Positions 1 to 64,000 of a DNA stretch of 64,000 nucleotides are shown piece by piece. The notes under the pieces are model-generated. The model did not search any database. It was not told the DNA's origin and was given only the letters and a program-made list of their open reading frames with translations. The position numbers were made by a program, and so were the translations under genes. How positions within the stretch are numbered: the first letter of the stretch is position 1; every line of letters begins with the position of its first letter. Source of the stretch: a virus (Duplodnaviria > Caudoviricetes); the IMG/VR virus record IMGVR_UViG_3300033066_001190, positions 42,588 to 106,587 of that record; one strand, 5' to 3'.

Positions 1-2
1 AA

Positions 3-326
3 TTCCTTTTGGATTTAGCTTGCGCACAACAAACAACGATAGATGGATTACCTACAACAAATAATCCTGTAATCACATTGGATTATAAATGTTGTGAAGA
101 TAATCCTTGTATTCAAACCGTTGCTGTAACAGTTTCCACACACTTACAACAAATATTAGATTGTATTTGTGCTTTAAATGCTAGAGTGGTAGAGCTTGAA
201 TCTCAAGTTTCTACATTTGCTACACAAAGTTCAGTGACAGCTTTAAGTCAACAAATTCAATGTTTGAAAACTTCCATAAATTTATGGAATCAATCAACAG
301 ATAACCCTATAACAATCAATTGCTAA
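3..326 (+). CDS. Cys-rich virion structural protein, probably 5'-truncated by the window edge
   Basis: Frame stays open to the window start (track starts at TTG 9). Contains CC...C...LQQILDCIC, then a coiled-coil-like stretch. Stop overlaps the next ATG (TAATG). Confidence 0.55.
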   Translation, partial: FLLDLACAQQTTIDGLPTTNNPVITLDYKCCEDNPCIQTVAVTVSTHLQQILDCICALNARVVELESQVSTFATQSSVTALSQQIQCLKTSINLWNQSTDNPITINC

Positions 327-1069
327 TGAGTTGCACAGATTGCAGAGATAGTATTTTAAATAACCAAGGTAGTATTATAGCTACACCAGCGTGTCAAGAT
401 AATTGTCCTGAAGAAGTTGATTGTGCAGGTATTAGCACCTATTCTAAATGTGTTATGGTTGGTATTGCATTAGAATGCATTGACACTCAACCTAATACGC
501 CTTTGGATACAGTATTAGCATTACTAGATAATAAAGCTTGTCAGGCGTATACAGATACATATAAAGTAAAAGTAGATGTAGATGACACATGTCCAGGATT
601 TTTAGATGATAAAATTGAATCTGATTCTTTTGTTATAGATATTTCTGATAATTCAGGTTGTAAAAAAATTACAATAAATGAAAAGAGATGGGCAGATCTT
701 TATGAAGATTTCCCAACTTTAAGTTCTCCTTGGGAAGAAGCAACAGGAACTGTAGCCTCATTACAATATGCTATCAGAAACGATGAAGTAAGATTTAAAG
801 GAGCTATCACAATTCCCACAATTGGTAATGAATATCCTTCTGGAGGTTATGTAAATATTGCAACTCTTCCAGCAGAAGCTTGTCCAACAGAACCAAGAAT
901 ATTTTTTCAAACATTTGGTAAAAGCGCACCTCCTGCAAATGCTCCTGTACAATGGACATTGATTATTAATACTGATGGTAGTATTGATATTATAACTAAT
1001 ACTTTATCTCCAGGAGATACTTTTGGAAGTATAGTTTTTTATTTAGACATTGTTAATTACACCTTATAA
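326..1069 (+). CDS. Cys-rich structural/fibre-associated protein
   Basis: ATG 326 overlaps the previous TAA. N-terminal Cys domain (CV...LEC...TPL..VL..L...AC), KVKVDVDDTCPGFLDDKI, and a C-terminal beta-rich segment resembling phage fibre tips (VRFKGAI...IATLP...P). Confidence 0.6.
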   Translation: MSCTDCRDSILNNQGSIIATPACQDNCPEEVDCAGISTYSKCVMVGIALECIDTQPNTPLDTVLALLDNKACQAYTDTYKVKVDVDDTCPGFLDDKIESDSFVIDISDNSGCKKITINEKRWADLYEDFPTLSSPWEEATGTVASLQYAIRNDEVRFKGAITIPTIGNEYPSGGYVNIATLPAEACPTEPRIFFQTFGKSAPPANAPVQWTLIINTDGSIDIITNTLSPGDTFGSIVFYLDIVNYTL

Positions 1070-2049
1070 TGAGTTGCCCAGAAACCCCAGATAATTGCGG
1101 ATGCTTATATCCTTCTAATACAAATTGTGTTGTACTAAAAGGTATTAATACAAACTGCCTATCGTTGGAAAATGGTACACCCCTATCTGATGCACTTAAT
1201 ACTATATTGAGTTCTGTTTGTGATTCAGTTCCACCTTCAGGGGTAAATCTAGTAGAATTGAGTCAAGGTAATGGAATTGTTATTACAGAAAATGTTGTAG
1301 GTGACACTAGAATTTATACAATTGGTGTTAGTTCCTCTCTGATTAATCAGATAAATAACAATAGTTCTAAAATAACTACCCTTCAAGGATGTGTGCAGAA
1401 TTCAGTTTTAAACATTACTTCTGATACATTAACTGTTACACAAACAGCAGCTACAGCATGTGGAAGAACTTTAAATCTTGAAATTGCTGTACCAACAGGA
1501 ATTAGCTTGGATGGAATTATCGAGAATGATTTAACTAAACATGGGGCAAATGGTTCTAGTTTAAACCAAGTTCTTAAAAATTTTAGTTATGATTTATCAT
1601 CAGCAAAATCTGGAGATCAAGTAAAGTTACAAATAGTTGGTCAAGTAGGTCGCCCTGAAGGAGGTTTACCAGATAACATCACCATAAATCTTTATGACAA
1701 AACAGGAAGTTCTATTGTTTTTACATTTGAAGATAATTTGTTTATAAGTAGCTCACCTGCACAAAAGTATGGATTTAATGTAGAAATCATTATAGATTTA
1801 GAAACAGATATAACAAATGGTGAAGCCGATGTTGTTATAAATGCAATATGGAATAGAAATGCTGAATCTAATGGAACTGAAGATGCTTCAGGTAATATAC
1901 CTCAAGTTCGTTCAATATTCAATAAATCTGTAAGTAATTTAGGATTTACAAACTTTGTAACAAAGGTTTTAACAAGCAATTATTCAACTTTGGGTTCAAG
2001 CTACACTTTCTTAAAGAAATTTACAGCAGAGGTTCGTAAAAAAATATAA
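1069..2049 (+). CDS. Cys-rich structural protein, paralogue of the previous ORF at its N-terminus
   Basis: MSCPETPDNCGC...CVVLKG...NCLSLENGTPLSDALNTILSSVC aligns by eye with the N-domain of 326..1069. TAATG coupling. Confidence 0.6.
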   Translation: MSCPETPDNCGCLYPSNTNCVVLKGINTNCLSLENGTPLSDALNTILSSVCDSVPPSGVNLVELSQGNGIVITENVVGDTRIYTIGVSSSLINQINNNSSKITTLQGCVQNSVLNITSDTLTVTQTAATACGRTLNLEIAVPTGISLDGIIENDLTKHGANGSSLNQVLKNFSYDLSSAKSGDQVKLQIVGQVGRPEGGLPDNITINLYDKTGSSIVFTFEDNLFISSSPAQKYGFNVEIIIDLETDITNGEADVVINAIWNRNAESNGTEDASGNIPQVRSIFNKSVSNLGFTNFVTKVLTSNYSTLGSSYTFLKKFTAEVRKKI

Positions 2050-2050
2050 A

Positions 2051-2965
2051 ATGGCTCTATTAGAAACAGCTTCTATTATAACTTTAGATGGTACAGGTAC
2101 AGAAATACCTACAATAGTTCTTACGGATCCTTGTAGCTTTTATGTACTTCAAGGTTCTGTTACAACAACAGGTAATTATGCAATTGTTCCAACAGGTACT
2201 CCAATTGTAGGATATAAGGTTGAATTTTATATAGATGGGGTTATTGACATCACTACAAATAGTAAAACATTTAGTATTTTTGGTAAGACTTTAACACAAT
2301 TACAGCTTTCAAGTCCTCAGAAAATAGAATGTAGGTATTTAGGTTCAAGTTGGTTTGTGCATATTATTCCTTCATTTGGATCAAGTGCAATTATTTCTCA
2401 AGCTAATTTAGGAGCAAATTCAGTTCCTGCATCAGCTATACCTAATGACAGTATTACAGATGCTAAGTTAGCTACAATGACAGCAGCTTCATTAAAATAT
2501 GGAAATGCATCAGGAGATCCAGGAAATTTAGCAATTGGTAATAACCAAATTCCAATAGGAAATGGTACAACTATCACCACAACTACAGTTAGTTCTTTGT
2601 ATGGATCAATGATTTCTGGTAAATACTTCGTCATCTATGGTGATATTTCATGGACATCTGGAGAACAAAATAAGAGTTATTACTATTTGCCAGCAGGAAA
2701 TAGTTATTCTTTACAACAAATATTGTTTAGAAGCTATTCTGACATGTCTTCAGGAGGTTCTGCGGAATTAGAAGTGTTTAATAGTGGAACTTCTATATAT
2801 GCAAATACAGCAGTTTTTGGTTCTGCTGCTGCTGCTGGAGCTTCAAATGCTTTTACATTTAGTCCTGTTGAACCTTTTTCAGCAGGAGATACTTTGGAAT
2901 TACTCCCTTCAAAATCAACCCCAGGAGGAAAAGCTAAATTTACAGCTTTATTCCTCATAGTATAA
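2051..2965 (+). CDS. virion structural protein (head/tail fibre-like)
   Basis: S/T/G-rich, with a fibre-type SITDAKLATM...GDPGNL motif. Lies in the structural operon. Confidence 0.5.
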   Translation: MALLETASIITLDGTGTEIPTIVLTDPCSFYVLQGSVTTTGNYAIVPTGTPIVGYKVEFYIDGVIDITTNSKTFSIFGKTLTQLQLSSPQKIECRYLGSSWFVHIIPSFGSSAIISQANLGANSVPASAIPNDSITDAKLATMTAASLKYGNASGDPGNLAIGNNQIPIGNGTTITTTTVSSLYGSMISGKYFVIYGDISWTSGEQNKSYYYLPAGNSYSLQQILFRSYSDMSSGGSAELEVFNSGTSIYANTAVFGSAAAAGASNAFTFSPVEPFSAGDTLELLPSKSTPGGKAKFTALFLIV

Positions 2966-3011
2966 AATAAACGTTGCTGTTCTTTTTGTTGCTTTAAAGA
3001 AGCATGTTTTT

Positions 3012-3037
3012 AGGGAGGGGAAACCCTCTCTTTTTTT
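3012..3037 (+). terminator. Rho-independent terminator
   Basis: AGGGAGGG-GAAA-CCCTCTCT hairpin with a GNRA loop, followed by a T run. Confidence 0.85.
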
Positions 3038-3059
3038 GACAATTTTCAACCTTATATAA

Positions 3060-4532
3060 ATGACAAATTACGAAATCGAACAAAGGATTAGACAAATAGA
3101 GAGATCTCTACAATGTAAACAATCCTGTAGTTCTTCTGGAAGATTTGCAGCTAGGTCTATAGATTATAGCACATTACTTAAACAATATCAAGAAGCTAAA
3201 CTTAGTCCTGGGTGGTATTTAATAGAAGACTATCAAACCATTTGCAAAGTACAATTTACAGATAGTAGTCATGATGGATCAGGAGGTGATGAAATATTAA
3301 ATACTGAAATAGGTAATTGGACACCTCTTGTAGAACCTCTTTATATCAGAGCTATTACGGAAGACACATTTGATCCCAATGTAGTAAGTGCATTATACCC
3401 AAGTCATAGTATTTTATATGATATTGATAATAGCATTGCCGAATATTATGAATATGACGGAATTAATCATAAAGGAGTTATTTATCACAGGTTGAGTCCA
3501 AAAGGGCAACACAGACAATATGATTTTATGTCTGTTGTCTTTCGTAGATGGGTAGATTCACTAGGAAGGTATGTAGAAGTAAAACCTACAGTGGATGTAA
3601 ATGACTATCAGGATTATTTGTGTAATTTTGTAGGAGCAGAAATAACTGTAGAACAATGTTTCAGCTCTTCTGCCCAATCTGAATTCAATACACAATATGG
3701 ATTAGACAATACGGTGATTCAAGCCAAGGGTCTTGTTGTTTTTAATTTGGAAATTGCAGCCAATGCCACTACAGGAACTTATTCATTTTCTGGTTATTTT
3801 TCAGACCAACTTAGATTACTTGTTCAATATAATCCTACAGATTTTACATGTTATGTACCTGGAGTTGCTACAGTTTCTTCAATTGATGTAGTTAATAAAA
3901 CCATAACTTTTGCTACAGCCCCCACTACAAGTGATTACAACAGTTATTGTGTAATAAGGGGTACTGATGCAGCCAATGGTTCTACAATTCAATATGCTTA
4001 CGGTAATACGTTTGGAGGAAGTTTTAATGAAATACACAGTGAGTTTATACATAATACAATAGTGTATGGAGAAACTGGAGCTGTACATGCTGTAAGAGTT
4101 GGGGGAATAAGGGTGCAAAGTTTGGCTAGATTAATTGGAGCAGGAAGAGTAAGTAATTCTTTTTTTGGTAACCCTTTATGTACAGCAGGTACAGTGGCTA
4201 ATCTATCGGCTTTTGTTTTTCTTGATAATTTCTTTTTGGGAGATGGTGATTTTACAGATAATATATTTCAAAAAGCAGCAAACTTAACAGTAGATGACAA
4301 TAATTCAATAACTCATTCCACATGGCATACTTTAGAAACTATATTGTTTAATGGTAATGTTGCAAGTCACGAATTTAATAACAGTGTTGCCAATAAAACA
4401 ATAGCCAATGTAGCAGATTTAAGCGATCCAACAAAAGAAACAAGTTCATTCATTGATTTGAATGATGGAAAACATTATTTGGTGGAATTTGTCGGAGGTG
4501 TATTATCTCAAGGAACTGTAATAACTAATTAA
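3060..4532 (+). CDS. tail fibre/spike-like protein with probable C-terminal beta-helix
   Basis: LSPGWYLIEDYQT motif typical of Bacteroidota phage fibres. N/F/G periodic C-terminal region. Confidence 0.5.
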   Translation: MTNYEIEQRIRQIERSLQCKQSCSSSGRFAARSIDYSTLLKQYQEAKLSPGWYLIEDYQTICKVQFTDSSHDGSGGDEILNTEIGNWTPLVEPLYIRAITEDTFDPNVVSALYPSHSILYDIDNSIAEYYEYDGINHKGVIYHRLSPKGQHRQYDFMSVVFRRWVDSLGRYVEVKPTVDVNDYQDYLCNFVGAEITVEQCFSSSAQSEFNTQYGLDNTVIQAKGLVVFNLEIAANATTGTYSFSGYFSDQLRLLVQYNPTDFTCYVPGVATVSSIDVVNKTITFATAPTTSDYNSYCVIRGTDAANGSTIQYAYGNTFGGSFNEIHSEFIHNTIVYGETGAVHAVRVGGIRVQSLARLIGAGRVSNSFFGNPLCTAGTVANLSAFVFLDNFFLGDGDFTDNIFQKAANLTVDDNNSITHSTWHTLETILFNGNVASHEFNNSVANKTIANVADLSDPTKETSSFIDLNDGKHYLVEFVGGVLSQGTVITN

Positions 4533-4543
4533 ACCTATACGTT

Positions 4544-4810
4544 ATGGCAGAAAGAATATTCAATTGGTTTGATTTAATTTTAAACTATTTTACAGAACAT
4601 TTATCCCAAGATCAGGTGGAAAAAAGCATATCTTTCATCACAGGCGATTTAGCAGTTATGGCATTTTTATGGATACACTTAGATATAAGTGATTTTTTAG
4701 TCAAAATATGTGCTACTATTATATTAGGTATAGTGGGTGGAGCTGCGGGTTTATGTGGTAAGGATTTGTATAATTGGGTAAAAACAAAAGCTAAAAAGAA
4801 ATGGCATTGA
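4544..4810 (+). CDS. putative holin/antiholin (small membrane protein)
   Basis: Hydrophobic segments and a basic C-terminus (KTKAKKKWH), upstream of the endolysin. Confidence 0.6.
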   Translation: MAERIFNWFDLILNYFTEHLSQDQVEKSISFITGDLAVMAFLWIHLDISDFLVKICATIILGIVGGAAGLCGKDLYNWVKTKAKKKWH

Positions 4811-5100
4811 ATATAGACAGGTTTAACTTCATACAGATGTTTAATAATAGCAAGGGTAAAACATCCTTGATGTTATTTTCATCATTTATTGGAGTTATCA
4901 CTTCTTCTTTGATATTTACTTTATGCGGAGTTATAGCAGCATTTATGGTGATGTTTGAAGCCAAATCTACAGACATTTCTAATGTTCTAACATCATTAGC
5001 TATGCAGTCGGTAGGCTTATTTACAGTGTCAATAGGAGCATTAACAACTAGAAGATTTACAGACGATAAAACAATTACAAACGAAAATAAAGAAATATGA
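4801..5100 (+). CDS. putative holin (2 TM segments)
   Basis: F.NSKGKTS followed by long hydrophobic stretches. Overlaps the endolysin start. Confidence 0.6.
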   Translation: MALNIDRFNFIQMFNNSKGKTSLMLFSSFIGVITSSLIFTLCGVIAAFMVMFEAKSTDISNVLTSLAMQSVGLFTVSIGALTTRRFTDDKTITNENKEI

Positions 5101-5621
5101 TTTGGTTATATGCAGGGCATAATAATGGGGACTGCGGAGCAATTGCAAATGGTGTAAAAGAAGCAGATTTAACAAAGGAGCTTAGAAACCTTGTCAAGCA
5201 AAAGCTTGATGCAAAAGGTGTAAAAGTCACAATTGATGACGATGCTGATAATTTAATTACAACAATCAAAAAAACAAAATCAACAGAAAATGACGTTATT
5301 ATTGATATACATTTTAACAGTAGTGCTAGTGTCAGTGCCACAGGAGTAGAAACCTTAATTCCTGATAGGTTCACTGTAAAAGAACAAAATTTAGCTAAAA
5401 TTATTTCTGCTGGAATTGCTAAGACATTAGGAATTAAAGATAGAGGTGTAAAAACTGAAATTGATTCCCATAGAGGTAGATTAGGTATTTTACATCCAGC
5501 AGGAACAAATGTCCTTATTGAGGTGTGCTTTATTTCTAATCTTAAAGATTTACAAAGCTACCAAATCAAGAAAAATTTAGTAGCAGATGTTATTGTTAAC
5601 AGTTTAATTGGATTAAAATGA
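5097..5621 (+). CDS. endolysin, N-acetylmuramoyl-L-alanine amidase (Amidase_3)
   Basis: AGH...GA..NG.KE, IDIHFNS, GVET and LIEVCFISN Zn-amidase motifs. Confidence 0.93.
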   Translation: MIWLYAGHNNGDCGAIANGVKEADLTKELRNLVKQKLDAKGVKVTIDDDADNLITTIKKTKSTENDVIIDIHFNSSASVSATGVETLIPDRFTVKEQNLAKIISAGIAKTLGIKDRGVKTEIDSHRGRLGILHPAGTNVLIEVCFISNLKDLQSYQIKKNLVADVIVNSLIGLK

Positions 5622-6334
5622 AAAAAGTAATAGAATTCTTTAGTGATAAATTAAATAGAGTGGCAACAATAGGTGTTGTTGTTATTATTGTTTTAATTCT
5701 TTTGTTAGCAAAATGTGGTTCTAAAAAATCAAACCTCGATTCAGCATTGACATCTTTGGATTCTTTGAAGATGGAATTTACAGTGAAACATGCTAAAGAC
5801 AGCTCTATCATAGCTGAACAGGCTTTGCTGATAGTAGATAAGGACAATGCAATGATTAAACAAATAGAAAAGTTTGAAAAATTATCTAAAGTTAAAGCTA
5901 AGATTAGCACTATCACTGTTACCAAGATTGATTCCGTACTTATCCCTATTGAAAAGCCTATTGTTATAACCATCGTAGATTCCTTAAACGATTCTACTAA
6001 ATACCTAAAAACTCCTGCTGATTTTGAGGTTTCTAAGCCTGATTATTCAATCAAAGGAACTATCACTGATTCTTCTGTATTAGTTAAATCTATCCTAATT
6101 CCAGATACATCAACAATCATCATTGGAGATAAATCTACAGGATTATTCAAAAGACAATCTATTGTAAGAATCAAACATTCAAACCCCTTTATTCAACAAT
6201 CTTCAATGAACAATGTAGTTGTAAAGGATGATAAAATTAATAAACCTGTTGTAGGATTTATTATAGGTGGAGCTACAGGAATTGTAGCTGCAACAATTGT
6301 TAATGTATTAGTAAACTCTTTAAAACCTCGATAA
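5618..6334 (+). CDS. putative spanin (N-terminal TM/lipobox-like Cys, coiled coil, C-terminal TM)
   Basis: Hydrophobic stretch ending LLAKCGS, C-terminal PVVGFIIGGATGIVAATIVNVLV, directly after the endolysin. Confidence 0.55.
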   Translation: MKKVIEFFSDKLNRVATIGVVVIIVLILLLAKCGSKKSNLDSALTSLDSLKMEFTVKHAKDSSIIAEQALLIVDKDNAMIKQIEKFEKLSKVKAKISTITVTKIDSVLIPIEKPIVITIVDSLNDSTKYLKTPADFEVSKPDYSIKGTITDSSVLVKSILIPDTSTIIIGDKSTGLFKRQSIVRIKHSNPFIQQSSMNNVVVKDDKINKPVVGFIIGGATGIVAATIVNVLVNSLKPR

Positions 6335-6456
6335 TGGCAGCTAAACCCACTAGTAATAACTTTTCACCTAAACCTAAGAAAGGTAAATCTAAAGCTAAAA
6401 AGAAATTAAATAAATCAGAAAAGAAGAATAAAAAGCCATACAAAGGTCAAGGTTAA
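6334..6456 (+). CDS. small very basic protein (40 aa), not in the ORF track
   Basis: TAATG coupling to the spanin-like gene. Translates MAAKPTSNNFSPKPKKGKSKAKKKLNKSEKKNKKPYKGQG. Followed by a terminator. Confidence 0.7.
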   Translation: MAAKPTSNNFSPKPKKGKSKAKKKLNKSEKKNKKPYKGQG

Positions 6457-6480
6457 AAAATATTGTTGTTGATTGTTGTT

Positions 6481-6525
6481 AAGCCCTCCTTGTTACAAGT
6501 CTGTAATTTTGGAGGGTTTTTCTTT
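6481..6525 (+). terminator. Rho-independent terminator of the lysis operon
   Basis: AAGCCCTCC...GGAGGGTTT stem with an inner TTACA/TGTAA stem, then TTTTTCTTT. Confidence 0.75.
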
Positions 6526-6537
6526 ATTGACTAAAGA

Positions 6538-6739
6538 ACAGTTTTCCTCTGCAAATCATTAGGTTTGAAGGTCTCTAGTCTTCTTTTGAGAGATGTTTTG
6601 TAGCAGTGATTTTATGAAGTCCTTGTTGGAAAACTGTAAAAAGCAGAATGATCTGTTAAGAGCAAGGGTATAAAATGCCTCACTACTATCGGTGACTATT
6701 TCAACACCTTTTTGTAATTAGCTTTCACTAACTCTGCTT
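6538..6739 (+). ncRNA. candidate structured RNA (or ssDNA) element of two long hairpins
   Basis: ACAGTTTTCC 6538-47 pairs with GGAAAACTGT 6628-37. AAGCAGA 6641-47 pairs with TCTGCTT 6733-39. Inner stems need G-U pairs on the + strand. Confidence 0.5.
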
Positions 6740-6754
6740 CCAGTTGGAACATAA

Positions 6755-6870
6755 ATAAAAAACCCCCACTTTTTCAAGTGAGGGCTGTTCCAAAAGCCTC
6801 ACTAAATGCTGAGACCCAAGTAGAGAGGTTAGGAACAATATCTTACAACATTAGTTCTCAGTTAATGGTT
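6755..6870 (-). ncRNA. candidate ~115-nt antisense/leader RNA ending in a terminator
   Basis: Host-type promoter at 6875-6904 (-). Minus-strand hairpin AGCCCTCACTT-GAAA-AAGTGGGGGTT followed by a T run. Confidence 0.55.
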
Positions 6871-6874
6871 GTTA

Positions 6875-6904
6875 CAAAATTAATACTTTTATCGAAATTA
6901 CAAA
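6875..6904 (-). promoter_or_regulatory. Bacteroidota sigma-ABfr-type promoter (-33 TTTG / -7 TAnnTTTG)
   Basis: Minus strand reads TTTG, an 18-nt spacer, then TAATTTTG. Confidence 0.6.
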
Positions 6905-6974
6905 ATAAATTGTCATTAAATTCATTTATTTTGTTTATCAATTTCTGATACTCAAAAATAAAAACTATATTCAA

Positions 6975-7400
6975 ATGACCAAAACAAAAACTGTTAAAAA
7001 AAGTAAAAAGAAGGTAGATAAAGTTGCTTTGATGTCGTTCTTAAAACTAAAAGCAAGAGAGCTGACCTATTCTAGAACCAAGTGGGAAGTAATAATATAT
7101 GGATTATTAAAAGAACAAGGTATATTATTTGAATTTCAAGAGCCTATAATCACTAAAAATGGACATGGGTATATTGCTGATTTCTTAATCAAAGGTACAA
7201 ACCTTATAATAGAAATAGATGGTAAGCAATGGCATGGAACTAAAGAGCAACAAAAAAAGGATAACTTGAGATCAAGAAGATTAAGAAAAGACGGTTATGA
7301 AATTTTAAGACTTTGGAATTCTCAAGTGAGTGTTTGTTCGAAACAAGATTTGATTAAAATAATAAAACAGGCTATAGATAATGCTACTAAGGTATTGTAA
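6975..7400 (+). CDS. DUF559 / Vsr-like endonuclease
   Basis: T.WE...[26 protein letters not shown]...L...GY.ILRLWN. Confidence 0.88.
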
Positions 7401-8847
7401 TACGTCTTCGACAATATATCCCACTGATTACCAGATGATTGTAGTTGATTCATCTGGAGGGGATATTACGCTAACTCTTCCTGATATATCTTCAATATTT
7501 CCCCCTGGAGTACCCACTACAATTACAGACACTGTTAATTCGATTGTTTACAACATAGGAATGTATCAAATGACAGTGGTTAAATCAAGTGCTGCTAATA
7601 CAATAACTTTAGAACCTCCATCAGGAGTTACAATTGATAACACAACTTCTTATGATTTAACAGCTTTAAATGAAACTGTAACATTTACATTTGACTATGC
7701 TCTTAAAAACTATAGACTTCTCTCTACAGCCTCTCAATCTGTTTCTTCTGGCACTGTAACTTCTGTAGCAGCCCTGACAATAGGAACAACAGGTACAGAT
7801 GTTACATCTACTGTAGTCAATCCCACCACAACCCCTGTAATCACTCTTAATATCCCAACAGCCTCTGCTACAAATAGAGGAGCTTTAAGTTCTACAGATT
7901 GGTCAACTTTTAATAGTAAACAAGCAGCAATAACCACTGGAACAACTTCTCAATATTTTAGAGGAGATTTATCTCTGGCTACATTTCCAACAAATGTTTC
8001 CTCTTTTACAAACGATGTTGGTTACATCACTTCCTCTGCTTTAAGTCCTTATTTAACTTCTGCTACAGCAGCGTTGACTTATCAACCAATAGGAAGTTAT
8101 CAAACTCAACTAAATGGAACAGGGTTTATTAAAATATCTGGGACAACAATTAGTTATGATAACTCCACATACTTAACAACATCTTCTGCTGCTTCTACTT
8201 ATCAGCCTTTAGATGCCACATTAACAGCTCTAGCAGCTTATAACACAAATGGTATAATTGTACAAACAGCAGCAGATACATTTACAGGCAGAACACTAAC
8301 ATCTTCAAATGCTGCTATAACAGTAACAAATGGAGATTGTGTTTCTGGAAACCCAACAATTCTTTCTAACAACAACACAATTACACTTGCTAATAGATAT
8401 TTAAATACGTCTACAGCAGGTACAACAGAAGAAATTGTTTATTCGCTACTGATTCCTTCTGGTACGTTATCTTCAACAGATGCATTAAAAGTACAAGCAG
8501 CAGCTAAGTTTAATACGGCTGCAAATGCTGTAATTCGTTATTATTTTAACACATCTGTTACATTGGCAGGAGCAACACAATGGGCGCAAGTAGGTACAGC
8601 TAACCAAGTGACACAAGTGTTAACAAGAACAATTTGGAATACAGGGGCTGTAAACACTAATCAAGTGATGATCACTGTTACCACATCACTTGCCTCTGAT
8701 GAAACAGGTGGAGCATTAAATACTACATTTCCAGCTACATCAATAAATTTTGGAGTAGATCAATACCTCCTTATTTCATTAGCTGGTTCTGCATCAGGAA
8801 CAAATCAAATTAAAACAGTGATTGTAGAGAAAAAATTACAAGTATGA
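7381..8847 (+). CDS. tail fibre protein (S/T-rich)
   Basis: [13 protein letters not shown] and GTVTSV...[33 protein letters not shown] fibre motifs, plus YLTS/T..A..TYQP repeats. Confidence 0.75.
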
Positions 8848-9053
8848 TATTAATAGATAGCGTAGATAAAACAATACTAATAGGCAACCAAATCCAAACC
8901 TTTGATAATGCAGAATTGATAGATAAAGATGAAATTGGAATTTGGCTAAATCTATCTAATGGAGAAACCACAAATGTAAAAAGGTTGCTCTTTGTGTCTA
9001 CTTTAATAGACAATGATATATTAACTGAAGAAAGTTTACAACGATTGTTGTGA
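8844..9053 (+). CDS. hypothetical protein (possible fibre chaperone)
   Basis: Overlaps the end of the fibre gene. 69 aa. Confidence 0.5.
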
Positions 9054-9096
9054 AATCAAATAAAAAACATATACATTTACAAAAACAAATTTAAAC

Positions 9097-10407
9097 ATGA
9101 CATTAAAAGAACAAACAGACAATTACCTTGAGACTAATTTTGATAACATTCTAGCACTAAAATGTCTTCCCAACTTTAAATGGAGTTCAATAGCTAATGA
9201 AATTTCTCCAAACACAAACGGAGAATATGTAAGAACTCGATTTAGATACATGATGAAAAATCACAATCCTTTATTAAAATCAGCAGCTAAAAAGCACCAA
9301 GAAACTTTCCAATATTTAAACGGATTAGATTTAAAAGATAAAGGTACAAAAGAGTTTACATTTTCAGCAGATAAAATCCCTACAGAAGAAGAAATTGTTA
9401 AACATTTCAACATTGATTTGACAAAATGGGAAATCTCCCAAATCTACCATAAAACCTCGTTTGGGGGTAAATATGCAATAACAGTTAATCAAAGGTTGTT
9501 AACAGGTGCTGATAGTGTTGATTACAAGAAATTGTTTCAAGAGTTTATTGAAAGTAGAAATTTATCTATTTTAAATAGAGATTTATCTTTTTTAAAAAAT
9601 GATAAAATAACTAATAAAGAAATAGAAAATGCTTTAATTTTAAGTTTGTCAGATTTGCATTTAGATAGCAAAAGTTATGAGGGTGAGGTTGGGGCAGAAT
9701 CAGGTATAGAGCTATCTATTAAAAGAGCAAAAGATGCAGTTAAAGATATTATATACAGAGCTTCTTATGGACATGGTTTAGAAAAAATAATAATAATAGG
9801 AGGAAATGATTTTTTTCATGGAAATAATGCAAAAGGAACAACAGAAAAAGGTACTCCTCTGGATGTAGATAACAGGTGGTCAAAATCCTTTAAACAAGGT
9901 TTGGAACTTATTTCGTGGATAATTGATCTGGCAAATACTTTTGCCCCTGTTGATTATTATACTTGTTATGGTAATCACTCTCCCGAAAGAGAATTTTATC
10001 TTGCTGTAGCATTAGAAGGTCTTTATAGAAATAATAAACAAGTAAAAATAGAAACTGGCGAATCAACAAGAAAATATTTTACTTATGGTAATTCTGCATT
10101 TATGTTGTGCCACGATGCTCCTAAAAGAGTTAAAGATTGCCCAACTGTATTTATAACTGAGCAACCAAAATTATATGCAGAAGCTAAATATAGATTTCTT
10201 TTAACAGGACATTTACATTCAAAACAAGAAACCTTTTTTATAAGTACTTCTGAAAATTTTGGTCTTTTGTGGAAAAGATTGCCATCGTTATCAAAAATAG
10301 ACAAGTGGCATTTTGATAATTTTTTTATAGGAAATCAAAAATCTGCAATAGGTTTAATAATTAATAAAAATCATGGAGAAATAGCAGAATATGTCTACAA
10401 TGAATAA
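9097..10407 (+). CDS. calcineurin-like metallophosphoesterase
   Basis: LSDLHL, GGNDFFH, GNHS, HD and TGHLH motifs. Confidence 0.85.
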   Translation: MTLKEQTDNYLETNFDNILALKCLPNFKWSSIANEISPNTNGEYVRTRFRYMMKNHNPLLKSAAKKHQETFQYLNGLDLKDKGTKEFTFSADKIPTEEEIVKHFNIDLTKWEISQIYHKTSFGGKYAITVNQRLLTGADSVDYKKLFQEFIESRNLSILNRDLSFLKNDKITNKEIENALILSLSDLHLDSKSYEGEVGAESGIELSIKRAKDAVKDIIYRASYGHGLEKIIIIGGNDFFHGNNAKGTTEKGTPLDVDNRWSKSFKQGLELISWIIDLANTFAPVDYYTCYGNHSPEREFYLAVALEGLYRNNKQVKIETGESTRKYFTYGNSAFMLCHDAPKRVKDCPTVFITEQPKLYAEAKYRFLLTGHLHSKQETFFISTSENFGLLWKRLPSLSKIDKWHFDNFFIGNQKSAIGLIINKNHGEIAEYVYNE

Positions 10408-11692
10408 CAAGCTCGAAATATTTAAATTTACAAAACATACAAGAGAAGAAATTGACAAAATAGGGATATATAAAATATCTTTAAAAAATGATTTCAAAAA
10501 CCGATGTTATATAGGCTCTGCATTAATTACAGATAAAAGAAAAAGTCACCGTGGATTTTTTGTAAGATGGAAATCTCATTTAGAAGAATTAGAGAAAAAT
10601 AAACATCATAGTCAAAAGTTGCAAAATGCCGTAAATAAATACGGAATTGAAAATCTTTGTTTTGAGATATTGGAATATTTATCAGACGGATTAACAAAAA
10701 AAGAATACGAAAAAATAGAAACGGAATACATAAAATTGTATAAAGCCTCTACATCAGGTTTCAATATTTGTCATATAGCAGGAACTTCAAAAGGTCTTAA
10801 AAAATCATTGAAGCAAAGATTAAAAAACTCTATAGCTAAAAGCAAAGGTAAGATATATCAATATTCTAAAGAAGGTCTCTTTTTAAAAGAGTACGATTCA
10901 TTATTAGAGATAAAGTTTGACTATCCTGACATTAACAAGAATAGTATGTTATCAGGTTTAAAAAATGTAAATCGTCCTTACTATCGAAATTTTTATTGGT
11001 TTAGGGAATACAAAGGAGATAAGATTGACGTAAGTATTTATAAAAGAGAAATTAAATCTAGTTATAGAAATATACACCAATACGATTTAGATGGAAACTT
11101 GATAAAAATTTGGGATTCTTTAAAAGACTTAGAAAAAGCAGGGTTTTTACAAACTTGGAATATATCCTCTTGTATAAGAGGTTTAAAGAAAACCGCATAT
11201 TCTTTTTACTGGTCAAATGGATTTATTTCAAAAGACATGATTGTAAAACCAACTCATACATATTTTATTAATAGGCCTTTTAAAGAACAAATAAAAAGAC
11301 AAAAAAAAGTATATCAATATAATTTAGTTGGAGATTTTGTTAAAGAATGGACAAGTATTAAAAAAGCTGAAGAAGCCCTAGGAATAAATAACATAAGCGC
11401 TAATTTAAGAAAACTGCGAAATAGTGCAGGAGGATTTCAATGGAGTTTTATAAAATATGATAGATTAAAACCTCATTATTGTCCAGAAAAAGCAATTGAT
11501 TCCAAAAAGGAATTTAAAGTATTTCAATATAGTTTAGATGGTACATTTCTAAAAGAGTGGACTGGAGCTAAAGAAGCATCCAAAACATTAAATATTAATC
11601 GGGAATGCATTAGACTCAGTTGTGTGGGTAAAAATAAAACAGGAGGAGGATATATTTGGAAATATGAAAAAGAACACTTATTAAATAACTAA
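10391..11692 (+). CDS. GIY-YIG homing endonuclease with NUMOD1 repeats
   Basis: GIYKI...CYIGS...RW..H...L. Four [IV][YHF]QY...G...K...S/G repeats ending in F/Y.W. Confidence 0.9.
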   Translation: MSTMNNKLEIFKFTKHTREEIDKIGIYKISLKNDFKNRCYIGSALITDKRKSHRGFFVRWKSHLEELEKNKHHSQKLQNAVNKYGIENLCFEILEYLSDGLTKKEYEKIETEYIKLYKASTSGFNICHIAGTSKGLKKSLKQRLKNSIAKSKGKIYQYSKEGLFLKEYDSLLEIKFDYPDINKNSMLSGLKNVNRPYYRNFYWFREYKGDKIDVSIYKREIKSSYRNIHQYDLDGNLIKIWDSLKDLEKAGFLQTWNISSCIRGLKKTAYSFYWSNGFISKDMIVKPTHTYFINRPFKEQIKRQKKVYQYNLVGDFVKEWTSIKKAEEALGINNISANLRKLRNSAGGFQWSFIKYDRLKPHYCPEKAIDSKKEFKVFQYSLDGTFLKEWTGAKEASKTLNINRECIRLSCVGKNKTGGGYIWKYEKEHLLNN

Positions 11693-11700
11693 AATAATGG

Positions 11701-11735
11701 AAAACAGGGAGGTGTTAAAACTTCTCTGTTTTTTT
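11701..11735 (+). terminator. Rho-independent terminator
   Basis: AACAGGGAGG...CTTCTCTGTT stem followed by a T run. Confidence 0.75.
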
Positions 11736-11764
11736 GTTTATAATAGCTTGTTAAGGTCTATTTT

Positions 11765-12499
11765 ATGCAGAAAACAGTAAGACAATTTATATCAGATATA
11801 GCTCAATCAGTTAATGCTGAAAATGGAGATGATTTTATTTCTCCTAAATACATTTATAGCACTTCTCAAAGTGTAATAAGTGATTTTTTAAAGAAATCTA
11901 ATTCTGGAGAAAGGTTAACATTTAAAATAATTGAAGGATGGTCTGAAATACCTGTACTCCCTATGATTTCTGTTCCTATTACAGAATGTAATCTAGGAGT
12001 AAATGTTTGCCAAAGATTAATGAGAAGTCAGTATAGGTTACCTGAAATGTACGAAAGTAAGTTTGGGGGACTGATTAAAATGGTGATTGCTCTTAATTTA
12101 GCTACAGAATATAAGCCTTGTTTTTCTGCTGCTAATTGGGTAGCTAAGTCTAAAAGACCTTATGGAAATGAAAAATATTATTTCTTTTCAGATGGATACT
12201 TATACATCCCTATTAAAAAGGGAGATGATGAAAGTCCTGAAATCCTAAGATTGGAAGCATATTTCAAAAATAAGAAAGAAGTAAATGATTTCAACACTTT
12301 AATAAATGGAACTTGTGAATCTTGCAATACTAAAGTAGAAAACTGCAAACCTTTTCTAGATTACCCTATGGTAATACCCTATTACCTAGAAAATGATGTA
12401 AAGAAAGAAGTTATTCAATTAATGCTTCGTAGATCACAAATTCAACCTGATGAGAATCCTAATTTAAACAGTTTACAAAAAGTTAACCAAAGTAAGTAA
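11765..12499 (+). CDS. crAss-like tail ring protein
   Basis: RS.Y.LP, KYYFFSDGYLYIP and F.DYPM.IP pattern. Position upstream of the IHF-like/Ttub/Tstab block. Confidence 0.6.
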   Translation: MQKTVRQFISDIAQSVNAENGDDFISPKYIYSTSQSVISDFLKKSNSGERLTFKIIEGWSEIPVLPMISVPITECNLGVNVCQRLMRSQYRLPEMYESKFGGLIKMVIALNLATEYKPCFSAANWVAKSKRPYGNEKYYFFSDGYLYIPIKKGDDESPEILRLEAYFKNKKEVNDFNTLINGTCESCNTKVENCKPFLDYPMVIPYYLENDVKKEVIQLMLRRSQIQPDENPNLNSLQKVNQSK

Positions 12500-13122
12500 T
12501 GCAACTAGTAACAAAGAAAGGTATAACAAGAACTGGTCACAAAGAAAATGTATTTGATGCAGCTCTTTGTGAGAGGATAAGAAAAAGGTTAAAGCTGGAT
12601 AAAAAACAATTAAGCAATGTAACCATTAGGAAAATAATCAAACAGTCTAATGAAGAAATAGGTAATCTGATTGTTAACAATTCAGAAGGGTATAAATTAG
12701 AATATGGATTTGATTCAAAAAAACCAATGGGAGTAATAGCTCCTTCTAAACACCTACCTAAAGAATTTAGGGAAGATAGGGAAGAAAAGCTGCAAGAAAT
12801 CAAGGAATTGGTAATGCCAGAGCATTATAAAAAACAAATATTAAAAAGGTATGGTGTAGAGATTGATCATGCTTTAGATTATGATAAGCTATCAAAATTA
12901 AAGGTAAAGCTCCCTCACTTAAACCTAGACACATACTTTTATAAATACCGCATCATGTGGTTTAATCACAGAAATTGTAAAGATAGAAAAGCAAGGTGTT
13001 ATACATTTAATGCAAGTAGGGTTTTAAATAAAAAATTTGCAGATCTTATATGGTCAGGAAAAGATTATTATGAATGGAACTTTAGTGATTTTTATGGTTA
13101 TAAGGTTAATTCAGAATGGTAA
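12499..13122 (+). CDS. crAss-like IHF/HU-related DNA-binding protein
   Basis: Basic. IIK..NEEI...I.....GYKL and HLNLDT.FYKYRIMW...F..SR. Synteny immediately before the tail-tube gene. Confidence 0.55.
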   Translation: MQLVTKKGITRTGHKENVFDAALCERIRKRLKLDKKQLSNVTIRKIIKQSNEEIGNLIVNNSEGYKLEYGFDSKKPMGVIAPSKHLPKEFREDREEKLQEIKELVMPEHYKKQILKRYGVEIDHALDYDKLSKLKVKLPHLNLDTYFYKYRIMWFNHRNCKDRKARCYTFNASRVLNKKFADLIWSGKDYYEWNFSDFYGYKVNSEW

Positions 13123-13134
13123 TAAATATTAAAA

Positions 13135-14058
13135 ATGGCAGATTATGATTTAGTTCCAGCAGATCAATTGCTGGCTCGTTTACAAGAAGAACTCTCTACG
13201 TACACAGCAAATGGTGTATTAGATACATCCGAATTATACCCTCAATTAATTTGGTTTGCTAATCTTTTGAATTTAGCAGTGTATCAACAAGAAGAAACAA
13301 TTTTAAAGTTAGAAGATTATAGAGCTGAACTACCTTGTGATTTCTTTTTACTAGATTCTGCTTGGTTATGTGATACTAAAGCTTCTCACAATCAACTTAA
13401 TTTTCAATCTTCTTTAGTTGTTTACACCGAAACTACAAATGAAACTGTTGGTAATGATGTAAATTGTGGATTACCTAACAATTACAATGCAACGGGATAT
13501 TTGAATATTTCTGCTTGTAATATGGACACTCCTGTATTTAATAAACAAACCACTAAAGAATATGTTTATTCTGGAGTAAACCCTATTACATGGAAAAACC
13601 CTGTTTTACTTTCTTACAAAAAAGGTAAGTCATTAAGGCAGAATTGTGCTAAAGATTGTGCAAACTTGTTTTCAAGATTTCCTCAAGAAATTTCAATTAA
13701 CAAAATAGGTAATTCTTCTTACTTATATTCTACACTAAAAGAAGCTATTATTTATGTTAAATACTATGCATGGCCTGTAGACAAAGAAACAAACATTCCT
13801 TTAATTCCTAATGATGTATATCTACAAGAATGTTTATTTAAACACTTGACGTATTACTTCTTCAAAAAGATCTATTTAAATGGAGATGATACAAATTTGG
13901 AAAATAAATTAACATTTACAAAACAAGAAGGTGAATTAGGTATTAGGGCAGCAATGAATTATGCTAAAATGCCATCATTCAATAAAATGGTTCAATTAGG
14001 TAAAAGAGCTAGAAAACGCTTTGCTTCTTACGAAGTTATGAGTGGATATCACTATTAA
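13135..14058 (+). CDS. crAss-like tail tubular/ring protein (Ttub)
   Basis: DYRAELPCDF and IIYVKYYAWPVD.ET.IPLIPND..LQECL motifs. Synteny. Confidence 0.75.
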   Translation: MADYDLVPADQLLARLQEELSTYTANGVLDTSELYPQLIWFANLLNLAVYQQEETILKLEDYRAELPCDFFLLDSAWLCDTKASHNQLNFQSSLVVYTETTNETVGNDVNCGLPNNYNATGYLNISACNMDTPVFNKQTTKEYVYSGVNPITWKNPVLLSYKKGKSLRQNCAKDCANLFSRFPQEISINKIGNSSYLYSTLKEAIIYVKYYAWPVDKETNIPLIPNDVYLQECLFKHLTYYFFKKIYLNGDDTNLENKLTFTKQEGELGIRAAMNYAKMPSFNKMVQLGKRARKRFASYEVMSGYHY

Positions 14059-14062
14059 GATT

Positions 14063-17000
14063 ATGGATATTAAAATAAATGCAGCAAAATTAGGGATGCA
14101 GTTATCAAAGCATCCTTCTGAGTTATCTCCACAAGAGTATTCTTTAATGCTCAATGGAAATATTCAGTCTTTAGATGGTTCATTGTTAAAAATAACAAAT
14201 GAGCCGTCTAACTTGTTATGCTCTAGATTTAAACCAAATTTTAAAGTTATTGGTACAGCTCCTATAAACGCTCAAAAGAAAGTGATATTCTTTCTTGTTA
14301 ATCCCTTAACAGGTGAATCAGAAATAGGGGAAATAAAGAATGTTTCTTTTACAGATGTTCCAGATAGTGAAGTAAGTTGTTCAGATTGCAACACCCCTGT
14401 AATTGAAGATGTTCCATTAGAACAAACAACACAATCAGAATTATGTACTTACACTACACTAATTAACGCAGATTGTTTAAACTTTAGTTTAGACTATCCT
14501 GTAACAGCTACATATCAAATTACACCTTTAGGTTTAATTTTATTCTTTGCGAGTAAAAATAATCCTCTAAGATATTTAGAGCTTTATGATATTCCCTACA
14601 CTATATCTAGATATAACGAAGCTAATTGCAACCTTCCTATTTATACAACTAACCTTGATTGTAATAAAATAAAAATTGTTCCCGATTACTCCATTCCTTG
14701 TATTAATACAATAGATGTAGTTTCGGGAGGATCACTCACTGCTGGTGTTGTTCAATTCACTGGAGTATATGCCGAAAATGTAAAGTTTGAACAAAGTACA
14801 CAAATTGTACCTATCACTGATTATTTTCCTGTAAATAATCCAACTCCCATATTTGAAAAATCAGAAACTGTAAATACTAATTACACCACTGGTAAGGCTG
14901 TAAAAATAGAAATAACAAACCTAGATACAGATTTTAATTATATCAATCTAGTTGTAATACACACCATTGATAATATTGTAAAACCTTACCTAATAGGTAC
15001 ATTCCCTATTAATTCAAACACATTTACATACACTTATACAGGTAATAACAGAGAAGTAGAAATACCTGTAACTCTAGAAGAAATTACAAGAAGGAGACCT
15101 GTTTATGTGAGTGCAAGGGGTGTAACAGAAGCCAATAGTCACTTGTTTTGGTATGATTTAGAAGAACAACGACCTATTAATTTACAACCTGTAATAAATT
15201 TACTTTCTTTGAAATGGGCTACTATTTCAGCAAGTGAAGATTTCTATAAAAATCCTATTTCAAACAATTACGTAAGTTTTGAAAGAGATGAGGTTGTTCC
15301 ATTTGGTATAGAATTCTTTTTTAAAAATGGGTTTTCAACCCCTGTTTTTCCATTAGTAAATAGGGAAGCTACTCCAAAAGATAGGGAAATTATTCTTCCT
15401 TCTGACCCCAACTACATTGTTGATGATACAGCTTGTGGTACAACTCAAAGAACAGAGAGATGGCAGTTTTATAATACAGCAAGTGAAATAGGAGATTTAC
15501 CATGTAGAATTATACCAACTGTTGGTAATGGTAAACCTTCCATGTTAAGTGATGGAGGATGCACAATTAATCCATATAAATATGGAGAATTTGCTTATTG
15601 GGAATCTGAAGCAAGATACCCTAATAATCCCGCTATTTGGGGAGATTTATGTGGACAACCTATTCGACACTTTAAATTTCCAGATAATTGTGTTTCTCCA
15701 ATAACAAATAATATTTCAACCTCTGCTCCTTTTGGAGCTAAAAGTACAATATATCCAATAGGAGTGACAGTTGATGTCGAAGAAATAAAAGCATTATTAA
15801 ATCAAGCTGTAACACTTAACCTTATTACAGAACAAGATAAATTACAAATTGCAGGATATAGAATAAAAAGAGGTGACAGAACAGGTAGTAAATCCATTGT
15901 AGCTAAGGGTATTTTAACCAATATGGGTGTTACAACTACTTATAAAGTAGATGGTTCTGGAAATCTATTACCAACAAGTATTGAGGAATATTATCCTAAT
16001 TACGGATTTAATGATTTAAGACACGATGATCCTTATCTATCTATTGATTCTGTTAATTATCCTAATTATACAGGTAGTAAAAAGTTTACTTTCCATTCTC
16101 CTGAAACCAGCTATGCAACTCCTCTGTTACCAACAGAAATTAAGCAGGAGTTAATAATTGGGGGTAAATGTCAAGGTAGTTTCACAGAAGTAGAAAGACA
16201 TGCTAAATATGTTATTCTTTCTGATGGTGCATACATCCTTGCTGATACGTTGGGTATTTTTGAAGCAGCTACTGATGCAGTGATTGCTGTAATGGGAACT
16301 GATTCAGCATCAGTTGGAATAAATTTAGCAATTGCTACAGTTATTAACACTATTACAAGCGCAATTAATTATTCCAATGATTGGTTACGTATTTTAAAAA
16401 GTCTTGGTAATCCTTACAATCCTGCTATATTTTATACTTCTGTAGGTAAGTATGTTAGTAGATGTTGTCCTGATGAAAATCAGAAATTTCAACAAAAAAT
16501 AAAAAACACATTTTACTTACAACCTGGAAATCAGGTTATTTCCGAATTTGGTACAAGATTTCAAATAAATAACTTTAAAAGAGAAAGCTCTGTATATTTA
16601 TCCCTGAATGATAATTTTGGTTCTAACAATTCTTGTAACTTGCCAGAAGATAATTCAAAAGAGTTGTTTAGTGAAGGAGCTTTAGCAAATACGTTAAATG
16701 TATTAAGACCTGAAAGAAACATTAAAACATCTTACGTTTCTTTAAAGAATTATGTTCCTGATCAATATGGAACAATAGATCAAATATCGTGGATAGATAC
16801 AGGATTTTGTGGAGAAATTGATTGGAGTACAGAAGCTCCTTCTGGATGCAAAGATTTAATTTTTGGAGGTGACACATATTTAACACCTTTTAGTTTTAAA
16901 AAGAAATTACCATTCTTTGTTCAAGACAGGGTTAATGCAAACACTAATGATGATGTTCAATATAGATATTTATCTAACGTTGGCAAAACTGAATACTATT

Positions 17001-18724
17001 ATAACACTTTAGACCAACCTTATTATAACACCCCCACAATAGCAACCCAATTAGTTAATATGTTTGATCCTCCAGATACAAATTTGGAAGATGATAACAA
17101 TACTACGGCTATTTATCATAAAGGAAAATTAACTTTATTTTATTACTCTGTTCCTATATTTATTGTAGAATCCAGCTATAATAATCATTTCAGACATGCT
17201 GAAAATCTGTTAGAAAAGAATTTCTATCCTAACATTTTAGATCTTCCTTATTGGATGCAGGAATTCAGAGTACCTATCAGTTACGATAATTACTATTTCT
17301 ACAACACCACGTATTCTAAAGAAAACAAAGAAAATCCGTTTTATGTCTTTAAAGACAACTTTAATCAAAGTGATGAAGACAAAAGAAGAAATCATTTTAA
17401 TAGGATTATATATTCTGCTCAAAACGATTGGTTATCTTACTCAGCTTTAGACAGTTTTGATTTTAGTTTAAATGATGGTAAGTTAATAGGCATTAAAGGA
17501 ATTGAGCAAAATGCTGTTTTAGTAACACAAGAAAATGCTACTAAAATATTTAATGCTTATGTTACTATTCAAGCCAATGGGTTTGAAGCACAATTATCTA
17601 CAGGTCAAATGTTTGCTGCTAAACCCAGAGAGCATTTTAAAACAGATTTAGGATTTGGTGGTTCAAACCATCAACAGATTCTTTCTACAGAGTATGGTCA
17701 TTTCTTTGTGGATTCTCAAAACCCAGCTATTTTAAAAAAGAATACAGAGGGATTGAGGGATGTCACAAGAGATGAAGAAAATAAAAAGGTAAAGCAATGG
17801 TTTCAAAATAACCTACCTTTTAAAATATTAAATGATTTCCCCAATGTAAATGTAGATAACACCTACAAAGACTTTGGTATTTGCTTGGGATGGGATAACA
17901 AGTTTAAAAGAGTTTTCATTACCAAAAAAGATTATGAGTTAAAGAAATCTTATAAATCTTTAGTGGATTATAGAAATAATAAATTCTATTTAGAAGATTT
18001 AGAGATATTTCCAACAGATGAAACATATTTTATAAACAGGTGTTGGACAATAGCTTATGATGCAAAAATGGATCAGTTTATTAGTTTTTATAGCTTTAAA
18101 CCCAACTATTATGTTTCAAATGAAGACTATTTTTCCACTGGTGAAAATAATGCTTTATGGAATCATTTGCTCACTGAAAAATCGTATCAAGTATTTGGTG
18201 AAAAGTTGTACCCATTCTTGATAGAATTTGCTACACAAAATAAGTTTAACAATAATGTATTACAAGCTGTAAAGTTTAAAACTGATTTTAGAAGATTTCA
18301 GGGTGAAAATAATTGGTCATTAATAAACAATAAAACGTTTACAGATGCAATAATCTATAACCCTAATCAATCTACAGGAGATTTAAAACTTGTGGTTGCT
18401 CAAAAAAATAACAACTATCAGTTTTTACAATATCCTAAAATAACGGGATATCATAAAGAAATTCTTGTAGATAATGTAGAAAACTTCTGGAACTTCAATC
18501 AATTCAATGATATAGCTTTAAGAAATGGTCAACCTATCACTGTTTATAAAAACACACCAGATGTACCATATACAAATGATTTAGCTATTTCCTATAAACC
18601 TCAATTCTATACAAATCCTTTGAGGAATGATTATTTCCAAATAAGATTAGGTAATTCTTTATATTCTAATTACAACATATTATTTCACTTGACATTAACA
18701 CAACAAGAAAATTCAATATCGTGA
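14063..18724 (+). CDS. crAss-like muzzle/tail stabilization protein (Tstab)
   Basis: ~1550 aa. F.RDEV.PFGI, FAYWES...YP, PIRHFKFPD, IFGGDTY and WTIAYD.....FISFYSF.P motifs. Probable start ATG 14063 (track GTG 14042). Confidence 0.85.
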   Translation: MDIKINAAKLGMQLSKHPSELSPQEYSLMLNGNIQSLDGSLLKITNEPSNLLCSRFKPNFKVIGTAPINAQKKVIFFLVNPLTGESEIGEIKNVSFTDVPDSEVSCSDCNTPVIEDVPLEQTTQSELCTYTTLINADCLNFSLDYPVTATYQITPLGLILFFASKNNPLRYLELYDIPYTISRYNEANCNLPIYTTNLDCNKIKIVPDYSIPCINTIDVVSGGSLTAGVVQFTGVYAENVKFEQSTQIVPITDYFPVNNPTPIFEKSETVNTNYTTGKAVKIEITNLDTDFNYINLVVIHTIDNIVKPYLIGTFPINSNTFTYTYTGNNREVEIPVTLEEITRRRPVYVSARGVTEANSHLFWYDLEEQRPINLQPVINLLSLKWATISASEDFYKNPISNNYVSFERDEVVPFGIEFFFKNGFSTPVFPLVNREATPKDREIILPSDPNYIVDDTACGTTQRTERWQFYNTASEIGDLPCRIIPTVGNGKPSMLSDGGCTINPYKYGEFAYWESEARYPNNPAIWGDLCGQPIRHFKFPDNCVSPITNNISTSAPFGAKSTIYPIGVTVDVEEIKALLNQAVTLNLITEQDKLQIAGYRIKRGDRTGSKSIVAKGILTNMGVTTTYKVDGSGNLLPTSIEEYYPNYGFNDLRHDDPYLSIDSVNYPNYTGSKKFTFHSPETSYATPLLPTEIKQELIIGGKCQGSFTEVERHAKYVILSDGAYILADTLGIFEAATDAVIAVMGTDSASVGINLAIATVINTITSAINYSNDWLRILKSLGNPYNPAIFYTSVGKYVSRCCPDENQKFQQKIKNTFYLQPGNQVISEFGTRFQINNFKRESSVYLSLNDNFGSNNSCNLPEDNSKELFSEGALANTLNVLRPERNIKTSYVSLKNYVPDQYGTIDQISWIDTGFCGEIDWSTEAPSGCKDLIFGGDTYLTPFSFKKKLPFFVQDRVNANTNDDVQYRYLSNVGKTEYYYNTLDQPYYNTPTIATQLVNMFDPPDTNLEDDNNTTAIYHKGKLTLFYYSVPIFIVESSYNNHFRHAENLLEKNFYPNILDLPYWMQEFRVPISYDNYYFYNTTYSKENKENPFYVFKDNFNQSDEDKRRNHFNRIIYSAQNDWLSYSALDSFDFSLNDGKLIGIKGIEQNAVLVTQENATKIFNAYVTIQANGFEAQLSTGQMFAAKPREHFKTDLGFGGSNHQQILSTEYGHFFVDSQNPAILKKNTEGLRDVTRDEENKKVKQWFQNNLPFKILNDFPNVNVDNTYKDFGICLGWDNKFKRVFITKKDYELKKSYKSLVDYRNNKFYLEDLEIFPTDETYFINRCWTIAYDAKMDQFISFYSFKPNYYVSNEDYFSTGENNALWNHLLTEKSYQVFGEKLYPFLIEFATQNKFNNNVLQAVKFKTDFRRFQGENNWSLINNKTFTDAIIYNPNQSTGDLKLVVAQKNNNYQFLQYPKITGYHKEILVDNVENFWNFNQFNDIALRNGQPITVYKNTPDVPYTNDLAISYKPQFYTNPLRNDYFQIRLGNSLYSNYNILFHLTLTQQENSIS

Positions 18725-19149
18725 ATCCAGCATTTAAACTAAAAGAATCAAAAAAGGAAGAGAAGCAAGAATCTCTTCCAACAGAAGTAGCAGAATTAGC
18801 TGAATGTTTTATGAATGCTGCTAAATCTTTACATAAACTACATTTAAAAATTACAGGACAAGGTAGTTATGCTGCTCATGTAGCTTTATCAGGCTATGAT
18901 AAATTTCATGATTTTGCGGATGACCTCTGTGAAGAGTATCAAAGCATTTCAGAAAATATTTTGAATATTCCTGAAAAGAATTCGGATATCCTAAATTCTG
19001 TTGAAGAAGGTATAATATTTTTATCGTCTTTAAAATTAAAAATAGATAATTTACAAAAAATAACACCTTATTCAGAAATAAACAACTTATTAGACGAAGT
19101 AAAATCTGAAATTAATAAGATTAAGTATAAACTTTTATTTTTAAAATGA
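18721..19149 (+). CDS. ferritin/Dps-like four-helix protein (DUF5856-like)
   Basis: LHKLH...SYAAH.AL...D...D.L.E.YQ and NLLDEV...I.K..YKL.FL. Confidence 0.75.
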   Translation: MNPAFKLKESKKEEKQESLPTEVAELAECFMNAAKSLHKLHLKITGQGSYAAHVALSGYDKFHDFADDLCEEYQSISENILNIPEKNSDILNSVEEGIIFLSSLKLKIDNLQKITPYSEINNLLDEVKSEINKIKYKLLFLK

Positions 19150-19155
19150 TATTTG

Positions 19156-20019
19156 ATGAATTCCTATGTTTATATTTTTTTAGACCCCAGAAAGGAAGGC
19201 ATTTGGTATTATAAAAATATTGTATTTTTTTATCAGCCTTTTTATGTCGGAGAGGGTATAAATAATAGAATTAAATGCCATTTTACTCCAAAAGCTCTTT
19301 CTAAAAACTGTTTAAAATCAAATATAATTAACAAAATATTAGAAGAAGGATTAGAACCAATAAAAAAAATTCTTTTTAGTGGTATTTCAAAAAATGAGGC
19401 ACTTGAAATAGAAAGTGATATCATAAAAACATTTGGAACTCGTTATCATAAAACAGGTATCTTATCAAATGTTTTTAAATTTGGGAATAAATTTACAAAA
19501 GAGATGTATATTTCCGAATATAAAGCAGATAATAAAGCAGCTATTAAAAAAGCAGCCGAAATTAAAAAAGGTAGAACAAATATAGAATTGTATGGAGAGA
19601 AAATGGCTGCAATTATAGGAAATAAAATTTCAAAAGTGTTATCTGAGAAATATAAAAATAAAGAGATTATCGGATATTGGCAAGGAAAAGAGATGGCTAA
19701 AGAACACAAAGATAAACTTTCAAAAGCATTACAAGGTAATAAGAGAAGATTAGGAAAATTACATTCTGTAAAAGACAGAGAAAAAATGTCTCAAAAAATA
19801 TCCGAAACTAAAGGAACTCCCGTAAAAGTAATAAAAAACAATGGTCAAATTGAATATTATTGTTCTGTTAATAAAGCAGCAAAGACTTATCTTGTAAGTG
19901 CGCAAATGTTAGATGAAGCTTTCAAAAATAAAAAATTTTGCAATAGTAAAAAAGCAAATTGCAGATTTGAAATAATTACTAAAGAAGAATATAACCAACA
20001 ATTAAAAAAGTGTCTTTAA
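19156..20019 (+). CDS. GIY-YIG (LEM-3-like) homing endonuclease with NUMOD3-like motifs
   Basis: YVYIFLDPR...PFYVGEG...RI..H and EAL.IE..II..FG......G.L.N. H..E.K.K.S-type repeats. Confidence 0.82.
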   Translation: MNSYVYIFLDPRKEGIWYYKNIVFFYQPFYVGEGINNRIKCHFTPKALSKNCLKSNIINKILEEGLEPIKKILFSGISKNEALEIESDIIKTFGTRYHKTGILSNVFKFGNKFTKEMYISEYKADNKAAIKKAAEIKKGRTNIELYGEKMAAIIGNKISKVLSEKYKNKEIIGYWQGKEMAKEHKDKLSKALQGNKRRLGKLHSVKDREKMSQKISETKGTPVKVIKNNGQIEYYCSVNKAAKTYLVSAQMLDEAFKNKKFCNSKKANCRFEIITKEEYNQQLKKCL

Positions 20020-20243
20020 TGGAAGTTTCTATAACATTAAAGGGAGATGTTTTAAAAATCTACATAGATAACACTCTTCATTTATTAATAAAAGAGCCTA
20101 TTATAGGTTTCCAAAGTTGGAACAGAGAGAACAGATGGTGGGAAATTGAATATTACCTACCCTCTAAAACCATTTTGACACAATATGACAATGTAGATAA
20201 GTGGAAAACTATTGTAAATGCACTTGATAATGTTTTTAAATAA
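20019..20243 (+). CDS. hypothetical protein
   Basis: TAATG coupling on both sides. Confidence 0.6.
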   Translation: MEVSITLKGDVLKIYIDNTLHLLIKEPIIGFQSWNRENRWWEIEYYLPSKTILTQYDNVDKWKTIVNALDNVFK

Positions 20244-23056
20244 TGAAGAAAAAACTAAAAATCAAACCTAAAACTAAGTCTTCTGAATGGGAAATTCTTT
20301 CAGATGATTTACCTATGTACCCAAATGGAGGAGTAGCACCTATTGTTGTAAATGATCCAAATGATCCTAGGCTTAGAGCTTATAACGATAGTTTGAATTT
20401 ATATAATTATTCTCAATCTCAACATAAATTAGAACCAATAAAAGATAAAAGCCTAAGTGATGTAATATTTAGCGGAGTGATAAAAGGTGCATCAATAATA
20501 GGTGGAGGGTTAGATGCAATAGGAAGAGGATTAAACTCAATGGGGATAGGTAAAGATCTAAACACCCCTGAATTAGTTACTAAAAGAGCAAAGAAGCTTT
20601 CACAATTTACAAAATTAGGTCTTAAAAATGAGTTAACAGATGAAGCAGCAATAAAAATATATGGTGACAACAAACCTTTGGTTAACGGAAGAGATAAATT
20701 TACAAATAATTTTAGAGATATACAAAAAAGAAGAGAGGAAACATTAAAAGAAAGTTGGAAAGAAAAAGATATACAAAATATGTATAAAAGCTTTGATGAT
20801 TTTAAAAATAAGCAAACGAGACTGTGGGCTGAAGGGGATAAAGCAATTTTAAATAGTGATCAAATATTTTGGAATGATCCTACTTCATTAAGTTCAGATT
20901 TAGTGCATGGTCATATTAATGCTTCATCAGATTGGGAAGGAATGGCTCAAAATGATAATTACCCAAAGCCAGTTCAGCCAGTAGTATTGCAACATAATTT
21001 ACAGCAAGTAACTAAAAATCCAAATCCTTCTAGAGCCATTGCTTCAGGAACTAAAATTTATAAATCTCTAAAACCATTAAATAAAACTATAATTAAAGCA
21101 CCTGAACCTCAAAAAGTAGAAATCCCTCAAATTGTAAATAATCAATCAACTTCTGTAAAAAGTCTTTTAGAAGATTACCCTGATAGCATGTATTATACAA
21201 CTACTAGAAGTCCTGATGAAAAAGGTGGGGGACAGTTTGATAAAACAGGCAGAAGATATGGTTTAGTAGATGTATATGATAAAAAAAGAAAAACCAAAAT
21301 AAAAACTATAGACCCTGTTTTAAATAAAGTTGTAGAAATGAAATCAGGCGGAGTTATAAAATATAATGAATGGGAAATATTACCTGAAGCAGCAGATGGC
21401 TACCAATGGAGTAATTCACAAACTCCTAATTATTCTGTTGGAAGTAGTGAAAATATCAATATTAGTAAAACAAGTGGCAATAGAAAATTAACTAAAAAGG
21501 AACTTGAGAGTAACAGAAATGTAGCAAAAGCTTACGTTGAAAATCAAAAAGCTCAAGAATATCAAAATAGAAAAAACAAAATAAAGGAATCAATAACTGC
21601 ACAAAATCAACCACTATCTCTTAAAAATATACAAGAACAAACACAAGCAACAGGAGATAAACTTTCTTTTGCAATGAATAGTGGAGAATATGGAGATCCT
21701 TCAAAGCATCCAGTAGCATCGGAATGGTTAAACCTTGCAGATAATTTAAATCCTGCTAAATTTGTAGGTGATGTGGCTTCGGGTATTGGTTCTGTTCCAC
21801 AAGATATTTCAGAAGGTAACTATTTAAAAGCAGGACTTTCTGTGGCAACTCCTTTAGCTGCGGGTGCTATAGCAGGAGTGGGGGCAGAAAACACAAAACA
21901 ATTTGTTAATAATTTAACTAATCCCTTAGCAGGAATAAATGTAGGGGAATATTTGACTACACAAACTCCTTTAAAAAATGCTTACAAATTAAATCCTTGG
22001 ACATTTAAACCTAATCCTGAAGCTTATTATAGAGGAATAGGGAGAGCTGGATTAGATGATGCTTTAAAATCTGGAATTATACGAGAAAAACCTGGAGGAG
22101 GTTTTAATGAAACATATTTTTCAGATAGATTCGATGCTGCGAAACCGTATAGTACAGAAAAGGGATATGGGGTTGGTAATCCATTTGCAGAAGATGATTC
22201 TTGGTATTTTGTAGAACCCAAAGATACACGTAGTTATATAGCAGAAATTCCTAAAAAGAATATTAATGCTGCAATTCCTAATAGTACAAATAATGCCTCT
22301 AATTATTGGTCTACAACTGAACCGATTTTTACAAAAGATTCTAAATTTTATAGAGAACATTGGCTACAAGGATATAAAGAAATCCCTAAACCAGAAAACT
22401 TAACTTTCTCAACAAACACTAATTTACCTAAACAAAATAACTTTGGTTCTATTTATAGTTTAAATCCTCTAACTTTGTTAGGAGAAAATCTTCCAGAGCA
22501 AGCTTATAGAAAAATAGGAAATAGTAAGGGGTTGCAAGACATTATTGAATCAGGAGTAATTAGAGCAAAAAATCAAAAAGGGTATGGAACACCATATTTT
22601 GCACCAAATACTACTTGGGAAGGATACAATGGAGTTTATGCAGTTGGTTATCAACCTGATGTAAACGCTGGGCAATATTTACAAAGAGCTTCTAAAACCA
22701 ATCCACATAGAGGTGTTGTACCAGCTAATGAGCAGGGAATAATGCCAAGTGTTCCTTTTAATGAGCAAACTACTTTGTATAGACGACTTCCTTTTACATC
22801 TGCATATAAAACAGTCCCAAAAGAATATTTACAAAATCCAAATAACCATTTGTTAACAAATCCTTATTTAGCGGATTTACAAAACTTATCCGAGAAAGGA
22901 TTAAAATATACAGGATATGGGGTTGCTGGGCATGATGTGTATGTAGATGAAAAAGATAGATGGCTTCCAGTATTTAAAAACAAAGTTAAAAATTTACTAA
23001 GTCAAAAAAAATCAGGAGGAAAAATAAAATCCTCAGATTGGGAAATAATTGAATAA
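20243..23056 (+). CDS. modular cargo/ejection protein with two ADP-ribosyltransferase-like domains
   Basis: Repeated (S)GG.IK..[ED]WEI linker. Tandem YR.IG..GL.D...SG.IR....YF domains. Located in the cargo block. Confidence 0.55.
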   Translation: MKKKLKIKPKTKSSEWEILSDDLPMYPNGGVAPIVVNDPNDPRLRAYNDSLNLYNYSQSQHKLEPIKDKSLSDVIFSGVIKGASIIGGGLDAIGRGLNSMGIGKDLNTPELVTKRAKKLSQFTKLGLKNELTDEAAIKIYGDNKPLVNGRDKFTNNFRDIQKRREETLKESWKEKDIQNMYKSFDDFKNKQTRLWAEGDKAILNSDQIFWNDPTSLSSDLVHGHINASSDWEGMAQNDNYPKPVQPVVLQHNLQQVTKNPNPSRAIASGTKIYKSLKPLNKTIIKAPEPQKVEIPQIVNNQSTSVKSLLEDYPDSMYYTTTRSPDEKGGGQFDKTGRRYGLVDVYDKKRKTKIKTIDPVLNKVVEMKSGGVIKYNEWEILPEAADGYQWSNSQTPNYSVGSSENINISKTSGNRKLTKKELESNRNVAKAYVENQKAQEYQNRKNKIKESITAQNQPLSLKNIQEQTQATGDKLSFAMNSGEYGDPSKHPVASEWLNLADNLNPAKFVGDVASGIGSVPQDISEGNYLKAGLSVATPLAAGAIAGVGAENTKQFVNNLTNPLAGINVGEYLTTQTPLKNAYKLNPWTFKPNPEAYYRGIGRAGLDDALKSGIIREKPGGGFNETYFSDRFDAAKPYSTEKGYGVGNPFAEDDSWYFVEPKDTRSYIAEIPKKNINAAIPNSTNNASNYWSTTEPIFTKDSKFYREHWLQGYKEIPKPENLTFSTNTNLPKQNNFGSIYSLNPLTLLGENLPEQAYRKIGNSKGLQDIIESGVIRAKNQKGYGTPYFAPNTTWEGYNGVYAVGYQPDVNAGQYLQRASKTNPHRGVVPANEQGIMPSVPFNEQTTLYRRLPFTSAYKTVPKEYLQNPNNHLLTNPYLADLQNLSEKGLKYTGYGVAGHDVYVDEKDRWLPVFKNKVKNLLSQKKSGGKIKSSDWEIIE

Positions 23057-23069
23057 AAATACAAGAAAT

Positions 23070-25604
23070 ATGAAAATAAAGAATAAACAAGGGGAAATAA
23101 TCGAAGTTCCTAAAGGAATGGAAGAAGTTGTAACAAAAGCTATACAAAATGGAGAAAATCCATTAGAAGTAATGAAATCAGGCGGTTGGATAAAAGATGC
23201 TATAAACCCTAAACATAAGGGTTATTGCACTCCAATGACAAAAGCTACATGTACTCCTAAAAGAAAAACATTAGCTAAAACATTTAAAAAGCATTATGGT
23301 TTTCATGAAAATGGGGGAGTTATACCAAAAGCAGAAGAAGGTTGGGAGAACATTGGAGAAAATAACCCTGTGATTAATCAAGTGGATACTTCTAACATGG
23401 GTAATTATTCTCAATCCTATAATTCAGGTTTAGGTTCTACAGTGAATCCAGATGGTACAATTTCTGTTTCTCAAGGATTACCCTCTAATTATGGAATGAA
23501 TTCACCTAGTATAGATCCTCAAAGTCCTCCTAATAACTATGATTACAGTAATCCTCCCTCTATGGGTGAAATGGATGCTATACCAAAACCTAAAAAATTA
23601 AATCCTAACATCCTCACTGGTAATCCTTATATAAACAGAGTACAATCAGGATTATCTACTATTGATAAAGGCATAAAACAAGGTGGAGATGAGGGAGATG
23701 CTTTAATTGCTTTGGGTGCTGTGAAAACAGGTTTATCAGGTAGTGCAGGAATTGCAAATGAAATAGGAGCATGGAGAACAAATAAAAATGTAGCTGCACA
23801 AGAAAGCAACAACTTCATAAACTTGTTCAAAGATGATTATACGTACAAACCAACATTTAAAGGAAATGATGAACAGTATGCAAAATATGGGAAATCAATC
23901 ATGTCTGCGGAATCTGGAATGAATATTCCTTCTAAATTCAGAGGAGATAGACATTATGAAAACTCCCAAGGAGGAATTCCAATTGATGTAAACATTCACA
24001 CAAACGAAGCTAACAATATGCAAGTGCCAATAGATCAAGCCAATCTTTTAGTGGAGGGCGGAGAATATTATTTACCAAAAATGGAAAATGGAGGAGATGC
24101 TCCTGCAAGAGTATTATCAGATAGAAAAAACGTTGGTGTTAAAATCAATGGTAAAAAATTATCTCCTACAGAGCATTTAGATCATTTAAGTAAAGAAACA
24201 CTAGGATTTACTCCGGATCAAATGACAAAAGCTATTGTTAAAGCTGATAAATTTGCTTTAAAAAATGGTAAATATCTCACTGATAATTCGGCACAAAATA
24301 CAAAAAACGCCATAAATTTGTTAGAGGAAACGTACACTCCAATTATACAAGAACTTAGTAATCAAGCATTTATGCAACAAGAAATTACAAAAGCTAAAAA
24401 AGGATTACCTTCTGAATTATCTCAAGCTAAATTAGGTAAAGCTGTATATGGAGAATATATGGAAACTAGACCTATTTCTTTAGATTTACCTCAAGAAAGT
24501 TTAGCAAATGTCAGTGTAACAACAAATGAATTACCTACTAATTTAAAAAGACGTAGCACTTTTGTTGCACCTAAATATAAAACAAAAGAGGGTATTGTAA
24601 CACCTAGAGATAGAGATTTGAATGCAGCTCCTCCAACTGATTATGAATCTAGAGCAAAAATGTTAGAAGGTTTAAGGGGAAGTCAGTTTAAAGATTTTCA
24701 AGATTTTCAAGGATATGATTATGATTTAGCTTTACAATCTCCAGAAGGTCAAAAAGCTATAAATGATATGTATTTATATTATGGTTTAACTAATACGCAT
24801 GAAAAAGAGTTTCCTGATATTGCTAAAAAAATAATCAATCAAGAGAATTTAACTTATGATGAAATGGTTAAATTGAGAAAGAATTATGTTGATAATAATC
24901 CAGGAAAAAGGATATTAAATTATGATCCTTCTAGTCAATTTTTTACAAAAGGTTCTCAAAATACTGTAATTCCCACTAGTAAAACTGTAGAATCAGATAA
25001 ATTTACAATTCCTACAATACCTGTTGGTACAATTCAAGAATCTGTAGAATCTGATTATGGTTATCCTTTACCAGTGGCTTTAAATACCTATCCTAGAGAT
25101 CCTGTTCAACTTTTACAACAAACTCCTCACGATTATGTTCCTAAAAATTTAACTCCTCAAATGGTTCGTAGACCATATAGAGGCGTAACATCTGTAGATA
25201 GAAGCATTGCGGGACAAGATTTCTTAAACGATACACTAGCTAATCAGCAAGCTACACAACAAGCTAATAATGTAAATATTGCTGCTAGAAATGAAGCTGA
25301 TAGGTTTAATCTAACCAATAGGCAAAATATTGACACTGGTAATCTGAATAGAAAACAGGATTATATGGATGCTATTGCTAAAAGGGAAGCTATTATACAA
25401 CAGCAAATGAATTTAGATAGAAATCAAGTGTTATCTGCTCAAGTTGATATGAATCATGAAAAAGCTACAAGAGATTATTTAGCTTCTGTTTACGATCCAA
25501 GATATGCTTTCAATTCTACTTACACCCCTATTTTAAAACAAGATGAGAAAAAGAAAGAAAAGAAGAAATATGGTGGTAAAATCAATATAAAAAAGAAGAA
25601 ATAA
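23070..25604 (+). CDS. crAss-like cargo/internal virion protein
   Basis: GDRH...GGIP.D...VEGGEY...RVLSDR motif, several xxGG/xxxG motifs, Q/N-rich C-terminal coil ending KKYGGK. Confidence 0.65.
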   Translation: MKIKNKQGEIIEVPKGMEEVVTKAIQNGENPLEVMKSGGWIKDAINPKHKGYCTPMTKATCTPKRKTLAKTFKKHYGFHENGGVIPKAEEGWENIGENNPVINQVDTSNMGNYSQSYNSGLGSTVNPDGTISVSQGLPSNYGMNSPSIDPQSPPNNYDYSNPPSMGEMDAIPKPKKLNPNILTGNPYINRVQSGLSTIDKGIKQGGDEGDALIALGAVKTGLSGSAGIANEIGAWRTNKNVAAQESNNFINLFKDDYTYKPTFKGNDEQYAKYGKSIMSAESGMNIPSKFRGDRHYENSQGGIPIDVNIHTNEANNMQVPIDQANLLVEGGEYYLPKMENGGDAPARVLSDRKNVGVKINGKKLSPTEHLDHLSKETLGFTPDQMTKAIVKADKFALKNGKYLTDNSAQNTKNAINLLEETYTPIIQELSNQAFMQQEITKAKKGLPSELSQAKLGKAVYGEYMETRPISLDLPQESLANVSVTTNELPTNLKRRSTFVAPKYKTKEGIVTPRDRDLNAAPPTDYESRAKMLEGLRGSQFKDFQDFQGYDYDLALQSPEGQKAINDMYLYYGLTNTHEKEFPDIAKKIINQENLTYDEMVKLRKNYVDNNPGKRILNYDPSSQFFTKGSQNTVIPTSKTVESDKFTIPTIPVGTIQESVESDYGYPLPVALNTYPRDPVQLLQQTPHDYVPKNLTPQMVRRPYRGVTSVDRSIAGQDFLNDTLANQQATQQANNVNIAARNEADRFNLTNRQNIDTGNLNRKQDYMDAIAKREAIIQQQMNLDRNQVLSAQVDMNHEKATRDYLASVYDPRYAFNSTYTPILKQDEKKKEKKKYGGKINIKKKK

Positions 25605-25631
25605 TCACCGTCATAAAATTCATGGATTTTC

Positions 25632-25662
25632 TTTGACTATTAACAAAAAATAATTAATATTG
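25632..25662 (+). promoter_or_regulatory. Bacteroidota-type promoter variant (TTTG-19 nt-TAATATTG)
   Basis: One mismatch to TAnnTTTG. Ends 4 nt before ATG 25667. Confidence 0.4.
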
Positions 25663-25666
25663 TAGT

Positions 25667-27118
25667 ATGGGATATAATCAATTCAGTCAAGCTGTACAAC
25701 CCGTAGATTTATATAAACCTATAGATGATAATGTGTTAGCTATGGGTCAAAAGTCTATTTATGACAGAGCTGAAAAATTGGGGGAAAAAGTAAGTGTTGC
25801 TGGTCAAAACATATTTGGTATCAATACATATGGTAAAGATGCAGAAGTTTTAAATGAGCTGCAAACCACTTTTAACCAACAAATTGAGCAATTAGCTAAA
25901 GAAGGATTAGATAAACCTGATGTACAATCTAGGATTAATACATTGATTAGCCAATATTCTTCCAATCCAGATTTGATTAATATTCACCAACGCAAAGCTC
26001 AATATGATCAATTTGCTAAACAGTTACAAGACTATCAAGAAAAAGGTAAATTTGTTCCACCTTGGAAAATGAAACCTTTACAAGATGCTGAAAACTATTA
26101 TAGTGGTGATAAATATTTAACCAATAAAAGATTTACAGGTTCTATTGAAGCAGGTTTTGATTGGGATAAACACAAAGAATCTGTTGCTAAAGCTGTACCA
26201 GAATTAGAATTGCTTAAAAAAGGAATCACTAATGATGTTTATAAAGGTAAAGCTTATAATAACCTATACTCAGGTTTTTTAAATAGTGTATATACACAAC
26301 CTGGAGCAATGGAAGATTTGCAAGGTCAATTTGAACACTACTATGGAGACCAAGATTTTGCTACTGCTGATAAACAATTAGCAGCTTCTCAATATGCTGA
26401 TTTAAAAGCTATTTATGACAATACAGAAAATCCTATACAAAAGGAGCAAATAGCAAAAGATTTACAATATTGGAAAGATTTACACGATAATGTAAATCCA
26501 AACACATCCAAAACTCAGGCTTTTGAACATTATGTAAAATCCGTTGCTCAAGATTTTGCAAATTCTGCAACAAATTTTGCTTTAAAAGAATCAAAATTGT
26601 CTGATGCCGAAACATTAAGGCGACAACACAATAATAGAATAAATGAAATAAAAGCTCAACAAGAAGCAAATCTTTCTAAATTGAGAGAAGCTCAAAGAAT
26701 AAAGGCTTCAGCTTCTAATATTAGTGATTCTTTACAAAGAAAACTTATTGAAAAAGGTGTTGAGTCTGGATATACTTCTGAATTATTAAATGAGGATGGC
26801 TCTTTTAAATCAGCTTCAGATCTTGTAAAAATGGGATTAAATGATAAAGCAATTGATACCAAATTAAAAGTTGGAGATAAAGAATATGACAAATCTGAAA
26901 TTGTAGCTAATATAAATGCAGGAAATAAAGATTTTATAAAAGATTTTATAAATGCTTATTTACCAGAAGGTGCTGAAGAAGTAAAAATCGAAGGAAATAA
27001 TATATTGTATGATACTGAAGGATATATCGGAAACCCCTTTGGATTCGATAAAAAAATTACAAAATCAGAATTATTAAAACTAATTGAGAGTGATTCAAAA
27101 ATAGATGTAGGTATTTAA
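25667..27118 (+). CDS. crAss-like cargo/ejection protein
   Basis: Helical, Q/K-rich. N-terminal YKPID....AMGQK..YD pattern. Directly upstream of the virion RNAP. Confidence 0.55.
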   Translation: MGYNQFSQAVQPVDLYKPIDDNVLAMGQKSIYDRAEKLGEKVSVAGQNIFGINTYGKDAEVLNELQTTFNQQIEQLAKEGLDKPDVQSRINTLISQYSSNPDLINIHQRKAQYDQFAKQLQDYQEKGKFVPPWKMKPLQDAENYYSGDKYLTNKRFTGSIEAGFDWDKHKESVAKAVPELELLKKGITNDVYKGKAYNNLYSGFLNSVYTQPGAMEDLQGQFEHYYGDQDFATADKQLAASQYADLKAIYDNTENPIQKEQIAKDLQYWKDLHDNVNPNTSKTQAFEHYVKSVAQDFANSATNFALKESKLSDAETLRRQHNNRINEIKAQQEANLSKLREAQRIKASASNISDSLQRKLIEKGVESGYTSELLNEDGSFKSASDLVKMGLNDKAIDTKLKVGDKEYDKSEIVANINAGNKDFIKDFINAYLPEGAEEVKIEGNNILYDTEGYIGNPFGFDKKITKSELLKLIESDSKIDVGI

Positions 27119-27121
27119 GGT

Positions 27122-30100
27122 ATGGCAGAAACATTAAAAGATCTTTACGGAAAGCTTGAGAAAGCTAATATAAAACTTCCCGATTATGACACTTTTGAAA
27201 AAAAGTATAATACTCCCGAAGGAGCTGATGTTTTATATAAAAAACTAAATTCGGCTAATATAAAATTACCAGATGTTGAATCTTTTAAAAGTAAGTATTT
27301 TACAACATCTACAAGTGATAATCTTGTTAAACAGGATTCGGACAACATTATAACAAAAAATCTTAAAAATATAGTTTCAAATGTTACAGGTTATCAATTT
27401 GATCAACCTGAACAAAAAGGTATTGATTTTGTATTTGGAAAAGACAAACAAAACAGGTCAATAAATACACCTTCGGCAACTATTACAATAGATGAAGAAT
27501 CAGAACCTAATTACAAATTAGCTGCTTTACAAACAACAGGTAAAGTAAATCTTACTCCTGAAGATATGGATAATCCATATGTAGTTGAAAGGGTAAGAGC
27601 TAACAAAAGAAACATAGATGATCAAATTCAAAAAGTAAAAGATGCTTACATTGAAACTAAAGATACAGATGTTTTATTTTCAGGTATAGAAGATTTAAAG
27701 AAAATCTATCAAACCAAAGAAGGCTCTTTTGTTAAAAACCAATTAGATAAAGATTCTAAAAAAATAGAAGAAGAGATAAAACTTTTAGAAAACTATAAAA
27801 CTGAAAATTCAGGTAAAGGTTCAGAGTTATTTCCAGATGAAGCTGAAAAAATTGTTGGAAAAAAGGGTATATTGACAAAAGCAGATGTGGGTAATAGACT
27901 TAAAGAACTTTATGCAATAAGAAACACTCCTAAAAAAGAATTGGATGATTTACTTCAAGTGGATGAATCTCTAAATCAGGTAGCTAAAAGTCTAATTAAA
28001 TATAAGGATGATTTAGCAGAAGCTGCAAGAGAAACTCCAGAAATATTAGTAAATCAAAAAGAAGACAATCTTCTTTACAATTTAGCTGAATATGGTACAA
28101 AGGTTTCCAATACAAATTCTAAAGAATTGTACGATGCTAATTTATTAAAGTTTAAAAAGAGAATAGCTTCTGACGAACAAGGTAATTTTATAGATTTAAG
28201 ACAACTTTTATCTAACACTACAAACAATGATTATTATACATCTAATTTAGTTGGAGATAGAGCTAAGTTCCAAGAAGATACATATAACGGAATTAAAGCT
28301 TTAAGGGATAACATAGCTTTAGCTAAAGATGAAAAATATGGTATTCCTGCACAAATAAAAAGATTACAACAAGAAAAACAACAACTGATTGATACATATG
28401 CAAAAGCTAATGTTCCTGTTCCAGAACAGGAGCTAAGAGCTTTTGATGATATTATTAAATACAATGAGAATAAACTTACTAATCAAAATGCACTGTCTAA
28501 AAAATTAGACGAAATAGAAAAACAATATCTTTCTGAATACAAAGATGTTAAACAGTACAAGGAAGATAATACTAAACTTTCTGAATTATACCTAAAAGAT
28601 TCATCAAAAGTTGGAGTTTTAGATCAAGTAAGCTTAGAAGCTAAACCTTTTTACAAAACCCTTTATGGAATAACAGGAGGTGTAGCTCAAGCTATTGAAC
28701 AAAACATAACATTACCTTTAGAAGAAAAAACTGGAATTATTTCCAAAGAACAAAGAATAGCACAATCTTTAGATAATTATTATGCTATTAACAATGTCAA
28801 CTTTTTGTATGTTCCTGATGCTATAAAAAACAGACAAAGTATTAAAATTACTAAAGATGATAAAGCTCCATTAGGTTTTAAAATAAATGATGTAAATGTA
28901 AGAGCTGCTTTATCAGAAGGGGTAAATACATTTATTCAGTCTTATGCTTTTGGTAAAGCAGGTCAATTATTTGGTAAAGCAAGTGGTTTATCTGGAGCAA
29001 TTGGTGAAGAATTAGGTACTGTATGGGGAGGAGCTTTTACATCTAATGTGATGATGTCTGAAATAGATGACCAAAACATTGAAAAATTCTTAAGAGGAGA
29101 AATTAAGTTTGATGATATTGTTCCTAAATCAACGTTGGAAAAAACTTTAGAGGGAGCAACAGAAGCTATATGGATTCCAGAATTAAAAGTTTTAGATCAC
29201 GCAGGACAAGAAATTGTTAAAAAGTATGCTTTAGGTAAATTCTTACAGGAATCTGTAGGCAGAAAAATGTTATCTGATGATTTCAAGTATTTAGCTAAAA
29301 CTGTTGTTAAAAATGCTATTGAAGTTCCTTTACATGAAAGTATTGAAGAAATTGCAGGTAATGCAGGTCAAGATGTAATTGATATAGCTTACAAGAAATC
29401 AAACCTTAAATATAATCCAGAAGAAAACTTTACTCTTCTAAACAATATTCAAACAGCTTTAGTTACTACAATTTCTATGTGGGTTACCTCTGCTGTTGGT
29501 ATAACATCCAGTGCATTAAATAGAGCATCTATTGGAGACACCTATAATTATGAAATAGCAAAGAATGCTGATGAATTCTACAATTATGCTGTAGCAGGTA
29601 TTAATGAGCTAGATAACAAAGAATTTTCTAAAATCTATCCTCAATTTGCTTCTAAACAGGAAGCTATTTCCACAACTAAAAAAGTTTACGATCAATATAA
29701 ACAACTGTTTAATGAAGCTGCTCCAACTACATCAATGCTAGTTTCAGATGTAGATAAGCAAAACTATTTTAACATCCTGATGGATTTGAAGAAAATGTCT
29801 TTAGAACCAGCTACAGAAGAAAATACAAAAAAAGCAGCTATACTTTTATCTAAAAAGCTTGCATATGATGTAAAAGCTAGTGAACTAAGAAATAAGCCTA
29901 TTAAAGAAAGATTATCAGCTACACTAGATGAATCAATTGATCAATTAGCTACAGACGATATAAATGTTCCTACATTGCAAGCTACCATTCTTCAAATGGA
30001 AAAATGGAAAACATTGCTTGGAGATGATAAGCAATATACTAAAGATGTTCAAAGGCTAGACAATAAAATAGCAGAAGTAAAACAACGTATAATTGATTTA

Positions 30101-33100
30101 ACTCCTGTTTCAGATAAACCTCAAGAACAAGTAACTCCTGAACCTGTTGAAGAAATTAAATCTGATAACTCTTTTGAAAAAATCAAATCGGAAATTGATA
30201 ATTTACCAAAAGAAGAAATAAAAACATTGCAATCTCTTTCTGAGATTGAAGCTAGATATCCTAATTTGAGTGAATCGGATCAAGAAAAGCTTTATGATTA
30301 TGTAGATACAAAACTTAACTCTTTAGAAAAAGAAGCAGATAAAGTGTCTACTTTTAAAGACAAAACAGGTAAAGAATTTTCTCTAACAAAGAAAGATCAA
30401 ATTCTTGTTAATGGGGAAGTGTTTAACCCTATTTCCTATGAAAATAATAGACTGAAAGGGAAGTATTTAAATAATTCACAAGAAATATCCCTTAATCCAG
30501 AAGATTTTGAAATTTCTACAGATAAAGAAGCTATAAATAAAGTTCTTTCTAAAACAAAAAAGGAAGAAACAAAAGAAACAGAGGATTTTATTTCTGCTGA
30601 AACTCTTCTTGATAAAGAACCTAAAGCTACATCTTCTGATATTGAAGCACAAAAAGCTGATATAGAAAGAAGAAAACAAGAGGAGTTAATCATTCCTAAT
30701 ACAAATACTTCTTTGTATGACAGTGTTAAAAAATTAGAAAAAGGTATTGAAGATATTACAAACAAAATAGCTGAATTAGAAAAAGAAGGTAAAGGTAATA
30801 TTGCTAATCAAAGAACAGGAGTTACATCTCTTTCTGGATTAGCAACTGATAGGAAAAGATTAGAAGACATTCGTGAAAAAGAGCTAGAGAAAATAAACAA
30901 AATCAATGCTAAATATGATGCAGAATTAGCTGCTTTAGAAGGTAAAAAAGAAGAAACAAAACCTGTAGAAGAAGTTGAACCTGTTTCTAATGAAGAGTTA
31001 GAAAAGGAATTACTACAAATAAATGAGCAAATTAAAGATGCTTTAAATGATGAAACTTCTACTATAACAGTAGAAGAGTTAGCTAAACTAGCTAATAGAC
31101 AAAAAGAAATAAAAGCTGCTTTAGGTATTACAGAATCTAAACCTGAAACTAAAGAAGAAAAGGTTGAAAAAGTACAAGAAAAAGAAACTAAAATAACCGA
31201 TAGTAAATTAAGTAAGGTTTACTATCCTTTTTCTACCACTCCTCAATATGTTACAAAATCTGGTATAACTGATGATCCTTTTATTCAAATTCAATCTAAC
31301 GCTTTAAACAAGCTTAAAAAGGAGAACGAACTAAAGTCTTATGAAGACATGGGTGTATTTGTTACAGTTATGAACAATACATTCCCATTGGACGAAAAAC
31401 ATCAGCCTAAAAATACTCTAGATGCTGTAAATTCAGGTAAAATAACAAAAGAAAGGGTAGAAGAAGGAAGGATTGCTGTTCTTACAAATAAAAATGGAGA
31501 ACCTTTATATTTTGACAACGATGGAAATAGAACAACTAGTGATAAAGGAACAGTTGTTTATCAACCATTACGAGGAACTATCAAAGATGGTAAACTTGAT
31601 ATGTCCAAACAAAACATTCCAACACAAGAGGAATTAAAAGCTTCTGGAGATTTAGAAAGGTTCAATATAGAAATTCAAAGACTTACAGAAGTACGTCTTT
31701 CAAAAGAACCTGTTACATTAAAAATAGCAGAAATTACTAAAGGTGTTGACAATTTTAATAAATCTGAAAGAACAAAAATTGATTCTAATAAGTATGATAT
31801 TCTTATAAAATCAAATGGTTATGTTGTAGCAAAAGATAAAACCAACAACATAGAAGCTCCTATTTATAGGTCAACATTGGAAGCAGCAGGATTATCTGAT
31901 TTCATTGCTGCCTTTATGAACATGAATAATAAAGAAGGTTTGGCTGCCAATCTTAAAAATGATTGGCAAGCAAGACGGGATTTCCTAGAAAAAGTTATCT
32001 ACACATCTCCTGCTAGAAGAATACGCTTTAATGAACCAAATCTATTTTTAACATCTTCTGAAGAAGTATCTAAACTTCCTGTAAACGTATCCCAAATCTA
32101 CTTAAATGAAAAATTTGATTGGTATAAATGGGACGGTAATAAATTTATCCCAGATAATTTTAATACTTACCAAGATTTCTTGGCAGATAAACTAACTGTA
32201 GCTTCTGTATCTCCTAGTTATAATTCCTATATTAAATTAGGTGAACAAATATCTAAAGAAACAAAACCTATTCAGGAATCACCAAAACCTGAACAAGCTC
32301 CTTTAATTCAATCTCCTGTAGCTAAAGAATTTAAGAAATCAAATAGATCACAAGGAATAAAAATAAATACTGATGCGAAAGGATTATCAGGAGTTAGCAA
32401 AAAAACAGACCTTAAAAGAACTAAACTTCTTGGTAAACGGATTACAGAAGAACAAAATAAAATAGCTAAAGAGTGGTTTGATCAATATTTGAAACAATCA
32501 GGAGCTAATTTTGAAGACTTAAGAGATGTTGTAAATTCTGATGCATGGGCTACATGGTCTACTGCTGCTATTAAATTATGGCAAGGTGGGGATTTTACAG
32601 ATTTATATCACGAAGCTTTCCATGATTTCAGTCAATTGTTTTTAACAAAAGAACAAAAGAAATCTCTTTATGACGAAGTAAGAAAAACAAAACCTAGAAT
32701 ATCTGATTTTGAAGCAGAAGAAATTATAGCTGAGGATTTCAGAAAATACATGTTATCTGGTCAAAAGTTAATTCTTAATAATAGAGTAAAAAGAAATACC
32801 ATCTTTAGGAAGATGTATAACTTTTTAAGAGAGTTATTTACAGGAACACCTTCGTTAGAAGTAGTTTATCAAAAATTAGCTAATCAAAATATTTCTTCTT
32901 ATAAAAGAAATGTTGATAATGCTTTATTTGGTAAACTTAATAAAAACATAGAAGGTTTAACCTTCACTGAATCTGTAAATCTATATAGAGCTTTAGATAG
33001 CTTAATAGCTAAACAATTTAGAGAATTTGGAATACCTATTTCTAGATTATTCAAAGAAAAAGAAGTAATTGAAAAAACATATCAGCAAGTTGCTTTAGAT

Positions 33101-36100
33101 TTAAAAGCTGCTTTAGATCAAAATGAACAAGATTACAATGTTTTAGTTGATAGATATGCCGAAGCTGATGAGTTGACAAAATTATCTCTCTTACCAGATT
33201 TAACAGCTCTTGAAAAACTTGTTAACAATCTATCTTTTGTTCTGGAGAATTTTAATGATGTAAGGGCTAAACACCTTGTAGAATCTGAGTTTTTGAAAAT
33301 CTCTAAAAGCTTTGTTCCCGAAGAAATAATAGACGAATTAAATCCAGAAACTAAAGATGCTATATATGATGATAAAGAACAGGAATCTGCAAAAGATAGA
33401 GCTTCTAATCAAATCATTTATCTATTAGCTTCTTTACCGAAATACATTAACAAAAACGGAGAAAAGGTATTAGCTTACAATCCTTTTATTGATGTAATTG
33501 AAGACATTACAGAGTTTGATTTAGCTTGGAATAGGTTAGCTAAAAAACTTACAGGAGTTAGAGATTATAAAGTGATGATTGAAAAAATTCAGGAATTGAC
33601 AAAAACTAACCCCGAATATGAAGAATTATTAAAGTCTTTACCAAATCCAAATATGGATGGTAAAGAGTTAACTCTTTTAGAAATTCAGTTAAGAAATCAA
33701 TTCATTAATACTTTTTCTCAGCCTTATGTACCATTAAAGTTTGCTTCATGGTGGAAAGATGAAAAAGGTCAATTGAGAATAAATACCAAAGAAGCCACTG
33801 GTAAATCATTTGATTTATTAAAATTGGATTGGGATGAAAATATTCAATCTATTCCAAACGAATATAGAATATTGGATGAAACTACAGGTCAATATTCTAT
33901 TGATATTGATAAAATAACTAAAGATTTTGAAAACATCAACAAACTTCGTCCAAAAAGGAAAGAAGAGTTTTTAAAAGCTTTGGGATTTTCATTTTCACCA
34001 CAAACATTAGAATCTCCCGAATACCTAGATTTGATTACAGATAATCTTGTATTGGGTAAAATATACAACGCTATAAAAGATTTATCTAATCTCAAAAATG
34101 GTATTTTACCAAATGGGTATGAATTAACTGATTTTGAAAAAGAGTTTGTAAATAAACCTGTTACATCAATTATTGATGCTATAAAAGTATCTAAACATGG
34201 AAAAGATAAAAATAGTATTCAGAGATTAGGTGATTCTCCAATTTTAATTCAGGGTCAAAAAGACAACATAGAACAAATTCAAGCTATTGAAATAAATTAT
34301 TCTGATAGGTATTTCTCTGATAATTTGTTGAATTCTGAAAACTCAAACGTTTGGGCAATAAGACCTTGGAGTCAACAATCTGTTTTATATAGTTATTTGA
34401 ATGATCCTAAGTTTGAAACTTATGAAGATTTAATAAATGATCCAACAGGAGCTTATTTTGATATATCTAAAAACCCAGATGCTGATAATATTTATCTAAA
34501 TTCTGTATTTGATGTTGTAACAGGTAAACGTAGATTAGATAGGAAAGGTAATCCTGTAAAAATTAATCTCTATAACCATAATGGTTTAGAAATCAATTTT
34601 GGAAATGAAACAAAAGGTGGTAAAACAACCTCTCTTTCTAGGTTTGAAAAATTAGTACAAGATATAGCTCCATTGTTATTATCTGGAAACAAGGAGCATA
34701 TTCGATATGGTGATAAAACTACTTCTAATGGTACTGAAATTAGGTTTAAAAGGCTTGTAGAACCTAAAGCTGAAAACCCATACCTACCTGTAGATATATC
34801 TTCTTTTAAAAATACTTACCTCCCACAAGAAGCAAAAGCGATATTTAGGAGAATACTTCATTCTGCCCTCTATCAAACCAATCAATATTTTACTGAGGGT
34901 ATAGGTAAAGATTTTTCTAACTTTAATCAAAATCTTGAAAAGGAAGAATATTGGGGATATTTTGATGGTATTCTCTCAGAAGAAACCAAAAAAGCTTTAA
35001 TTAGTCAAGGTTTAATTGAAAAACCTCTTGATATATTTAAATTGATTGACGATAACTCAAAATTAATTTATAGGGATTTAGAGGTATTTCTTGAAAATGA
35101 CGTAAAGAAAATAAAAAAAGAAGTAGAATCTAACTATGCTGTTTCTACCGAAGATTTTATTCCTAATGAACTTTTGAAGAAAACAATCTATGGTGAAACA
35201 GAACAACAAAGTTTAGAAACAATTTATAGGGCTTTTGCTATAAATTCTTACATCATGAATCTTGAACACACTAGATTATTGTTTCAAGATCCTAGATTTT
35301 ATGATAATAAAAAAGGTAGTTATAGAGAACCTTTTAAACGTTATGCTAAAGCCTCTTCTACAGGAACTATAGCTGTAAATGATGACCAGCAAAATGAATT
35401 TTTACAAGGTAGTAGATTAGAAAAACAATTATACGATAGTAAAAATCCAGACAACAAATCTCCAGAATGGACAGAAACAGGTATTGAAAACAGTGTTATT
35501 TTTAATGATGTTGTTATTTCTGCTGATGATTTTGTAAACCAAATTGAAGATATATTCAAAGATAAACCTTTAGAAGAACAATTAGCTGTAAGAAAAGCTT
35601 ATTCTGATATTACTTCTACAGATGCTTTTGGTTTTTGTACATTTGATTGGTACAGACAGTGGGAAATTAGAAGTGGAAATGATAATTGGAACAATGAAAA
35701 GGAAGAATTATATAAGAAAATTGTTACAAAACAACCTATTTCTGAAGACGAATTACTAAAATCTTTTGCTTTTTTCCCACCAAAAAAACTAAGGGTTGTT
35801 GGATTTACTTTTAATAGGAAGACTAATAGGTTTGTACCTATAGATTATAAATTTGCAGTTTCTCCACTTTTACCTAATTTGGTAGAAGGTAAGACATATG
35901 AAGTTGTAAAAGATAACATGTTAAGACAGAATATATCTTTGGGATTGTTTAAATCAGCCTCTAAGCATTCTGCAATTACATCTGATGGTAAATTTAATGA
36001 TTTGTATAATAAAGATGGAAGCGTTAATACAGGTGATTATACAATTAACCCTATTTACTCTGAATTCATTTTTGAAGTGGTTGCATCTCCAAAAGATTAT

Positions 36101-39100
36101 AAAGGAAGTGTAAGTTTTTCAACACAGTTGAGAAAATTGTTGTTTGTCAACTCTTTTAATAATGGAGTACCAATTGATTTTAAAGGTGATAATTGGGAAA
36201 GTTTATCTCAATCTGAAAAAATAAAACAGTCTAACATATATAGACTTGAACAAGAATTTGGGGATACAATAGATAAATTGGTTCAAAATGAGAAAGAAAA
36301 GCTATTAAAATCTCTTAATATAAAAATAGACTCTGAAGGAAATTACGATGTTTCTGAAGAAAAACTATCAGAGTTATTAGAAAAGGAGTTTAAGAAAAGA
36401 AATCTACCAAATAACGTAATCAAAAGTATACAAACTGTAAATGGTAAATTTAAGTATGCTTTAGACGCATCTTTACAAAGAGAAACAATAGAACAGATAA
36501 TTCTATCTATTGTAGATAATAGGTTAAGGAAACAAAAAGGTTTAGGAGAATCCCTCATTCAAGCCTCTTCTATCGGGTATGAAAACAAAACACTTGACAG
36601 AGTTAGTAGTTGGAAATCTATAAATGGTAATGATTTACCTTTTTATCAATATGTAAAAGATGGTAAAACTAAGGCTCAAAAGGTTAAAATAGCTCTACAA
36701 GGTGATTTTAAAAATCTTTTAAATCTGCCTCAAGTAAAAACTCTTTCTGAAAGAAACGATATAAAACCTATAGAGGCTTTAAATACACTTCTTAAAGACG
36801 AAGGTTTTGTAGATTCTATAAGAGATTTAATTACTATTACAGGTGTAAGGATTCCTGTACAAGGAACTAACTCTATGGAATTTATGGAAGTTTATGAATT
36901 CCTTCCAGAAGAAGCTGGTTCTGTAATTATTGTTTCTCCTGCTCTTGTAGCTAAATCAGGAGGTGACTTTGACTGGGATAAAATTACATCTTTATATCCT
37001 TCTTTTAATGTGACAGAATCAGGTATACTGATTTATCCAAATCAATCAGAAAAAGTAAATGAATCTGTATATAGAAATTTAGTAAAAGAATTTGATAAAG
37101 AAATTAGCAATGTTCCTGATTTTTACAATAAATTAATAAAGAGTATTTTTGATATTTCTCCAGAAGATTTACAAGATGAGTTAGTATCAGAAGATATATT
37201 TCAAACTAAAACTGTTCCAAGTTTTAAAACATATAATAGAGTTCAAACTAAGAAAGCTTTGAACAATAGGTTAAATCAAATAATTAGAGAAACCTTAGAA
37301 AGACCTGATATGTTTGAATCTTTGGTTACACCAAACTCTACTTACTTGTTTGAAGATATTGCAGATAAGAGGTTAGAAGCAATTTCTAAAAATAAACCAA
37401 CTTATTCTGATATACCTAGTGTGACAGAATCACTTAATCAGTTTGAATCAAACACTGTAGGTAAACAATCTTTGGGTATTGGTGCTATATGGAATACATT
37501 ATTTTCACAAATGCAAAAAGCAGGAGTGGTTTTAAATAAAACCTATATTACCAACATTGATTCTGCTAAACCGTTAGTAAAACAAACAGTAAACAGACTT
37601 CCTCACAACAAAACAAAATCAGGAAATATGTCTTTATCTGGGATTTATTCTCAGACTTATAAAGGAACAAAATATCCTATTTCAGAAGTTATATCTCAAT
37701 TAATGAATGGTTGGGTGGATGTAGCTAAAAAAGATTGGATTTTCTATATTAATGGTAGAAAAGAAATAGCTCCTACATTATTATATACAGCTACAACAGG
37801 TGTTCATAAAGATTTGTTAGTAGGCTTTTTTAATCAACCTATTTTGTACGAATACATAAAAAATCTACAAAATTACAAGTCTCAGATAGTAAGGTTAAAA
37901 GATGAAAATCTTTACAACAATGCTAAAAAGAATGCTATTTATGATACATTGTCTAAATATTTACCAGAATCTATTCTAAATGACTTAACAACTGCTTTTG
38001 AAAACGGTTCTCAAGGTTGGGAATTTTGGAATTACATAAATGTAGAATTGCGAAACTTAGCTGATTCTAATCCAGAAGCATTTGAACCAGAATCATTTAT
38101 GAAGTTTGCTATTCCTGTAGATAAAAAATTAGCAATCCCTTCAACAGATCAAGAAAAATTAAATCAGGCTCTTTACTTAGTTCAATTTTTAGAATTACAA
38201 GAACAGGGTAATATTGTTGAAAAATTGAGAAGGGTTGTTAATCAAGACACTGAAAAACCTGTCAATATTCAATATTCTAAAGAAAGACAGGTTAGAAGAG
38301 TTGAGTTAAAGGATTATAGATTGATTCCAGAGGAGTATATTGAAAAAATGGCTAACGAATCTGTAATCAAAGGATTTACTCATTCTAAAACAGGTATTGA
38401 TAAATTTGTTGAAAAGCTGACAAAAAATGTATTTGAAATAACAAATCATCCAGTTTTTAATAGATTTTTGTATGATGAATTTAATAAACCGACAAAAAAT
38501 AAATACAAGAATGAGGAAATTGTTGAATTTGGTAACAGTATACCGTTCTCAATAAAATATAACATTTACGAAGATTGGGTAAAAGCTGTTAAAAACCAGT
38601 TTATAGAATACCTATATCAAAACTATGTCTATAAGCCAAATACTACACAAAAAGTAGCTAATTATATTTTTGAAAAAATGAAACCTTCTACAGCATTAGC
38701 TTTAGAACTAGAAAATATAAAAACTGCATATCCAGATTTAGTGGAAAATAATCTACTTTTACAATTCTTGATTAGAGATAATTCAAGGGAAAAAGTGGGA
38801 GGAAAACCTAAATATGTAAATCTTAAACTTAGAAAAGATAGAATTGATTCATCAACAAGCAATGTATTAACAGAAGCTTTTGAAGATTTATTAAATTCTG
38901 ATATTTCAGAAATACAACAGTTTTCAAGAAAACTTGCTCATTTTGCATTTATTCAATCAGGTTTACAAAAATCCCCAATTTCTTTTGCAAATATCATTCC
39001 TCAAGAACATTATGGGGAAGATGTTTCCAACATTATAAAAGCATTTTCTGAATTAATGACAGAAAATCCTTTACAGGCTAAAAGAGAAATACAGAAATTT

Positions 39101-39820
39101 TATGATGATTATTTTAAGAAGTATAACAGAAAATTCTTTATTGCTCAACAAATATTTGATCCTGCAATAGGTAAAGATGTTAATGACATAGATTTTCAAA
39201 GTGAAGCTTACAGATTCCGTAATTTTGTGAATACAAGAGCTTATGATTTACTTTCTAAAAAACAAAATATAGAGATTAAAAAACAGCAAGAGTTTTTAGA
39301 TTCTGTTAAAAAAATGTCTACTATTTCAGACACCCCTTTTACAGAAACTACGGCTAAAGAAAATCCAAATAATTTTTATATTTACGAATTCAATGAAAGT
39401 AAATCTGGAAAATTGGGATCATCAAAAGTTAGAGAAGGTGGAAATAACACTGCTGCTATTATTTTAATGAAACAAGCTAAAGTGGAAGGCGGTAATTGGA
39501 CAGATGATACATATGCATCTAACATTAACCAAATAGATAGCTCTATTTCAGAAGCAATAGCAAAAATTCAACAACAAAAACCAGAGTCTATTGTTTTCCC
39601 TACAAATCTTACACAATTTTCTAAATTACAACAATTTGCTCCTAAGACGGCTGCATATTTATACAAAGCATTACAAGATAATTTTGGAATAGATATAAAA
39701 CCTGCTGATTTTGATAATTTTAAAGAAGCACCTGCTGTTGAACCTACTGTAACTACAGAAGTAAAACCTATAAATGATATTATTAAAGATTTAGGAGAAG
39801 ATCCTTTAACAAAATGTTAA
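27122..39820 (+). CDS. giant virion-packaged DNA-dependent RNA polymerase polyprotein (crAss/phi14:2 gp66-like) with zincin domain
   Basis: GVRIPVQGTNSM (~36842) and SGGDFDWDK (DFDWD 36965-36979) catalytic region, STQLRKLL, TDAFGF. Zincin LYHEAFH (32609) with EEIIAEDF. Confidence 0.9.
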   Translation: MAETLKDLYGKLEKANIKLPDYDTFEKKYNTPEGADVLYKKLNSANIKLPDVESFKSKYFTTSTSDNLVKQDSDNIITKNLKNIVSNVTGYQFDQPEQKGIDFVFGKDKQNRSINTPSATITIDEESEPNYKLAALQTTGKVNLTPEDMDNPYVVERVRANKRNIDDQIQKVKDAYIETKDTDVLFSGIEDLKKIYQTKEGSFVKNQLDKDSKKIEEEIKLLENYKTENSGKGSELFPDEAEKIVGKKGILTKADVGNRLKELYAIRNTPKKELDDLLQVDESLNQVAKSLIKYKDDLAEAARETPEILVNQKEDNLLYNLAEYGTKVSNTNSKELYDANLLKFKKRIASDEQGNFIDLRQLLSNTTNNDYYTSNLVGDRAKFQEDTYNGIKALRDNIALAKDEKYGIPAQIKRLQQEKQQLIDTYAKANVPVPEQELRAFDDIIKYNENKLTNQNALSKKLDEIEKQYLSEYKDVKQYKEDNTKLSELYLKDSSKVGVLDQVSLEAKPFYKTLYGITGGVAQAIEQNITLPLEEKTGIISKEQRIAQSLDNYYAINNVNFLYVPDAIKNRQSIKITKDDKAPLGFKINDVNVRAALSEGVNTFIQSYAFGKAGQLFGKASGLSGAIGEELGTVWGGAFTSNVMMSEIDDQNIEKFLRGEIKFDDIVPKSTLEKTLEGATEAIWIPELKVLDHAGQEIVKKYALGKFLQESVGRKMLSDDFKYLAKTVVKNAIEVPLHESIEEIAGNAGQDVIDIAYKKSNLKYNPEENFTLLNNIQTALVTTISMWVTSAVGITSSALNRASIGDTYNYEIAKNADEFYNYAVAGINELDNKEFSKIYPQFASKQEAISTTKKVYDQYKQLFNEAAPTTSMLVSDVDKQNYFNILMDLKKMSLEPATEENTKKAAILLSKKLAYDVKASELRNKPIKERLSATLDESIDQLATDDINVPTLQATILQMEKWKTLLGDDKQYTKDVQRLDNKIAEVKQRIIDLTPVSDKPQEQVTPEPVEEIKSDNSFEKIKSEIDNLPKEEIKTLQSLSEIEARYPNLSESDQEKLYDYVDTKLNSLEKEADKVSTFKDKTGKEFSLTKKDQILVNGEVFNPISYENNRLKGKYLNNSQEISLNPEDFEISTDKEAINKVLSKTKKEETKETEDFISAETLLDKEPKATSSDIEAQKADIERRKQEELIIPNTNTSLYDSVKKLEKGIEDITNKIAELEKEGKGNIANQRTGVTSLSGLATDRKRLEDIREKELEKINKINAKYDAELAALEGKKEETKPVEEVEPVSNEELEKELLQINEQIKDALNDETSTITVEELAKLANRQKEIKAALGITESKPETKEEKVEKVQEKETKITDSKLSKVYYPFSTTPQYVTKSGITDDPFIQIQSNALNKLKKENELKSYEDMGVFVTVMNNTFPLDEKHQPKNTLDAVNSGKITKERVEEGRIAVLTNKNGEPLYFDNDGNRTTSDKGTVVYQPLRGTIKDGKLDMSKQNIPTQEELKASGDLERFNIEIQRLTEVRLSKEPVTLKIAEITKGVDNFNKSERTKIDSNKYDILIKSNGYVVAKDKTNNIEAPIYRSTLEAAGLSDFIAAFMNMNNKEGLAANLKNDWQARRDFLEKVIYTSPARRIRFNEPNLFLTSSEEVSKLPVNVSQIYLNEKFDWYKWDGNKFIPDNFNTYQDFLADKLTVASVSPSYNSYIKLGEQISKETKPIQESPKPEQAPLIQSPVAKEFKKSNRSQGIKINTDAKGLSGVSKKTDLKRTKLLGKRITEEQNKIAKEWFDQYLKQSGANFEDLRDVVNSDAWATWSTAAIKLWQGGDFTDLYHEAFHDFSQLFLTKEQKKSLYDEVRKTKPRISDFEAEEIIAEDFRKYMLSGQKLILNNRVKRNTIFRKMYNFLRELFTGTPSLEVVYQKLANQNISSYKRNVDNALFGKLNKNIEGLTFTESVNLYRALDSLIAKQFREFGIPISRLFKEKEVIEKTYQQVALDLKAALDQNEQDYNVLVDRYAEADELTKLSLLPDLTALEKLVNNLSFVLENFNDVRAKHLVESEFLKISKSFVPEEIIDELNPETKDAIYDDKEQESAKDRASNQIIYLLASLPKYINKNGEKVLAYNPFIDVIEDITEFDLAWNRLAKKLTGVRDYKVMIEKIQELTKTNPEYEELLKSLPNPNMDGKELTLLEIQLRNQFINTFSQPYVPLKFASWWKDEKGQLRINTKEATGKSFDLLKLDWDENIQSIPNEYRILDETTGQYSIDIDKITKDFENINKLRPKRKEEFLKALGFSFSPQTLESPEYLDLITDNLVLGKIYNAIKDLSNLKNGILPNGYELTDFEKEFVNKPVTSIIDAIKVSKHGKDKNSIQRLGDSPILIQGQKDNIEQIQAIEINYSDRYFSDNLLNSENSNVWAIRPWSQQSVLYSYLNDPKFETYEDLINDPTGAYFDISKNPDADNIYLNSVFDVVTGKRRLDRKGNPVKINLYNHNGLEINFGNETKGGKTTSLSRFEKLVQDIAPLLLSGNKEHIRYGDKTTSNGTEIRFKRLVEPKAENPYLPVDISSFKNTYLPQEAKAIFRRILHSALYQTNQYFTEGIGKDFSNFNQNLEKEEYWGYFDGILSEETKKALISQGLIEKPLDIFKLIDDNSKLIYRDLEVFLENDVKKIKKEVESNYAVSTEDFIPNELLKKTIYGETEQQSLETIYRAFAINSYIMNLEHTRLLFQDPRFYDNKKGSYREPFKRYAKASSTGTIAVNDDQQNEFLQGSRLEKQLYDSKNPDNKSPEWTETGIENSVIFNDVVISADDFVNQIEDIFKDKPLEEQLAVRKAYSDITSTDAFGFCTFDWYRQWEIRSGNDNWNNEKEELYKKIVTKQPISEDELLKSFAFFPPKKLRVVGFTFNRKTNRFVPIDYKFAVSPLLPNLVEGKTYEVVKDNMLRQNISLGLFKSASKHSAITSDGKFNDLYNKDGSVNTGDYTINPIYSEFIFEVVASPKDYKGSVSFSTQLRKLLFVNSFNNGVPIDFKGDNWESLSQSEKIKQSNIYRLEQEFGDTIDKLVQNEKEKLLKSLNIKIDSEGNYDVSEEKLSELLEKEFKKRNLPNNVIKSIQTVNGKFKYALDASLQRETIEQIILSIVDNRLRKQKGLGESLIQASSIGYENKTLDRVSSWKSINGNDLPFYQYVKDGKTKAQKVKIALQGDFKNLLNLPQVKTLSERNDIKPIEALNTLLKDEGFVDSIRDLITITGVRIPVQGTNSMEFMEVYEFLPEEAGSVIIVSPALVAKSGGDFDWDKITSLYPSFNVTESGILIYPNQSEKVNESVYRNLVKEFDKEISNVPDFYNKLIKSIFDISPEDLQDELVSEDIFQTKTVPSFKTYNRVQTKKALNNRLNQIIRETLERPDMFESLVTPNSTYLFEDIADKRLEAISKNKPTYSDIPSVTESLNQFESNTVGKQSLGIGAIWNTLFSQMQKAGVVLNKTYITNIDSAKPLVKQTVNRLPHNKTKSGNMSLSGIYSQTYKGTKYPISEVISQLMNGWVDVAKKDWIFYINGRKEIAPTLLYTATTGVHKDLLVGFFNQPILYEYIKNLQNYKSQIVRLKDENLYNNAKKNAIYDTLSKYLPESILNDLTTAFENGSQGWEFWNYINVELRNLADSNPEAFEPESFMKFAIPVDKKLAIPSTDQEKLNQALYLVQFLELQEQGNIVEKLRRVVNQDTEKPVNIQYSKERQVRRVELKDYRLIPEEYIEKMANESVIKGFTHSKTGIDKFVEKLTKNVFEITNHPVFNRFLYDEFNKPTKNKYKNEEIVEFGNSIPFSIKYNIYEDWVKAVKNQFIEYLYQNYVYKPNTTQKVANYIFEKMKPSTALALELENIKTAYPDLVENNLLLQFLIRDNSREKVGGKPKYVNLKLRKDRIDSSTSNVLTEAFEDLLNSDISEIQQFSRKLAHFAFIQSGLQKSPISFANIIPQEHYGEDVSNIIKAFSELMTENPLQAKREIQKFYDDYFKKYNRKFFIAQQIFDPAIGKDVNDIDFQSEAYRFRNFVNTRAYDLLSKKQNIEIKKQQEFLDSVKKMSTISDTPFTETTAKENPNNFYIYEFNESKSGKLGSSKVREGGNNTAAIILMKQAKVEGGNWTDDTYASNINQIDSSISEAIAKIQQQKPESIVFPTNLTQFSKLQQFAPKTAAYLYKALQDNFGIDIKPADFDNFKEAPAVEPTVTTEVKPINDIIKDLGEDPLTKC

Positions 39821-39827
39821 AACAAAA

Positions 39828-42680
39828 ATGAGCTGTTCATTAAATAAAACAAAAAAATTAGCAAGAGATAAGGGTATCATGAATGAGTTTAACAACTTAC
39901 CAAGTGATACACCTCAAAGTGTTAATAATTTTAACAAATTTGCTGCAAACATAAAAGATTTAGCAATTTCTAAATTTGGAAAGCTTCCTGAAGGACTAAC
40001 TCAACCTATCCGTTTAGAAGGAATAAAGGTTATTTTTAATAGAGGGTTTTTTGAATGGGTTGATAGGGAAAATGATAAACTTTCTTCTAATCAAAATAAA
40101 CTATTTCAAAAACAGTCTCAAGAAGGCATTATAGCTTCTGAAAAAACCATTCGTGATTTAGCTGCAAGAATATCGGATAGAATAGGAATTCCTTATAAAA
40201 TTATTTCCGATAGAACACAGGAATTCAAAGGAAAAATTGAAAGTAATACAGCTATAATTAACTTAGCTTATGCTACATTAGATACACCTATACATGAAAT
40301 ATTAGGGCATCCTATTATTAGGGCTATTAAAAATAATAAAGTTTTATCTGAAAAAGAATTTACTCAAGAAATATATGAAGGTAAAAGAACTTTAAAAGGT
40401 AAAACTGTTTTAGATGATTATATAGATTATCAATCTGAAAAATTACAGCAAAATAATTATCATAAATTATATCAAAACCTTCTTAAAGAACTTGAATACG
40501 GTAAAGGTAAAGAAGTATTAGATAGAATTAAAAGGGATTATGTTTATAAAGCAGACTTTAAAAGAGATAATATAATTAAACAAATAAATGATTTAAAGTT
40601 TGAAGAAAACCAGTATATAAAATGGGATGAAAAAGAAGCATTAGCTTCTGTTCAAGAAAGAAAAAAAGTATTAGAGGAGGAATTAGAAAAAAATTATTCT
40701 GCTAATAAATACTCTTTAGAAGAACAACAAGAAGAAGCTATTGTAGAATTATTGGGTTTAATGACTGCTGATAAACTAGATGCTGTAAAAGATGGTAAAC
40801 TAATATCTCTTCTCAAAAGGCTTCTTAAAGAAATGAAGCAATTTGTTCGTTCTTTATTAAGACAAAGAAAAGTAGAAATAGACAAATTACCTGATAATAT
40901 GACATTAGGTGATTTAGCTGATTTATTAGCGTATTCTAATAGTAAATTAATACTACCTGGATATGAAGTAATTTACACTACTCCTGATAATCAACAATTT
41001 AAAACTTATGCGGAAGCAAGTAATCATATTAGTGAATTGACTAAAAGTGTCAGAGATGTTGATTTAGATAATATTAAAATTCAAAAAGAAAAAGTAAACA
41101 ACCCTGATGATATAATAGTAGATAGTTTTGAAATTAGACATGATGATAAAATGCCTTCAGAATATGTAAGAATTGATGGCAAATGGTATCAGGAAGTTTT
41201 TTATACTCCAGAATACTCTGGAGATCCTGGAGTAGAACATTATCCTATTTCTGATGAAAAAATTATTTCTTTATTTAATTCTCCTGAACAAATAGGAGTT
41301 TTTAAAACAGGAATTGATATTTTAGGTTTTATACAAAAAAACAAAGAATATGAACAATCTAAAGAAATTATAGAAGAATGGAAAAAAGTAAATAACATTC
41401 AATATAATCCCGAAGAAATATATTCAAGGGGTCAAGAGTTTAGTTCTGTTGTAGGAGCTTATTCTTCTTTTGATGTAAATCTTATGATGCAGAATCTTCT
41501 TCAACATATAGAAGATAACGAAAAAGCAGGTGGTAAATTTGCTATTTCTGCATTTACTAAACCTATTGATAAACAAATAGGTCATTTAGAAGGTGAAGGA
41601 GGTAAGATTAAATTTAAAATTTACCCCAAATCAGAAGATATTTTATGGGCAGCTAATACAGATGTTTATTCAGGAAGTGTTTGGGATGCTTCTGAAAAAG
41701 TAAGCAAAGATAAAAAATCTGAATTGTTAGGAGTTAGTTATACTAAATATCCAGCTTTAGTAAATGTTAATAAAGTGCAACCTAATTTAGCTTCTATTGT
41801 AGATGACTTGGCACATCATCATAACGAATTAGGTATAGTTCTTACAGGTAATAATTTTAGATTAGAATATGATGAAGATATTCCTTATTCTACTAAAAAA
41901 ATTATTGATTCTGTTAATTCAATACTAGATGAAAAATATGGTAAATTAGTTAAACCTGAAATTAGTAAAATCACTACTATTCCAAATACATTTGAATATT
42001 GGCAACAAGATATGTATGAAGATGGAGGAGTAGATAGATTTAAAATAAAAATTTATAAAAAAGATAATAAGTGGTTTGAAGAATTTTTTGATACTAGGGG
42101 ACAATCTGAAAGTATTAGAGAGATTACTTATAAAGAAGTAGAAACTCAATTTAATGAAGCATTAGCTTCTAATTCTACACTTACAAAAAACAAAGGTATT
42201 CAACCAACTCAAACTAATGAAACTTTAAAAGAGAGTATTCAAAATATTATAAATAAAATTCCTAGACAAGGGGAATTTGATTATTATGAATCTGATGGAT
42301 ATTTTTACATAACACAAAATCAAACAGAAATAGGTGTTGTAGCTTCTAAAGAAGAAGCTCTTAAACAAATTAAAGAATTAAATAATGGTAATAAAGAATA
42401 TACTTCTCAAGCGTTGATTAACACTAAAATAGCAAAATTAAAAGAAGTAGCTAAAAAATATCCAAGAAGTTTAATTAGAAGTGAAGTTAAAAAGGAAACG
42501 AACAAATATGGTTTAGAGCGTGAATTTTTTGGAGATGAATTACCTTTTCAAAAAATATCTTCGGTAAATTACCAATCTTTATTATCTTTAAAACCTAATA
42601 CAGATATTACAGAACAAGAATGGGATGAATTAGATCAAGAAGAAAAAGAAGTTATATTATATCAAGCTAAAAATTGCTAA
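39828..42680 (+). CDS. cargo protein with zincin-like metallopeptidase motif
   Basis: IINL..ATLDTPIHEILGHPII (40293) and EEAIVELLG (40731). Confidence 0.65.
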   Translation: MSCSLNKTKKLARDKGIMNEFNNLPSDTPQSVNNFNKFAANIKDLAISKFGKLPEGLTQPIRLEGIKVIFNRGFFEWVDRENDKLSSNQNKLFQKQSQEGIIASEKTIRDLAARISDRIGIPYKIISDRTQEFKGKIESNTAIINLAYATLDTPIHEILGHPIIRAIKNNKVLSEKEFTQEIYEGKRTLKGKTVLDDYIDYQSEKLQQNNYHKLYQNLLKELEYGKGKEVLDRIKRDYVYKADFKRDNIIKQINDLKFEENQYIKWDEKEALASVQERKKVLEEELEKNYSANKYSLEEQQEEAIVELLGLMTADKLDAVKDGKLISLLKRLLKEMKQFVRSLLRQRKVEIDKLPDNMTLGDLADLLAYSNSKLILPGYEVIYTTPDNQQFKTYAEASNHISELTKSVRDVDLDNIKIQKEKVNNPDDIIVDSFEIRHDDKMPSEYVRIDGKWYQEVFYTPEYSGDPGVEHYPISDEKIISLFNSPEQIGVFKTGIDILGFIQKNKEYEQSKEIIEEWKKVNNIQYNPEEIYSRGQEFSSVVGAYSSFDVNLMMQNLLQHIEDNEKAGGKFAISAFTKPIDKQIGHLEGEGGKIKFKIYPKSEDILWAANTDVYSGSVWDASEKVSKDKKSELLGVSYTKYPALVNVNKVQPNLASIVDDLAHHHNELGIVLTGNNFRLEYDEDIPYSTKKIIDSVNSILDEKYGKLVKPEISKITTIPNTFEYWQQDMYEDGGVDRFKIKIYKKDNKWFEEFFDTRGQSESIREITYKEVETQFNEALASNSTLTKNKGIQPTQTNETLKESIQNIINKIPRQGEFDYYESDGYFYITQNQTEIGVVASKEEALKQIKELNNGNKEYTSQALINTKIAKLKEVAKKYPRSLIRSEVKKETNKYGLEREFFGDELPFQKISSVNYQSLLSLKPNTDITEQEWDELDQEEKEVILYQAKNC

Positions 42681-45600
42681 ATGGCTGCACATTGTATAAA
42701 TATAAATAGTCCCGATTTTAAAAAATTGCTGGAAGAAACAGGTTTTAAATCTGAAATTCTATCTGCTAAAATATCTATTTGGCAAGACAAAGTGGGTAAA
42801 ATAGATCAATTTCCAAGCAAGTATGAATTATTTAAGTTAGAAACAGATAAAGAAGAGGGTAAATTGCAATCTGAAATTTCTGACATTGTAAAAGAAATAG
42901 AGAATGCAGATAAAGAAACTATTGTAAAAACAGTAGATGAATATTTTACCATTATTTCAAACCACTTAAAAAACCTAAGAGAAAGAAAATCTTACTCTAG
43001 ACTTAAAAAAATACTAACTACTTCAGAAGGTATAAACAAATTAAGTACATTACAAGACATACTTTCTCAAGCTAAGAAGCTAGAAGAAACCATTGAAAAT
43101 GATTCAAGAAAGATAAGAGCTATTGCTAAATCAGTTGTGCAAATAAATCACTTAACAGATCTGGTATTAGAAGATGTAAAAGATATAGTTAAATCTAAAG
43201 ATGATTCCGTAGAAAATCTCCAAGTACTGCAAAGTTATTTAAACGTTTTAAATGATTGGGATATATTGTTAGACCAAGCTAGTCAATCTTTTGCAATTGG
43301 AAATCCTCTAACAACAAAAAAGGTTGGAGAAGTAAAATTAAAAATCAAGCAAATTGAAAACCTCATTTCTAAAAATGATGAATTAGGAATTATTAAAGTT
43401 TTACAAAAGGTATTAATTCCTGCATCCGAAGATATTATGAAGTTTTTAGAGCAAGAATTATCTGCTCAAAAACAAAGATTGCAAAGAAATATAGATAGAA
43501 AAGCTGGTGATAGTACAATAAAATCAATAGAATCTTCTATAAAAGCAATAGAAACAAAAATGAAAGAGCTTGATTTTAACAATGCTCAAAACATTTTAGA
43601 CTTCTTAAAAGGTAAAAGAGGGGATGCTACTGTTTTTAATACTTGGTTAGAATCATTTAGAGATTCTTCTGATCCTACCATAGCTGCTTTTGCAACATTT
43701 TTAAAAGAAAAAACTGATGAAGTAGCTAACAAAGTTTACAAAACTGACCTACAATATCAAAAAGATTTAGCTCCTTACATAAAAGAATCTGAAAGACTTG
43801 ATCCTTCTATACTAACTAAAAAAATAACTTTTGAGGATTTGATTTTACAAGATGGTGAACCCACCACTGTATTATCTTTACTAAATCCTTGGAAAAATTA
43901 TAGATTGGATTATGCTCAATATTCAGAAAATGAGCAATTAGCAAAACAAAAGTATTTGGAAACTAATTCAGAAGAAGATAGAAAAGAATATTTACAAAAG
44001 AAAAAAGAAAGACAATCTTTTGAGCAAAATGTGTTATACACTGAATTTGTTCCAGAAGTGTATGAAAAATATAAACTTTTTGATGATGAAATAGGTCAAG
44101 AACTTAAAAAAGAGTCTGATGAAATATGGGAAAAAGTAAATGAAATAGATGAAGCTTATAAATTATTTGGCACTGAATTAACTTCAGAACAAGAGGAACA
44201 AAAAGAAGCTTTATTGTTGCAATATAAAATGCTTGGTAATTTAAATAAACCTGATGGAACTCCTAAAACAGGTAAAGATTTAGAGAAAGCTAAAAGAATG
44301 CAAGAAGTAAGAGCATTAAATAGAAAATTTTATGAATGGAAAGACAACTTAACCCAATTTGAAAAAGCTAAAGAAAGACATTCTGAATATATTATTTCCA
44401 AAGGTATTCCTGAAGATTCAGATGAATATAAATTAGAAATGAAAAAATGGGAAGATGAAAACTCTAGATTTGTTATAAAGGATGAATTTTACAAAAAGAG
44501 AGATAGCATTGTAAGAGAAATAGCTATTTTAACTAAAAAGTTTAAAAATAGTGATATAGATGAAAATATATCAGAATTGTGGAAAACAATACAATCTATT
44601 ACATATGGGTTAAGGGATGAAGACAATCAACCTATTGGAATCCTTATACAGGAAAAAGGAGCTGAAAGAATAAAAGCTGCTCAAGAAGCTATACAAGATC
44701 TACAAAATAAAGTAACTAAAATATCAGGACTGTCTTTTGACGAACAAGCTGAAATGAGTAGATTGTTTGAAAAAGCTAAAAACAGAGAGATTACTCCTGA
44801 AGAAAGAAATGATTTAGATTATCTTGTGGATAAATCAAAAACTGAAGGGTTGTCTAAAACTCAAAAAGAAAGACTTTTTCAATTATTTCAAGAACTAAAA
44901 GATTTACAATCCACTTTACCTACAGAATATTATGTACAGGCTTTTAATAACTTGTCTACTAAATATTCAGTGGTGTTATTGGAAACAGGGGAAGTTGTTG
45001 AATCTGATGGAGCAATTGTTCCAATATTGGAATCAAAAGTGCTATCTAAATTGTTATCAAATCCTGATTTTAAAGAATGGTTTGATCTAAATCACATTCA
45101 AGTAGAAAAATACAATCCTGAAAAAGAAGCAAAAGAATTAAAATGGCAAAGAACTTACCAATGGAATAAAATTATTCCAAACAATCCTGATTATATAGAG
45201 GTTAAGCCTTCCTTAAAATACAGTTATAGGGAGATAAAACCCGAATACAAAACAGAAAGAATAGTTGGAAAAACTGTAGATAATAAAGGAAATTGGTTAC
45301 CAAATCCAGATAAAAAGGGAAGTGCTGCATATAGAAATGAAAAGTATGAGCAATTAGTAAAAGGTAAGGATGATGAGTCTAAGAGATTGTCTAAAATATT
45401 AGACATTCATACAAAATACTTATTAGACACTCAAGAAAGTCTATCCAGAGTTAATAAACTTTACTTAGATGTTCCTAGAGAAGAAAGAGAATCATATGAG
45501 CAAAACATAGCTTTTTTAAAAGATTTTATGAAATCTCCTGGCTCTATACCTAAATTAATATGGGAAAGAATCAAAGAAAAGTATAACAAATTAACATCTT

Positions 45601-47231
45601 ACAATGAATCTGATGTAAGTTATGAATCACCTTTTGAAGGTAAATACGACAAAGATTTTATCAAAATACCTATGAAGTATATAGGTAAAATTGATTTAAA
45701 TGAAGTTTCTTTAAATTTACAAAAAAGTATTTCTAGATATAATTATTCATCTGAATTAAACAAGCAATTGGTAGAAACACTTCCTGTAGCAAGAGCTTTA
45801 AATAGAGTTTTAGAAAATAATGATGTCCATAAACCTAATAAAAAGAAAAATCCTCATAGAAAGAATGCTATTCAAAAACTAATAATTAGGGAATTTGAGG
45901 GAAAAAAATCTAATTTAGAACTAGAAAATCTAGGAGCTGGTAAAAAACCTGTAGCAGCAACAATAAATTTAATGAAATATTTAGCTGCGTGGTCAAGTAT
46001 TAGGCTTAATATCCCTGCTGCTGTAACTAACGTTGTTAATGCTGTTGCTCAAAACTGGATAAATGCAGGTAATCACTTATATTCTAAATCTAGCTATGCA
46101 TTATCTGAATTAATTTATGCTACTAGATTTTTTCCAAATTGGCAAAGAGATTATTATGAAAACAAGTTAGGTAATTTATCAATAGAATCTCAATTAGTTG
46201 ATGTTTGGCAACCTGTACAAGGAGAAACAATTGAAGAAAACATAGGAAAGAAGTTTTCTCAATCAAAAGCCTATGACACATTAGCAGCAAATTGGCTGTT
46301 TAATTTACGTAATTGGGGGGAATTTTATGTTCAAACAAGAACATGGATTTCAGCTTTATACGAAACAAAAGTTAATTATGGACAAGATGTAATATCTTTA
46401 ATAGATGCTTATGAACTTGATTCAGATGGTATTATTAAATTGAAAGATGGGGTAGATAAGTCATGGGAAGTTGATGGAGAAAAGTTTAATAGATTAAAAA
46501 ACCAAATACAAGCTTTAAACCGTAAAATACATGGCAATTATGCAACTTTCGATAAAACTCAATTAGAAATGTATGCTTTAGGATCATTAGCAATGTTCTT
46601 AAAACGATTTTTTGTTTCTATGGCCGCTAATAGATTTGCTTTTGGTGGCAATATTCATGAAGGTAGGTTTGATATAAATTCAGGTATTCAATATGGATAT
46701 TATACTCAAACCTTGTCAATAGCTATTAAACAATTACAAAATGGTTTAAAAGATTGGGATTTATTAACAACAGAGCAAAAAAGAGCTTTAACTAAAACAA
46801 CAATGGAAGTAGCTGTCATATTAGGAGCATTAGCTTTAATGATGGCAATGGGTTATTCTGGAGATGATAAAAACAAAAAGAAAAAACTCATTAATTATTC
46901 ATGGTTAGAGCTACATGTTTTATATCAGTTAGATAGACTTTATATAGAGACTTCATCTTTTATAAGCCCTAAATCTTATTTTGATTATGTTCTCGATTTT
47001 CAAATAAAAAAATCACTAGAAAAATGGTATAAACTGCTTACAGATATTATTTCTCAAAATGAATATGAATCCTCCCTTAAAAATACAAAGGGAGAATTCA
47101 TATACAAAAAGGGAGATAAAAAATGGAAAACTCAATTAAAAAGAGCTACAGGAATACAGCAATTAATGATGTCTGAAAAAGATCCTGATATTTTGCTACA
47201 AAGTTATGATAGAAGTGTTAGAGGGAAATAA
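42681..47231 (+). CDS. large cargo/ejection protein with C-terminal membrane segment
   Basis: 1516 aa, helical. IHGNY...DK.......LGSLAMFLKRFF motif and hydrophobic VAVILGALALMMAMG. Last gene of the cargo block. Confidence 0.65.
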   Translation: MAAHCININSPDFKKLLEETGFKSEILSAKISIWQDKVGKIDQFPSKYELFKLETDKEEGKLQSEISDIVKEIENADKETIVKTVDEYFTIISNHLKNLRERKSYSRLKKILTTSEGINKLSTLQDILSQAKKLEETIENDSRKIRAIAKSVVQINHLTDLVLEDVKDIVKSKDDSVENLQVLQSYLNVLNDWDILLDQASQSFAIGNPLTTKKVGEVKLKIKQIENLISKNDELGIIKVLQKVLIPASEDIMKFLEQELSAQKQRLQRNIDRKAGDSTIKSIESSIKAIETKMKELDFNNAQNILDFLKGKRGDATVFNTWLESFRDSSDPTIAAFATFLKEKTDEVANKVYKTDLQYQKDLAPYIKESERLDPSILTKKITFEDLILQDGEPTTVLSLLNPWKNYRLDYAQYSENEQLAKQKYLETNSEEDRKEYLQKKKERQSFEQNVLYTEFVPEVYEKYKLFDDEIGQELKKESDEIWEKVNEIDEAYKLFGTELTSEQEEQKEALLLQYKMLGNLNKPDGTPKTGKDLEKAKRMQEVRALNRKFYEWKDNLTQFEKAKERHSEYIISKGIPEDSDEYKLEMKKWEDENSRFVIKDEFYKKRDSIVREIAILTKKFKNSDIDENISELWKTIQSITYGLRDEDNQPIGILIQEKGAERIKAAQEAIQDLQNKVTKISGLSFDEQAEMSRLFEKAKNREITPEERNDLDYLVDKSKTEGLSKTQKERLFQLFQELKDLQSTLPTEYYVQAFNNLSTKYSVVLLETGEVVESDGAIVPILESKVLSKLLSNPDFKEWFDLNHIQVEKYNPEKEAKELKWQRTYQWNKIIPNNPDYIEVKPSLKYSYREIKPEYKTERIVGKTVDNKGNWLPNPDKKGSAAYRNEKYEQLVKGKDDESKRLSKILDIHTKYLLDTQESLSRVNKLYLDVPREERESYEQNIAFLKDFMKSPGSIPKLIWERIKEKYNKLTSYNESDVSYESPFEGKYDKDFIKIPMKYIGKIDLNEVSLNLQKSISRYNYSSELNKQLVETLPVARALNRVLENNDVHKPNKKKNPHRKNAIQKLIIREFEGKKSNLELENLGAGKKPVAATINLMKYLAAWSSIRLNIPAAVTNVVNAVAQNWINAGNHLYSKSSYALSELIYATRFFPNWQRDYYENKLGNLSIESQLVDVWQPVQGETIEENIGKKFSQSKAYDTLAANWLFNLRNWGEFYVQTRTWISALYETKVNYGQDVISLIDAYELDSDGIIKLKDGVDKSWEVDGEKFNRLKNQIQALNRKIHGNYATFDKTQLEMYALGSLAMFLKRFFVSMAANRFAFGGNIHEGRFDINSGIQYGYYTQTLSIAIKQLQNGLKDWDLLTTEQKRALTKTTMEVAVILGALALMMAMGYSGDDKNKKKKLINYSWLELHVLYQLDRLYIETSSFISPKSYFDYVLDFQIKKSLEKWYKLLTDIISQNEYESSLKNTKGEFIYKKGDKKWKTQLKRATGIQQLMMSEKDPDILLQSYDRSVRGK

Positions 47232-47442
47232 CCTCTTCTTCATCAAAGCAGTTAAACAACCATCCTAAAGTTTTGAACTCCTCTAATTCAATTTGGAGGA
47301 GTTCTTCTTTTTTAAGCCCTTCACCATAATATTTTCTACTACATTCAAAAGGAATCAATTTAGTGCATTCTTCATCCTTTTTCTGTAGCCATATTTGGAG
47401 GAGTTTTCCATTCTCCATACGTTTAAAATACTCAACTGTCAT
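47218..47442 (-). CDS. hypothetical protein
   Basis: ATG after an A-rich leader, with an upstream TATTTTTG -7-like box on the minus strand (47461-47468). Confidence 0.55.
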   Translation of the reverse strand: MTVEYFKRMENGKLLQIWLQKKDEECTKLIPFECSRKYYGEGLKKEELLQIELEEFKTLGWLFNCFDEEEVISL

Positions 47443-47492
47443 TTTTATTTATATTTGGTTCAAAAATAATGAAAAGATTTTTCATTTTATAC

Positions 47493-47523
47493 TTGTTTTT
47501 GTAAAATATTTGCCTTATAATTG
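47493..47523 (+). promoter_or_regulatory. Bacteroidota-type promoter variant (TTG-20 nt-TATAATTG)
   Basis: Upstream of the small + strand operon. One mismatch to TAnnTTTG. Confidence 0.45.
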
Positions 47524-47551
47524 CCTTTATTAATTAACTAAATAAAAAGCA

Positions 47552-47758
47552 ATGCCAGAACAAACATTAGGAGAACAAAGGGTTAGAACAACTTTTAATC
47601 CTTCTCAAGTTGGAGTAGTAGACCAGCTCAAGCAAAAAACTGCTGAACTTATTAATATCTGCGAAGAATTAAAAGTTAAAGATGCAAGATTAGCAAGTTT
47701 AGCACAAACTTCATTTGAAGAAGCTGCAATGTGGGCAGTAAAAGCAGCCACAGCTTAA
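47552..47758 (+). CDS. Acb2/Tad1-like helical-hairpin protein (candidate immune-signal sponge)
   Basis: FNPS.....DQLKQK.AELI..C........RLASLAQTSFEEAAMWAVKAAT resembles the R..SLA.T.LEEA.MW..KA hairpin signature. Confidence 0.6.
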   Translation: MPEQTLGEQRVRTTFNPSQVGVVDQLKQKTAELINICEELKVKDARLASLAQTSFEEAAMWAVKAATA

Positions 47759-47784
47759 TTTTAACAATTTTAAATCAAAAAGCA

Positions 47785-47940
47785 ATGTATCAAAAAACAC
47801 GTTTTAGTTGCATTTACAAAGCTGGTAATAGCTATCGCTTTCGTAAAATGGTAAATGGTAAAAGGATTAGTCGTAATTTTACTCGACTAAAAGAAGCTCT
47901 CACATTCAAAAAAGAAATGGAAGTAACATATGGAAAATAA
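47785..47940 (+). CDS. small basic AP2/integrase-arm-like DNA-binding protein
   Basis: IYK.GNSYRFRKMVNGKRISRNFTRLKEALTFK (three strands plus helix pattern). Start AAAAAGCAATG as for the previous gene. Confidence 0.55.
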   Translation: MYQKTRFSCIYKAGNSYRFRKMVNGKRISRNFTRLKEALTFKKEMEVTYGK

Positions 47941-48247
47941 AAAGGAAGAACCTGTAAATCATGTATTTAATCCAAATGTTAAGTTTGAACTAACTTTACA
48001 GGAATTGAGTCAAATTCAACAAGTGTTAGAGCCACTAGCTTTTGCTGCCAGTATTTTAGATGCTGTAAAACAAAAAGTGGCTTCTATTCCAGGAAATATG
48101 TTCCCTGTTTATGAAAATGATTTAGTGAATGAACCTGGAGTAGGATTAACACTTCGTAAATCTTTTTGGGAAAAACATCTCCCAAAAGAACCCTCTAAAT
48201 CATTAAATTTGGAAACAGTAGATCAACAAGTAGTACAAAATAATTAA
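47930..48247 (+). CDS. hypothetical protein
   Basis: Overlaps the previous ORF and ends before a terminator. Confidence 0.65.
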   Translation: MENKKEEPVNHVFNPNVKFELTLQELSQIQQVLEPLAFAASILDAVKQKVASIPGNMFPVYENDLVNEPGVGLTLRKSFWEKHLPKEPSKSLNLETVDQQVVQNN

Positions 48248-48251
48248 CATT

Positions 48252-48285
48252 AAAAAGGGAGGCTTAAAACCTCCCTTTTCTTTTT
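48252..48285. terminator. bidirectional Rho-independent terminator at the strand switch
   Basis: AAAAA-GGGAGG-CTTAAAA-CCTCCC-TTTTCTTTTT between convergent genes. Confidence 0.9.
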
Positions 48286-48850
48286 ATACCCTTTCTAAAA
48301 TAAACAATGTGTTTCTAAACCAATGACAATAATCTTGTATTAATGCTCTAGCTTCATTTGTTTCTTTTTCCATTAACTTAAACCCTCTGTATTCAAATAA
48401 TGGTAATATTTCATCATTATTTAAGCAATTAACATGTCCAAACCCTGCTTGACCTCTAACAGCCCAAGAAGTAATAAGATATTTATCACAATTTAAACAT
48501 AAATTGTCTAGATAAATATTCATATATTTAGCATCTATATGTTCCCCGACTTCTAACGAGAGTATATTACCTTTCTGACCTAGGTTAAAAGGAATAGTTA
48601 AATCTTGTTTTAAAATGGGGTCAAATACCTTGTTTTTAGGAGGATCTCCTTCAAACCCAATTAAATTATTAAATCCTGCATTTTTTAAATCTTTTAGATA
48701 TGAACCCAAACCTGCGCCAAAGTCGTAAATAGGAGTGTTACCGCCTCTCTTTAGGAATGTACAAATCCATTCACTTAGTTCTTTGCTATGTACATGATGT
48801 AAATGTGCTGTTTCAGCATTCCAATAACCTGTTTCTGATATTTCTTTCAT
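48284..48850 (-). CDS. class I SAM-dependent methyltransferase
   Basis: IYDFGAGLG, GFEG, LSLEVGEHI, and A..GQ.G.GHVNC. Confidence 0.85.
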   Translation of the reverse strand: MKEISETGYWNAETAHLHHVHSKELSEWICTFLKRGGNTPIYDFGAGLGSYLKDLKNAGFNNLIGFEGDPPKNKVFDPILKQDLTIPFNLGQKGNILSLEVGEHIDAKYMNIYLDNLCLNCDKYLITSWAVRGQAGFGHVNCLNNDEILPLFEYRGFKLMEKETNEARALIQDYCHWFRNTLFILERV

Positions 48851-48874
48851 TGTTGTTTTTTTTTTAATTAATAG

Positions 48875-49540
48875 TTATTTCTTTGTTGGGTTTTTATGAC
48901 CAATGTGTTCACAAACACAATCTTTTAAAATTGCAGCTCTGTAATTAAACTTTTTAGTGTTTTCCATGCATTCTTTTTCTAAAGCTGCTCCAGATTTATA
49001 AATTTTAGCAAACTCTGAAAATCCATTAGGGAACATTGTTTTATAATCTGATAGTCTCCTCAATCCTGGATTCCAAGAAAAACCATTCCAATCTTTTAAA
49101 TGATTTTCCCGAATAAGACTAAAATTAAATCCATTATTTAAACTAGCGTGTTCAAATTCCACATTATGTTCGACAAATGCTTCCATTCCTTTTCTTATCC
49201 AAACTTGATGAATATTGTTATAATATTCCAATATTTCAAAAGATTGTTTTAAAAACTCACTATTTCCACTGAATAACCAATCTTCTTCACAATGGAAAAT
49301 ATATTTAGTTTTTACTTCAGAATACAACAAATCTATACTAGCAGCTTGTCCAACATTTTCTCCAGATATTACAGTGATAAATGGATATTTTTCCTGTATT
49401 TCTTTTACAACTTCTGGTTTTCCGCTATCTTCTCTTAACAACCAATCTGCAACAGGAAATGTATTTGTAGCTAAAAAGCTGTCAATTGTTTGAAAAAGTA
49501 GCTCATTTCTATTACAAGCTGTTATACACATTGTTATCAT
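48875..49540 (-). CDS. glycosyltransferase, GT-A/GT2-like
   Basis: ITACNR..LL..TI.SF, REDSG, YIFHCEEDW, FSWNPGLRR, HIG. Confidence 0.82.
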   Translation of the reverse strand: MITMCITACNRNELLFQTIDSFLATNTFPVADWLLREDSGKPEVVKEIQEKYPFITVISGENVGQAASIDLLYSEVKTKYIFHCEEDWLFSGNSEFLKQSFEILEYYNNIHQVWIRKGMEAFVEHNVEFEHASLNNGFNFSLIRENHLKDWNGFSWNPGLRRLSDYKTMFPNGFSEFAKIYKSGAALEKECMENTKKFNYRAAILKDCVCEHIGHKNPTKK

Positions 49541-50232
49541 CTCACTTTAATTTTATTTGCTTTTAATTGATTGTAATAGTTTATTTGAACCTGATCAGAA
49601 AAAGCATAATGGATTCCCCATCCCATTTTCTTATTAACACTACTCAATCTAGAGTTAAATAACTTATATCTACTCATTCCATATTCTAAACTTATCCATT
49701 TAAAATGTAACAGGTTTATTTGCTCTTTGTTATAAGTAGCTTTAGTTACGGGAATAGGGTTACAGCTATGTGCGCCAGGTTTATAATATATTTCTATAAA
49801 TTCTGCTGGTTTAAAGCAACAGGTTTTAGAATATCCATGTGAGGGACATCCAGAATCAATTAAATCAACATTTCCATCTTCTCCACACATATCATAACCA
49901 AAAGATTTAATGATGTTAAAATCAGCATTTTTAAGCTTTTCTTCTGTTACATCTAAGAATTCATCTGCATCAACAATAATAACCCAATCTGCATTAGAAT
50001 TTTTCCAACATTTGTTTTTAATTTCAAGGTATAAATCATCCCTAATTGTATTACCACTATTATAAGAAATTACCTCACAATTATTGTTTTTAGCTATTTC
50101 CAGTGTACCATCTGTACTTTCATTATCATATACGGTGATTTTACAATCAGGAAATCTTTCTCTGTACCATTTTATGAAGTATGGTAGAATCACTTCTTCA
50201 TTGTATGTAATTGTAAATATCTCTACTTTCAT
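49537..50232 (-). CDS. glycosyltransferase family 2-like
   Basis: TYNEE.ILPYF, VYDNESTDGT, WVIIVDADEFL. Confidence 0.85.
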   Translation of the reverse strand: MKVEIFTITYNEEVILPYFIKWYRERFPDCKITVYDNESTDGTLEIAKNNNCEVISYNSGNTIRDDLYLEIKNKCWKNSNADWVIIVDADEFLDVTEEKLKNADFNIIKSFGYDMCGEDGNVDLIDSGCPSHGYSKTCCFKPAEFIEIYYKPGAHSCNPIPVTKATYNKEQINLLHFKWISLEYGMSRYKLFNSRLSSVNKKMGWGIHYAFSDQVQINYYNQLKANKIKVR

Positions 50233-50672
50233 TCTTTTATTTTAAGTAATTTACAAATGTATTTAAATTCATTAATGCTAGGACAAAATCCTCTGTAGAC
50301 GATATTAAGTCCTTCTGCAATATAAATTGCTTTTTTCTTTTCAAGCCATTGTAATCTATATCTTTCTTTTTCAAAATGTAACCCATAAGAAGAAGGTAAA
50401 GTGATATTTTTCCATCCTTCATTCTCAATTTGCTCTTTTGTAAGAAATGGAGTTCTTAATTTATTGCTGTTAAGATAATGATGTATTCTATTGATTGCTA
50501 TTGTTTTTCCAATAATAGAATTTCCTTTATCAACAATAATAAAATGCCATTTTACATCTTTAATGGTTTTGTCTGTAGTTTGTTCATAAATCTCACACTC
50601 ATACCCAATTCTAAGATCTTCTAAATCGGGTATAAAATATTTAGTAGTTTCCTGTGTTTGCATAATAATCAT
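50229..50672 (-). CDS. hypothetical protein
   Basis: Tightly coupled ORF in the minus-strand operon. Confidence 0.65.
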   Translation of the reverse strand: MIIMQTQETTKYFIPDLEDLRIGYECEIYEQTTDKTIKDVKWHFIIVDKGNSIIGKTIAINRIHHYLNSNKLRTPFLTKEQIENEGWKNITLPSSYGLHFEKERYRLQWLEKKKAIYIAEGLNIVYRGFCPSINEFKYICKLLKIKE

Positions 50673-50922
50673 GTTTTAAATCCTGATGATATTTCTTAAA
50701 ATCAGTTGTTTTTTCAACTATTATCTTATAGTCAAATGTATAACCTTCTTTAATTGCTCCATTTTTTAAGTCTTCTATAGTTGTAGAAGAAAATCTAGAT
50801 CGAGCGCCATATTTATTATCAATATTTTGAAATTCTGATATTGGTAAATTTGTTACTACTTCATATACACTGATATTATAACCTAAATCAGATGTTTTAA
50901 CAACATATTTATTTTTTTCCAT
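50641..50922 (-). CDS. hypothetical protein
   Basis: ORF in operon. Confidence 0.55.
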   Translation of the reverse strand: MEKNKYVVKTSDLGYNISVYEVVTNLPISEFQNIDNKYGARSRFSSTTIEDLKNGAIKEGYTFDYKIIVEKTTDFKKYHQDLKHDYYANTGNY

Positions 50923-50932
50923 TTATTTAATT

Positions 50933-51232
50933 TTATTGTTTCATTAAACTGTTACAAATTAAACAATTTGTATCTCCTTTACAACTACAATTTTCTCTTA
51001 GCCAATTATTGTGTTGTATATTTTGTAATTCTTGCCATAACATAACTTCAGCTAATGTTAACCATTGTGTTCCAGAATATTTGATTATTTTATCTTCTTC
51101 TTTCAGGTTTTCAATTTCCTTCATGATACCATCGCTTATCTTTTCTTCTTTTATATACGGACAATTTTTGCAACCGTTATTGCAACATTTACCTCTTGAG
51201 AGCAAAAATTCTTTTGTTAATGGCTTAGACAA
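50933..51232 (-). CDS. DUF5522-like Cys-rich protein
   Basis: LTKEFLLSRGKCCNNGCKNCPY at the N-terminus and a second Cys cluster at the C-terminus. Confidence 0.7.
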   Translation of the reverse strand: MSKPLTKEFLLSRGKCCNNGCKNCPYIKEEKISDGIMKEIENLKEEDKIIKYSGTQWLTLAEVMLWQELQNIQHNNWLRENCSCKGDTNCLICNSLMKQ

Positions 51233-52934
51233 TGTTTAATACTTTTAATTGTTTGTTAGCAATATAATACAAAATAAGCCTTTCTAACACAAATGTGTGA
51301 TATGTGTAAAAGTCTAATCCTGTATATTCTTTCAATTTATCAGCAGGTAACCCTGAAACATAATTAGCATTTTGGGAATATTCTTGATTTTCTTCCATAA
51401 AAGCAATAGCTGGTTTTACCCAATTTTCTACATAATCTTTCCAATATTCAGATTTCATGATGAAAAAGTTAGAATATGTATAATCATGTTTATTATAAAC
51501 CTTATTTACTTTTAAGAAAGACAGCACTTTATTTAATAAATCCTCCAATTTAGGATGTTGTTTATAGCTAAACCTCAAATATTCTTCAGTTGTAGACCAT
51601 TGTCTGTGAGCTAAATTGATAAAATCATATTCATTGTATTTATTCTCTAAAAACACCTTGTTTAAAAATTTCTGACTGAAGCCTGTTTTTAAATCAAACT
51701 TCCAACTAAATATTCCTAAATATTCCTTTAACTCTTTATTATCTATAATGTCTATTGTGACATTCCACTCAAACAAATAAGATTTCTGTTCTAACGTTTT
51801 TACATGACTATTATCATATTTGTTAAATTCTGTAAATTGTTCAGGAGAATATGTAATACCGTAAATATCTATATTGTCTAATTTAATAGACATATCTTTA
51901 GTTAATAGGTTTTCAAACACTTCTTTTAACCCTTCAATCCTTTCATTATAAAGATTATCTTTAGTATTTGTTGTATTAATATGATTTAATACAGCTTTTC
52001 TATTTTCTTCCTCTAATAAGTATAATAGCCATCTTTCATATTCAATGGGTGCATCAGCTTCACAAATGCCTCCTAATTCTTTTCTGCTATATATTCTACT
52101 TCCTACAGGAATGGTATTAGTAATCAAACATTCACTGAGTTTTAAGCTTGATTTACAATAGTTGAACTCAATATCCTCTAAAGGTAATAACAGCACATCT
52201 ATCTCTTTATAATGATCTAAATAGCTTTCTAATGGTAACAAGTCTTTAACAACTACATTTAAATTCTTTTTTACCTTAAATAGTTTAACTACTTCATCCC
52301 AATATGCATTCTTTTGATAGCCACAAATATGAAATTCATAATTACTTGCAATTAAATCATTTTTAGCAAATCTGTTAATAGCTCCTTTTAACTCTAGCCA
52401 ATCAGGATAATGACTAATTGAACCACATATACCCACTCTTATTTTGTCTGATTTGGTTTTTTCAAAACCCTCAATAGGTTCTAAAAAGTTACCTAAAAAA
52501 GCTGTATATTGATTTATAGGAAGCAAATGCATTCCAATTCTAACAGTGGATGATGTTACAATATCAGCTTCTGAAGCTAGTCTAATAAGATTATCTGCTA
52601 CTAGTTTAATCTTTGTAGCATTGTTATAAGAGGGATGTTTTTTACTGTATTGCCAATAATCATCAATATCCATTAAAACCTTTACATTTTTCTCTTTTTT
52701 CCATCTAGCTATTTGTGTAATCTTGTTTTTAATATTCCACAAATACCAAATTACATCGTTTTGCTGTACACTTTCTTCTGGAATAAATCTGTCTTTGTTA
52801 TCAATTTGGATAAATTGAAAATCTAACTCTTTACCATCTACAACAACTCCTTGTAGCTTTTTAGCTGGAATAATCATTCTGTGATAGCAGGAAGCTGATT
52901 CATCTACATAGCATTTAATTACCTGTTTGTTCAT
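51225..52934 (-). CDS. glycosyltransferase (GT-B/GT4-like) fused to a second glyco-associated domain
   Basis: YHRMIIP, MDIDDYW, RVGICGSISH.PD, DVLLLPLEDIEFNYCKSSLKL.E. C-terminal YSNFFIMK...W..Y and FVLERL. Probable start ATG 52934. Confidence 0.75.
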   Translation of the reverse strand: MNKQVIKCYVDESASCYHRMIIPAKKLQGVVVDGKELDFQFIQIDNKDRFIPEESVQQNDVIWYLWNIKNKITQIARWKKEKNVKVLMDIDDYWQYSKKHPSYNNATKIKLVADNLIRLASEADIVTSSTVRIGMHLLPINQYTAFLGNFLEPIEGFEKTKSDKIRVGICGSISHYPDWLELKGAINRFAKNDLIASNYEFHICGYQKNAYWDEVVKLFKVKKNLNVVVKDLLPLESYLDHYKEIDVLLLPLEDIEFNYCKSSLKLSECLITNTIPVGSRIYSRKELGGICEADAPIEYERWLLYLLEEENRKAVLNHINTTNTKDNLYNERIEGLKEVFENLLTKDMSIKLDNIDIYGITYSPEQFTEFNKYDNSHVKTLEQKSYLFEWNVTIDIIDNKELKEYLGIFSWKFDLKTGFSQKFLNKVFLENKYNEYDFINLAHRQWSTTEEYLRFSYKQHPKLEDLLNKVLSFLKVNKVYNKHDYTYSNFFIMKSEYWKDYVENWVKPAIAFMEENQEYSQNANYVSGLPADKLKEYTGLDFYTYHTFVLERLILYYIANKQLKVLNIV

Positions 52935-53115
52935 ATCGTTTTCTGTTTCTTTCAAAAATTTGTAAGTCACGAAGATAAATAATTAAATCTGTAGTAGCCA
53001 TATTTTCTAACTTCTTTTTATTCCATTGTCCTTCATCAGCTAAATCTCTAAATTTAGCATAACTGACAGGCATTCCTAAGATTTCTTCAATCATTTTTTC
53101 TTTGTTATGTTCCAT
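52915..53115 (-). CDS. hypothetical protein
   Basis: Small ORF overlapping both neighbours. Confidence 0.55.
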   Translation of the reverse strand: MEHNKEKMIEEILGMPVSYAKFRDLADEGQWNKKKLENMATTDLIIYLRDLQIFERNRKRYEQTGN

Positions 53116-53542
53116 ATTTCTTTTTTAATTTTTGTGTGTATTCATACATTTTTGGACATTCTTGAGGGTTTGACTCCCACAAAAAATGAATCTGTGGCAA
53201 AACTACTAAAATATTATCTTTTTCAAAAGCTAAATCAGGTCTTTGAGCTTTAGAAATCTGATGAGAATAACATATTATGTTCTTTTTATAAACTGTCCAA
53301 GACATTAATGTATCTGTTTCAAAACATCTAACATTTCCATTTCTATCTGCTCTTTCATCCCATATTTCTAAATAAAGCTCAAACAATTTATTTATTCTTT
53401 CCTTTTTTTCTTGCTTTTTAGCTATTCCTTTTTCTGTAATTTTCTTTAATGGTTTTTTAGGATAGTGAAATTTGCAGTAACCCTGTCCGAAAACAAAGCT
53501 ACTGCAATTTTCAACTTTACATTTTTTAGAACTCTTTATCAT
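53105..53542 (-). CDS. NinG/HNH-like nuclease-fold protein
   Basis: N-terminal C....C.......YC..H. RCFET...SHQISK..RPDLAFE.DNI......H. Confidence 0.5.
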   Translation of the reverse strand: MIKSSKKCKVENCSSFVFGQGYCKFHYPKKPLKKITEKGIAKKQEKKERINKLFELYLEIWDERADRNGNVRCFETDTLMSWTVYKKNIICYSHQISKAQRPDLAFEKDNILVVLPQIHFLWESNPQECPKMYEYTQKLKKKYGT

Positions 53543-54506
53543 TTTGATTTACATCTAACACAAATATACCTAATTTTTCCCAAAGTCTTTTTACTTGTTT
53601 TCTATCATCAATTACAAAATCAACATAAAACTTGTTTAAAATATACTTGTTAAACAATTCTTCTTTAATTAAAGTATCTTTCCTCTGATCTTTTTCATCT
53701 CTCATATAAAGAACATACTCAGAAGTGTCAAAATGTTTTGTTAAAAATATTTCAGTTTGATTTCTGAATTTTCCACTGCGCCCAGAAAAAAATACAATTA
53801 CTTTATCTGAATTTACATTTAACCATTGTCTTAATACATCATAAACAGATATACATAGCTCATCATTTTCAAAATCCCTGTCATAAGGATTTCTATCTCC
53901 ATATAAACATAATGTACCATCTAAATCACAAATAATTGTGTTTACCAGACTTCTATCTTGGGTAACCTTACAGGATTTAACAGGAAATTCATAAATGTCA
54001 TCAGGATACTTATTTTTCAATTTAACAAAATCTAGATGTTGTTTAGTTAAATAGCTAAAATTAAAAGATTCAATCCTTTTACATCCAAATAATTTTTCCC
54101 ACAATGTAGGCTTTACCTCTCTGTTTATTAATCTTTTAAGTGATTCTGAATAGTCAGTATCAACAAATACCAATTTTACATCTACCAAATGCTCAAATTC
54201 TGTCAATAATTCATTTATATAGGCTTCTTTTAAATGAGTATTATCCACAATTACAGTATATCCATATTGCAATAAATGTCTAATTTGAGCAAATAATAAA
54301 TAAGTTACTTGTTTTTCTAAATTATTTAAATTTTTTCTTTTGTAATAGCTTTGATCTAACTTCCCAACAAGTTGTTTTCTCAAATCATCTCTATTTACCC
54401 TAATATGCTTTTCATATTTATTACATAAATCAGTGGCAATAGTAGTTTTACCACTGCCACTGATTCCAGATAATATAATTAATTTTTGTTTACCTTGTTC
54501 GTTCAT
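53526..54506 (-). CDS. pseT: polynucleotide 5'-kinase/3'-phosphatase (T4 PseT-like)
   Basis: GISGSGKTT, RVNRDDLR, VIVDNTH kinase motifs. HAD domain ICDLDGTL, FSGR, MR...D.R.D, IDDR.QV. Confidence 0.92.
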   Translation of the reverse strand: MNEQGKQKLIILSGISGSGKTTIATDLCNKYEKHIRVNRDDLRKQLVGKLDQSYYKRKNLNNLEKQVTYLLFAQIRHLLQYGYTVIVDNTHLKEAYINELLTEFEHLVDVKLVFVDTDYSESLKRLINREVKPTLWEKLFGCKRIESFNFSYLTKQHLDFVKLKNKYPDDIYEFPVKSCKVTQDRSLVNTIICDLDGTLCLYGDRNPYDRDFENDELCISVYDVLRQWLNVNSDKVIVFFSGRSGKFRNQTEIFLTKHFDTSEYVLYMRDEKDQRKDTLIKEELFNKYILNKFYVDFVIDDRKQVKRLWEKLGIFVLDVNQNDKEF

Positions 54507-55837
54507 TGTTCTGTAATTTGATTATCTTCAATATTAGATATATCTTTTTCTTGTAAGTCAGATTCTTTTAACAAAAATCGTTTTGATTTTAATTTATAGG
54601 CTTCATATTCCTCCAACTTTTCAATTCTAAGAACAATTCCTTCTTCTGGAACTTTATTTACGCACATGTAGCAGTCTTTTTCATTGTACATAGTTTCTAA
54701 ATTAGCTAAAAATTTACTTCTCCACGTTTCTATATTCCAAGATTGTAATTCTGTTTTATAGTTAAATTTATCAACAGCTCTTCCATAATAAATAAAAGTA
54801 TCGGAATACAATAACCCTACTTTATTACACCATTGTTGAATTTGTTTATCTGTTAAATATATAAGCTTTCCATCAGAATTAACCACAGATATTTTATAAA
54901 CATAAAACTTATGTTCTCCTTGCTTACAACCGTAATCATAATCTTGTTGAATATAACTACCTGATTGTGTATATCCTAACACTTCTCCATAAAGTGTCCA
55001 GTTTTTAGGAATTAAATGACCTACTTCTTTAGCTACAACTCCCCAAATATCTTCTCCATAAAATCCAACTCCCGATTCTGCATTCAAATATTGATTTTTA
55101 ACAACATTTCTAGAACTATATACTATATCATATTGTGTATCATTAATATCTAAACCAACTTTTTTAGCTAATTTTTCATACCATTTTAAATTCTTTTTAA
55201 CTAAAACATTACCAATAACAATAGATGTTCCATGTTTTTTATAATGAACTCCAATAATATCATCAGGGTTTAACTTGTTAATATTTTTTCTAAGGTTATC
55301 AGTATCTCCATGCAAAAAGAATTGATTTTCGACAAGTCTGCTAATTCTTTTAGGTTGCTTTGGAGCTTTACCTCCAGGATTAGAATTTCTAACAGGAACA
55401 AAATACTTTTCACAAATTGAAATATCTCCTATATCAGTAAATTCATCTCCAACTTGTAAACTGTCATAATTAAAACTTTTATTAAAAGCATATAAGCTGT
55501 CAATTGGTAGCAGTATTCCATCAGATATAACACCTTTTAATTTAATTGCTTTGACCCTAAATTGCCTATGTGAAATATATCCGACTTTAGTTTTATCCTT
55601 ATTTTGTTCTTTATCTGTTAATAGGTTGTTAAATTTACAAAATTCAACATTGAGCTTTGTTCCTGAGTTAAAATACAGCATTTTATCACTTACCTTAACA
55701 TCTTTAGAAACAATAACATCGTTACCATTTATAACACATCTTTGTATTTTATCTGCATTTTCAATAGGGAATAGTGTTCCTATTTCAACCACTGTACAAA
55801 CGTAGTTTTTACTATTTTCTTTGATTTTTAATTTCAT
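54503..55837 (-). CDS. RNA ligase (Rnl2-like, with N-terminal OB/tRNA-binding-like domain)
   Basis: PIENADKI, LKGVISDGILLP, KKHGTS (motif I), LYGEVLG, EEGIVLR, YKLKS. Confidence 0.85.
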   Translation of the reverse strand: MKLKIKENSKNYVCTVVEIGTLFPIENADKIQRCVINGNDVIVSKDVKVSDKMLYFNSGTKLNVEFCKFNNLLTDKEQNKDKTKVGYISHRQFRVKAIKLKGVISDGILLPIDSLYAFNKSFNYDSLQVGDEFTDIGDISICEKYFVPVRNSNPGGKAPKQPKRISRLVENQFFLHGDTDNLRKNINKLNPDDIIGVHYKKHGTSIVIGNVLVKKNLKWYEKLAKKVGLDINDTQYDIVYSSRNVVKNQYLNAESGVGFYGEDIWGVVAKEVGHLIPKNWTLYGEVLGYTQSGSYIQQDYDYGCKQGEHKFYVYKISVVNSDGKLIYLTDKQIQQWCNKVGLLYSDTFIYYGRAVDKFNYKTELQSWNIETWRSKFLANLETMYNEKDCYMCVNKVPEEGIVLRIEKLEEYEAYKLKSKRFLLKESDLQEKDISNIEDNQITEQ

Positions 55838-55840
55838 TTT

Positions 55841-56074
55841 TCATTGTTTTATGCTATACATTACGTAACTAAATCCTTTTAATTGGGAAACTTGCTGTAT
55901 TCTATTAAATATAGTGATTTTAACATCGTTTTCAGCAAACATTCTATCTGAATCAATGATATAATGCTTATTTTCTACCAATTTACCAATTCCATTTACA
56001 TTTAATGAAACAAATAATGGTAGAAATTGCTCATTCCTACCATTTTTGTTATCTACAATTAATATTCTTGTCAT
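55841..56074 (-). CDS. hypothetical protein
   Basis: ORF in operon. Confidence 0.55.
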   Translation of the reverse strand: MTRILIVDNKNGRNEQFLPLFVSLNVNGIGKLVENKHYIIDSDRMFAENDVKITIFNRIQQVSQLKGFSYVMYSIKQ

Positions 56075-56592
56075 TATTTTTCTAGTTCTATTCGTTCTTG
56101 TTCTAGATTTCTATTTAAAGCAGCTTCTTCTGTAAACTTTTCAGGAAACCTCACTCGTAATTTAGCTATGTTTTTATCTAAAAGCTCGTAAAAATCGAGA
56201 TTGAAATAATTAGCAATTGATTCCAACAACCCTAATTGTTGCTCTGTTGTAAATTCACAATCTTCTGCTGTAACTACGGAATATCCTCCGTATACAAAAT
56301 CTAATGATGATAACACTTCTTCTAAACATGTTGTATTAGCCATCGTTTGCACACTAGAAATTATTCCATTTATTGTGTCCCAATTTACAATATACCAAGC
56401 GCAATCTGCAATTTCTTCTCCTATATGAACTAAATCTAGCTTTTTTTTATAAGCTAAATGTTTTTTAAGAATGTCTACAATTTCTCCAATTTCTGTCATT
56501 ACTCCCATTTTCATATGTAAATAGTTCAATTCAGGAGTTCCTAAATCTGCATTTGTTCTACTTGCTTCTAATTGATATTCTTTAATTGTCAT
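56074..56592 (-). CDS. MazG-like nucleotide pyrophosphohydrolase
   Basis: EYQ..A.RT, G..TEIGEIVDILKK, EEIADCAWY, NIAKLRVRFP. Confidence 0.88.
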   Translation of the reverse strand: MTIKEYQLEASRTNADLGTPELNYLHMKMGVMTEIGEIVDILKKHLAYKKKLDLVHIGEEIADCAWYIVNWDTINGIISSVQTMANTTCLEEVLSSLDFVYGGYSVVTAEDCEFTTEQQLGLLESIANYFNLDFYELLDKNIAKLRVRFPEKFTEEAALNRNLEQERIELEK

Positions 56593-57005
56593 TTTTCTTG
56601 GTGTTTTATTAATTGTTCAATGTATTCTTTTGCTTTTTTTAGATCCTCTGCACCATTTTTATCTTTCCAACGACAAATGTATTTAATTACATTCCCCTCT
56701 GTAAATGGGATATCGTTCTTTAAAATAAATTCTAATGGTGTTATTTTGTATTTATTGTAATGAGTAGGTTTTACAGGATCTGAAGGTTGTTTTAATTCAT
56801 CTATATGAACTCCATAAACAGATTTAGCGTCCAAATTATTGTTAAAATATTGATAAGGTGCATCTTTCATAGTTTGCACCCATTTGTTTAAAAGTTCTTT
56901 TTGTTCTTCATGTTTTTCTAAAACCTCTTTTAATTCATCAGCTTCATAAATCTTTGTTTTTCCGTTTACATTTATCACTAATTGATTCTTGTCTGTTACT
57001 GTCAT
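56589..57005 (-). CDS. DUF3310 (SaV-like) domain protein
   Basis: DPVKPTHY...I.P.EFI......F.EGNVIKY..R...KNG.EDLKKA..Y. Confidence 0.88.
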   Translation of the reverse strand: MTVTDKNQLVINVNGKTKIYEADELKEVLEKHEEQKELLNKWVQTMKDAPYQYFNNNLDAKSVYGVHIDELKQPSDPVKPTHYNKYKITPLEFILKNDIPFTEGNVIKYICRWKDKNGAEDLKKAKEYIEQLIKHQEK

Positions 57006-57016
57006 ATTATTTGTTT

Positions 57017-57451
57017 TTATAAAAATACCTCATTAATTGGTTCTAATCCCACTAATTGATAAGCTAAATTCTCTCTGTAAATAATTTCATCTACAATGGC
57101 TTCTTCCCATAAAACATCTACTTTACAAGTAATTAGGATGTTGTAGAGATGATCTATATCTAAATTTTTAATTTCTCTCCACCATGTTTTATCTAACTTT
57201 TTACCTTCTTTAGTAAGGTTTGAACCCCAACTCATATTTTCCCTACGTGTTAGATGTTTTCCATCATCTCTTACACTTAAAATAGCAAATTGATCTGGAT
57301 ATTTAAAGCTAATACTTTGATAATAAGAGCCCCCATCTGTAGAAACAGCTTCACAAGTACAAGTTACAAAATCATGCACATGTCTGCTTACAATAATATC
57401 ACGACATAAATAGCAAACCACTGAGTTTTTCAATATTCTAGTTTTTTTCAT
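57017..57451 (-). CDS. conserved phage Zn-binding protein
   Basis: NSVVC.LC.DII.SRH.HDFVTC.C..V.TDGG. Probable start ATG 57451. Confidence 0.7.
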   Translation of the reverse strand: MKKTRILKNSVVCYLCRDIIVSRHVHDFVTCTCEAVSTDGGSYYQSISFKYPDQFAILSVRDDGKHLTRRENMSWGSNLTKEGKKLDKTWWREIKNLDIDHLYNILITCKVDVLWEEAIVDEIIYRENLAYQLVGLEPINEVFL

Positions 57452-57452
57452 A

Positions 57453-57842
57453 TTAGTAGAATTTAGGCCCACTTGAAGTGCGATGAATTACTTTGTTTCC
57501 AACTTTATATTCTGTTACAAATATACGCTTTAAAACAATTTGCAGCTTACAAAAATTTTTATCACAATATTGTTTGAATATATATTTTGCACTATCTTTT
57601 TCAAACTCCAATATAGAAATAAAAGGACGAAAACCTAATTTTTCAACCTCTTTTACTCCATCTGATAAATATAATTCATATATTTGTCTAGCCTTCTTTC
57701 TAGAAAAAGCATCTTTTTTGGAGCATTGTAGTTCAAATACTTCTAAACCTTTTGTGTTTCCTACACTCACATCTCTTCCAAAAACAGCAACTCTATTACC
57801 GCTTTTTTTATAACATTTCGTATTTAATAAATATTCTGCCAT
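57453..57842 (-). CDS. hypothetical protein
   Basis: ORF in operon. CSKKDAFSRKK motif. Confidence 0.6.
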   Translation of the reverse strand: MAEYLLNTKCYKKSGNRVAVFGRDVSVGNTKGLEVFELQCSKKDAFSRKKARQIYELYLSDGVKEVEKLGFRPFISILEFEKDSAKYIFKQYCDKNFCKLQIVLKRIFVTEYKVGNKVIHRTSSGPKFY

Positions 57843-57843
57843 A

Positions 57844-58086
57844 TTATTGAATATAAGGGATTATATAAAAACATTCTGTTTTTTCATCTAAGTCATAATT
57901 AATGGGATCAACCTTCACTTTAAACGATTTTTGCAATTCTCTGGCATACAGTATTTTATAATAAACCTGTACACCATCTTGCCTTTCTGTATACTTATCT
58001 GTCACTTCTCCACAATAAACTCTGGGCTCTTCCGAACAACTATTTAAGGTTATCAATAGTAGCAATAAAAAGATTAGTTTCTTCAT
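57844..58086 (-). CDS. small lipoprotein
   Basis: MKKLIFLLLLLITLNS-C lipobox followed by SEE. Confidence 0.7.
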   Translation of the reverse strand: MKKLIFLLLLLITLNSCSEEPRVYCGEVTDKYTERQDGVQVYYKILYARELQKSFKVKVDPINYDLDEKTECFYIIPYIQ

Positions 58087-58333
58087 ACTTTTTTAATTTC
58101 TTTTTTAATTGTGAATAATTCCCTGTCCAAAATATTTCAAACGATTTATTGTATTTGCCATTGATTTTATCTCTCAACACCTCTATTTCCATGTAACAGC
58201 TTGTAGGATCATCAATTACAGCCTTACATTTAAAAGGAATGTAATTAAATGGTTTTTCAAACCAATGTCCACTTTTATCTTCAAACCATACCTTTTTAAA
58301 TCCTAAACTTAATATTTCTTTTTCTTGTTTCAT
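58040..58333 (-). CDS. hypothetical protein
   Basis: Probable start ATG 58333 overlapping the upstream TGA. Confidence 0.55.
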   Translation of the reverse strand: MKQEKEILSLGFKKVWFEDKSGHWFEKPFNYIPFKCKAVIDDPTSCYMEIEVLRDKINGKYNKSFEIFWTGNYSQLKKKLKKYEETNLFIATIDNLK

Positions 58334-58608
58334 AACATTTTCATTTTTTCTGCTTCTGTCAATATTTCTAAAACTGTTCCCCAATCATCCTTGTTTAGAT
58401 TATCTACCAAGAAATCAAATTCAGAAGAAGTAAGTGAACCTGTTTTCCATAATTGTAAGTAATTTAAAAGTTCATTTAGAAATTCATCATTATCCCAATT
58501 TTCATCATTTACTTTTAAACATGGCATAGAATAAGTTCCATTTTGTTCTAAAATAGCTAGAAATTCATATCTAGCATCTTCTGATAGAATTTTTGTACTT
58601 ATAATCAT
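58330..58608 (-). CDS. hypothetical protein (acidic)
   Basis: ATGA-coupled ORF. Confidence 0.6.
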   Translation of the reverse strand: MIISTKILSEDARYEFLAILEQNGTYSMPCLKVNDENWDNDEFLNELLNYLQLWKTGSLTSSEFDFLVDNLNKDDWGTVLEILTEAEKMKML

Positions 58609-58874
58609 CTTTCTAGCTTTTTAATTGTAAATTCCCTAATTGCATCATCCCAACAGCAAACATTCTTTGAAAATCCATGTTTTTGTGGATCATCATACAA
58701 TTCTTCCCAATCTGTTTTTAGTTCCACTTCATATTTTTGATAAAACTCTTCTGCAATTCTAACTATTCTATCAAGAGCAGCTATATAACCCTCTTCTTTT
58801 TTTTGTACATTTTCAAACAAATCTGCTGCTATCACTGCTGAAATTAATGCAATTTCTTTTGCTTCTTCTGTCAT
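58605..58874 (-). CDS. hypothetical protein
   Basis: ATGA-coupled ORF. Confidence 0.6.
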   Translation of the reverse strand: MTEEAKEIALISAVIAADLFENVQKKEEGYIAALDRIVRIAEEFYQKYEVELKTDWEELYDDPQKHGFSKNVCCWDDAIREFTIKKLER

Positions 58875-59506
58875 AAATCCTTTTTAAATTCTATTCCCAG
58901 CTTTGTTAAACTAAATGTTTCTTTGTGTATATCAAAAAGACTATCTAGTTCCATATCTAGCAAGAAATCTTCTGATAAATTTAATTTTGTTTCTAACTTC
59001 TTTCTGTATTCATCTGTTTTGCAGATAATGTGAAATTCTTTCTTGAGTACACCATCATTATTAAAATAATTGTTGGCATAGGTTTTACCCATTTTGCTAT
59101 ACTCACTTTTACCCACTATTTCCTTTAAATGACTCCACTTATCATCTATTTTCATAACTACCACCATTAAATTGTTATTTACATGGTATAACTTTGTGAA
59201 ATTAGGTATTGTGTTTAAATATTTATAAAATAGGGGAAATGAAGTGTATATCACATTTCTGTTTGGATTAAACACCACATACACCTCATTCTCCCATTTA
59301 TCAGGACATTCTTCCCAAGCATAATAAATACCTTTTAAACCCAAATACCTCAAAATATCAATTGCAGATAGTTTTACTTCTCTTACTACAATTAATAACT
59401 TATCTAGCCTCATACCTAATGCAGGTATAAGATATCTCAAAGTTTTACCTCCATAATATTCAATCACTGGGGGGTTATAAAGTTGTTCGTATTTATTTTT
59501 TACCAT
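58871..59506 (-). CDS. hypothetical protein (crAss-like replication module)
   Basis: 211-aa ORF in operon. Confidence 0.6.
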   Translation of the reverse strand: MVKNKYEQLYNPPVIEYYGGKTLRYLIPALGMRLDKLLIVVREVKLSAIDILRYLGLKGIYYAWEECPDKWENEVYVVFNPNRNVIYTSFPLFYKYLNTIPNFTKLYHVNNNLMVVVMKIDDKWSHLKEIVGKSEYSKMGKTYANNYFNNDGVLKKEFHIICKTDEYRKKLETKLNLSEDFLLDMELDSLFDIHKETFSLTKLGIEFKKDL

Positions 59507-59722
59507 TTAAAACATCATTGGTTGTATAAAAATCTTGTACCTCCCTAAAAAAGCAATAAACAAAGGGTCTGTTAAAACTTCATTATCGTACAAATATACA
59601 GTTTTCTCTGTTTCATTGTATTTACATTTGTCACCAAAGCATAGTTCTAAATAAGTTTTAACACCTTTTACATCTGTTATGTCTTCCTTATTTGATGTTT
59701 GAATATCTGTATGTATTGTCAT
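59507..59722 (-). CDS. hypothetical protein
   Basis: Abuts both neighbours. Confidence 0.55.
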   Translation of the reverse strand: MTIHTDIQTSNKEDITDVKGVKTYLELCFGDKCKYNETEKTVYLYDNEVLTDPLFIAFLGRYKIFIQPMMF

Positions 59723-59724
59723 AA

Positions 59725-60765
59725 TTAATTACTTATTTCTAGGTTTGAAACATCATCTTTACGTAAATCTGTCTTTTGTAAATATTCTTGTACAAGAGGT
59801 TCTACAATAGTTTTTGTGTATTCGGGGTTATCTTTTAGATATTCTACAGCATTTTTCTTACCTACCATTTTAAATTCGGGTAATTCTGGAAAATAATAGC
59901 TTTTACCCTCTAATTTAATAACCCCAAATTCAATAGCTAAATCAGCAATCTCACTAAACAAATCAAATCCTGTTTCCCAATTATAAACAATTGTACCCAC
60001 TTTAAAAGGAGCGGCCATTTTGTTTTTAATAAAAGTAAATTTGATTACATTTTGTTTGTTTTCTCTATCAATTTCACTCCTTGTAGTCCTAATTCTACCA
60101 TGTGCATAAAATGGAATTGCTTTTCCACCGCTAACAGTTGTAGGATCTCCCATTCCCCCAATAGATTGGCGAATCTGCATAATAAAAATCAAACAAGTGT
60201 TTGATTCTTCTAAAGCATCCATCACCAATCTCATTTTATCAGAATTTACTCTTGCCTCTACTCCCATTACTACACTACCTTCAAACCTAGATGCTGGAGC
60301 AAATGATGTTACAGAATCCACTACAATACAACCAAAAGCATTACTTTTAAGAGCCATAATAACAGATTCATACATATCTTCTAGTGTATGAGGTGTAACA
60401 ATTTTTAGTTTGTTGTTATCAATACCTAGTTTTGAACCATAATCAGTAGTGTAACTATCTTCCTTGTCAATTAATAAACAATCATCTCCAAACTTCTTTT
60501 GACAATTACCAATTACATCATATGCTGTTGTGGATTTACCAGCGCTCAAATCTCCATCAATTGTATAAAATTTCCTCTTAGCAAATCCACCAATTCCTGA
60601 TGCATTTCTTAAACTAAAAGGTGTACAAGGAATTACATCTCCATAATTTTCCTTGTTTTTAGCATCAATTATTACACCTTTACCAAACCTTTTGCTTAGT
60701 TCTGAAACGAATTCGTCTAAATTACTTTTTTCTTTTACTGCTGTTTCATCTTGCTTTTTTGCCAT
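59725..60765 (-). CDS. recA: RecA/UvsX-like recombinase
   Basis: GIGGF, Walker A GDLSAGKST, IVVDSV, FIMQIR, TVSGGKAIPFYA, KNKMAAPFK. Confidence 0.92.
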   Translation of the reverse strand: MAKKQDETAVKEKSNLDEFVSELSKRFGKGVIIDAKNKENYGDVIPCTPFSLRNASGIGGFAKRKFYTIDGDLSAGKSTTAYDVIGNCQKKFGDDCLLIDKEDSYTTDYGSKLGIDNNKLKIVTPHTLEDMYESVIMALKSNAFGCIVVDSVTSFAPASRFEGSVVMGVEARVNSDKMRLVMDALEESNTCLIFIMQIRQSIGGMGDPTTVSGGKAIPFYAHGRIRTTRSEIDRENKQNVIKFTFIKNKMAAPFKVGTIVYNWETGFDLFSEIADLAIEFGVIKLEGKSYYFPELPEFKMVGKKNAVEYLKDNPEYTKTIVEPLVQEYLQKTDLRKDDVSNLEISN

Positions 60766-60780
60766 TTTTATTGTTTTTTA

Positions 60781-60996
60781 TTAATTATAACCTAATTCGT
60801 TATCCCAAGATTTCTGAGCTTTTCTGAGTGTTTCATCTGCAAATACCCCATAATAACTAAATTTTTCACCCATTTTACCACATGTTTCACAAATTACATA
60901 ACATTCGTGGCTACTATCTCCATGCCCAAACCTTGTTTTTGTCATTATTGAAGAAGTATTTATACCTGCTCTGCTACACTTATGTTCAGCGTTCAT
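60781..60996 (-). CDS. small Zn-ribbon protein (Lar-like pattern)
   Basis: YVICETCG.....A..SW.N pattern. Confidence 0.45.
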   Translation of the reverse strand: MNAEHKCSRAGINTSSIMTKTRFGHGDSSHECYVICETCGKMGEKFSYYGVFADETLRKAQKSWDNELGYN

Positions 60997-60999
60997 TGT

Positions 61000-61560
61000 T
61001 TATAAATTAAATACTCTTCGAAAAAATGTTTTGTTTTGTAATGCTTCAATTTTTTGCTCTAATTGTTTGATTTGTTCATCTTTACTTAAATCTACTAAAT
61101 CTCCGTTTAATCTTTTGATTTCTGCTTCCAAAGTTTTTTGAACTTCTTTAGCTTTATTTGCTTGATTTTCAAGCTCTTCTTTGTGAGCAATTCTTAATTC
61201 ATCCAACTTTTTACTATGAGCTGTTCTTAATTCTTGGTTTTCAGTTCTTTGAGAATTAATATCTCTTTGTAATTGTCCCAATTTCTCAAACACTTTCCTT
61301 TCTTCTTCTAGCTTAATTTCAGCTCTTACATCTTCAAAATTGATATATTCTGGTGTTTGTACAATAAACTTACGATCATTTTTATAAAAACCTAAAGCAT
61401 ATTTATTACGTAAATAAATGTTATCCTTCGTAATTTCTGTAACAAAAAGCTTTACAACTTTTTCATTCTTTTCAAACTCTTTTACTTGTTCTTCTAATTT
61501 TTGCTTTTCCTGTCTTAATTTATCCAATTCCTCAATGGATAATGTTACTGTTGCATTCAT
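61000..61560 (-). CDS. coiled-coil protein
   Basis: E/K/Q/L heptads. C-terminal KTFFRRVF. Confidence 0.6.
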   Translation of the reverse strand: MNATVTLSIEELDKLRQEKQKLEEQVKEFEKNEKVVKLFVTEITKDNIYLRNKYALGFYKNDRKFIVQTPEYINFEDVRAEIKLEEERKVFEKLGQLQRDINSQRTENQELRTAHSKKLDELRIAHKEELENQANKAKEVQKTLEAEIKRLNGDLVDLSKDEQIKQLEQKIEALQNKTFFRRVFNL

Positions 61561-61562
61561 AT

Positions 61563-62078
61563 TTATTTATTTTTCTTTTTAATAAAAAATCTTGCTTCTT
61601 GTTCTGTAAAATCCCTATCAACAAAATTATCTCCCTTTACAAATACTTGTTGAAATGGTAATTGACAATACATTGTACCTGTCATCATTACTTCTCCTGT
61701 TAATTTAACATGAAATTCTGGATTTTCGGGGTATTTTTCTTCAAACTTTTGATTTAAATGGTTTACTAATTCTTGAATAGAACCAAATTTTTGAGTTAGT
61801 TGTTCATTAAATAATTCAAAATACAGGTTTTTTAATTTTGGTATAGCTACTGCACTTAAAAATAAACTGTCATAAATACAATAAATTCCATTTGTTAGGT
61901 ACAATTTAATCAAATTATTACCTGATGTTGTAACACCTGCTTCAAATGGTTTTTTTGTTTCTTCTGCATACACTCCTCCAAATTTTAGTTTTCTAAATCC
62001 TGGTTTGATTGATTTGTCTTCTATTTTACTACCAAAATCTAGAATGTCCTTGTTTTTTTCTTCGTTGTTTACGTTCAT
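61563..62078 (-). CDS. hypothetical protein, possibly an ssDNA-binding (DUF669-like) protein
   Basis: IKPG...TTSGNNLIKL...DSLFLS..AIPKL pattern. Near recA and the exonuclease. Confidence 0.35.
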   Translation of the reverse strand: MNVNNEEKNKDILDFGSKIEDKSIKPGFRKLKFGGVYAEETKKPFEAGVTTSGNNLIKLYLTNGIYCIYDSLFLSAVAIPKLKNLYFELFNEQLTQKFGSIQELVNHLNQKFEEKYPENPEFHVKLTGEVMMTGTMYCQLPFQQVFVKGDNFVDRDFTEQEARFFIKKKNK

Positions 62079-62126
62079 TTTTGTTGTTTTATTTGTTGTA
62101 AAAATAATGAATTATTCCCTATTTAT

Positions 62127-62324
62127 CTAACAAGAAAGGTTTTTTAATTGCTCATATGCCCATTTCAAACCTTCATGTTTTATTTCGTGAAATATTTCTA
62201 CACAAGTGTTAATATCTTCTCTTGTTTCACCGTATAAGTCATCACCATAACGTAAATCCTCTGAATTGTAACTTTTTTCAACATATCTTAAAGCTATTTC
62301 AAATAATTCTTTTTCTGTTTTCAT
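62127..62324 (-). CDS. hypothetical protein
   Basis: ATGA-coupled ORF. Confidence 0.55.
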   Translation of the reverse strand: MKTEKELFEIALRYVEKSYNSEDLRYGDDLYGETREDINTCVEIFHEIKHEGLKWAYEQLKNLSC

Positions 62325-62593
62325 AATTTGCTATTTACACGTTCTAAAAAACTTTGTCCTACATGAGTTCCTAACCATTGTATTACAGATAATACAATTT
62401 TTTCTTCCTCTTCTGTCAAATAATCATATTCTATTTGTAATAAATTATTACTTCGTCTATTTTTATAGACAATTTGATTCATATAATCATTATTGTATGA
62501 AATTTCCTTGTTAAATTCTTTAACAAAAGTTACCTCTTTTGCATGATATGGATCATTTTCTTTTAATCTATGTGCGTTATATCCTGTTTTCAT
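62321..62593 (-). CDS. hypothetical protein
   Basis: ATGA-coupled ORF. SVIQWLGT.VG.SFL motif. Confidence 0.6.
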   Translation of the reverse strand: MKTGYNAHRLKENDPYHAKEVTFVKEFNKEISYNNDYMNQIVYKNRRSNNLLQIEYDYLTEEEEKIVLSVIQWLGTHVGQSFLERVNSKL

Positions 62594-63378
62594 AATTCAA
62601 TTTCTTTTAAACAAACTAATTCTCTATTCAATTCCATCTTTTCTCTAGCTATGTTTATGTCTTTATACACTTTAATAAAAGCATTAAATAAAGCTTCTTC
62701 ATATTGCTCTATTGTAAAATCTATAGAGAAATTCTTTTCAAAATATTTTATGCCGCATCCCTTGAGTAAGTTTACATTATCTCCACTTTCACCAACAACC
62801 ATTTTCTTGTATTTGTTATAAATGGCTTCTTTTTCAGAGATTTTTTTCCACACCCCTTTGCGGTAATCGTATAAGGTACAAGGCACCTCATCTAAATCAT
62901 GATCTGGTGATAATATAATACCTGTATGATTTATCTTTTTAGACACTGTATAGATATAATCTTCTGCTTCACAACCATCTGCTTTAATGGTTTTAAATGC
63001 TATTTCTGCATAGTTGTACAAATCATTGATTAAGGGATTGGGAGGCGTTCTATTAGCTTTATATTCGGTGTATAACTTCTTTCTGAAGTTGTTTTCTCCC
63101 TTAACAAAGATGTATAAGTTCAATATATCGAAATACTTCTCTACAGCATTTACAGTTTTATAGTACAATTCTGTCATTTTATACTGTAAATATTCTAAAT
63201 CTGCTTCTGTATATTCTGGATTTCTCTCTCCTAATTCATTTTTACCTGAATATAGAGTGAGATGTAGTATGGAATCAAAATCCCATAATACCACTTTAGC
63301 TTCTCTTTGAGATAAATCAGGTAGCACACTACTGATTTTATCATCATGCACTACCTGATCTAAACTTTTTACTTTCAT
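62590..63378 (-). CDS. 5'-3' exonuclease / RNase H (T7 gp6/FEN-like)
   Basis: WDFDSI, NFRKKLYTEYKANR, CEAEDYI, SPDHDL, GESGDNV..LKGCG. Confidence 0.88.
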   Translation of the reverse strand: MKVKSLDQVVHDDKISSVLPDLSQREAKVVLWDFDSILHLTLYSGKNELGERNPEYTEADLEYLQYKMTELYYKTVNAVEKYFDILNLYIFVKGENNFRKKLYTEYKANRTPPNPLINDLYNYAEIAFKTIKADGCEAEDYIYTVSKKINHTGIILSPDHDLDEVPCTLYDYRKGVWKKISEKEAIYNKYKKMVVGESGDNVNLLKGCGIKYFEKNFSIDFTIEQYEEALFNAFIKVYKDINIAREKMELNRELVCLKEIEL

Positions 63379-63548
63379 TATTGTTCTTTTAAGACATTTA
63401 ATATGTCTGTTAATAAATCATCTGCTTTCTGTGTGTAGCTTTTTGTAGACACACCACTTTCATCTACTTCTGTTTGCCACAAAAGGAACGTAAAATATTT
63501 TGGTAAAATTTGCTCAATAATTTTCTCAGCTTTTTCTAAATCACCCAT
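63378..63548 (-). CDS. hypothetical protein (56 aa), not in the ORF track
   Basis: MGDLEKAEKIIEQILPKYFTFLLWQTEVDESGVSTKSYTQKADDLLTDILNVLKEQ. Fills the gap with overlapping start/stop. Confidence 0.6.
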   Translation of the reverse strand: MGDLEKAEKIIEQILPKYFTFLLWQTEVDESGVSTKSYTQKADDLLTDILNVLKEQ

Positions 63549-63792
63549 TTTCTCCTATTTGTTTTAAAAGATTATTTAATTTTATACAAAGAGTTAAATC
63601 ATCCGTATGTTGTACTTCTTTTTTTAAAAATTCCAATACAATAGGATAGTTATTACAACATTCTTCAATAAACATAGCATCGGATAAATGATTAACATCT
63701 TTTATAACCACTTGATTATCAGCACTTAATATACTATAATCGTTTTTCACTAGCTTTTCTTTAAAGGGTAATTTACTACGAGGTTGTATCAT
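63541..63792 (-). CDS. hypothetical protein
   Basis: ORF in operon. Confidence 0.6.
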   Translation of the reverse strand: MIQPRSKLPFKEKLVKNDYSILSADNQVVIKDVNHLSDAMFIEECCNNYPIVLEFLKKEVQHTDDLTLCIKLNNLLKQIGENG

Positions 63793-64000
63793 TTTCTTTA
63801 GTTTTTTCGTTATCTAATATTTCATGTTCTTTTGAGTGACATCCATCACATAGCAAAATGAGTCCTGTTTTTTCAACAAATAATCTCTTACAAAAATCAG
63901 GAAGATCTTCAAATGATTTCAATGAACCTGCTGGAATAATATGATGAACAGCCACCTCTTTATCACTATATAATCCCCCACATTTTTCACATTTGTAAGA
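63776..64000 (-). CDS. HNH endonuclease, 5'-truncated by the window edge
   Basis: Manual translation gives YKCEKC...VAVHHIIPAGSL....DL..F..RLFVE..GL.LLC..CHSKEH. Confidence 0.75.
   Translation of the reverse strand, partial: SYKCEKCGGLYSDKEVAVHHIIPAGSLKSFEDLPDFCKRLFVEKTGLILLCDGCHSKEHEILDNEKTKENDTTS

Follow-up and report, generated by a model that had tools for sequence, protein, structure and literature searches.

Terminal cysteines at the junctions of RNA-polymerase cargo proteins in a crAss-like phage and its relatives

Introduction

[quoted passage not shown] The terminal cysteines described here may bear on how this cargo is packed and injected. The proteins of the RNAP block of phage phi14:2, as well as gp47, gp49 and gp50 of crAss001, were found in virions, and this cargo is predicted to cross the tail partly unfolded (10.1101/2020.03.07.982082; PMC10172136). 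The virions of crAss001 contain disulfides, in the tail and in gp57 (Bayfield et al. 2023, PMC10172136), and phi14:2 gp66 was purified in DTT or TCEP (10.1101/2020.03.07.982082). Neither terminal Cys nor an inter-protein link is mentioned in the papers on phi14:2 and crAss001 (Drobysheva et al. 2020, 10.1101/2020.03.07.982082; PMC10172136), and no description of end-to-end links between crassvirus cargo proteins was found in the literature.

The closest precedent comes from cyanophage A4 (Anabaena phage A-4L), a member of the family Saffermanviridae. Cryo-EM of its pre-ejectosome revealed a disulfide between Cys1715 of gp27 and Cys5 of gp26, and the C-terminal helix of gp27 sits in a cleft of gp26 (PNAS 2025, PMC12002296). 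The bond was described as stabilising the gp27/gp26 ring around the core, and the authors suggested a chain reaction on ejection (PMC12002296). It appears there as a detail of the structure and is not generalised into a rule with plug-in modules (PMC12002296). In the A-4L sequences, Cys1715 (of 1717 residues) is the sole Cys of gp27, and Cys5, in the start MSKHC, is the sole Cys of gp26.

Results

The window (the whole 64,000-nt stretch of DNA that was analysed) encodes three giant proteins in series on the plus strand. The first is a virion RNAP of 4232 aa (27122–39820), in which gp47-like and gp50-like parts are fused. Its residues 1808–1879 align to residues 2135–2206 of crAss001 gp47 (BLASTP, E=1e-7), and residues 3108–3298 align to residues 1340–1499 of crAss001 gp50 (BLASTP, E=3e-11). 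In a tblastn search, it matched phi14:2 g066, the catalytic RNAP subunit (E=3e-14), and many crassviruses as well. The RNAP contains DFDWD at 3282, which is the DFDxD catalytic motif of the two-barrel virion RNAP, a canonical HExxH motif (HEAFH) at 1830, and DUF7831 at 4073–4182. It is followed, after a spacer of 7 nt (39821–39827), by a 950-aa protein of an uncharacterised family (39828–42680). The stop codon of this gene directly adjoins, with a gap of 0 nt, the start of a gene for a 1516-aa protein (42681–47231), a homologue of crAss001 gp49 and phi14:2 gp65 (BLASTP against gp49, E=4e-16; tblastn agrees).

Upstream, a 1560-aa ORF (14042–18724) matches phrog_37948, a virion structural protein (E=7e-197), and weakly gp44. 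Between it and the RNAP lie three cargo-like ORFs of 937, 851 and 483 aa (20243–27118, plus strand), and this layout, in which the RNAP follows the muzzle/tail gene and smaller cargo genes, is common to crAss001, cr111_1 and phi14:2. Based on these matches, we assign the three genes to a crAss-like phage, as its RNAP cargo block, in which a 950-aa accessory module stands between a gp47+gp50-like RNAP and a gp49-like protein. The three giant proteins are most likely packed in the particle and injected. The block is homologous to g067-g066-g065 of phi14:2 and to gp47, gp50 and gp49 of crAss001, and the terminal-Cys rule described below is common to all; the window differs in that the gp47 and gp50 parts are fused (4232 aa) and an extra 950-aa module precedes the gp49 homologue.

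The RNAP, the first member of the chain, ends with EDPLTKC. The codon of Cys4232 is TGT (39815–39817), followed by TAA (39818–39820). The sole further Cys of this protein is residue 2839 (codon 35636–35638), and an N-terminal Cys is absent. The middle member, the 950-aa protein, starts with MSC (Cys3 codon 39834–39836) and ends with YQAKNC (Cys950 codon TGC, 42675–42677); Cys3 and Cys950 are its only two Cys. The last member, the 1516-aa protein, starts with MAAHC and lacks a C-terminal Cys; Cys5 (codon 42693–42695), within a head motif C-I-N-I-N-S-P, is the only one it has. The Cys content of the three chain proteins is 0.075% of 6698 residues, compared with 0.86% for all 33 listed window ORFs. 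The probability that at least four of five randomly placed Cys fall within the four 8-residue ends facing a junction is about 3e-9. Among the remaining 30 listed ORFs, Cys is present in the first 8 residues of four and in the last 8 residues of two, which is approximately what composition predicts. The upstream ORFs of 937, 851 and 483 aa, which lie outside the chain, have 0, 2 and 0 Cys, respectively (the pair in the 851-aa ORF being C60/C68), and lack terminal Cys. By position, they correspond to crAss001 gp45 and gp46 and to counterparts in other checked crassviruses, which are equally Cys-poor. An earlier sequence-only reading of this DNA had given the Cys positions, Cys counts and gene spacings exactly, and its judgement that chance placement at the four termini was unlikely agrees with the estimate above and with the comparative data.

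The same reading proposed that terminal Cys should be enriched in homologous cargo blocks, and the tabulation bore this out. All RNAP relatives (50/50) have a Cys in the last five residues. Of the 120 proteins related to the 950-aa protein, an N-terminal Cys occurs in 105 and a C-terminal Cys in 90; 82 contain exactly two Cys, both of them terminal. Internal Cys accounts for 0.020% of the residues in this family, and C3 and C950 are invariant columns in an alignment of 40 sequences. The relatives of the 1516-aa protein carry a Cys at position 3–8 in 15 of 16 cases, with the head consensus MxxCPNxNxP, and a C-terminal Cys in 0 of 16. When 34 non-redundant related loci were compared, both Cys were present at 39 of 42 junctions, a C-terminal Cys was found in none of the 27 complete last proteins, and internal Cys amounted to 0.023% of 150,608 residues.

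In phi14:2, the sole Cys of gp67 is its last residue, gp66 has only Cys3 and Cys2179, and the sole Cys of gp65 is Cys3. In crAss001, gp47 has Cys2339, gp50 has Cys5 and Cys2404 together with one internal Cys1334, and gp49 has Cys5. The rule is also followed by cr111_1, cr108_1, cr106_1, cr55_1, cr4_1, gp45/gp44 of p-crAssphage, and Suoliviridae. The position of the junction Cys varies from −1 to −8 in the tail and from +2 to +8 in the head, although in most cases, across unrelated sequences, the tail Cys is within the last 1–5 residues and the head Cys is at 3–6. Both TGT and TGC codons occur, the residue preceding the head Cys may be A, S, T, N, K, G or P, and the sequences flanking the junction Cys are highly divergent. 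The rule persists over gaps from 0 to about 740 nt with an intervening gene, and also when the partner is on the other strand. Several exceptions were noted. At one locus (L032), the head Cys is present and the upstream tail Cys is missing. In another (L022) and in five family members, the tail Cys lies 63–67 residues from the end, ahead of an appended small domain. For the terminal Cys of two proteins, gp47 of p-crAssphage (sole Cys 856) and a 674-aa protein of Lbo-JY46 (sole Cys 5), no partner is apparent. Judged from these comparisons, the terminal Cys is supported as a conserved and selected feature of the RNAP cargo block. Selection has purged nearly all Cys from these proteins, sparing a single Cys, at most a few residues in, at each end that faces a partner.

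The behaviour of the Cys in split and fused forms was consistent with this pattern. The fusion point of the gp47 and gp50 parts in the window RNAP has no Cys. Within the RNAP family, an N-terminal Cys goes with a shorter protein: the median length is 3523 aa for the 25 members that have one and 4244 aa for those that lack it. In at least 12 loci, 950-like and gp49-like proteins are fused into one, which retains the head Cys alone, and at locus L033 there is no Cys in 2874 residues across the entire 950-like region. Terminal Cys marks the points where two chain proteins meet; fused junctions and the two outer ends of the chain lack it. The sequence-only reading had the cargo threading in gene order. 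This part was not upheld, since the gene of the first chain protein lies on the other strand in crAss001 and cr106_1; chain members are ordered as the domains are in the fused forms, not as neighbouring genes.

Small inserted links of 99, 124, 199 and 318 aa were found to have Cys at both ends. In addition, genes of the 950-aa family are interrupted at three different sites by GIY-YIG endonuclease cassettes, with a Cys tail and a Cys head created at the new ends each time. The halves of the split relatives possess extra tail and head peptides, absent from the unsplit homologues, each of which ends or begins with the junction Cys. The same tail-head pair occurs at all three insertion sites, which indicates that it travels with the cassette. 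These plug-in links of 99–318 aa with both Cys, and GIY-YIG cassettes that supply their own Cys tail and head, are new here. They agree with the earlier proposal of a plug-in standard in which inserted modules carry both termini. The window itself has no GIY-YIG cassette. In the sequences compared, the terminal-Cys rule, its conservation, its split-versus-fused behaviour and the portability of the ends are well established.

A group I intron with a homing endonuclease was considered for the split relatives and gained no support, as neither an Rfam intron core nor non-coding DNA was found; the ORFs at the split loci abut or overlap. At the gathering score, Rfam gave no match to Intron_gpI or to any other intron in L013, L019, L028 and L031, and at E≤10 none in L013 11600–12900; divergent introns can escape Rfam. 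A free-standing endonuclease likewise splits a gene in Aeromonas phage Aeh1 (NrdA-a / mobE / NrdA-b), where tails acquired along with the insertion bring the NrdA halves back together (Crona et al. 2011, PMC3045599). The 950-aa relatives differ from Aeh1, which has an HNH-type mobE, in the GIY-YIG type of the enzyme, in the use of one tail-head pair at three sites and in the junction Cys.

Discussion

We explain these data by a head-to-tail disulfide tether that runs from the RNAP through the 950-aa module to the 1516-aa protein and is colinear with the fused polyprotein, and we regard this explanation as a whole as reasonably, though not strongly, likely. During assembly, the C-terminal tail of one protein would dock non-covalently on the N-terminal head of the next; since each end offers one generic Cys, the specificity of pairing must come from docking. 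We infer that outside the reducing cytoplasm the paired thiols would oxidise to an inter-protein disulfide. The three proteins would then be tied into a linear pseudo-polyprotein of about 6,700 residues, whose colinear counterpart would be the single fused protein encoded by other crassviruses. With links at the extreme ends, the chain would be nearly unbranched, which would permit fixed 1:1:1 packaging and exit as one partly unfolded thread, and host thiol reductants may separate its parts after exit. The interpretation offered by the sequence-only reading survives in its conserved paired ends and plug-in ends and gains a disulfide precedent in A4; its gene order does not survive, and its zincin label is weak.

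The A4 proteins and those of the window are alike in being consecutive, large and Cys-poor, with a C-terminal Cys upstream and an N-terminal Cys downstream. They differ in that A4, a phage of another family, has one link and no RNAP, whereas the window has a putative chain of two links that includes the RNAP. A BLASTP comparison of the window proteins with A4 gp26 and gp27 gave nothing below E=0.1, and the alignment of the gp49-family profile with A4 gp26 gave an hhalign probability of 0.1%. A4 gp26 thus lacks detectable homology to the gp49 family, and the precedent is an analogy for the probable disulfide between cargo ends in crassviruses. Many crassviruses live without oxygen, and so, probably, do the anaerobic-digester relatives of the window phage. 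In anoxic habitats, the source of an oxidant is doubtful, which counts against the disulfide reading.

Reversible thiol chemistry of another kind, such as a metal ion shared by tail and head thiols that clamps a non-covalent complex, would be workable in such habitats. It is compatible with the pairing statistics, as is any one-to-one thiol-based contact, and the window head MAAHC even has a His beside the Cys. However, one Cys per end provides only two thiolates per junction, and there is no conserved second ligand. Moreover, the near-total purge of internal Cys is expected from thiol-disulfide scrambling, not from metal binding, and the sole solved case, that of A4, is a disulfide; we therefore hold a metal clamp to be improbable. 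Almost as improbable is that the Cys are functional but not paired with the neighbour, and serve for Cys3–Cys950 closure of the 950-aa protein, for homodimers, or for attachment to the portal or capsid. Two heads and two tails in the window cannot separate a chain from a cyclised 950-aa protein with an RNAP–1516 link, and the partnerless terminal Cys of p-crAssphage gp47, the Lbo-JY46 674-aa protein and L032 would suit this possibility. Across the loci, however, the first and the last member each carry one terminal Cys, of opposite kinds, and tails equal heads locus by locus, a match that homodimers or outside partners would not need. Fusion also deletes both Cys of a junction together, the halves of a gene split by a cassette acquire a tail Cys and a head Cys right where they were cut, and the A4 pair is a hetero, head-to-tail one.

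The disulfide might instead only lock a static pre-ejection assembly, with no part in threading, exit order or reductive release. The ring-stabilising role described for the A4 bond points this way (PMC12002296), and the sequence carries no sign of exit order. Nevertheless, a bond that serves only stability would be free to occupy any part of an interface, yet the Cys are at extreme ends, and the chain is colinear with fused polyproteins; both features fit a need for linear, unbranched topology. The A4 authors themselves propose a chain reaction on ejection (PMC12002296), and we consider a purely static lock unlikely. Chance or a nucleotide-level origin, through a translational-coupling motif at stop and start codons or gene-calling artefacts, could be suggested by the tight gene coupling, with TGTTAA, 7 nt and ATG at one junction, and TGCTAAATG. 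Its probability is negligible: the figure of about 3e-9 is from the window alone, and the variable Cys position, the use of both TGT and TGC, gaps of 0 to about 740 nt, partners on the opposite strand and divergent flanks in effect refute it.

Taken together with the cassettes, the disulfide tether leads to a broader and more tentative reading, which we think possible but would not expect to hold in full: the terminal Cys tail and head may be a portable protein-joining standard, a redox-reversible stand-in for the peptide bond. With it, crAss-like phages could cut a giant injected polyprotein anywhere, add effector modules and tolerate selfish endonuclease genes. The GIY-YIG cassettes would repair the split gene at the protein level with their own Cys ends, a third route beside introns and inteins, and the entire chain would exit the capsid as one thread to be cut apart by host reductants. 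If true, a redox-reversible covalent chain would explain the fixed stoichiometry of the cargo, the like behaviour of separate-gene and polyprotein cargo in different phages, and the addition of new enzymes to the injected set. The short tail and head peptides might also find use as a natural tag that links proteins and can be cleaved by reduction.

The 950-aa protein had been labelled a zincin, and this label is weak. The protein has HEILGH (HExxxH) at 156–161, kept in 35 of 40 aligned relatives, and not the canonical HExxH. It matched 0 Pfam families and no PHROG, and its AF2 model (mean pLDDT 67) had no Foldseek PDB match at E≤0.001. The model has low confidence at both ends, residues 1–5 and 946–950. 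Look-alikes in a protein atlas are LPD/ART-PolyVal clusters with scores of 0.82–0.88, which, being below 0.9, are leads only. The polyvalent proteins of phages and conjugative elements are likewise large, multidomain and delivered alongside DNA (Iyer et al. 2017, PMC5512222). Unlike them, the 950-aa protein of the window matches no Pfam LPD or effector family of the polyvalent set. To our knowledge, the definition of polyvalent proteins includes no terminal-Cys linkage. Such domains are carried only by some relatives of the 950-aa and RNAP proteins, in which ART-PolyVal, YbiA/NADAR, zeta-toxin/AAA_33 and RNase H domains were found.

Terminal Cysteines at the Cargo Gene Junctions

The window comes from a distant crAss-like phage. 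ORF calling with translation table 11 placed three consecutive cargo genes on the plus strand, encoding an RNAP of 4232 aa (27122-39820), a 950-aa protein (39828-42680), and a 1516-aa protein (42681-47231), referred to here as the chain. The RNAP gene ends with ACA AAA TGT TAA and is followed, after 7 nt, by ATG AGC TGT; the gene of the 950-aa protein ends with AAT TGC TAA and runs directly into ATG GCT GCA CAT TGT. Counting of the cysteines revealed that the RNAP contains Cys2839 and Cys4232, the latter being its final residue. In the 950-aa protein, Cys3 and Cys950 (again the final residue) are the only cysteines, and the sole cysteine of the 1516-aa protein is Cys5. Four of the five chain cysteines are thus located at the four neighbour-facing ends, which we call tails (C-terminal) and heads (N-terminal). 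The outer ends of the chain (RNAP start MAETL, 1516-aa protein end ...RSVRGK) carry none. Cysteine accounts for 5 of the 6698 residues of the three proteins (0.075%) but for 0.86% of residues across all 33 listed ORFs of the window, and random placement of cysteines would yield the observed pattern with p ~3e-9. The sequence-only reading had described terminal cysteines at both junctions and considered chance placement unlikely. The description proved exact in the ORF calls, the junction DNA and the cysteine counts, and the judgement is supported by this p value and by the retention of terminal cysteines in three protein families and in related loci.

The RNAP aligns to crAss001 gp47 over residues 1808-1879 and to crAss001 gp50 over residues 3108-3298; therefore, it is a fusion of two cargo proteins that are separate in crAss001. 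The catalytic virion RNAP of phi14:2, g066, is a further match, and the window RNAP contains DFDWD at residue 3282. The 1516-aa protein is a homologue of crAss001 gp49 and phi14:2 gp65, and an upstream 1560-aa ORF encodes a muzzle-type structural protein. DUF7831 (RNAP residues 4073-4182) lies directly before the Cys tail. Many relatives have a counterpart of the internal Cys2839 at a similar distance from the C-terminus, as judged by distance and not by alignment.

The upstream cargo-like ORFs of 937, 851, and 483 aa contain 0, 2, and 0 cysteines, none of them terminal. The 851-aa ORF (23049-25604) is a gp45-like cargo protein whose only cysteines are Cys60 and Cys68. A lone pair at a distance of 8-9 residues was also observed in crAss001 gp45 (390/398), phi14:2 g069 (369/378), and cr111_1 (224/232), so that this ejected protein, Cys-free apart from the pair, carries a conserved CX7-8C.

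Conservation of the Terminal Cysteines in Relatives

Searches of a phage collection with megablast (window 39000-43500) and tblastn (950-aa protein) gave zero matches. A scan of viral contigs found 1 locus with a single-sequence query and 35 with a profile query. The 950-aa family assembled in this work comprises 120 proteins of 524-1662 aa with 36-66% identity to the window protein. An N-terminal cysteine (first 8 residues, mostly position 3) is present in 105 of them and a cysteine in the last 8 residues in 90, while 82 of the 120 have just two cysteines, both terminal. Internal cysteine amounts to 0.020%. The alignment columns C3 and C950 are invariant, and the sequence surrounding them is not conserved.

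All 50 members of the RNAP family (2602-5782 aa) carry a cysteine among their last 5 residues. Those with an N-terminal cysteine as well (n = 25) have a median length of 3523 aa, and those without it 4244 aa. In the 1516-aa family, a cysteine at position 3-8 was found in 15 of 16 proteins, with the head C-[PI]-N-x-x-x-P, and a C-terminal cysteine in 0/16. Across 34 non-redundant related loci, both cysteines are present at 39 of 42 junctions of consecutive chain ORFs, and none of the 27 complete last proteins ends with a cysteine; the relatives are not independent samples, but their tails and heads are nonetheless very diverse. Internal cysteine in the related loci makes up 0.023% of 150,608 residues. 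One exception is locus L032, where the head cysteine is present and the upstream tail cysteine is missing.

The same distribution was found in known crassviruses. In phi14:2, the sole cysteine of gp67 (1797 aa) is its final residue, gp66 (2180 aa) has only Cys3 and Cys2179, and gp65 (1421 aa) only Cys3; virion MS/MS proteomics underlies the annotation of these cargo proteins, which have also been reported in virions. In crAss001, gp47 has only Cys2339 of 2341 residues, gp50 (2412 residues) has Cys5, Cys1334, and Cys2404, and gp49 only Cys5. Mass spectrometry detected the three crAss001 proteins in virions, which they are thought to leave partly unfolded. The rule also holds in cr111_1, cr108_1, and cr106_1 (Steigviridae) and in cr55_1 and cr4_1 (Suoliviridae). 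Under table 11, the cargo genes of cr4_1 contain 7 to 38 in-frame stops each, and therefore a stop codon is probably reassigned in this phage. The proposal that the chain follows gene order needs correcting: two phages, crAss001 and cr106_1, encode the gp47-like protein on the strand opposite to the other two chain genes. The rule therefore follows the protein order of the fused forms and not gene adjacency.

Lbo-JY46, a 125-kb Leptolyngbya cyanophage outside Crassvirales, has a cargo block at L042 8192-21098 with gp47-like and gp49-like proteins (BLASTP E = 1e-10 and 4e-33). The sole cysteine of its 1552-aa protein is the last residue and that of its 2748-aa protein is Cys4, which is the same terminal pair; therefore, both the block and the rule reach beyond Crassvirales. 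Two further proteins have a single cysteine near one end and no obvious adjacent partner, namely p-crAssphage gp47 (L006:4706-7279; residue 856 of 857) and a 674-aa protein of Lbo-JY46 (L042:2095-4119; residue 5). Either they belong to further links with other partners, or they break the pairing rule.

Fused, Inserted, and Split Chain Proteins

Where chain proteins are fused, both junction cysteines are absent. The gp47+gp50 fusion point in the window RNAP has no cysteine, and in at least 12 loci with 950-like and gp49-like parts fused, the single cysteine kept is that of the head. The RNAP is fused to the 950-like part in L018 and L026, and in L033 as many as 2874 residues, spanning the whole 950-like region, contain zero cysteines. 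In p-crAssphage, gp44 fuses a gp50-like to a gp49-like part and has Cys3 and no C-terminal cysteine, and gp45 ends with ...SCM.

The terminal cysteines had also been proposed as a plug-in standard for inserted modules, and the inserted genes support this. Four small proteins of 99 aa (MKSC...ICINF; L028:8566-8865), 124 aa (L032:9020-9394), 199 aa (L036:7794-8393), and 318 aa (L038:13802-14758) carry both cysteines, one at position 3-5 and one among the last 1-5 residues. None of the four matches a Pfam family, and they look like minimal chain links. Genes without terminal cysteines also occur between chain genes and leave the tail-head count intact; examples encode a GIY-YIG endonuclease, Amidase_2, a YkuD peptidoglycan enzyme, ferritin, and a DUF5856 protein. 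The ferritin-like gene at L027:9308-9796 (PF00210, E = 6e-20) lacks terminal cysteines, and a ferritin-like ORF at L032:8532-9023, also between chain genes, was assigned by similarity only. DUF5856 genes without terminal cysteines are located between chain genes at L011:4383-4736, the one assigned by a scan, and at L031:7426-7779.

The GIY-YIG inserts are the most telling case for the plug-in claim. Free-standing genes of this type (PF01541) split the 950-like gene at L013:11869-12609, L019:10944-11669, L022:11935-12591, L028:10944-11687, and L031:10348-11070, with three cut sites corresponding approximately to window residues 184/207, 354/359, and 702/703. At every cut, the N-half has acquired an extra tail of ~16-26 residues ending ...KEC, and the C-half an extra head of ~23-34 residues starting M-[AS]-C-K-Y (MACKY...). 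The tail and head peptides are related between different insertion sites, as if the cassette brought its own tail and head. At the RNAP-950 junction, GIY-YIG genes were found at L007:1715-2257 and L025:9343-9885, where the tail-head pair is different (...GCDTPF and MWSPPC). Where GIY-YIG inserts split the 950-like gene, the ORFs abut or overlap, and a search of L013, L019, L028, and L031 with Rfam found no group I or other intron. The closest known case is NrdA of phage Aeh1, which is split by mobE and reassembled through insertion-derived tails (PMC3045599). Inteins also invade the RNAP cargo gene: an RNAP relative of 5782 aa (P0156) contains the Pfam intein and homing-endonuclease families PF05203 and PF05204 and five internal cysteines.

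Proposed Linkage Mechanism

The decisive outside evidence on the mechanism is, by analogy, the cryo-EM structure of cyanopodophage A4, in which the ejection protein gp27 places its C-terminal helix in a gp26 cleft, where a Cys1715-Cys5 disulfide holds it (PMC12002296). A check of the A-4L genome showed one cysteine in gp27 (1717 aa) and one in gp26 (1114 aa), and these are the two bonded residues. Homology searches linked neither gp26 nor gp27 of A4 to the window proteins, and gp26 had no detectable homology to the gp49 family; the shared signature is therefore convergent or older than sequence similarity shows. A4 has a single disulfide, of which the chain proposed here would be a multi-link, modular version.

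Other readings of the terminal cysteines were considered. Native chemical ligation or intein-like chemistry was rejected, as removal of Met would not leave the cysteine in first place and an intein-sized domain is absent. Lipidation of the lipobox or CaaX type was rejected on the absence of a signal peptide and the varying distance of the cysteine from the end. A coupling motif at the nucleotide level was likewise rejected, as the cysteine varies in position and the rule also holds where a partner gene lies on the other strand. Head-to-tail disulfides are favoured by the A4 structure, the scarcity of cysteine, and its end position, and we lean towards the view that they join the chain proteins into a pseudo-polyprotein. 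Internal cysteines are nearly absent even in cargo proteins outside the chain; together with the retained cysteines at the extreme ends, this argues that the thiols turn reactive inside the particle and that linking has to preserve a linear chain. It is known that crAss001 virions contain disulfides. The terminal thiols would react in the particle to form tail-head disulfides and hence a linear chain. The earlier reading of the cysteines as links thus gains from the conserved rule and the A4 precedent, but its further steps, in which the chain would thread through the tail and reduction would free its parts, are suppositions. Literature searches pairing cysteine or disulfide with crAss cargo, and disulfide or ejection proteins with Crassvirales, yielded no description of such a chain in crassviruses, whose ejection proteins still appear as unresolved in a paper from 2026.

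The 950-aa Protein Family

The label of zincin, previously given to the 950-aa protein, is weak. The conserved motif of this protein is HEILGH and not HExxH, it matched zero Pfam and PHROG families, and a Foldseek search of its mediocre AF2 model (pLDDT 67, pTM 0.41) against the PDB gave zero matches at E <= 0.001. A canonical zincin motif, HEAFH, is absent from this protein and occurs in the RNAP instead, at residue 1830 of its gp47-like half. Comparison with a protein atlas pointed to polyvalent-protein clusters, with all scores below 0.9. Some relatives carry added ART-PolyVal, YbiA, zeta-toxin/AAA_33, or RNase H domains; in this, the family resembles a carrier of injected effectors. In five relatives (P0033, P0047, P0074, P0103, and P0119) and in L022:5546-7219, the tail motif (...EIDC, ...GNPC) is non-terminal; it is followed by a conserved domain of ~65 residues ending ...GL[LVI][LI]PK..., which places the cysteine 60-67 residues from the end.
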